A DNA stretch of 29,800 nt from a virus (taxonomy: Duplodnaviria > Caudoviricetes), in IMG/VR virus record IMGVR_UViG_3300010220_000080, positions 1 to 29,800 of that record; one strand, written 5' to 3'. The stretch's first letter is position 1, and each line of letters begins with the position of its first letter. Positions 1-29,800 of the stretch are shown here, piece by piece. Under the pieces are notes generated by a model. That model saw nothing but the letters and a program-made list of their open reading frames with translations. It did no database searches and was not told where the DNA came from. The translations under genes were made by a program, and so were the position numbers.

Positions 1-4
1 AAAA

Positions 5-613
5 TCAGGCGATCTTGAAGTCAAGCGGCAGGCCACTTGGGGAATGTCGGTTAAGGCGCTCGTTCAGCTGGTTAAGTTCGATCTGCGTGCCGCTGAGTCC
101 GTAATCCTGGATCAGAACGAATTTGGGCGCATGCGCCTTTGCCCACGCATCGACCTTTGCTGCGTCGAAGTGCTCGGATAGTTCACCCTCAACGGAGAAA
201 GTCGGACCGGCGGTGTAAGACCGCGAGGCGAAAACGGTTAGCTCTGATGGCAATTCTACCGAAGCGTCTTCTTCGGCCGACACTTCGGCCGCTTGCCCGC
301 CTTCAAGCTCCGGCTCCGGTTCGAAGTGGCCGGCATGACTATATAGGGACTCGATCTCTTTAGGCGCTAAAGCGAATTCCACCTGGCACACAAGGACGGA
401 CGGATCCTTGTTTCCCCAGTCATCGACAGGCCAATCCTCATCGATGTTGTAGGCTTCATCAGAGGCGAACGGATTGATACGATAGAGCGCTTCAAACAGA
501 TTGCTCTTTCCCGCTTCGTTCTGCCCCACAAAGGCAGTGATGCTGTTTACATCGACCCATCCCGAGTCAATGATGTTTCGATAGTTGGTAATCCGAAAAC
601 GGGTAAGCTGCAT
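5..613 (-). pseudogene. N-terminal part of an OLD/AAA_15-type ABC ATPase (ATP-dependent nuclease), apparently truncated
   Basis: Typical start MQLTRFRITNYRNI and Walker A GQNEAGKS. ORF stops at 202 aa with no ABC signature, Walker B or TOPRIM domain. Confidence 0.6.
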
Positions 614-776
614 GAAGTATCGTTTGCCAAGTTCGCGATGATCGGTGTGAGGCTCTTCACGTAGCCTATCCTCTCATGTCGCTCCTGCAAAGGGCAGCGT
701 TTCTCAAGGACACATACTCCTCGGCAGAGGGCAACCCGGTCGAGCTCTCCACCACCGGCGTGCTTAGTTCTTCATC

Positions 777-986
777 TCAGAGCCCTTTCGAAGATCGGAT
801 GCGGACCACGGCGATGCGCGCCGTGGTCCCGGTGATCTGGCGGTTGAGGTCGCCCAGCGCCGCTGCCATTTCCGCGTCGCTGGCATAGGTCACCCGCTTG
901 CCGTCGTATTCGACGGTGCGGACGCCCCGGTAGCGTGCGGCCATCAGGGCGTCCCGCCAGGCGGTGAGCTGGGCGAGGTCGGCCAT
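777..986 (-). CDS. Phage head-tail joining protein, lambda gpW-like (69 aa)
   Basis: MADLAQLTAWRDALMAARYRGVRTVEYDGKRVTYASDAEM matches the gpW-like pattern. ATG at 986 overlaps the capsid stop (TGATG coupling). Confidence 0.85.
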   Translation of the reverse strand: MADLAQLTAWRDALMAARYRGVRTVEYDGKRVTYASDAEMAAALGDLNRQITGTTARIAVVRIRSSKGL

Positions 987-2785
987 CACGCGCCTGCGTT
1001 CATGAACCAGCCGCGGTGGTCGATGAAGCCCGCGCCGAAGTCCAAGATCACCCGGATCTCGACGCCGTCCACGTCCCAGCCCGAGCGGCTCTCGACCTGC
1101 GGGCCCTCCGCGCCCGAGAGATAGGCGAACTCCAGCCCGTCGATCTCGCCGGGATCGGCGGTGACGTACCAGCGCGTGGCCGAGGACAGGCGCGGCTCGA
1201 CCACGAGGGAGAGCGACCCGGAGAACGGGTTCACGTCGGCGGCCGTCGACGGTGCGATGCTCGCCAGCCACTTCTCGGCGGTGGTCTCGAGCGCGGGCGG
1301 AACCAGCAGGTTGCGAGGCGTCACGCGGATCGTGCGGTCCTCGATCCCCTTCTGCGTCCTGAGCGCCAGCCGGGCGGCCGAGAGGGTCGCGTCGGAGATC
1401 GCCGCCCCGGTGCCCGCCTTGTTGCCGTGATCGGCGTGGAACAGCGTCTTGCCGTCCGACATCGTCGGGCCGTTGCCGCTGCCCGCCTCGAGGAGGGTGA
1501 CGAGGATGCGCGCTTCGGTCTCGGCGGCCCCCTGGCCCATGCGGCGGGCAAGGTCCGCGAAGGCGCCAAGGTCGTCGTTCACCAACACCTGCCGGGTGAT
1601 GCCGATCTTCCTGGCCCAGGTCTCGATCTTGTAGGCCTCGCGGGCCTCGGCCATCGTCCCCGACTTGATCTCGCCGTGCTCGTTCAGCTTCTCCAAGAGC
1701 GGCGCCTCACCTAGCATGATCTTGTTCACCGCCCGGAAATCCCGCGCCGAGGTCTGGCGGCCGAGGCGACGGATGCCCGAGGGTGCGGCTTGGTAGGCAT
1801 CGCGCAGGACGCGGCCCACGGTGTTGCCGAGGATGATCGGGAAATCCGAGGTGGTGTGCAGGGCGCGGGTCACTAGGCTCGCGGGCGATAGGGCCATGGT
1901 GGATTCGCCGCGCAGGGTCAGCAGTTCCTTGGCCATGTCCACCGGCGTGGCATAGGCGTAGCGGCGGGCGGGTTCGGACAGTTCGTGTCGCGGATTGATG
2001 CGGGCGTAGAGGGCCTCGCCCATCTGACGGGCGCGGAGGGCCGGATCATCCTGGCTCTCGCCCATCTCCACGCGGACCTGTTCGGTGCGGATCGTCGGCG
2101 CGCTGCGGGCCGCCAGCGCCTCGAAGGCAGCACGACGGGCGGTGTCGGCATCGGCGGCGGCGTCGATCTGGCCGTCGATCCAAGCCTGGTCCAGCCCGGC
2201 GATGCGGGCGATGGAGCGGATCTCGGTGTTGATCGCGGCGCGGGTCTGGGTCTCGGGCGGGGCAGGGGTGATGGTGTCGGGCATATTGGTCTCCATGCGG
2301 ATGTGGGCACCCGGGTCAGCCGGGGTCGGTACAAGCGAAATCTCGTGGGGCGTCCAGCGGACGGCAGTCAGCACGCGGGCACCGCTCTCGGTGGTCTCGG
2401 CCCACTCCTCGACCGAATATCCAACCGAGACATGGCGCAGGATCCCCGACAGCACGTCCTGCCAGAGGGGTTCCACCTCTGGGCGGGCCGAGAACCGGAT
2501 CAGCGCCGTGCCGCGTTGGCCATCGACATTGGCGGATTGCACGCTGCCCAGAACATCGCGGACAGCGGACTGGCGGTGGGCATCCAGCACGCTGGCGCCC
2601 TGCAGGCGCGACAGGTCCACCGCCTCCGGCACCAAGCTGAGGCGTTCGATGTACTGCCCAGCCATGTCGCGGCGGCGCACGGGCGCGCCGGTGGACCAGA
2701 TCACCTCGACGGTGCGGTTGTCGCGGTCGGCGCTGGCCGGGGCCAGATCGGCGCGGCGGGTCAGCAGGGTGACGGTGTCAGTCAT
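986..2785 (-). CDS. Prohead protease / major capsid protein fusion (599 aa)
   Basis: N-terminal prohead protease motifs (VLDAH, VSVGY, EISLVPTPADPGA). C-terminal capsid region (HTTSDFPIIL, ITRQVLVNDDLGAF, EFAYLSGAEGP, DFGAGFIDHRG). Start set at MTDTV, overlapping the portal stop. Confidence 0.9.
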   Translation of the reverse strand: MTDTVTLLTRRADLAPASADRDNRTVEVIWSTGAPVRRRDMAGQYIERLSLVPEAVDLSRLQGASVLDAHRQSAVRDVLGSVQSANVDGQRGTALIRFSARPEVEPLWQDVLSGILRHVSVGYSVEEWAETTESGARVLTAVRWTPHEISLVPTPADPGAHIRMETNMPDTITPAPPETQTRAAINTEIRSIARIAGLDQAWIDGQIDAAADADTARRAAFEALAARSAPTIRTEQVRVEMGESQDDPALRARQMGEALYARINPRHELSEPARRYAYATPVDMAKELLTLRGESTMALSPASLVTRALHTTSDFPIILGNTVGRVLRDAYQAAPSGIRRLGRQTSARDFRAVNKIMLGEAPLLEKLNEHGEIKSGTMAEAREAYKIETWARKIGITRQVLVNDDLGAFADLARRMGQGAAETEARILVTLLEAGSGNGPTMSDGKTLFHADHGNKAGTGAAISDATLSAARLALRTQKGIEDRTIRVTPRNLLVPPALETTAEKWLASIAPSTAADVNPFSGSLSLVVEPRLSSATRWYVTADPGEIDGLEFAYLSGAEGPQVESRSGWDVDGVEIRVILDFGAGFIDHRGWFMNAGA

Positions 2786-4187
2786 CAGTAGTGTCCTCCT
2801 GTGTCGGGGGCGGCGCACCGAAATTCAGGCCCAGCGCATCCGACCGCGCTTTGTCGGCGGCGATCTCGGCATCAACCTGTTCGGCGTCATAGCCCCGTTC
2901 CGAAATCGCCTGCGTCCTGCTCTTGAGCCCGGCATTAATGGCGAGGATCTCGGCTTCGACGTCCTTCTTGGGATCGACGTAGTCGAACTTCGGCGGCAGC
3001 CATTCGCACCCGAGGTAGGCGTCCGGGTTCCGGTCGAAGTCCCGCGCGGGCAGATCGCCTGTCAGCACCGCGAGGCGCACGAAGCGCTCCCAGACCGGGC
3101 GGCAGAACAGGTGCACCACCACGTTGTGCTGCAGCTGCTCGACCCGGCGGCGGAACTCGATGAGCCCGGCGCGTATCGAGGAATAGGTCACACCTTCCAG
3201 GTCGCCGGAGACCAGCTCGTAGGGCAGGCCGAGCCCGGCCGCGACGGCGCGCAAATGGTTCTTCACGAAGGGCGCATAGGCGTCGTGCTCGGTCGGATTG
3301 GAAAAGCGGATGTCGGTACCAGGCGGCAGGGGGATAAGACTGCCGGGCTCCATGCCCACGGTCAGCGCGCCGCCGGTGTTGGTGCCCGACAGCCCGCCCG
3401 CCGTGCCGTCGGGATCGGTGATGAAGCCGGTGAACAGCGCCGCGACCTTGGCCTTCACCAGCGCGGCGTCCTCGAACTGGTCGAGCTCATGCAGCCGCAG
3501 CAGCACCGGCGCGAGCCAGGTGATTCCGCGCAGCTGGCCCGCCGCCAGCGGCTTGAACAGGTGCACGCAATCGGCGGCGGGGACGCGGAGCGGGTCCATG
3601 TGGAGAGACCCCAGCGGATCGCCAGGACGGGAGGAAAAGACCCGGTAGGCAACCCGGCGACCGGCGGCATCGAACTCGATGCCCGCCCGGATCCGCGCCC
3701 CGCCGCCGATCTCGCGGTGCAGGTCCATGGGAACCTGCTCGCGATCCAGAAGCTCGAGGTGGAGAGGAAGGGTGGCGGCGTCGCTCGCCACACGCAGCCG
3801 GGCGAAGCTCTCGCCGCTCTCGACCATCGCGCGCACGGCCATGGCCTGCAGCCCGTAGAAATCGGCCAGCCCGTCCGGGGCGGCATGATCGGTCCAGCGC
3901 AGCCAGAGCGCCTGGAGCCGTTCGCGCACCGCACGGTCTGGATGGGTGGATTGCGGCTTGATCCCGGCGCCGACGACATTGCCGACCAGGCTGTCGACCG
4001 CCGCCGCGACCCACGGGTTGTTCCGTGCATACCAGCCGGCCCGCCGCGCCGCCGTGGTCGCGCCCGCCAGGATCGCCGCGTTCAGCCCATCGACCGTCCG
4101 CGCCCCCTCCCAACGCCGCCCACCACCCGCAGCGTCGAAGCCGCGAGCGCGCGCGAGGCCGAGAAGGCGATGGAGAAAGGTCCGCAT
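2778..4187 (-). CDS. Phage portal protein, lambda gpB family
   Basis: RNNPWVAAAV, GIEFDAAGRRVAY, GQLRGITWLAP, LSVGDLEGVTYSSIRAG-type motif (VSGDLEGVTYSSIRAG), YVDPKKDVEA. Confidence 0.93.
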   Translation of the reverse strand: MRTFLHRLLGLARARGFDAAGGGRRWEGARTVDGLNAAILAGATTAARRAGWYARNNPWVAAAVDSLVGNVVGAGIKPQSTHPDRAVRERLQALWLRWTDHAAPDGLADFYGLQAMAVRAMVESGESFARLRVASDAATLPLHLELLDREQVPMDLHREIGGGARIRAGIEFDAAGRRVAYRVFSSRPGDPLGSLHMDPLRVPAADCVHLFKPLAAGQLRGITWLAPVLLRLHELDQFEDAALVKAKVAALFTGFITDPDGTAGGLSGTNTGGALTVGMEPGSLIPLPPGTDIRFSNPTEHDAYAPFVKNHLRAVAAGLGLPYELVSGDLEGVTYSSIRAGLIEFRRRVEQLQHNVVVHLFCRPVWERFVRLAVLTGDLPARDFDRNPDAYLGCEWLPPKFDYVDPKKDVEAEILAINAGLKSRTQAISERGYDAEQVDAEIAADKARSDALGLNFGAPPPTQEDTTDD

Positions 4188-4327
4188 GGGCAGGAGAATC
4201 GCCCGGAACGGACCCTCAAGCTATTGGGAATGATTTGCAATGTCGGTGTGCGGTCGGAAACGAGGCCACTAGTCGATCATCGACCCAACTGCTAGGCTTC
4301 TCAAAAAATTGAGATTGTCGAGGCGGA

Positions 4328-5362
4328 ATGGGCAGGGACTACGCAGAAGCGATCGCGGCAAGCGGCCTTACGATCTACGATCCGATTGAGATTGGTGACC
4401 CAGAGCTATGGGTCCCAACACCTGAACTCGAAGCTATGCTCGACGAGAGACTGCGCGGCATCAGCCTTGCTGGTCTGGCGCTTCGGACACGATCCAAAGT
4501 GGTCAAGGAAAGCGTGTGCCGCGCACTGGGCTACCCCGTGCCCCCGAGCTTCAAGAAAACACAGCCCCGCTTCCTCGGCCAAATGTTCGATACCTACGCC
4601 CAGAAGTCGAACAACCTACAGGTCTGGAACGAGGAGCTTTCCCCATCGCGGCGCTACGTGATCCTGCGGGTCGATGAGGCTGACCGGATTGCGCGGGTTA
4701 AGGTCGTGAACGGCGAAGAACTCGCACAGCTTGATACCACCGGCACCTTGACGCAGAAATATCAGGCACGGCTTGTTCCGGGATCAGCATATGAGGAACT
4801 GGTTTCTCCGACCGACACCGATGCCCTTCTACCCCACACCCGGGCCGGTGCGAACCTGGCCCAGACTGTCAGCCCGATAGACCACCCGGCGCACGGACTG
4901 CTCCTGCCCATTGGCGAGGTTTTCGAGCGGCTGCGCGGAGCAGTTGGCAGGTCCTTCCCTGATGCTGGCTGGGATCAGGAGCGCAACAGGGGTGCAGCGC
5001 TGCACCGCATCGTGTGCGAACTTCTGGGCTATGCCGACTACCGCGACGATGGGCGTTTCCCCGATGTTCGGAACCAGCTGCTGGAGGTCAAGCTGCAGAC
5101 CTCGCCAACCATCGACCTGGGGTTGGTGAGACCGGCCAGCGAGGAGCCGCTGGACGTACCGCAGGTCGCCGGAACGCAGGTCCGCCACTGCGACGTTCGC
5201 TATGCCCTGTTTTATGCCCAGACGGATGGGGCTGAAGTGACGCTGACCCACCTGTACCTGACGACAGGTGCGAGCTTCTTCTCGCGCTTCCCGCAATTTG
5301 GCGGCAAGGTCCTCAACAAGAAGCTCCAAATTCCGCTGCCGTCAGACTTCTTCGACAGGTAG
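4328..5362 (+). CDS. Type II restriction endonuclease (PD-(D/E)XK), partner of the adjacent N6-adenine MTase
   Basis: FPDVRNQLLEVKLQ gives a PD..EVK catalytic motif. Convergent with the MTase, overlapping it by 21 nt. Confidence 0.75.
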   Translation: MGRDYAEAIAASGLTIYDPIEIGDPELWVPTPELEAMLDERLRGISLAGLALRTRSKVVKESVCRALGYPVPPSFKKTQPRFLGQMFDTYAQKSNNLQVWNEELSPSRRYVILRVDEADRIARVKVVNGEELAQLDTTGTLTQKYQARLVPGSAYEELVSPTDTDALLPHTRAGANLAQTVSPIDHPAHGLLLPIGEVFERLRGAVGRSFPDAGWDQERNRGAALHRIVCELLGYADYRDDGRFPDVRNQLLEVKLQTSPTIDLGLVRPASEEPLDVPQVAGTQVRHCDVRYALFYAQTDGAEVTLTHLYLTTGASFFSRFPQFGGKVLNKKLQIPLPSDFFDR

Positions 5363-7036
5363 GCCGAACGCGGCCCATACCATCCGGTCAATCCGCCGCT
5401 CAAGGGCTGGGTCTGGGCCATCGGCCAGCCGGGCGTATAGGTCACGGCAGGCGGCCACAATCTCAAGTGCGCCGCTGCTGTCGGGGTCAGGGAGTGGGAA
5501 TTGCTCGACATACTGCGTGATGAACCGCCGCCGCCCCGCATAGAGCTTGTTGTTGAAACGGAGGTCGTAGAAGCGCTCGATGAAGGTGGAGTTGGCCACG
5601 CCCACCGCGAGCCACAACAGGTCCTCTTCCCCAGTCAGCCAATAGCAGTCGCCGTTTACAACCGTCCCCTCAAGGTCCATCCAGAAGGTGGGCTGCTCGG
5701 AAATGTCCCGGAACACCAGCTTCGGCCCGGGCCAGTCCGCCGGGTTCTGCGGCACCCAGATTTCATACCACTGCCGCCCGGCCTCAATCACATAGCTGCG
5801 GTCCTCAAGGGTCTTCCGGTGCTGTTCAAGGTAGGCGAAGCTTGCCGGGTACTGCGACAGGTCCACGGCCTGCTTTTTTCCGTCAACCGCGTGGTGCGGA
5901 TACAGGACCAGCCGGTTGTGTGGCTCGGGCCGGAAGCGCCGCGCGGTGTGGTGCGTCGTCAGGGGTCGGTGCAGCTCTAGCTCTCGGTCCCAGCTCTTGG
6001 GCAGAAACACCTTGTCGGCGCATGTCTTGATCCCGACCCTAATCTTTCCAATGTCGCGGAAGGTGCCCCAAGCGTGCTTTTCCACGGTTGCAAGCCAGCT
6101 TTCCACGCCTGCCGATGCCAGCCGCCACACCCCGGCAGGGTTCCCGCCCGTGTCCAGCGTCCCGTGTTGAACAAGGAAGGTCCGGCCATCGGGAACAGCC
6201 ACCGTGCCATGTTTTCCGAGGGCTTCTATTGGGTCAGCGGCTGTGTGCGCGGGCTCGTCCTTTGTCTGATAGATTGTCAGGAAGGACGGTGTCGCTGGCT
6301 CCGCCCCTGCGCCCCGTGCGATCAGCACGGCAGGCAGCACGGCAGCATCGAACAGCTTTGTGTCGCCCAAGTCATAGACTTCGCGCAGCCGGAGGCCGGT
6401 CATCATCCCGGCGCGGGCGGATGCGCCGCCCTTGGTCGTCATGAAGCGGTTTGAGACGATGAAGCCAGCCGCGCCGTCCGGTGCCAAGACTGTTGCCATG
6501 CCGAGCAGAAAGGCGTGGTACAGGTCCACGCGCCCGGTCAGCCCGAATTGCTGGGCGAGTTGGCGGGCACGGTCAGCCCCTATGATCTGTGTGCGCACAT
6601 AGGGCGGGTTGGCAATGATGAGGTCATAGGTTTCTTCCGTGCCGAAAAGACCGCCCGCGAAGTCGTCAAGGACATGGTCTAGGAAGCTCCCGAGGCGGAG
6701 GTTGAGAACGGCCCGCGGGTGCTCGCGCGACAGGCGCTCGCGCGCTTCTGCTAGCGCCAAGGGGTCGGTCTCGAAGCCAAAGACTTCGACTGGCCCATCA
6801 ATCCGGTCCAAAAGGGCGAGGAGCAATTCGCCGTGGCCAACCGCAGGGTCCAGGACCCGGGCAGCCCGTCCCGATGGCAGGTTGGCAGTTGCCGCAATGC
6901 GGCCAGCGACGAAATCGGCAAGAGCCCGAGGGGTGTAGGTCACGCCGTCAGATTTGGCCTCGTCAACGTCGCCATAGCGTTTCGTGAACCTCATCGCCTC
7001 TGTCACTGGCTCGCCTCGTTCTTTTATTGTTCTCAT
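5342..7036 (-). CDS. Type II N6-adenine DNA methyltransferase, gamma class, resembling M.BseCI/M.BanIII (ATCGAT group)
   Basis: GVTYTP, VLDPAVGHG (motif I), IIANPPYVRTQ (motif IV), GRVDLY, SNRFMTTKGG, DLGDTKLFDAAVLP. These match the M.BseCI sequence as I recall it. Start codon uncertain (7036 or slightly downstream). Confidence 0.88.
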   Translation of the reverse strand: MRTIKERGEPVTEAMRFTKRYGDVDEAKSDGVTYTPRALADFVAGRIAATANLPSGRAARVLDPAVGHGELLLALLDRIDGPVEVFGFETDPLALAEARERLSREHPRAVLNLRLGSFLDHVLDDFAGGLFGTEETYDLIIANPPYVRTQIIGADRARQLAQQFGLTGRVDLYHAFLLGMATVLAPDGAAGFIVSNRFMTTKGGASARAGMMTGLRLREVYDLGDTKLFDAAVLPAVLIARGAGAEPATPSFLTIYQTKDEPAHTAADPIEALGKHGTVAVPDGRTFLVQHGTLDTGGNPAGVWRLASAGVESWLATVEKHAWGTFRDIGKIRVGIKTCADKVFLPKSWDRELELHRPLTTHHTARRFRPEPHNRLVLYPHHAVDGKKQAVDLSQYPASFAYLEQHRKTLEDRSYVIEAGRQWYEIWVPQNPADWPGPKLVFRDISEQPTFWMDLEGTVVNGDCYWLTGEEDLLWLAVGVANSTFIERFYDLRFNNKLYAGRRRFITQYVEQFPLPDPDSSGALEIVAACRDLYARLADGPDPALERRIDRMVWAAFGLPVEEV

Positions 7037-7201
7037 TCACGCTACATCGAAGCGCTTTCAAGGTCCACATCGGTCAGCGCCTATGCTGCCCAATACTTCC
7101 ATATTCGTTTTGCATCTGCCTGCCATCATTCCATTGAACTCGATGAGCATGTTTCGTGCGTGCAAGAGTTTTCAACGATGTCCGCCGTCCGCGCAACGCC
7201 A

Positions 7202-8983
7202 TCACATCCAAGGGGAGCGGATTGCTGCACGCACTGACTGCACCGGCGCCGACCCCACTCCTGCCACCTCATCGTTCAGCCTGAGCCCCATGCTGATGAG
7301 CCCGTGCAGGGCGGCGTGGGCGTAGACGAAGGTGTCGAGGGCTTCGTTGCGTTCGCCGTCGCGCTTGGGCTGCCAGGAGCGGATGGGGCGTCCGCGCTCG
7401 AAGCGGGTGACGACGCGCTCGGCGGTCAGCTGGCGGAAGTAGTCGGCGTCGAGGCGGCGGGGGAAGTGGATGGCGCCGGGGCCGGGTTCGGTCAGTTTCA
7501 GGCGGGCGTAGACGGCGTCCTTCACAGCATCGACGCCGACGATGAACAGCGGGATCTTGCCCTTGTTCGTGCGCGTCGGGCGTCGCGGCCAGACCGGGAT
7601 GCCGGGCCCGCCGCGGCCCTTTATCGCCCAGACCCGGCGGGCGAGGCGGGTGCGGCAGAACTCGTAGGCCATCTTGGTATGGTGGCCGCCGGTATCGACG
7701 GCGACAGCGCGCACGGGCAGATCGCCATAGGTGCCGTTCAGCACGCCATCGAGATCGGACCAGAGGCGCGGGCCAGACGGATCGCCCCAGAGCACGCGGT
7801 AGTCGATGACCCACGCCTCCTCGTCGCGGCCCCAGCCGACGATTTGCACCTCGATCCGGTCGCCCTGAACGTCGACGCCCGCCGTCAGCACGGCCACGCC
7901 GGGGGCGAGATCGCTGCCCCAGTCCTCGCGCCTGGCCATAAGGGGATCGGCGGGAACGGTGTCACCCGCCTGGTCCTCCCAGGACTCGCCCAGCTTGGTG
8001 TTGACCCAGACCTGCAGCCGGGCAGGATCCTTGGCGACGCGGGCATGTTCCTGCGCGATCTCGGCCCATGTTTCCCAGGGGGAACAGAGCGACGACAGGT
8101 GGAACCCTGCGGTACGACCGTCGCCCAGCGCGGTGGGTCGCCATTCGCCAGCCGCCAGCAGGCGGGGCTTGTCGTGCTCATGATGCACGCCGCCGCAGGC
8201 ATCGCAGATGAGATAGGCAGCGTCGCGCTGCCCCTCGGGCCAGCGGATGCGCGCCCAGGTGATCGGCGCCATGTCGCCGCAATGCAGGCAGGGAACGTGG
8301 AAATATCGCTGGTCGCTGTCGAGGAAGGCTGCCTCGATGCGGGAATGGCCTTTCAGGGTGGGTGTGGAGACCATGTAGATCTTGCGCCGCCCCCGGAAGG
8401 TAGTGGTGCGCTGGATGGCCAGATCGACGGGATCGCCCTCGCCATCGGCATCGCCGGGATAGCCGTCCACCTCGTCCAGGAACAGATACCGCACGGGCGT
8501 GGACCGCAGGCCGACGGCGCTGTTGGCCCCGGTCATCACCAGCTGGCCGCCGGGGAAGGATTTGCGGAACAGGCTGTTACCGGCGTCGCGGGACCGGGGC
8601 GCAGCGACCAGGTCTCGCAGGGCAGGGGTCGCCTCGATCAGCGGGTCGATCCGGACGGTCGTGTTGCGCCGCACCATGTCGAGAGAGGGCATGACCAGCA
8701 TGGCGATGCCGGGGGCGTTCTGGATGATGTAGCCGAGCCAGTTCAGCCCCGCCTCCGAGCCGCCGGTCTGCGCGCCCTTCATCAGCACGACCCGTTCGTA
8801 AGGGCTGGAGGTGGACAGGGCGTCCATTACCGCCCGGAGATAGGGCGTGCGGTCGGTGCGCCAGCGGCCCGGTTCCGCCGAAGTGGGCGGCAGGATGCGA
8901 TGCCGGTCGGCCCAGTCTGACACCGGGATCGGCGGTTCCGGCCGGATGCCGCGCCGCCATGCGAGGTCAATGTCAGGCACCAT
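7202..8983 (-). CDS. terL: Terminase large subunit, lambda GpA family (593 aa)
   Basis: MKGAQTGGSE Walker A-like, LFLDEVD Walker B, STPT, CxxC pairs, LTAGVDVQ nuclease motif, RNEALD. Start at MVPDID overlapping the terS stop. Confidence 0.93.
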   Translation of the reverse strand: MVPDIDLAWRRGIRPEPPIPVSDWADRHRILPPTSAEPGRWRTDRTPYLRAVMDALSTSSPYERVVLMKGAQTGGSEAGLNWLGYIIQNAPGIAMLVMPSLDMVRRNTTVRIDPLIEATPALRDLVAAPRSRDAGNSLFRKSFPGGQLVMTGANSAVGLRSTPVRYLFLDEVDGYPGDADGEGDPVDLAIQRTTTFRGRRKIYMVSTPTLKGHSRIEAAFLDSDQRYFHVPCLHCGDMAPITWARIRWPEGQRDAAYLICDACGGVHHEHDKPRLLAAGEWRPTALGDGRTAGFHLSSLCSPWETWAEIAQEHARVAKDPARLQVWVNTKLGESWEDQAGDTVPADPLMARREDWGSDLAPGVAVLTAGVDVQGDRIEVQIVGWGRDEEAWVIDYRVLWGDPSGPRLWSDLDGVLNGTYGDLPVRAVAVDTGGHHTKMAYEFCRTRLARRVWAIKGRGGPGIPVWPRRPTRTNKGKIPLFIVGVDAVKDAVYARLKLTEPGPGAIHFPRRLDADYFRQLTAERVVTRFERGRPIRSWQPKRDGERNEALDTFVYAHAALHGLISMGLRLNDEVAGVGSAPVQSVRAAIRSPWM

Positions 8984-9485
8984 CACTAAGGCTCCCCAAG
9001 GGCAGGTCAGCGAGGTGCTCAAGATGCTCGCGCATCATCCTGTCCAGCGCGGCGAAGGTGGCGCGCGGATCGGCCCCGACCTCGGCCGCCAGCAAGGGCG
9101 CGGTGCGCTGGACCCAAGCCATGTGGGCGTCCCGTTCGGCACGGGCGCGCGCGAACACGGTCCTGGTTGCGGCGGCGGTTTCCACCAGCAGGCCCTGTTC
9201 CTTTTCGAAGGCCAGCTTGGCACGCTGCACCTTCACGATCTCATGTAGCCGCTTGGCCTCGGCCAGCGTGGTCGAGACGCGGGCAGGGGCGGCGGTGGCT
9301 CCACCCTTGTTGCGGCGGGCGGGATCGAGGTTGTCCTCGATCCAGGCGAGCCCCACCGCCACGTCGATCTGCCCGTCCGGGCGCACAGGAAGGCCCTCGG
9401 CCACTAGTTGCGAGATGCGCCCCTTGGTCAGACCGACCCGAGTGGCGAAGGCGGTCTTGGTCTCGGCGCTGTCGAGTTTAGTCAT
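8973..9485 (-). CDS. terS: Terminase small subunit, Nu1-like (170 aa)
   Basis: N-terminal HTH (KTAFATRVGLTKGRISQL) followed by a coiled coil. Directly upstream of and overlapping terL. Confidence 0.75.
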   Translation of the reverse strand: MTKLDSAETKTAFATRVGLTKGRISQLVAEGLPVRPDGQIDVAVGLAWIEDNLDPARRNKGGATAAPARVSTTLAEAKRLHEIVKVQRAKLAFEKEQGLLVETAAATRTVFARARAERDAHMAWVQRTAPLLAAEVGADPRATFAALDRMMREHLEHLADLPLGSLSDGA

Positions 9486-9510
9486 TTGCGCCCCCTGACG
9501 CTGGCGGGAC

Positions 9511-9554
9511 AATGCGCTGCGCTCCCCCGCATACGATTTGGCCCGGGAGGAACC
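9511..9554 (-). other. Putative lambda-like cos packaging site (cosQ-like plus cosN-like)
   Basis: Minus strand reads GGTTCCT (lambda cosQ is GGGTCCT), then ATGCG-GGGGAGCGCAG-CGCAT, a 5-bp dyad around an 11-nt core, just upstream of terS. Confidence 0.6.
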
Positions 9555-9563
9555 GCCCGGTTT

Positions 9564-9863
9564 TCCCGACGGTTCTGATGTTTCCACGGACCGTCCCGAG
9601 CCCTGCCGCCCGTTCCCGATCCGTCTGGTTAGGGTGGGTGGGTTGGGTGAGGTGATCCCGGCCCATCCCCGTATGTGTCATCACACACGCATCATGCGTG
9701 GCGTCGTGTCGGCACGATGGCTGTGCCACGTCACCGACACTTCTGGTGACAAACATTGTTCCCGGCGGGGAGCACCTCACCAAACCCACCCAACCTAACC
9801 GGGCAATCCGGGACTGGACGTCACGCATTGGCAGCCCTCCGGAACGGATCAGAACCGTCGGGA
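9564..9863. repeat. Nested concentric inverted repeats, putative replication origin
   Basis: Perfect 16-bp IR TCCCGACGGTTCTGAT (9564-9579 / 9848-9863) and a 30/33 IR (9627-9659 / 9768-9800). Both are centred on 9713.5 and lie at the primase 3' end. Confidence 0.8.
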
Positions 9864-12451
9864 GCGTCGGCGTTCACGATGTCCAGTTGCCAGCGCGCGC
9901 GGTTGCCGGTGGTGCCTGCCGCGATGATGCGGTGGCCCGCGACCACCCTGTTCTGATGCTGCGACAGCCACTTGCCGAGCCGCGTGCCGTTGATCGCGCC
10001 GCCTTCGCCTGCGACGCGGAGCAGGGCCTCGCGGAACTCAGGGTTCACGTATTCCGCCTTGCCGAACAGCTGGGTCTGCTGCGCGGCGGCCCGCTCGATG
10101 ATCTCGCGCACCGTCACGCGGTCGGTGCCGATCACCGATCGCCATTCCTCCAGCGCCGCTGTCAACGCCTCGAGCTTTGGGTCCGCGCCGCGCATGCCCT
10201 CCATCGTCTCGCAGGGGTCGGCCTCGCCCAGCCAGATCAGCGCGTCGCGCACCCACCCCGACCAGGCGGTGAAGGAGCCGAGCGGCACGGTTTGCGACGG
10301 ACGCCCCGCGATGTGGAAGGCGCGCAGGATGGTGAGCCCGGCCGCGACATAGTCGCCGCGCTGCGCCGCCACGAGGACGAGGGGATCGCGGTCGAAGGCG
10401 CGCAGTTCGGGCCGCTCGACGCCTGCATCCAGCGTGGCGCGTATGGCGCGGCGGGTCATGTCGCCCACGAAGGTCAGGTTGTTGCCGGTGGCGAACATCG
10501 TCGCGTTGCTCGGCACCTCGGCATTGAGCGACGTGCCGAGGATGCGGACCTTGAGGCTGGTCTGGGTCATCGCCTGGCACAGGAGTTCGCCGCCCAGCGG
10601 TTCCTCGCAGTTGTCGATGGCGATCATCGCGTCGCCTGCGATCAGGGCCGCGCCCAGCCGTTTCTCCATCTCCTCCTCGGTCTTGCCCTGTGCGATCACC
10701 GGGGCGGGGCGGGTGGTGACGATCATACTGGCGATATCGACCAGCATGGATTTGCCCGTCCCCGCTGTGGGCGCGTTGAAGCCGTGCAAGGGTGCTGTCG
10801 GCAGCGAGCGGCGGATCAGCGTGGTCAGGATGGCCGACAGCGCCACGGAGCGGTCGGCGGGTGTCACGAAGGGAAAGCTGCCGATCAGGTCGCGCAGGAA
10901 GGCCAGCGCGCGCAGGGCGGTGTCGCGGTCGGGCTCGCGCGGCAGCAGGGGGAAGCGGTCGCCCTGCGGGTCGAACAGCAGGCCGGTTTGCGCATCATAG
11001 CCCGACTGGTCGAGGATCGAGCCATCCTCGCGCAGGGTGGGGGCGTTGATGATCCCGGTCAGGACCGGCAGGCGCCACTGGCCCTCGCGCGCCAGATAGG
11101 TTTCCGCCAGCCGCTGCGGGCAATCGGTGGGGATCCATTCCCCGGCGCGCATGTCGTAGCGTTCCCAATCGGCGGCCTTGGTGAAGGCCTCGGCCATGTG
11201 GTGTGCCCGCACGTGGATCAGGCGCGGCGCGTCGATTTGCCTGCCGCCCGAGATCGCCACCGGCACCATGGCCGGGCGCACGACGATGCTGCCGCGCTGG
11301 TAAAGGCCCAGACCGGCCCCGAGCAGCGCCACTTCTGCCTTGTCGATGGTCTCGGGCATCTGGCCTGCGCGGATGCGGATCAGGGGGCGGTTGCCTTCGG
11401 CTGTGGTATCGTCGTCAGTATCCCGGTTGACGCGACTGGCACGCACCCGGCGCGGCGTCTCCGCCCGCCAGCCGTTCTGCCGTGCCAGCCAGAACAGGGT
11501 GCCGACCGTGACGTTGCGGACGCTGGCGAAGCTGTCCCACTTCGCGGCGGTATGGGCGGGATCGTTCTTGGCCGCCTCGGCCGACCAGGCCTCCCACAGC
11601 GCGCGGCCATCGGGGCCAAGCGCGGCGTAAATGGCGAGACCCACCTTGATCCAGTCGTCATAGGGCAGATCGTTGTTCGGGATATGCGCGATGGCCTCGG
11701 CGATCAGGTCGTGCGACGGGGCTTCCCTCGGCTTGAGGCCCGCGAGTTTGCGCCCCTCGCGGTCGATGTCGCGCCGCTCGCTGGTGGTCTGGCCGCCCGA
11801 CTTGCGCAAGGCATCCTCGGCGGCAGCGATGAAGGCGGCGCAGGTGTCGCGGCTGACCACGGGCAGGTCGGACAGCGGCATGTCCAGCGGCGAGCGGTCC
11901 GGCCAATGATAGGGCGCCTTCGTGCCCGGGTGGATGCCGAAGGCCACGAACTGCTGCCCGGTTGCCAGCACCTCGACGCGCGCCACGGTGCCATCCAGCA
12001 TCTGGAATTCGCTGGTCTGGACCTTGTCGAAGGAGGCCGCCGTGCGGAAGACGAGCAGGCATTTCGGGGCCTTGCCGATCCGCAGAAGGGGCGTGGGGCC
12101 GAGCATGTCGATGGCCATGCCGCGCAGCCGGTCGGCAAGGCTCACGTCCAGCACGTCGATATCGACGCCGACCAGATCGCCGCACAGAAGCCCGGTGTTG
12201 GTGCAGTTGCGCTGCGCCCGCGCCCAGCGCGCGATCTCACCCTCGTCGGCACTGGCGCAGACCGTCTCCCAGCCCTTCATCATCGGCCGCTTGCCCGCCG
12301 CCTTCATCGCCACATGCGCGCCCAGCACCGGCACCGGGCGATAGCCGTTGCGGTGCAGCGCCAGGCGCAGGTCGGTCGGATCCTCGGGAAGTGCGATGGG
12401 GAACGCGTTGCCTGCTTTGATGGCCGGGGGAATGGGATCCTGCACTGTCAT
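9821..12451 (-). CDS. Bifunctional primase-polymerase + PriCT-2 + P-loop helicase replication protein (876 aa)
   Basis: Prim-pol motifs (NTGLLCG, GVDID, RIGKAPK, GQQFVAFGIHP), PriCT-2 (YDDWIKVGLA...KWDSF...GTLFWLA), Walker A APTAGTGKS, Walker B IAIDN. Confidence 0.9.
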   Translation of the reverse strand: MTVQDPIPPAIKAGNAFPIALPEDPTDLRLALHRNGYRPVPVLGAHVAMKAAGKRPMMKGWETVCASADEGEIARWARAQRNCTNTGLLCGDLVGVDIDVLDVSLADRLRGMAIDMLGPTPLLRIGKAPKCLLVFRTAASFDKVQTSEFQMLDGTVARVEVLATGQQFVAFGIHPGTKAPYHWPDRSPLDMPLSDLPVVSRDTCAAFIAAAEDALRKSGGQTTSERRDIDREGRKLAGLKPREAPSHDLIAEAIAHIPNNDLPYDDWIKVGLAIYAALGPDGRALWEAWSAEAAKNDPAHTAAKWDSFASVRNVTVGTLFWLARQNGWRAETPRRVRASRVNRDTDDDTTAEGNRPLIRIRAGQMPETIDKAEVALLGAGLGLYQRGSIVVRPAMVPVAISGGRQIDAPRLIHVRAHHMAEAFTKAADWERYDMRAGEWIPTDCPQRLAETYLAREGQWRLPVLTGIINAPTLREDGSILDQSGYDAQTGLLFDPQGDRFPLLPREPDRDTALRALAFLRDLIGSFPFVTPADRSVALSAILTTLIRRSLPTAPLHGFNAPTAGTGKSMLVDIASMIVTTRPAPVIAQGKTEEEMEKRLGAALIAGDAMIAIDNCEEPLGGELLCQAMTQTSLKVRILGTSLNAEVPSNATMFATGNNLTFVGDMTRRAIRATLDAGVERPELRAFDRDPLVLVAAQRGDYVAAGLTILRAFHIAGRPSQTVPLGSFTAWSGWVRDALIWLGEADPCETMEGMRGADPKLEALTAALEEWRSVIGTDRVTVREIIERAAAQQTQLFGKAEYVNPEFREALLRVAGEGGAINGTRLGKWLSQHQNRVVAGHRIIAAGTTGNRARWQLDIVNADAPDGSDPFRRAANA

Positions 12452-12915
12452 TGCCGCGGCACCTTCACGCTGCAGAGCAGGATCGGCATGTCGGCGCGGA
12501 CCTCCTGCACGAGCCTCGTCCAGGCGATCTCCTGCTCGGGCCGGGTCTCGATGATCAGCCCGTTGTGACCGGCGGCGGCCAGGAGGGCGATGCTGGAATA
12601 GGCCTCGGGCGGCGGTTCGCAGCAGACGATGGCGACGCCGTCGATCTGGCCGATCAGCCGTTTCAGCGCGGCGCGGTCGTATTGGTCGGGGCCAAGCGCG
12701 CTGTCCATGTCGTCGCCCACGAGCACGATGAAGGGCCGCGCCAAGAGGTCGATGCCGCGATCAAGGCCAGTCGCGCGCTGCGGGACGACGAGAAAGCCCA
12801 CCCCGCAATCGCGGACCACCTGAACCAGGGGCAGAAGATGCGGCGCCTGCGCCGAGACGGCGGTCTCCATGCGGTCCAGCATGGCCGAGGACAGGCGGGA
12901 GTAATCAGTCAGCAT
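12448..12915 (-). CDS. Hypothetical protein of the satellite early operon (155 aa)
   Basis: Overlaps both neighbours on the same strand and has normal protein composition. Confidence 0.7.
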   Translation of the reverse strand: MLTDYSRLSSAMLDRMETAVSAQAPHLLPLVQVVRDCGVGFLVVPQRATGLDRGIDLLARPFIVLVGDDMDSALGPDQYDRAALKRLIGQIDGVAIVCCEPPPEAYSSIALLAAAGHNGLIIETRPEQEIAWTRLVQEVRADMPILLCSVKVPRQ

Positions 12916-13159
12916 TTGTGAAGCCCTCCTGCGCCTCGATCCAGTCGATGAGCCGGGATTTCCGGGCGCAGATCACGTTGCCCATGCGGAAGGTCGGCAT
13001 CCGCACCTTGGCCTCGCCCGCGTAGTAATAGACCTTCCGGCGTGCGCTCGCGTTGCCGAAAACAAAGACCGCGATGGCATCCGCGCCGCGCAACAGATCG
13101 TCGGCCAGCGTCGGGCATGCCTTCTCCGTGGCGGGTCCAGCCCGCAATTGATGTTCCAT
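12905..13159 (-). CDS. AlpA/excisionase-like small DNA-binding protein
   Basis: DLLRGADAIAVFVFG...MPTFRMGNVICARKSRLIDWI pattern. Located between the integrase-proximal regulator and the primase. Confidence 0.75.
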   Translation of the reverse strand: MEHQLRAGPATEKACPTLADDLLRGADAIAVFVFGNASARRKVYYYAGEAKVRMPTFRMGNVICARKSRLIDWIEAQEGFTNAD

Positions 13160-13185
13160 GATGGCCTCCGATGGGTCTGGTGGGG

Positions 13186-13623
13186 TCAGTCGATGCCGAG
13201 CGACGCCCGCACCCGCTGTTCGATCTGGTGGATGTTCACCGCCGCGAAGGCCCGCACCTGCGGATCGCCCGCGATGCGGCCGAGGTCGGCGGCCTCGATG
13301 ATGTCGCCCGCGGTGAGGTCGATCTCGTCGCCCGAATTGCCCGCCTGCCGCATGATGCTGGTGATGACGAACAGGCTGCCGCGCCCGGCACGGAACCGAA
13401 GCTGCGTCGTGTGCATCGAGACGGTGGTGGGGGCGAGCCCGAGGCGGTTGAACTCGGCCAGCGCCGCCAGCACCACGGCATCATCCGCCGTGAACTTGCG
13501 CGCCTTGCCATTCTCGACCGGATTTTCCGGGGTGAAGTGCCCGCGCGAGATCCACGCCTCGACCTGGTAGCGGGTCAGACGGGCGGCATCCGCGATCTGC
13601 TGGATGGTGAAGTCAGGGGTCAT
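13186..13623 (-). CDS. MerR-like HTH transcriptional regulator
   Basis: FTIQQIADAARLTRYQVEAWISRG...GKARKFTADD...LGL is a MerR-type HTH. Divergent from the integrase. Confidence 0.7.
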   Translation of the reverse strand: MTPDFTIQQIADAARLTRYQVEAWISRGHFTPENPVENGKARKFTADDAVVLAALAEFNRLGLAPTTVSMHTTQLRFRAGRGSLFVITSIMRQAGNSGDEIDLTAGDIIEAADLGRIAGDPQVRAFAAVNIHQIEQRVRASLGID

Positions 13624-13634
13624 GGCGAATACCT

Positions 13635-13683
13635 TTGACAGTTCGTCTGAGCCATGGATAAGTGACCTCCGACATCATGTCAA
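13635..13683. promoter_or_regulatory. Overlapping face-to-face sigma70-type promoters for int and the early operon
   Basis: TTGACA on + (13635-13640) and on - (13683-13678). Minus: TTGACA-17nt-TATCCA. Plus: TTGACA-16/17nt-GATAAG/ATAAGT. Confidence 0.5.
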
Positions 13684-13760
13684 TGGTAATCGCTCGCCTC
13701 GGAATTCGGGCCTTGCCTGTCCCGCCAAGCCGAGCGTGATGACAGATTGGAGGGAACCCC

Positions 13761-14864
13761 ATGGCCACGATCCGCAAACGCACGCTGCCCTCGGGCCTTG
13801 TCCGGTGGCAGGTGGACTTCACCGACCAGGCGGGCAAGCGGCGGTCCAAGCTGTTCCCGCGCCGCAAGGATGCGGATGTGTATCTGGTCAAGGTCCGCTC
13901 GCTGGTGGCCAACCACACCTATCTGGCCGACAGCGACAGCACGACGGTGGCCGATGCCGCAAAGGCTTGGCTCGACCATTGCGAGGTGCGCTGCAAGACA
14001 GGGCGGCGGATGGAGCGGTCCACCCTGCGAGGCTACAGCGACTATGTGCGCCTGCACATCACCGCGCCCGAGATCGGCATCGGGGATAAGCTGATCGCCC
14101 AACTGACCCGCCGCCATGTCAACGAGTTCCGCGACCGGATGCTGCTGAACGGGCGGTCCGAACATCTGACCCGGCGCGCGCTGTCGGTGCTGAAGCTCGC
14201 GCTGGACCACGCCATCGACAATGGCCAGTTGTTCACCAATGCCGCGCAGGGTGTGCGAGTGATCAAGTCCAGCCGGATCGAGCACAAGGCCCCGGTGCCG
14301 ACCAAGGAGGCGATCCGCGCCCTGATCGAGGCGGCCGACGAGGATTTCAAACCGCACCTGATCGTCTCGGCCCTCGGCGGCCTGCGCGCCTCCGAACTGC
14401 GGGGACTGCGCTGGACGGATGTGGATTTCGACAAGGGCTTCATTCACATCCGCCAGCGCGCCGATGCCTACAACCAGATGGGCGAGCCGAAATCGCGGGC
14501 CGGGTTCCGTGACATCCCGGCAGGGCCGATGGTGCTGAACGCCCTGCGCCGCTGGAAACTGCGCTGCCCGAAGAACGCCCTCGATCTGGTCTTCCCCGCG
14601 CCGCAGGGTGGAATCTTGCAGCACACCAAGACACAGGCCCGGTTCCGAAAGTTGCAGGAAAAGGTCGAGGTGACCATGCGCTGGCACGACCTGCGCCACT
14701 TCGCCGTGTCGCTCTGGATCGAGCAGGGCTTCTCGATCAAGGAGGTGATGACCTTCGCGGGCCACTCCTCGATTCAGATGACCATGGAACGCTACGGCCA
14801 CCTGTTCCCCTCGCCCGACCACCAGAAGGCCATGGCCATGGTCGAGGCGAAGCTGCTAGGATAA
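13761..14864 (+). CDS. int: Tyrosine recombinase / phage integrase
   Basis: N-terminal arm-binding region. Catalytic set GLRASE (R), PKS (K), HDLRH, GHSS, RYGH (Y). RBS GGAGGG upstream. Confidence 0.95.
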   Translation: MATIRKRTLPSGLVRWQVDFTDQAGKRRSKLFPRRKDADVYLVKVRSLVANHTYLADSDSTTVADAAKAWLDHCEVRCKTGRRMERSTLRGYSDYVRLHITAPEIGIGDKLIAQLTRRHVNEFRDRMLLNGRSEHLTRRALSVLKLALDHAIDNGQLFTNAAQGVRVIKSSRIEHKAPVPTKEAIRALIEAADEDFKPHLIVSALGGLRASELRGLRWTDVDFDKGFIHIRQRADAYNQMGEPKSRAGFRDIPAGPMVLNALRRWKLRCPKNALDLVFPAPQGGILQHTKTQARFRKLQEKVEVTMRWHDLRHFAVSLWIEQGFSIKEVMTFAGHSSIQMTMERYGHLFPSPDHQKAMAMVEAKLLG

Positions 14865-14890
14865 CCCTCAGAAAAGTATGGGGTATCTAG

Positions 14891-15670
14891 ATGGGCTGCT
14901 TGCCGTCGCATGGCCGGGTGAACTGCACGCGTTGTTTCGGCGATGGTGCGCGCATTGACTTTGACAGAACCCGGCGCACCGCTGAGGACGGCCAATGGCG
15001 GATCACAGCCAATCCGCTTGCGTGGGGAAACAGCGAGCCTGAGATCGTGGTTCTCGGCTTTTCGAAGGGGCCAACGCAAGCAGGAGCATTGGCAACCACC
15101 CCGCATGACCAGATTGCCTACAAGGGCTCAAGGACCGCTGTTGGCAAGATCCTCGCGCATGTTGGTGTGGTAGACCGGCCTGCGGACGGAAATCTCGGCC
15201 GGGCCGTCGACAAGTTGATTGCCGACCCGCGCGGCAGGTTTCATTTCGGTTCGCTGGTCCGATGCACCGTCGAGCGTTATGATGACCAAAGGAAAGCCTG
15301 GCTGGGGTCGGGTGGCGGCATGCTCGACAAGTTCGTGGCGACACCCTTCGGCCAGGAGGTCGCAGCAAACTGCGCCATGGCTTTCCTCGCTGACCTTCCG
15401 GCCAGCACAAAACTGGTGATCATGTTCGGGCTTGGAACCAAGATGAACTATGTCCGAGAAGCGCGCAAACTGATCACAGCAGCTCGGCCCGGCACATGGC
15501 GCACCGTGAATGATGTGGCCTACACCGACGGTCGGGTAACAGTCGTCCATGTTGAGCACTTCGCGTCGCAGGGGGCGTTGATACCGAACTGGCTAGGTGA
15601 GAACAAACATGACCGATCCAAGTTAGGAACCATGGCCCGCGAGGCGGTGCGGATGGCTCTCGCTGTCTGA
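14891..15670 (+). CDS. Hypothetical cargo protein, possibly uracil-DNA-glycosylase-superfamily fold
   Basis: WGNSEPEIVVLGFSKG resembles UDG motif A, VIMFG is the central strand, and HVEHFAS resembles motif B (HPS). Fold call is tentative. Confidence 0.55.
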   Translation: MGCLPSHGRVNCTRCFGDGARIDFDRTRRTAEDGQWRITANPLAWGNSEPEIVVLGFSKGPTQAGALATTPHDQIAYKGSRTAVGKILAHVGVVDRPADGNLGRAVDKLIADPRGRFHFGSLVRCTVERYDDQRKAWLGSGGGMLDKFVATPFGQEVAANCAMAFLADLPASTKLVIMFGLGTKMNYVREARKLITAARPGTWRTVNDVAYTDGRVTVVHVEHFASQGALIPNWLGENKHDRSKLGTMAREAVRMALAV

Positions 15671-15787
15671 TTCCCGTTTCCTCCCAACGGTTTGCGGCTG
15701 TTCCGTGCGACACGACACCGACGTTGCGCGCCTAAAAATCAGCTAACAATTTGAAATCACGAAGTTATTCTGGATGTCTAGGTGGGC

Positions 15788-15832
15788 CTCATAACCTGAA
15801 GGTCGTAGGTTCAAATCCTACTCCCGCAACCA
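15788..15832 (+). tRNA. 3' half of initiator tRNA-Met (CAT), an att core duplication and not an intact gene
   Basis: CTCATAACCTGAAGGTCGTAGGTTCAAATCCTACTCCCGCAACCA contains the anticodon loop, T arm (GTAGG-TTCAAAT-CCTAC) and CCA. The 5' acceptor and D arm are absent upstream. Confidence 0.9.
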
Positions 15833-15849
15833 AAATCCTTCGCGTTTCC

Positions 15850-15889
15850 AAACGCTTAAGCGCCGCCCTCAGGGGCGGCGTTTGCGTTT
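15850..15889 (+). terminator. Terminator-like hairpin downstream of the tRNA fragment
   Basis: CGCCGCCC-TCAG-GGGCGGCG followed by TTTGCGTTT, with outer AAACGC/GCGTTT pairing. Confidence 0.65.
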
Positions 15890-15898
15890 CCAGCACCC

Positions 15899-15918
15899 GT
15901 GGAAGCACTGTGGAAGCA
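15899..15918 (+). repeat. Tandem direct repeat GTGGAAGCA x2 (11-bp period), possible integrase arm-type sites
   Basis: GTGGAAGCA at 15899-15907 and 15910-15918, about 70 bp from the att core. Confidence 0.45.
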
Positions 15919-15935
15919 AGAGGCGCCGAAATCCT

Positions 15936-17282
15936 TCATATCGCTTCGAAAAGCGCGCTGCCGTGATGGTCAGGTGCTTCCTGCGCGCTTTCACGCGCCA
16001 AGCAATCCATAACGAGCTGCCGAAGGGCCTCCCTGTGATCTCGCTGTTTGCCGGCGAGGTCTTGAGTGGCCACGATCAGCGACTCATACGCGCCCCTTGT
16101 CGCGATGGAGTACCGCCGGCGGATCGGATCTGGCGGCAGCTCGCCATGATGGGGATATAGCAGTACGACGTTCGGGCAGTCGTAGAGCCTGCCATATGCC
16201 ATCAGCTGGTACACGTCCGTCTGGCTGACCCCCTGCTTTGGATCGTCGATCCGTGGCGTCATGCGCTTCCACTTCGTGTCGATGATCAGCGCGATCTTCT
16301 CGCCCTGCCGGACGATGAGGTCGGGCCTTGTGCGGAAGCGGCCGGTCTCGCCCTCGTAGAGACAATCCTGATGGCCGCCTTGCGACGACACACGGAAGCC
16401 CGTGCCGGCCAGAGCACGCGACAGGGTCCGTTCGATGTATGCTTCGAACAAGACGTTCATCTCGAAGAGTAGCGCGTGACCGTCGATGGTCCCCGCGCTC
16501 GTCTGCTGGTGCCGGTCCGATAGAAAGAGGCGCGCGAGAGACAGGAGATCCCGCCAACGACGATTGGTGCGGTCCAGGACGATCCGGTCCCAGCGGAGGG
16601 CGTTCGGAGGAACGTCGGCTACGTCGGCGTACACGAAGGTTAGCTCGCGCAGCGCGCGCTGGTTATCCGGAGCACCGGACAGACGCGACAGCTTGCTGAC
16701 CGCCGCCCGCATGACCTGATTCAGGGCTATGTCCGGCGATAGAGCATCGAAACGACATGCGAGCTTTTGTGGCGAGACCGCGAGCGTCGAGAACTGCCGT
16801 GTCACGTCCAGGCGTCCCCGAAGCGAAGGCAAGTCGTCTTCGTGTTCGAGGTAGTGGCGCGGCATCCCTTGGCGGACCGCGTCGATGAGCTTCGCACAGA
16901 ACAGACGGATCAGAAGTTCGAGCACGGTCTCGCGCTGCCAGCCAAGCTGCGTCATCGCGCCGGCTTCGATTGGCAGATCGTAGGTCACCGCAAGCATGTG
17001 GATGAGGCGCTGCCTGAGTACCGCATCCGACACCCCGCTCTCGCCGCCCCCTTCGATTTTTGGGAGAATCTCCAGTTGGCAGTCGGGGGTGGCAATGACG
17101 CCGACGACTCCACGTGCTCGGAGCCCCTTCCGCCCGTGTTCCAGAACACCCTCACCCCCGCGCCCGGAGAAGGTCGACGTCCTCGCAACCGCGGCAAGCC
17201 GATCAGCCTGCGTCTCCGGGATCTCGGTGTCGCCGGACCCGTAGGCGATGCGCTCCCACTCGCGGATCGTGCGGCGGATCAT
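15936..17282 (-). CDS. mcrC: McrC family restriction endonuclease subunit
   Basis: LEILPKI, LRGRLDV, LFEMNVLFEAY, RPDLIV..IIDTKWK, DVYQLMAYG, LLYP. ATGA-coupled to mcrB. Confidence 0.92.
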   Translation of the reverse strand: MIRRTIREWERIAYGSGDTEIPETQADRLAAVARTSTFSGRGGEGVLEHGRKGLRARGVVGVIATPDCQLEILPKIEGGGESGVSDAVLRQRLIHMLAVTYDLPIEAGAMTQLGWQRETVLELLIRLFCAKLIDAVRQGMPRHYLEHEDDLPSLRGRLDVTRQFSTLAVSPQKLACRFDALSPDIALNQVMRAAVSKLSRLSGAPDNQRALRELTFVYADVADVPPNALRWDRIVLDRTNRRWRDLLSLARLFLSDRHQQTSAGTIDGHALLFEMNVLFEAYIERTLSRALAGTGFRVSSQGGHQDCLYEGETGRFRTRPDLIVRQGEKIALIIDTKWKRMTPRIDDPKQGVSQTDVYQLMAYGRLYDCPNVVLLYPHHGELPPDPIRRRYSIATRGAYESLIVATQDLAGKQRDHREALRQLVMDCLARESAQEAPDHHGSALFEAI

Positions 17283-19789
17283 GTCCCGACCAACTTGCTG
17301 TAGTCGAAGCCCTCATCGACGGATCGAACCTGCCAGCGAAACCGGGCGACAGCATCGCCGTCCTCGAGGCCCGGAGGCGGGTTCAGGACCGTACGCTTGA
17401 GAAAGCCACCGGTGATCGAACCCTCACCCGGTTCCAGGTCGCCGAGCACGGCCGCGATCTTGGCCCAGTCTTCGAAGAAGTATTCCGCGAGGAGAGGGAT
17501 GACCTTGTGGCGCATGACCTCGTCGACATCTGCTTGCGAACTGCACGCAGTGAAGTAGGCGTGTCCGATCTGGTGTTCGCGGTCGTAGAGATACTCGATC
17601 CGCTCGTTGATCGTGGCGAGAAGTCGCGGCAGGTCGATCCCGCATTTCTGGCCAGCGTCTTTGAGGATGGATGCATCAGGCATCATTTCACGGAACGTGA
17701 ACCGGCGCCGGAGTGCAGTGTCGAGAAGCGCGATCGACCGGTCGGCGGTGTTCATGGTGCCAAGGATGTGCAGGTTGGACGGCACGCCGAATTCGTCCCC
17801 GGAATAGGGCAAGCGGACCCGCACCGCATTCGGCTGGTTGAGCCGCTTGTCGGCCTCGAGAAGGGTGATCAGTTCGCCGAAGACCTTGGAGATGTTCGCC
17901 CGGTTGATCTCGTCGATAATCAGAACGAACTGATCGGGCTCGTCACCCCCGTCGCTCCTCTGGCTGTTCATGTAGCGCTCGAGCGCCGGAATATTGAGCT
18001 CGCTGTCGTAGAGCAGATAAATAGACTGCTGCATGAAGCCGCGGTTGTAGATCTCGCTGACCGCTACCCCGTCACGATCCACCCAAAGCCATCGCACCGC
18101 GCGACGGTGGGCATAGCCCCCTTCCGGCCGTGGCTTGAACTCGTAATCGCCGACGAACTCCCCGATGGCACGGAACTGCTGGTTTCCCTTCGATACGATC
18201 ACGATGTCGCCTTGCCGGACCCAGTTCCGGAACCGAAAGGGCATCTGCACCCATCCGGATCTTGCATCTATGTCGCCGCCGCCGTCTCGGTGGTCCTTGC
18301 AGGCCTCGAAGATCGCCTCCCGGCTGGCGTACTTCTCATCGCTCCAGTCGATGTCGTCGAAGCCGAGGAGTGTGTAACCGCCCTCTATCGCTTCCTCGAA
18401 CAAGTGCGCGTCGTCAGGGTTGTTCGCTTCGCCGATCGACATCTTGAAGACCTGGCGGCCCTCCAGCTTGATCATGTCATCGCCCGATGAGCGTCCACGG
18501 CTGGTCTCCGCGCGCTTCGCGATCCGCCTGAATATTCCGTGGACCGTTTCGAGCCGGAAGCCGGCCGACTCCGCCTCAGCTTCGCCGTCCGCCCCGGTCA
18601 TGGGCTGCCGACCTTCGACAAAATCCTCGTAGGCCATCGACTGGTGGAATGTGACGAACTCGATGCGCCCGGCCGCCACAAGCCTCTGGTAGGCCGCCAT
18701 GAGCTCGGCCCGATCCTGGGGGACCGGCTCGCCGCACAGGCGCACTGCCTCGGCCGCGGTGGAGAAGGTTTTCCCGGTGCCGGGCGGCCCGTAGAGAATG
18801 AGGTTCATAGGGCTGAATCCCTTCTGGATCTTGCCGTCAGCAGCGCGACTATCGTCAGCGCTGCTCGTTCCATTCACGCCGCCACGTGGGGGAACACCGA
18901 TTGCCTGAGCAATCTCCGGAGAGAGCTCATAGCGAATAAGCTTGTCGCCGCCGTAGGTCAGGTAATTGACGGGTCCGCCGGCGATCGCCTTGACCCGTGA
19001 CGCGAGGCCGTCGACGAGCATCGCCCGTGCGACATCGACGATGTCCTCCGTCTCGATAGCCTCATCCGCTTTGTTCCCGGCGCCTCGCGGCTTGATCCGA
19101 TATGCCGATACTCCGCTGCTGCGGTTGTAGTTCCTGACAGGCTGAAAAGGGGCACCCGTCGCATCGAAAAGGACAAAGGGGCGGCTGTCATCGGACTGAA
19201 CAGTTTCATCAAGCTTGAAGCGGAACACCGTGGCTGAGCTTTGGTCGGCCCCGATCCGTTCGGGCTCTGGGAGCTGCGCCATGTCCTGGAACATCCGTCC
19301 GGCCAGAGCTTGGCAGATATTCGGCCAGGCCTCTTTGAGCCCAAGTGCTGCGTTCACGTCGCGGACGAGCACGTCGACGTGGTCGCGACCTCCCTCACGC
19401 GCGGGCTCGATGTAGTGCTCGAGTACGTATTGCCGTATCCGATCAGCGTCCTTGGCTGCTCCCGGAGGGTCACCCGCCAGGAACCGCCCGTACTGCCCCA
19501 ACCAGCTACCCCAGTTGGAGAGCCTGTTGTGGGGATTGTCGGAGTCCGGCATGAGGATCCGGTAGTCCTGGCCGCCTGTTCGGGCATCCTCACGCATCTT
19601 GCGCAGACGCTCGCGCAGCGCCTCGAACCTGTCAGCTTCCCATGCCTCGTCGAGATCCCGATGAGGCATTCCAAGTGCCGCAAGATTTCGCTCGATGGTT
19701 CGGATCGCGTAAGCCCGCGAATTGCGGCCCGCTTCTGTCTGAGCTCCGCCTTGCTCAAGCCATGTCTTGAATTCGTGTTCTTTCGTCAT
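17279..19789 (-). CDS. mcrB: McrB family AAA+ GTPase with several extra domains (836 aa)
   Basis: NLILYGPPGTGKT, FVTFHQSMAYEDFVEG, IIDEINRANISKVFGELITLLE, MNTADRS (NxxD), ALRRRF, IGHAYF. Confidence 0.93.
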   Translation of the reverse strand: MTKEHEFKTWLEQGGAQTEAGRNSRAYAIRTIERNLAALGMPHRDLDEAWEADRFEALRERLRKMREDARTGGQDYRILMPDSDNPHNRLSNWGSWLGQYGRFLAGDPPGAAKDADRIRQYVLEHYIEPAREGGRDHVDVLVRDVNAALGLKEAWPNICQALAGRMFQDMAQLPEPERIGADQSSATVFRFKLDETVQSDDSRPFVLFDATGAPFQPVRNYNRSSGVSAYRIKPRGAGNKADEAIETEDIVDVARAMLVDGLASRVKAIAGGPVNYLTYGGDKLIRYELSPEIAQAIGVPPRGGVNGTSSADDSRAADGKIQKGFSPMNLILYGPPGTGKTFSTAAEAVRLCGEPVPQDRAELMAAYQRLVAAGRIEFVTFHQSMAYEDFVEGRQPMTGADGEAEAESAGFRLETVHGIFRRIAKRAETSRGRSSGDDMIKLEGRQVFKMSIGEANNPDDAHLFEEAIEGGYTLLGFDDIDWSDEKYASREAIFEACKDHRDGGGDIDARSGWVQMPFRFRNWVRQGDIVIVSKGNQQFRAIGEFVGDYEFKPRPEGGYAHRRAVRWLWVDRDGVAVSEIYNRGFMQQSIYLLYDSELNIPALERYMNSQRSDGGDEPDQFVLIIDEINRANISKVFGELITLLEADKRLNQPNAVRVRLPYSGDEFGVPSNLHILGTMNTADRSIALLDTALRRRFTFREMMPDASILKDAGQKCGIDLPRLLATINERIEYLYDREHQIGHAYFTACSSQADVDEVMRHKVIPLLAEYFFEDWAKIAAVLGDLEPGEGSITGGFLKRTVLNPPPGLEDGDAVARFRWQVRSVDEGFDYSKLVGT

Positions 19790-19837
19790 TCACAGATCGC
19801 GATTTACCAAGTTCAATAAGTGAAGACGGTGACCACG

Positions 19838-21013
19838 TCACCGCAATGGTTCAGTGCCTCGACTGAGGATGCTCAAGTAGTCGCTGTACACATACATCCG
19901 GCCGCGCTGTTTCCCCGTCACCTCCCGCACGATGCCGAGATCCTCCAGATGCTGGATCGACTTCGCAATTGTCGGGGGCGAGATGCTCAGCCGCTGCGCC
20001 GCCGCGGGAATGCCGATGATCGGCTTCTGCTGAAGCAGCTGGTGAACCCGGAGGGCGGATGCGGCCGGGCGTCCGAGATCCTCGATCCGGTGCCGATCAG
20101 CTTCGAACAGTGCGAGGATCTCGCGCGCCGCCTCGGACGCCTGCAGAGACGTCTCGGCGATGCCGTCGAGGAAGAACTCCAGCCATGTCTCCCAGTCGCC
20201 ATTCTCGCGGACCTGTTGCAGCAGGTCGTAATACTGGCGGCGATGTGTCTTGAAGTAGAGGCTGAGATAGAGGATCGGCTCCTTCAGGATCCCCTGCGTG
20301 CAGAGCAGAAAGGTGATCAGCAGGCGGCCGAGGCGTCCGTTTCCGTCGAGGAACGGATGGATGGTCTCGAACTGCACATGGACCAGCCCTGCCTTGATGA
20401 GGGTCGGCATCTCCGGCGTGTCGGTATGGATGAACGCCTCCAGGTCCGACATGAGGTCGAGGACGTTCTCGGGGGGCGGAGGTACGAAGAGCGCATTGCC
20501 CGGCCGCGTTCCGCCGATCCAGTTCTGCGAACGTCGGAACTCTCCCGGCTGCTTCGTGCTCCCGCGTCCCTTTTCGAGAAGGATGGCGTGGATTTCCCGG
20601 ATCAGGCGCAGGGAAAGCGGAAAGCCCTCGCGGATCCGGTCGAGGCCATGGTTCATGGCGGCGACGTAGTTGGAAACCTCCTGCACGTCGTCGAGCGGGA
20701 CGCCTGGCGCTTCCTCGCTCTCGAACAGCAGGAGATCGGAGAGCGACGATTGCGTGCCCTCGATCTGCGAGGATAGCAGCGCCTCTTTGCGGACGTACAT
20801 GTAGAGGAAGAGCGGGGTGTCAGGCAGGATGGAGGTCACGCCATCGAGCCGGCCGATCGCGCGGTTCGCGCGCTCGAGCTGACGGTAGAGCCGGTCCATC
20901 CTGACGGGCGGCGCCGGCGGCAAGGGTGGAGGCACGAACGCCTCTGCGCGTTCGCCTGCGGTCGAGATGGCCACGCGCTGACCCAACCGTGATGGCTCCG
21001 GTGCTAACGCCAT
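19838..21013 (-). CDS. Class II Fic protein with C-terminal HTH (391 aa)
   Basis: Fic motif HPFLDGNGRLGR, inhibitory motif SSQIEG, C-terminal wHTH ending GIVREVTGKQRGRMYVY. Start set at MALAPE. Confidence 0.92.
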   Translation of the reverse strand: MALAPEPSRLGQRVAISTAGERAEAFVPPPLPPAPPVRMDRLYRQLERANRAIGRLDGVTSILPDTPLFLYMYVRKEALLSSQIEGTQSSLSDLLLFESEEAPGVPLDDVQEVSNYVAAMNHGLDRIREGFPLSLRLIREIHAILLEKGRGSTKQPGEFRRSQNWIGGTRPGNALFVPPPPENVLDLMSDLEAFIHTDTPEMPTLIKAGLVHVQFETIHPFLDGNGRLGRLLITFLLCTQGILKEPILYLSLYFKTHRRQYYDLLQQVRENGDWETWLEFFLDGIAETSLQASEAAREILALFEADRHRIEDLGRPAASALRVHQLLQQKPIIGIPAAAQRLSISPPTIAKSIQHLEDLGIVREVTGKQRGRMYVYSDYLSILSRGTEPLR

Positions 21014-21020
21014 GGTTGAA

Positions 21021-21103
21021 AAAGGATCCTTTCCTTGGCAGGCTACCTGAGAAAGGATATCGCATATTCCTTTCTTTGTCGTGGTTCTAACGGAAGGTTC
21101 CTT
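21021..21103. promoter_or_regulatory. Three AAGG...CCTT palindromes in the divergent fic / QueC-operon intergenic region
   Basis: AAAGGATCCTTT (21021-21032), GAAAGGA-10nt-TCCTTTC (21051-21074), AAGGTTCCTT (21094-21103). Confidence 0.55.
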
Positions 21104-21175
21104 TTCTTGTCGAGTGCTCATTCCCTCTGTCCGCGCCAGATCCGGTCCGGGCGCACCCTCTGAACCGGTGGCGCG

Positions 21176-21961
21176 ATGGGACATCAGCGCCTCGGAAAAC
21201 TCCCCACCCACCGATACCTGCCGGACATCGTCAGGTATCTGGTGACCGGTGGCGCACCCACCGCGCCGCTGGTGGAACAGGTGACCGAAGTCAGTCGGGA
21301 CGCGCTGAAGCACGCGCTGAGGGACCCTGTCTTCGTGGAAGCGTTGTGGCTGCTCATCAGGTTGCCGCAGGCCGCTGCGTCGAAGGATTTCGGGGCAGCC
21401 CTCGCCGACATTGGCATGGGAGCGCGACCGCCGACTTCGGTGACTGAACTGATGGTCGCCTACAACAGCGCACTTGAGCGCGTGCAACGGCGTGTCCATG
21501 CGGGAGCGACGGACCTTGGCGACATCGCCCGCGAGGCGGGAGCCGCCGCGCTCGCTGAGGCCGTGGAGGCGGGCATGCCGATGTGGTCCCCAACTGCTGC
21601 CGATGTGCAGGCTTCAGTGGCGGCGCTGAGGTCACCGGAGAAATTCGGCGCCCTGGCCCACCATTTCCACGCAAACATCGTGGAACGCGTCATCCACTAT
21701 TACGTCGATCGAAACTTGCACAAGCTCGTCGGCGCCGATCGCGTTGCGCGGTCTGTCCATGATCTCGGGACGTACAATTCCGCGATACGCCGTCACTGCA
21801 TCGAGGCTGCGCTGATCATGCGCGCCTTCGCCAGGGACTGGCTTGGCAAGAACCAGTACCGGGACGGCAAGGACATATCGAGGGATGACGCCCGCCGCTT
21901 CTCGGCCTTCGCCGTCGATAAGATTGGGAACGAACTCAAGAACAGGAAGGGGCCAAAGTGA
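21176..21961 (+). CDS. Hypothetical helical protein beginning MGHQRLG, a QatB-like positional partner of the QueC-family gene
   Basis: 261-aa ORF, GTGA-coupled to the QueC-like gene. QatB likeness rests on size, position and Gly2 only. Confidence 0.75.
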   Translation: MGHQRLGKLPTHRYLPDIVRYLVTGGAPTAPLVEQVTEVSRDALKHALRDPVFVEALWLLIRLPQAAASKDFGAALADIGMGARPPTSVTELMVAYNSALERVQRRVHAGATDLGDIAREAGAAALAEAVEAGMPMWSPTAADVQASVAALRSPEKFGALAHHFHANIVERVIHYYVDRNLHKLVGADRVARSVHDLGTYNSAIRRHCIEAALIMRAFARDWLGKNQYRDGKDISRDDARRFSAFAVDKIGNELKNRKGPK

Positions 21962-23820
21962 AACGATGCCTGATCGAATGCGGCGTGCCGCAGGCATCCG
22001 AGGCCGATGCGCTCGCGATGAACGTCAGCGAGCCCGGCAAGAACGTCAATCTCAGGATCGACTACATCAGCCGCTCGATGATCGGGAACATTCCCGACCT
22101 GTTGATCGACCTCCTCGAGGTGGCGGCCTACGTGTACTGCGCCGATCAGCGCATTGCACGTGGGTCCGCCATGCTCACGAACTTCGGGGAAGACTGGCGC
22201 CGCAGTCTGACCTTCTCGATTCCCGTACGTCACCCTGAGGTCTGGCAGCGTGCAGATGTGCAGGAGCTCCTCCTCGATACGCTCGGGTTCCTGTCCGACG
22301 ACAGCTATGAGTTCAGTTTCCGCAAGGCGGAAGCGCCCGTGCAGCCGCGAGAGCTGTATTTTCCGGAGCTTCTCGAAGCCTTCCAGGAAAACGATGAGGT
22401 GGCGCTCTTCTCCGGCGGTGTCGATTCCTTTGCCGGTGCTGTCAACGACATCGTCACTCACGGCAAGTCGGTAACCCTCGTCGGTCATTACTCGTCAACG
22501 AAGGTACGAAACGTTCAGGAAGAGCTTATCCGCGATCTGAAACAGCGCGGATATGAAAAGCGGGTCTCCTACGTTCCCGTATGGGTCTCGAATGAGGTCG
22601 CCAAGCCCGTCGAGTTCACGCAGCGGACCCGCTCGTTTCTGTTTGCCTGTCTCGGTCTCGTCGTGGCGAAGATGTCGGGCAAGGACGGGTTCAGCTTCTA
22701 TGAGAATGGGGTTGTCAGCATCAACCCGCCCCTGGCGGGCGACGTGGTCGGCGGCCGCGCGACGCGCACGACGCATCCCAAGGTTCTCCGCGGGTTGGAG
22801 GCGCTGTTCTCGACCCTGCTCGACAGTGAGATTGAGATCCGTACTCCGCTTCAATGGCTGACCAAGAAAGAGGTCACCCAGAAGATCGCCGATGCGGGCG
22901 TTGCGGACATGCTTGCCGCCACGGTGAGTTGCACGCGGCCGCGCAGCTGGACGGTCAAGCAGAAGCACTGCGGGCTCTGTTCGCAGTGCATCGACAGGCG
23001 GTTTGCCATCTTGGCTGCAGGACTGGAACAGTATGAACCGCCCCAGAACTACAAGCGCGACCTCCTCCTCGGGGATCGCAGCGCGGACGATGAGTTGCGA
23101 ATGGCTCTTAGCTATGTCGCGTTCTTTCGGGACGTCGCCGGAATGCCGAAGGCGCGTTTTCTTTCTGGGTTCCAGCAGGTCATTTCCGCGCTCGATCACT
23201 TCCCTGATCTGTCAGTCGACGAGGCAGGATCACGCCTGTTCGAGCTGTTTCAGCGGCATGCGCGCTCGATAGAAGAAGTCATTGCCAAGGCGCTCATCGA
23301 GCATGGCGACCGGCTTTACAGGGGTGAGGTTCCGCCTGGTTCGCTTCTGGCGACTTGCTTCACTCGAGACCATGTCGAGATCGCGCCGGAGTCCGACTAT
23401 GATCGGCAGGCCACCGATTTCGTCGACAGGCTCAGTGCTCCCGTTCTCGAGTTCGCGGTGGATCACGATGCCGACCAGGTGCTCTTCCATGGCGGGCATC
23501 TTCTCGAAGGTGCCAACTACCGCTTCGTGAACGCGCTGATCGAGAATTTCCGGAAGGCCAAGCGGACGCGCTCGGAGGTCCAGTTCATGCCACCTCACGA
23601 TGTGGCGGACAAAATAGGCGTATCCGAGCAGTCGATGCGCCAGCAACTGCGCAGGTTGCGAGACGCGCTCGACCCGCTGGCGGTGATGCTCGGGATCCCG
23701 CTCGATCAGGACAGTTTCATCGAGACCAAGGATCGCGCTGGCTACCGCCTCAACCCGGCATGCCGTGAGATCTCCCTCGGCGACATTGAGGCTCCGAATC
23801 CGGCTGCGTCACAGGAATAA
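21958..23820 (+). CDS. QueC-family (QatC-like) PP-loop enzyme fused to a C-terminal winged-helix DNA-binding domain (620 aa)
   Basis: QatC-type N-domain (DLLEVAAYVYCAD...WRR...IPV..P..W), PP-loop LFSGGVDS, RTRSFLF, ENGVVSINPPL, RTTHP, Zn site SC...HCGLCSQC. C-terminus DVADKIGVSEQSMRQQLRRLR...FIETKDRAGYRL. Confidence 0.85.
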   Translation: MKRCLIECGVPQASEADALAMNVSEPGKNVNLRIDYISRSMIGNIPDLLIDLLEVAAYVYCADQRIARGSAMLTNFGEDWRRSLTFSIPVRHPEVWQRADVQELLLDTLGFLSDDSYEFSFRKAEAPVQPRELYFPELLEAFQENDEVALFSGGVDSFAGAVNDIVTHGKSVTLVGHYSSTKVRNVQEELIRDLKQRGYEKRVSYVPVWVSNEVAKPVEFTQRTRSFLFACLGLVVAKMSGKDGFSFYENGVVSINPPLAGDVVGGRATRTTHPKVLRGLEALFSTLLDSEIEIRTPLQWLTKKEVTQKIADAGVADMLAATVSCTRPRSWTVKQKHCGLCSQCIDRRFAILAAGLEQYEPPQNYKRDLLLGDRSADDELRMALSYVAFFRDVAGMPKARFLSGFQQVISALDHFPDLSVDEAGSRLFELFQRHARSIEEVIAKALIEHGDRLYRGEVPPGSLLATCFTRDHVEIAPESDYDRQATDFVDRLSAPVLEFAVDHDADQVLFHGGHLLEGANYRFVNALIENFRKAKRTRSEVQFMPPHDVADKIGVSEQSMRQQLRRLRDALDPLAVMLGIPLDQDSFIETKDRAGYRLNPACREISLGDIEAPNPAASQE

Positions 23821-23913
23821 TCCGCCGACGTCACAGGCCACCACGCGCAAGGTCACGATCTGCCCAGCAAAGCCCCGTTTTTCGGGGCTTTTTTCTTGTC
23901 CGCACGTCACAAG
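23807..23913 (+). promoter_or_regulatory. Phased GTCAC direct repeats, putative wHTH operator
   Basis: GTCAC at 23808, 23830, 23852 (22-bp period) and 23906. CGTCACAGG is identical in the first two copies. Confidence 0.6.
23869..23894 (+). terminator. Rho-independent terminator after the QueC-wHTH gene
   Basis: AAAGCCCCG-TTTTT-CGGGGCTTT followed by further Ts. Confidence 0.8.
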
Positions 23914-24023
23914 AAAGTCCGGGCGTGATCATTTATTCGAGGCCGTAAAACACTGAAATTGTTCGCATATCCGGGCGCATCAACGTGCCGGGGTGAACAA
24001 CGGACAACTCAATGAGGTTTCGG

Positions 24024-24233
24024 ATGTCTGTCACGCATCTCAACCAGGCCGAGCTGGCAGCTCGATGGAAGATCAGCCCGCGCACGCTGGAGCGCTGGCG
24101 TTGGACCGGTGAGGGCCCCGCCTTCATCAAGATCGGCGGCCGGGTCGTGTACCGGCTCGAGGATGTCGAGGCCTACGAGGCCAACCGGCACTGCTCGAGC
24201 ACGGCCGACAAGCCCGCCGTGAAGCTGGCGTGA
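24024..24233 (+). CDS. Small HTH_17/excisionase-like DNA-binding protein
   Basis: HLNQAELAARWKISPRTLERWRWTGEGPAFIKIGGRVVYRLEDVEAYE. GAGG RBS upstream. Confidence 0.9.
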   Translation: MSVTHLNQAELAARWKISPRTLERWRWTGEGPAFIKIGGRVVYRLEDVEAYEANRHCSSTADKPAVKLA

Positions 24234-24243
24234 GGGGGTGGCC

Positions 24244-24729
24244 ATGACGATCCCCAACCGCATCACCCTCGACGATCTGCCCTCCATGTCGATCGACGAG
24301 ATCCTTGCCCTTTCTGGTGAGCAACTGGCGCTCGCAGAGGACGAAGCCTGTGAGCGGCTGCGCGCCGCCAAGACTCTTTACGACTGGATCGTCGGGGCCA
24401 TCGCGCTGAAGTACGGCGACCAGGCGCAGGAGGCGCGCCGCGCGGAGGGCAAGGACACCGGCACCGTCCGGCTGGAGGACGGCCCGGTCACCGTGGTGGC
24501 GGAGCTCCCCAAGCGCGTGGATTGGGACCAGGTGATGCTCGCCGGTCTGGTCGAGCGCATCCGGGCCGATGGCGCCGATCCCGCCGAGTACGTCGACATC
24601 GCGTTCAGCGTGCCCGAGCGCAAGTACACCGCCTGGCCCAAGGACATCCGCCAGGAGTTCGAGCCCGCCCGCACGGTCCGGACGGCCAAGCCGAAGTTCC
24701 GGCTGCTGCTCGACGAGGAGGCGCGCTGA
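24244..24729 (+). CDS. Phage hypothetical protein of the recombination module
   Basis: In operon with an RBS, TGATG-coupled to the AAA_24 gene. Contains KRVDWDQ and SVPERKYTAWP. Confidence 0.8.
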   Translation: MTIPNRITLDDLPSMSIDEILALSGEQLALAEDEACERLRAAKTLYDWIVGAIALKYGDQAQEARRAEGKDTGTVRLEDGPVTVVAELPKRVDWDQVMLAGLVERIRADGADPAEYVDIAFSVPERKYTAWPKDIRQEFEPARTVRTAKPKFRLLLDEEAR

Positions 24730-25475
24730 TGGCCATCTCGCTCGCATCCCTGCAAACCTCGACTGTGCTGCGCCCGCCGCGCGTCCTGATCCATGGCGTC
24801 GCCGGCATCGGCAAATCCACCTTCGCCGCGTCCGCCGACGCGCCGGTGTTCGTCCTCACCGAGGACGGTCTCGGCAAGCTGCAGGTGCCGCATTTCCCGT
24901 TGGCGACGAGCTACGCGGAGGTCGCCGAGGCGCTCGACGCCCTGCTTGACGAGGACCACCCCTATTCGACGGTGGTTGTCGACAGCGTGGACTGGCTGGA
25001 GCCGCTGATCTGGGCCGAGGCCTGCCGGCGCAACGGCTGGCAGTCGATCGAAAGCCCCGGCTTCGGCAAGGGCTACGCCGAGGCGCTGACCATCTGGCGC
25101 GAGTACATCGACAGGCTGAACGCGCTCCGCGACCGGAAGGGCATGGCGGTCATCCAGATCGCCCACACCGACATCAAGCGCTTCGACAGCCCCGAGCACG
25201 AACCCTACGACCGGTACGTGATCAAGCTGCAGGCACGCGCCTCCGCGCTGCTGCAGGAGCACTCGGACGTGGTGCTCTTCGCCAACTACCGGATCTCGGT
25301 CAGCAAGTCCGACGTCGGCTTCAACAAGAAGGTGACCCGGGCGCTCGGGTCCGGTGCGCGCGTCATGCACACCGAGGAGCGCCCCGCCTTTCTCGCCAAG
25401 AACCGTTACGGCCTGCCGGAAACCCTCCCGCTCGAGTGGTCGGAGTTCCTGGCCGCCATGCCCCAATCCGCCTGA
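24729..25475 (+). CDS. AAA_24 ATPase, Sak4-like phage recombination protein (248 aa)
   Basis: HGVAGIGKST Walker A, VVVDSVDWLE Walker B, GFGKGY, AKNRYGLP. Confidence 0.88.
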   Translation: MAISLASLQTSTVLRPPRVLIHGVAGIGKSTFAASADAPVFVLTEDGLGKLQVPHFPLATSYAEVAEALDALLDEDHPYSTVVVDSVDWLEPLIWAEACRRNGWQSIESPGFGKGYAEALTIWREYIDRLNALRDRKGMAVIQIAHTDIKRFDSPEHEPYDRYVIKLQARASALLQEHSDVVLFANYRISVSKSDVGFNKKVTRALGSGARVMHTEERPAFLAKNRYGLPETLPLEWSEFLAAMPQSA

Positions 25476-25497
25476 TTACGACTGAAAGGACAGCACG

Positions 25498-26004
25498 ATG
25501 GCACGTTTCGACACCGCCTTTGACGCCGCCGGCATCGAGCCCACCACCGCCTACGAGATCCTGCCCGCGGGCAAGTACCGCGCCCAGATCGTCGAGAGCG
25601 AGATGCGCGTCACGAAGAACGGGATGGGGAAGTATCTCTGGCTGATGCTCGACATCCTCGAGGGGCCGCAGCAGGGCCGCAAGGTCTTCGACCAGCTGAA
25701 CCTCGTGAACGCCAACCCGACCACGGTCGAGATCGCGCAGCGCACGCTGTCGGCGATCTGCCACGCCACGGGCAAGCTGCAGGTGAACGACAGCGAGGAG
25801 CTGCACCTGATCCCGATGACGATCCAGGTCGGCGTGAAGCCCCCGAAGGACGGCTACGGCGAGCGCAACACGATCCGCTACATGGTGCCGGAGGCCCCGG
25901 CGCAGGCGACCCCGCCGAGGTCCGCCGCGACGCAGCCGGCCAGCGCGCCCGCGCAGTCGGCGCCCGCCCGCCCGGCCACCGCGCCCTGGAACCGCAAGAG
26001 CTGA
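25498..26004 (+). CDS. DUF669-type phage single-stranded DNA-binding protein
   Basis: LPAGKYRAQI...GRKVFDQLNL, with a Pro/Ala-rich tail ending PW. Follows the Sak4-like ATPase. Confidence 0.82.
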   Translation: MARFDTAFDAAGIEPTTAYEILPAGKYRAQIVESEMRVTKNGMGKYLWLMLDILEGPQQGRKVFDQLNLVNANPTTVEIAQRTLSAICHATGKLQVNDSEELHLIPMTIQVGVKPPKDGYGERNTIRYMVPEAPAQATPPRSAATQPASAPAQSAPARPATAPWNRKS

Positions 26005-26070
26005 CGCCCTCGGCCGCCGCGGGCTGAGACCTGCGGCGGCGAGGACATCGCCAGACCCGAGAGACAGATC

Positions 26071-26436
26071 ATGACCAACATCACCGACGCGGCCTGCGTG
26101 GCCGCGAACGCCCCCGGCTTGCCCGACGACACCCGGCGCCTGATCGAGATCGAGGACGCCATCGCGAAGATCCGCACGCAGATCGCGACCGCCGATCTGA
26201 CGCGGCAGCGGACGGCGAAGCCGATCGACCCCGACTGGTTTCACCGCGCGCGCACGGCGCTGCGCCACCTCAATCGCGAGCGCGCCGAGATCGTGGCCCG
26301 TCAGGGCGGCCGCCGCCGGCGCGAACGGCTCAAGGACATGATCATCGCCGTACTCCGCGAACGCCATGACAGCGCCGCCTGGACCGCGGTGCTGGCAGAG
26401 GCGCGGGCGCGGCTCGAGCGGGAGGAGGCATGCTGA
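26071..26436 (+). CDS. Hypothetical coiled-coil phage protein (121 aa)
   Basis: In operon, stop overlaps the next ATG. Confidence 0.75.
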   Translation: MTNITDAACVAANAPGLPDDTRRLIEIEDAIAKIRTQIATADLTRQRTAKPIDPDWFHRARTALRHLNRERAEIVARQGGRRRRERLKDMIIAVLRERHDSAAWTAVLAEARARLEREEAC

Positions 26437-27380
26437 TGGCCGAGCTTCCCGAACCCCCGACGCCGACCCTCTCCGCGATCTACGCCTCCTTCGAGGCGCG
26501 GCAGGGCGACGGCTTCCGCGACCACCTCGGCGCCTCGCTCATCGGCAAGTCCTGTGCCCGTGCGCTCTGGTACGATTTCCGTTGGGCGACGCCCGCGCGG
26601 CACACCGGCCGCATCCTGCGCCTGTTCGAGACCGGTCAGCTGGAGGAGGCCCGGCTCGTCCGCGATCTGCGCGCCACCGGCGCGACGGTGCTGGAGGTCG
26701 ATCCCGAGACCGGGCGGCAGTTCCGCGTCGAGGCCCATGGCGGGCATTTCGGCGGCTCGCTCGATGCGGTCGCCCTCGGTCTGCTCGAGGCGCCGAAGAC
26801 CTGGCACGTCGTCGAGTTCAAGACGCATTCGGCGAAGAGCTTCGCCGAGCTGGTCGCCAAGGGCGTCGTGCTCGCCAAGCCCCAGCACGCCGCGCAGATG
26901 CAGGTGTACATGCACCTGACCGGCATCACGCGGGCGCTCTACGTCGCGGTCTGCAAGGACACCGACGCGCTGCATATCGAGCGCGTCCCGGCCGACCCCG
27001 CGATGGGCGAGCGCCTGCTGGAAAAGGCCCGGCGGATCATCTTCGCCCAGCACCCGCCCGAGCGGATCAGCGCGGATCCCGCCTGGTTCGAGTGCCGGTT
27101 CTGCGACCACCACGGGCTCTGCCACGGCGAGGATGCCGCGGCTGTCACCTGTCGGTCCTGCCTGCATTCGACACCGGTCGAGGGCGGTTGGCACTGCGCA
27201 CGTCACGGTCGGCAACTCGACCCTGCCGACCAGCGCCGCGCCTGCGCCCGGCACCTGTTCATCCCCGATCTCGTCCCCGGCGAGGTGAGCGACGCAGGCG
27301 AGGACTTCGTCTCCTACCGCATGCGCGACGGCTCGGCCTGGACCAACGACGCCCGCGAAAAGGAGGTCGCCTCATGCTGA
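26436..27380 (+). CDS. Cas4-like PD-(D/E)XK phage exonuclease
   Basis: HLGASLIGKSC, GSLDA, VVEFKT, AQMQVYM, CRFC...C cluster. GGAGGAGG RBS. Confidence 0.85.
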   Translation: MAELPEPPTPTLSAIYASFEARQGDGFRDHLGASLIGKSCARALWYDFRWATPARHTGRILRLFETGQLEEARLVRDLRATGATVLEVDPETGRQFRVEAHGGHFGGSLDAVALGLLEAPKTWHVVEFKTHSAKSFAELVAKGVVLAKPQHAAQMQVYMHLTGITRALYVAVCKDTDALHIERVPADPAMGERLLEKARRIIFAQHPPERISADPAWFECRFCDHHGLCHGEDAAAVTCRSCLHSTPVEGGWHCARHGRQLDPADQRRACARHLFIPDLVPGEVSDAGEDFVSYRMRDGSAWTNDAREKEVASC

Positions 27381-29113
27381 CCCTGCGCCCCTACCAGCAG
27401 GCCGCGATCGCCTCGATCTACGGCTATTTCGAGAAGGAGAGCGGCAACCCGCTCGTCGTGATCCCCACGGCCGGCGGCAAGAGCCTCGTCATGGCCGCCT
27501 TCATCGACGGCGTGCTCAAGGCCTGGCCCGACCAGCGCGTGCTCGTCGTCACCCATGTCCGCGAGCTGATCGCGCAGAACCATGCCGAGATGCTGGGGCT
27601 CTGGCCCGAGGCGCCGGCGGGCATCTACTCGGCCGGGCTCGGCCGCCGCGACGCGCGGGCCCGGATCCTCTTCGCCGGCATCCAGTCGATCCACGACAAG
27701 GCGACGCGCATCGGCCATGCCGATCTGGTGCTGATCGACGAGGCCCATCTGATCCCCGGGCGGTCGAACACCATGTATCGCCGCTTCCTCAATGACCTGC
27801 AGGCGATCAACCCGGCGCTGAAGGTGATCGGGCTGACGGCGACGCCCTTCCGGCTCGACAGCGGCATGCTGCACGAGGGCGAGAACGCGCTCTTCACCGA
27901 CATCGCCTACGAGGTGTCGGTCCGCGACCTGATCGATCAGGGCTATCTCTCCCCGCTCATCTCGAAGCAGACCAAGACCCGCCTCGACGTGACCGGCGTG
28001 GGATCGCGCGGCGGCGAGTTCATCGCGCGCGATCTCGAGGACGCGGTCGACCAGGACGCCATCACGCGCGCGGCCGTGGCCGAGGTGATCGCCCATGGCG
28101 AGACGCGCCGGTCCTGGCTCGCCTTCTGCTCGGGCGTCCGCCACGCCACCCATGTCGCCGAGGAGTTCCGCCGCCGCGGGGTGAGCTGCGCCACCATCTT
28201 CGGCAAGACGCCGAAAGACGAGCGTGACGCGATCATCGCCGCCTTCAAGCGCGGCGAGATCAGGGCGCTGGCCTCGATGGGCGTGCTGACGACGGGTTTC
28301 AACGCGCCGGCCGTGGATCTGATCGCCATGCTGCGGCCCACCAAGTCGGCCGGGCTCTACGTCCAGATGGCCGGCCGGGGCACGCGGCTCGCCGAGGGCA
28401 AGCAGAACTGCCTCGTCCTCGATTTCGCGGGGAATGTCCGCCGGCATGGCCCCATCGATCTCGTGCGGCCGAAGCGGCCGGGTGGTCCGGGCGACGGGCC
28501 GCCACCCACCAAGATCTGCCCGAAATGCGGGACCATCGTGGCCATCGCCGCGCTCGAATGCCCCGACTGCGGCTTCGAGTTCCCCGGCCGCGAGGTGAAG
28601 CTCGAGCCGACCGCCTCGACGCTGGAGGTGCTGTCCACCGGCAAGCCGCAATGGGTCGGCGTCACCGACGTCACCTTCAGCCGCCACGAGAAACGCGGCG
28701 GGCGGGTCTCGCTGAAAGTCACCTACCGCTGCGGTCTCGCCTTCCACACGGAATGGGTCTGCTTCGAGCACGAGGGTTATCCGGGCCGCAAGGCCGCGAG
28801 CTGGTGGCGCGAGCGGGCGCCCGAGCTGGAGGTGCCCGAGTCCGTCGACGAGGCGCTTCTGCTGGCGGATCGGCTGCGCCGCCCCACCGAGATCGCCGTC
28901 CGCCCCGCGGGCCGCTTCACCGAAATCACCGCCTACAGGTTCGCCCCATGCCTTACAGCCGTGCCGGGCTCTGCGCCGTCTGCCATCGAGAACCCCGCGG
29001 CTGGGGCTGGTTCGACGCGCGCTTCCGCGTCTCCGACCCGCGGCGCGACACGAGCCGCAGAGACCTCTGCAGCCGGGTTTGCCAGGACATCTGCCACCGG
29101 AGGTCGGGCATGA
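27374..29113 (+). CDS. SF2 DEAH helicase with Zn finger (RadD/YejH-like phage helicase, 579 aa)
   Basis: LRPYQ, PTAGGKS, IDEAH, GLTATP, LTTGFN, QMAGRGTR, CPKC..CPDC. AGGAGG RBS. Confidence 0.92.
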   Translation: MLTLRPYQQAAIASIYGYFEKESGNPLVVIPTAGGKSLVMAAFIDGVLKAWPDQRVLVVTHVRELIAQNHAEMLGLWPEAPAGIYSAGLGRRDARARILFAGIQSIHDKATRIGHADLVLIDEAHLIPGRSNTMYRRFLNDLQAINPALKVIGLTATPFRLDSGMLHEGENALFTDIAYEVSVRDLIDQGYLSPLISKQTKTRLDVTGVGSRGGEFIARDLEDAVDQDAITRAAVAEVIAHGETRRSWLAFCSGVRHATHVAEEFRRRGVSCATIFGKTPKDERDAIIAAFKRGEIRALASMGVLTTGFNAPAVDLIAMLRPTKSAGLYVQMAGRGTRLAEGKQNCLVLDFAGNVRRHGPIDLVRPKRPGGPGDGPPPTKICPKCGTIVAIAALECPDCGFEFPGREVKLEPTASTLEVLSTGKPQWVGVTDVTFSRHEKRGGRVSLKVTYRCGLAFHTEWVCFEHEGYPGRKAASWWRERAPELEVPESVDEALLLADRLRRPTEIAVRPAGRFTEITAYRFAPCLTAVPGSAPSAIENPAAGAGSTRASASPTRGATRAAETSAAGFARTSATGGRA

Positions 29114-29334
29114 TCGATCCGACCCCCAATGAGACGGCGGCCATGGTCGAGGGCGGCAAGGCCGGCGGCGCCTATCTCGACAGCCTCGGCCGGACCGATC
29201 TCGCCCTGCTCACCGAGGAGGAGTGGGACACCTTCGTCGAGGTGATCGTCACCGGCTACTGCGACCACCTGCGCGACCTGGCGGCGAAGGACCGTGCCCG
29301 GCTCGACGGCATGATCCCGGAGGTGCCCTTCTGA
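28948..29334 (+). CDS. DUF6511-like small phage protein (alternative start 29110)
   Basis: CAVC...CSRVCQ then MIDPTPNETAAM...GGAYLDSLGRTDLA. Stop coupled to the primase ATG. Confidence 0.7.
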   Translation: MPYSRAGLCAVCHREPRGWGWFDARFRVSDPRRDTSRRDLCSRVCQDICHRRSGMIDPTPNETAAMVEGGKAGGAYLDSLGRTDLALLTEEEWDTFVEVIVTGYCDHLRDLAAKDRARLDGMIPEVPF

Positions 29335-29800
29335 TGGCGGACACCTCGTGGATGGCGCGCGTGGGCGCGCGTCTCGTGACCAACGGCTACGCGATCCTGC
29401 CGATCGCGCCCGGCACCAAGAAGCCCGGCCAGTTCGCCCGCGCGGCCTGGCACGACTACCCGCAGTGGAACCGGCATGCGAGCCGCGCCACGACCGAGTT
29501 CGAGGTCGCGACCTGGTCGACCTGGCCTAGCTGCGGCGTCGGGATCGTCGGCGGCGCGGTCGCCGCGCTCGACATCGACGTCGCCGAGGATGGCGAGCTT
29601 GCGCTGCGCATCGAACGACTGGCCCGCGAGCGGCTGGGCGACACGCCCGCGCTCAGGATCGGCAAGGCACCGAAGCGGCTGCTGGTCTATCGCACGCGAG
29701 AGCCCTTCGCCGGGATCCGGCGCGCGCCGCTCGAGGTGCTCTGCCTCGGACAGCAGTTCGTGGCCTATGCCAAGCATCCCGACACCGGCCAGCCCTATGC
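29334..29800 (+). CDS. Primase-polymerase N-terminal domain (partial, runs off the window)
   Basis: Translated by hand: MADTSWMARVG...NGYAILPIAPGTKKP...GVGIVGG..AALDID...RIGKAPKRLLVYRT...GQQFVAY..HPDTGQPY. Confidence 0.88.
   Translation, partial: MADTSWMARVGARLVTNGYAILPIAPGTKKPGQFARAAWHDYPQWNRHASRATTEFEVATWSTWPSCGVGIVGGAVAALDIDVAEDGELALRIERLARERLGDTPALRIGKAPKRLLVYRTREPFAGIRRAPLEVLCLGQQFVAYAKHPDTGQPY

Follow-up and report, generated by a model that had tools for sequence, protein, structure and literature searches.

A QatBC-like gene pair with an enzyme-fused winged helix before the early operon of a lambda-like prophage

The gene pair and its surroundings

Two overlapping, translationally coupled genes lie on the + strand at positions 21176-21961 (gene 1) and 21958-23820 (gene 2) of the window, the whole 29.8-kb virus record analysed here. 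The nearest named copies, at 94-96% identity, are found in records of Pseudotabrizicola, Plastorhodobacter, Tabrizicola, Rhodobacter and Gemmobacter; the copy of Pseudotabrizicola algicola is 96% identical. Gene 1 (261 aa, start MGHQRLG) encodes an all-helical protein, and computed fold comparison identifies its fold as QatB-like. There is no sequence-level match of gene 1 to QatB, and QatB profiles miss the family, which comprises 999 clusters at 50% identity. The MGTS start on a tail of 30-90 residues is absent; instead the protein begins with MGH and has a short N-terminal tail, the first helix starting at residue 15. An alignment of 121 sequences shows Gly2 throughout, and 132 of 150 distant matches have a Gly2 start. 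By analogy with QatB, the gene 1 protein is the putative acceptor, through Gly2, and partner of the enzyme encoded by gene 2.

Gene 2 (620 aa) encodes a QatC-like PP-loop enzyme fused to a winged helix of the OmpR/PhoB type. The QatC-like region, about residues 1-470 (21958-23367), consists of an N-terminal extension, a QueC core and a C-terminal helical extension. The sequence-only reading had taken it for a QatC-like enzyme with QueC motifs, and three approaches agree with that: the PADLOC profile (E 2.3e-57), a Foldseek match to the QatC structure 9y01_B (E 2e-20) and a motif alignment, the region aligning by sequence with solved QatC. Every QatC motif listed in the accessible text of PMC13329287 is found in the protein. 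The pyrophosphate-binding loop SGGVDS is at residues 152-157 (22411-22428), and a zinc site is formed by C325, C338, C341 and C344 (22930-22989), all four of which are invariant in 43 sequences. Alignment with QatC, QueC and Cap9 places T269-R-T271 (22762-22770) on the threonine pair of QatC; the YxD motif of 7-carboxy-7-deazaguanine (CDG) recognition is missing from gene 2. All 25 family enzymes examined have TxT (or SxT/TxS) at this position. Full-length homologs of 600-630 aa number more than 100 among the best 120 matches. A long branch with support 100 parts the 25 family enzymes from seven canonical QatC proteins in a quick tree, from which one row was dropped and for which the careful search is unfinished. 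At the seven canonical QatC loci a QatB with an MGTS start is always upstream, and at six of the seven the downstream gene looks TatD-like by eye.

A C-terminal OmpR/PhoB-like domain had also been predicted, and residues 496-601 (23443-23760) do fold in this way by fold comparison. Other family enzymes carry other tails. A metagenome scan gave 32 complete enzyme ORFs, of which seven short or broken ones were left out. Among the remaining 25, the tail is a longer one with a helical insertion in 13, the winged helix of the window in three, a canonical Trans_reg_C domain in two, the domain of the sibling regulators described below in one, a DpnII/MboI-type nuclease in three (L316, L321 and L333) and something else in three. 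Conversely, P0412, a 13-member cluster with 57% identity over residues 482-610, has the winged helix of the window behind a receiver domain. This is one of 29 shorter winged-helix matches, the others being fragments of the QatC fusion. Since tails vary on the enzyme and the winged helix recurs behind a receiver, input and output domains combine independently, which is the pattern expected of signal-transduction modules.

Downstream, on the same strand, a domain scan reveals an excisionase-like HTH_17 gene (24012-24233) that is the first of an early operon. The operon continues with genes for a phrog_2480 protein, an AAA_24 (Sak4-like) protein, a DUF669 protein that is presumably SSB-like, a small ORF, a PD-(D/E)XK exonuclease and an SF2 helicase (24244-29113), followed by the start of a Prim-Pol primase gene (29223-29800) interrupted by the contig end. 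In relative G779, which has 74% enzyme identity, the early operon runs on into terminase, portal, capsid and tail genes, and the carrier is therefore considered a lambda-like tailed prophage.

Upstream of the pair, positions 15936-20974 contain McrBC and a SoFic-family gene. The N-terminal region of the McrB protein is long, and the protein includes a PDC-S02-like segment. The Fic gene is divergent from the pair, and a Fic gene beside gene 1 is retained in many close relatives. Some copies of the pair are broken (L006, L008 and L080); in L006 (5849-8563), gene 2 is truncated, and gene 1 and Fic are in inverted orientation to it. A second element, in the opposite orientation, occupies positions 5-14864 of the same contig. 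It has genes for a tyrosine integrase (13761-14864, + strand), a MerR-like HTH protein, a Prim-Pol, the small and large terminase subunits, a portal and a protease-capsid fusion; no tail gene is seen between 5 and 14864, and the element may be a second prophage or a satellite that forms capsids. Inserted between its terminase and portal genes are a type II restriction enzyme and a methyltransferase in convergent orientation (4328-7036).

The early promoter region and the slot before the operon

The DNA between gene 2 and the HTH_17 gene displays an array of short direct repeats on the + strand. Box 1, GTCACA, is within the last codons of gene 2 (23808-23813). Box 2, GTCACA (23830-23835), and box 3, GTCACG (23852-23857), follow at successive distances of 22 bp. 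Box 4, GTCACA (23906-23911), is 54 bp past box 3, at the putative -35 position of the early promoter, where it matches four of the six positions of TTGACA. Between boxes 3 and 4 is a hairpin with a T run (23869-23897) that resembles an intrinsic terminator and separates the pair from the early operon. A TGnnnATAT-like element, 18 bp past box 4 (23926-23935), is the candidate extended -10; its columns are invariant in 25 sequences, and a consensus sigma-70 scan gave no match at this element. A further conserved element (AAnCCnTTGAAAAT...ATAT) is found at 23948-23965, downstream of the candidate -10 and presumably within the leader of the early transcript.

Among relatives the intergenic DNA is divergent save for the GTCACA boxes, the terminator hairpin and the TGnnnATAT element. 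Across 53 distinct intergenic stretches there are 174 copies of GTCAC, compared with 11 on the opposite strand and 12.5 +/- 3 in 30 shuffles; spacings of 22 bp are found 52 times and of 54 bp 39 times. The four boxes of the window were reached by one of 2000 shuffles, for a motif that was picked after inspection. The boxes also vary with the type of DNA-binding domain. GCTAC-N7-GTAGC boxes are present in 13 of 13 loci whose enzyme has the helical-insertion tail and in none of 12 with other tail types, and in the single case of L057 a changed predicted recognition helix goes with the sequence TGTCAGA in all three boxes. No boxes of either type (GTCACA, GCTAC) were found at the three nuclease-tailed loci. 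DUF2924 and serine-recombinase genes can set the pair about 4 kb from the operon, and the boxes are then found at the HTH_17 promoter (GTCACA in L050; GCTAC in 22 of 22 related loci). This covariation of promoter boxes and DNA-binding domain suggests that the boxes are binding sites.

The survey covered 93 loci, window included and not dereplicated, 62 of which bear the winged helix of the window. An HTH_17 gene is directly downstream in 60 of the 62, mostly at a distance of 191-204 bp and down to 39% enzyme identity. The two exceptions are L050, in which HTH_17 is displaced, and L003, which has none within 10 kb. As a control, 59 viral loci were fetched via a downstream gene, the five QatC-fusion loci among them being records already sampled. 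The GTCACA array is present in all five loci with the QatC-winged-helix fusion and in none of the 54 without it. In 37 of these 54 a different C-terminal winged-helix-like family and other repeats are found, many with HTH_17 proteins 94-99% identical; 17 have neither, 10 of them being too short to judge. One of the control loci, L171, has an S24 cI and a divergent small gene in the slot. In three further loci, L398-L400, a response regulator stands there together with a histidine-kinase-like gene, and CCATCAC repeats precede the early operon. Thus the whole regulator unit is exchanged, in the loci compared, against other regulators in the same slot. The suggested link of the pair to the prophage operon downstream thereby gains strong comparative support from synteny, conserved boxes and slot exchange.

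Several of these regulators have features of their own. The prophage two-component system (L398, 1441-3347; L399, 2874-4774) has a kinase-like protein with HEAT repeats and without an obvious membrane sensor. The unannotated sibling regulators are either a 390-aa and 314-aa gene pair or a 227-aa gene (L120, 1993-2937; L127, 599-1786; L159, 4429-5112); both types end in a common winged-helix-like domain, with a 96.8% profile match between them, and have CCTCCC or ATCCCC repeats before HTH_17, some with XRE and IrrE genes upstream. Related QatBC-like units are preceded by repressor-like genes, a LexA DNA-binding domain in L061 and XRE plus IrrE in L131. In L061, which is of the GCTAC-type clade, the lone LexA DNA-binding-domain gene and a TTGACCTGAT-n3-ATCAGGTCA palindrome are found before gene 1 (8782-9079).

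Relation to known systems and alternative readings

The pair shares with the core of qatABCD (PDB 9y01/9y02, 9zee, 9vlk) the B-then-C gene order, translational coupling, the N-terminal Gly2, the QatB-like helical fold, and the QatC fold with both extensions, PP-loop, TxT and zinc site. It differs in MGH for MGTS, in the short tail, in a separate clade of the enzyme, in a DNA-binding enzyme tail (rarely a nuclease in relatives), in its fixed seat at prophage control with candidate cognate boxes, and in the lack of qatA and qatD. No qatA (KAP NTPase) is present among the window ORFs scanned or in any of 50 related viral records, 14-83% complete; the same search was positive in 10 of 14 control genomes. 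TatD nuclease (qatD) is likewise found in none of the 50 records, with a control positive in 14 of 14, and HTH_17 follows instead. Since qatA, qatD and MGTS are all lacking, the pair is not placed within qatABCD. In the accessible part of PMC13329287, qatA and qatD adjoin only about one-third of the QatC cluster, which leaves room for a stand-alone winged-helix family, one that this part does not describe. The accessible main text of PMC13376578 has no occurrence of HTH or transcription, and a full-text literature search, supplements aside and with subscription journals mostly outside its reach, found no QatC-winged-helix fusion or prophage-regulatory QatBC. The pair belongs to a sister family of QatBC that is real, widespread and apparently undescribed, and that probably uses QatBC chemistry to control the transcription of prophage early genes.

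The genes had first been read as a stand-alone pair, and this stands. That they are instead a decayed qatABCD remnant or a chance fusion is highly improbable, despite an enzyme score under the NCBIfam QatC cut-off (213.5 versus 280) and the three broken copies. Conservation largely refutes this: the full-length homologs and gene 1 clusters are abundant, KAP and TatD are missing from all 50 records, with working controls for both searches, and the clade is separate from canonical QatC in the quick tree.

Type IV CBASS (Cap9-CdnD, PDB 9nto) likewise combines a QueC-family enzyme with a partner having a conserved Gly2. The accessible text of PMC13376578 describes this acceptor for Cap9/CdnD, and by that likeness the sequence-only reading had proposed protein deazaguanylation, with the enzyme attaching CDG to Gly2, or a sensing of the CDG/preQ0 pools that are raised by phages whose DNA carries deazaguanines. 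In the window, however, the enzyme is of the QatC type, the partner is QatB-like, and no CD-NTase or Cap10/TGT-like gene is present among the ORFs scanned. Where QueC and Cap9 read CDG with a Tyr/Asp pair, QatC has TxT (PMC13279940, accessible text), and the family enzymes examined all have TxT (or SxT/TxS) as well. Published QatC was inactive with CDG and with other deazaguanines (PMC13376578; PMC13639016), shows no CDG density in its structures (PMC13279940; PMC13639016; PMC13376578) and fails to complement queC (PMC13329287), as far as the accessible parts of these papers go. Two of five host genomes show no full-length canonical QueC and one of five no QueD-type gene, a weak point as the genomes are drafts. 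Given TxT and the negative published assays, CDG sensing is very unlikely.

Perhaps the main role of the pair is anti-phage defence, as a QatBC-type core that stands alone and is carried by the prophage. The winged helix would then be secondary, or defence would consist in turning on prophage genes early, with the result that the infected cell dies or out-competes the invader. QatB and QatC suffice against lambda in the accessible text of PMC13279940, gene 2 retains all catalytic motifs, three of 25 relatives have a nuclease tail, and the window neighbours include SoFic, McrBC and a type II restriction-modification pair. Defence cargo usually moves freely, yet this pair is fixed in position and orientation, is mutually exclusive with other regulators in its slot and leaves its boxes with the early promoter when displaced; its upstream neighbours differ among relatives. 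Defence as the main role therefore appears distinctly unlikely, although it is compatible with a role as an activator switch.

With the same target but the opposite sign of control, the fusion protein could be the prophage repressor, occluding the -35 via the boxes and released once the enzyme modifies its partner. Box 4 does overlap the putative -35, no other repressor adjoins the pair in the window, and a cI-type repressor occupies the slot of L171. OmpR/PhoB proteins are mostly activators, however, and PhoB binds at -35; a response regulator takes this place in other loci, related units already have repressor-like genes before them, and gene 2 is co-directional with the operon and followed by a terminator, unlike a cI/cro switch. 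The insulating terminator, the position of box 4, the response regulators in the slot and the upstream repressor-like genes together favour activation, and repression is judged unlikely.

A proposed prophage switch

Computational comparison thus finds a QatB-like fold, a QatC-like enzyme with an OmpR-type winged helix, a fixed position and GTCACA repeats. The pair is moderately likely to serve a lambda-like prophage of a Rhodobacteraceae-type host as its signal input and activator, and would resemble a two-component system in which protein conjugation replaces phosphorylation. It shares with OmpR/PhoB response regulators the winged-helix fold, direct-repeat boxes (GTCACA) as candidate sites near the -35 region, a slot that true kinase/regulator pairs occupy in other loci and, in P0412, the same domain behind a receiver. 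It differs in having no receiver domain or kinase, the input being a PP-loop enzyme with a protein partner, and in repeats 22 bp apart, whereas direct repeats of PhoB/OmpR are 10-11 bp apart. Like cI/cro and XRE plus ImmA/IrrE switches it is seated before an excisionase/recombination/replication operon, but it has no S24 autopeptidase or metalloprotease, and control appears to be exerted via the enzyme-fused winged helix.

Canonical QatBC forms a 1:1 complex in which Met1 is removed, Gly2 enters the active site and catalysis is needed; the first substrate of QatC is left open (PMC13279940; PMC13639016; PMC13376578, accessible parts). By extension, the two proteins of the window would form a 1:1 complex with Met1 of the gene 1 protein removed, and the enzyme would adenylate a small substrate, probably not CDG, and ligate it to Gly2. 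The ligation reaction or substrate binding would switch on the winged helix, which would bind the 22-bp-spaced boxes and the box at -35 and turn on the excisionase/recombination/replication operon, leading to prophage induction without a cI/S24 repressor in the slot. Published QatC does not bind DNA in the accessible text of PMC13376578. That the winged helix binds the boxes and controls the early operon is very probable, and if so, it is likely to act as an activator; there is a good chance that the enzyme chemistry gates it. For the signal, a phage-infection or stress metabolite is the most plausible class. Since the likely winged-helix sites directly precede the early genes, a signal-controlled switch for waking the prophage is the most likely role.

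A wider reading, offered tentatively as somewhat short of an even chance, is that QatBC-like pairs are a general signal-transduction module in which the PP-loop enzyme ligates a molecule derived from infection or stress to the partner's Gly2 and so switches on a fused output, qatABCD being one branch. The outputs would be at least four interchangeable winged-helix activators in many prophages, each with its own DNA box, and a nuclease in a minority. On this reading the activators would provide a route of induction independent of SOS, by which a prophage might detect an incoming phage, and the promoter boxes would be a direct reporter for finding the QatC substrate.

Three structure papers of 2026 leave open which molecule QatC ligates and how output arises. 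The natural fusion offers the winged helix as a candidate output and the box array before the early operon as its candidate target, which would allow trigger and substrate to be screened for with a simple promoter reporter. If the proposed switch is correct, the known kinds of prophage induction switch would gain a new class that can be exchanged for cI/cro or two-component systems.
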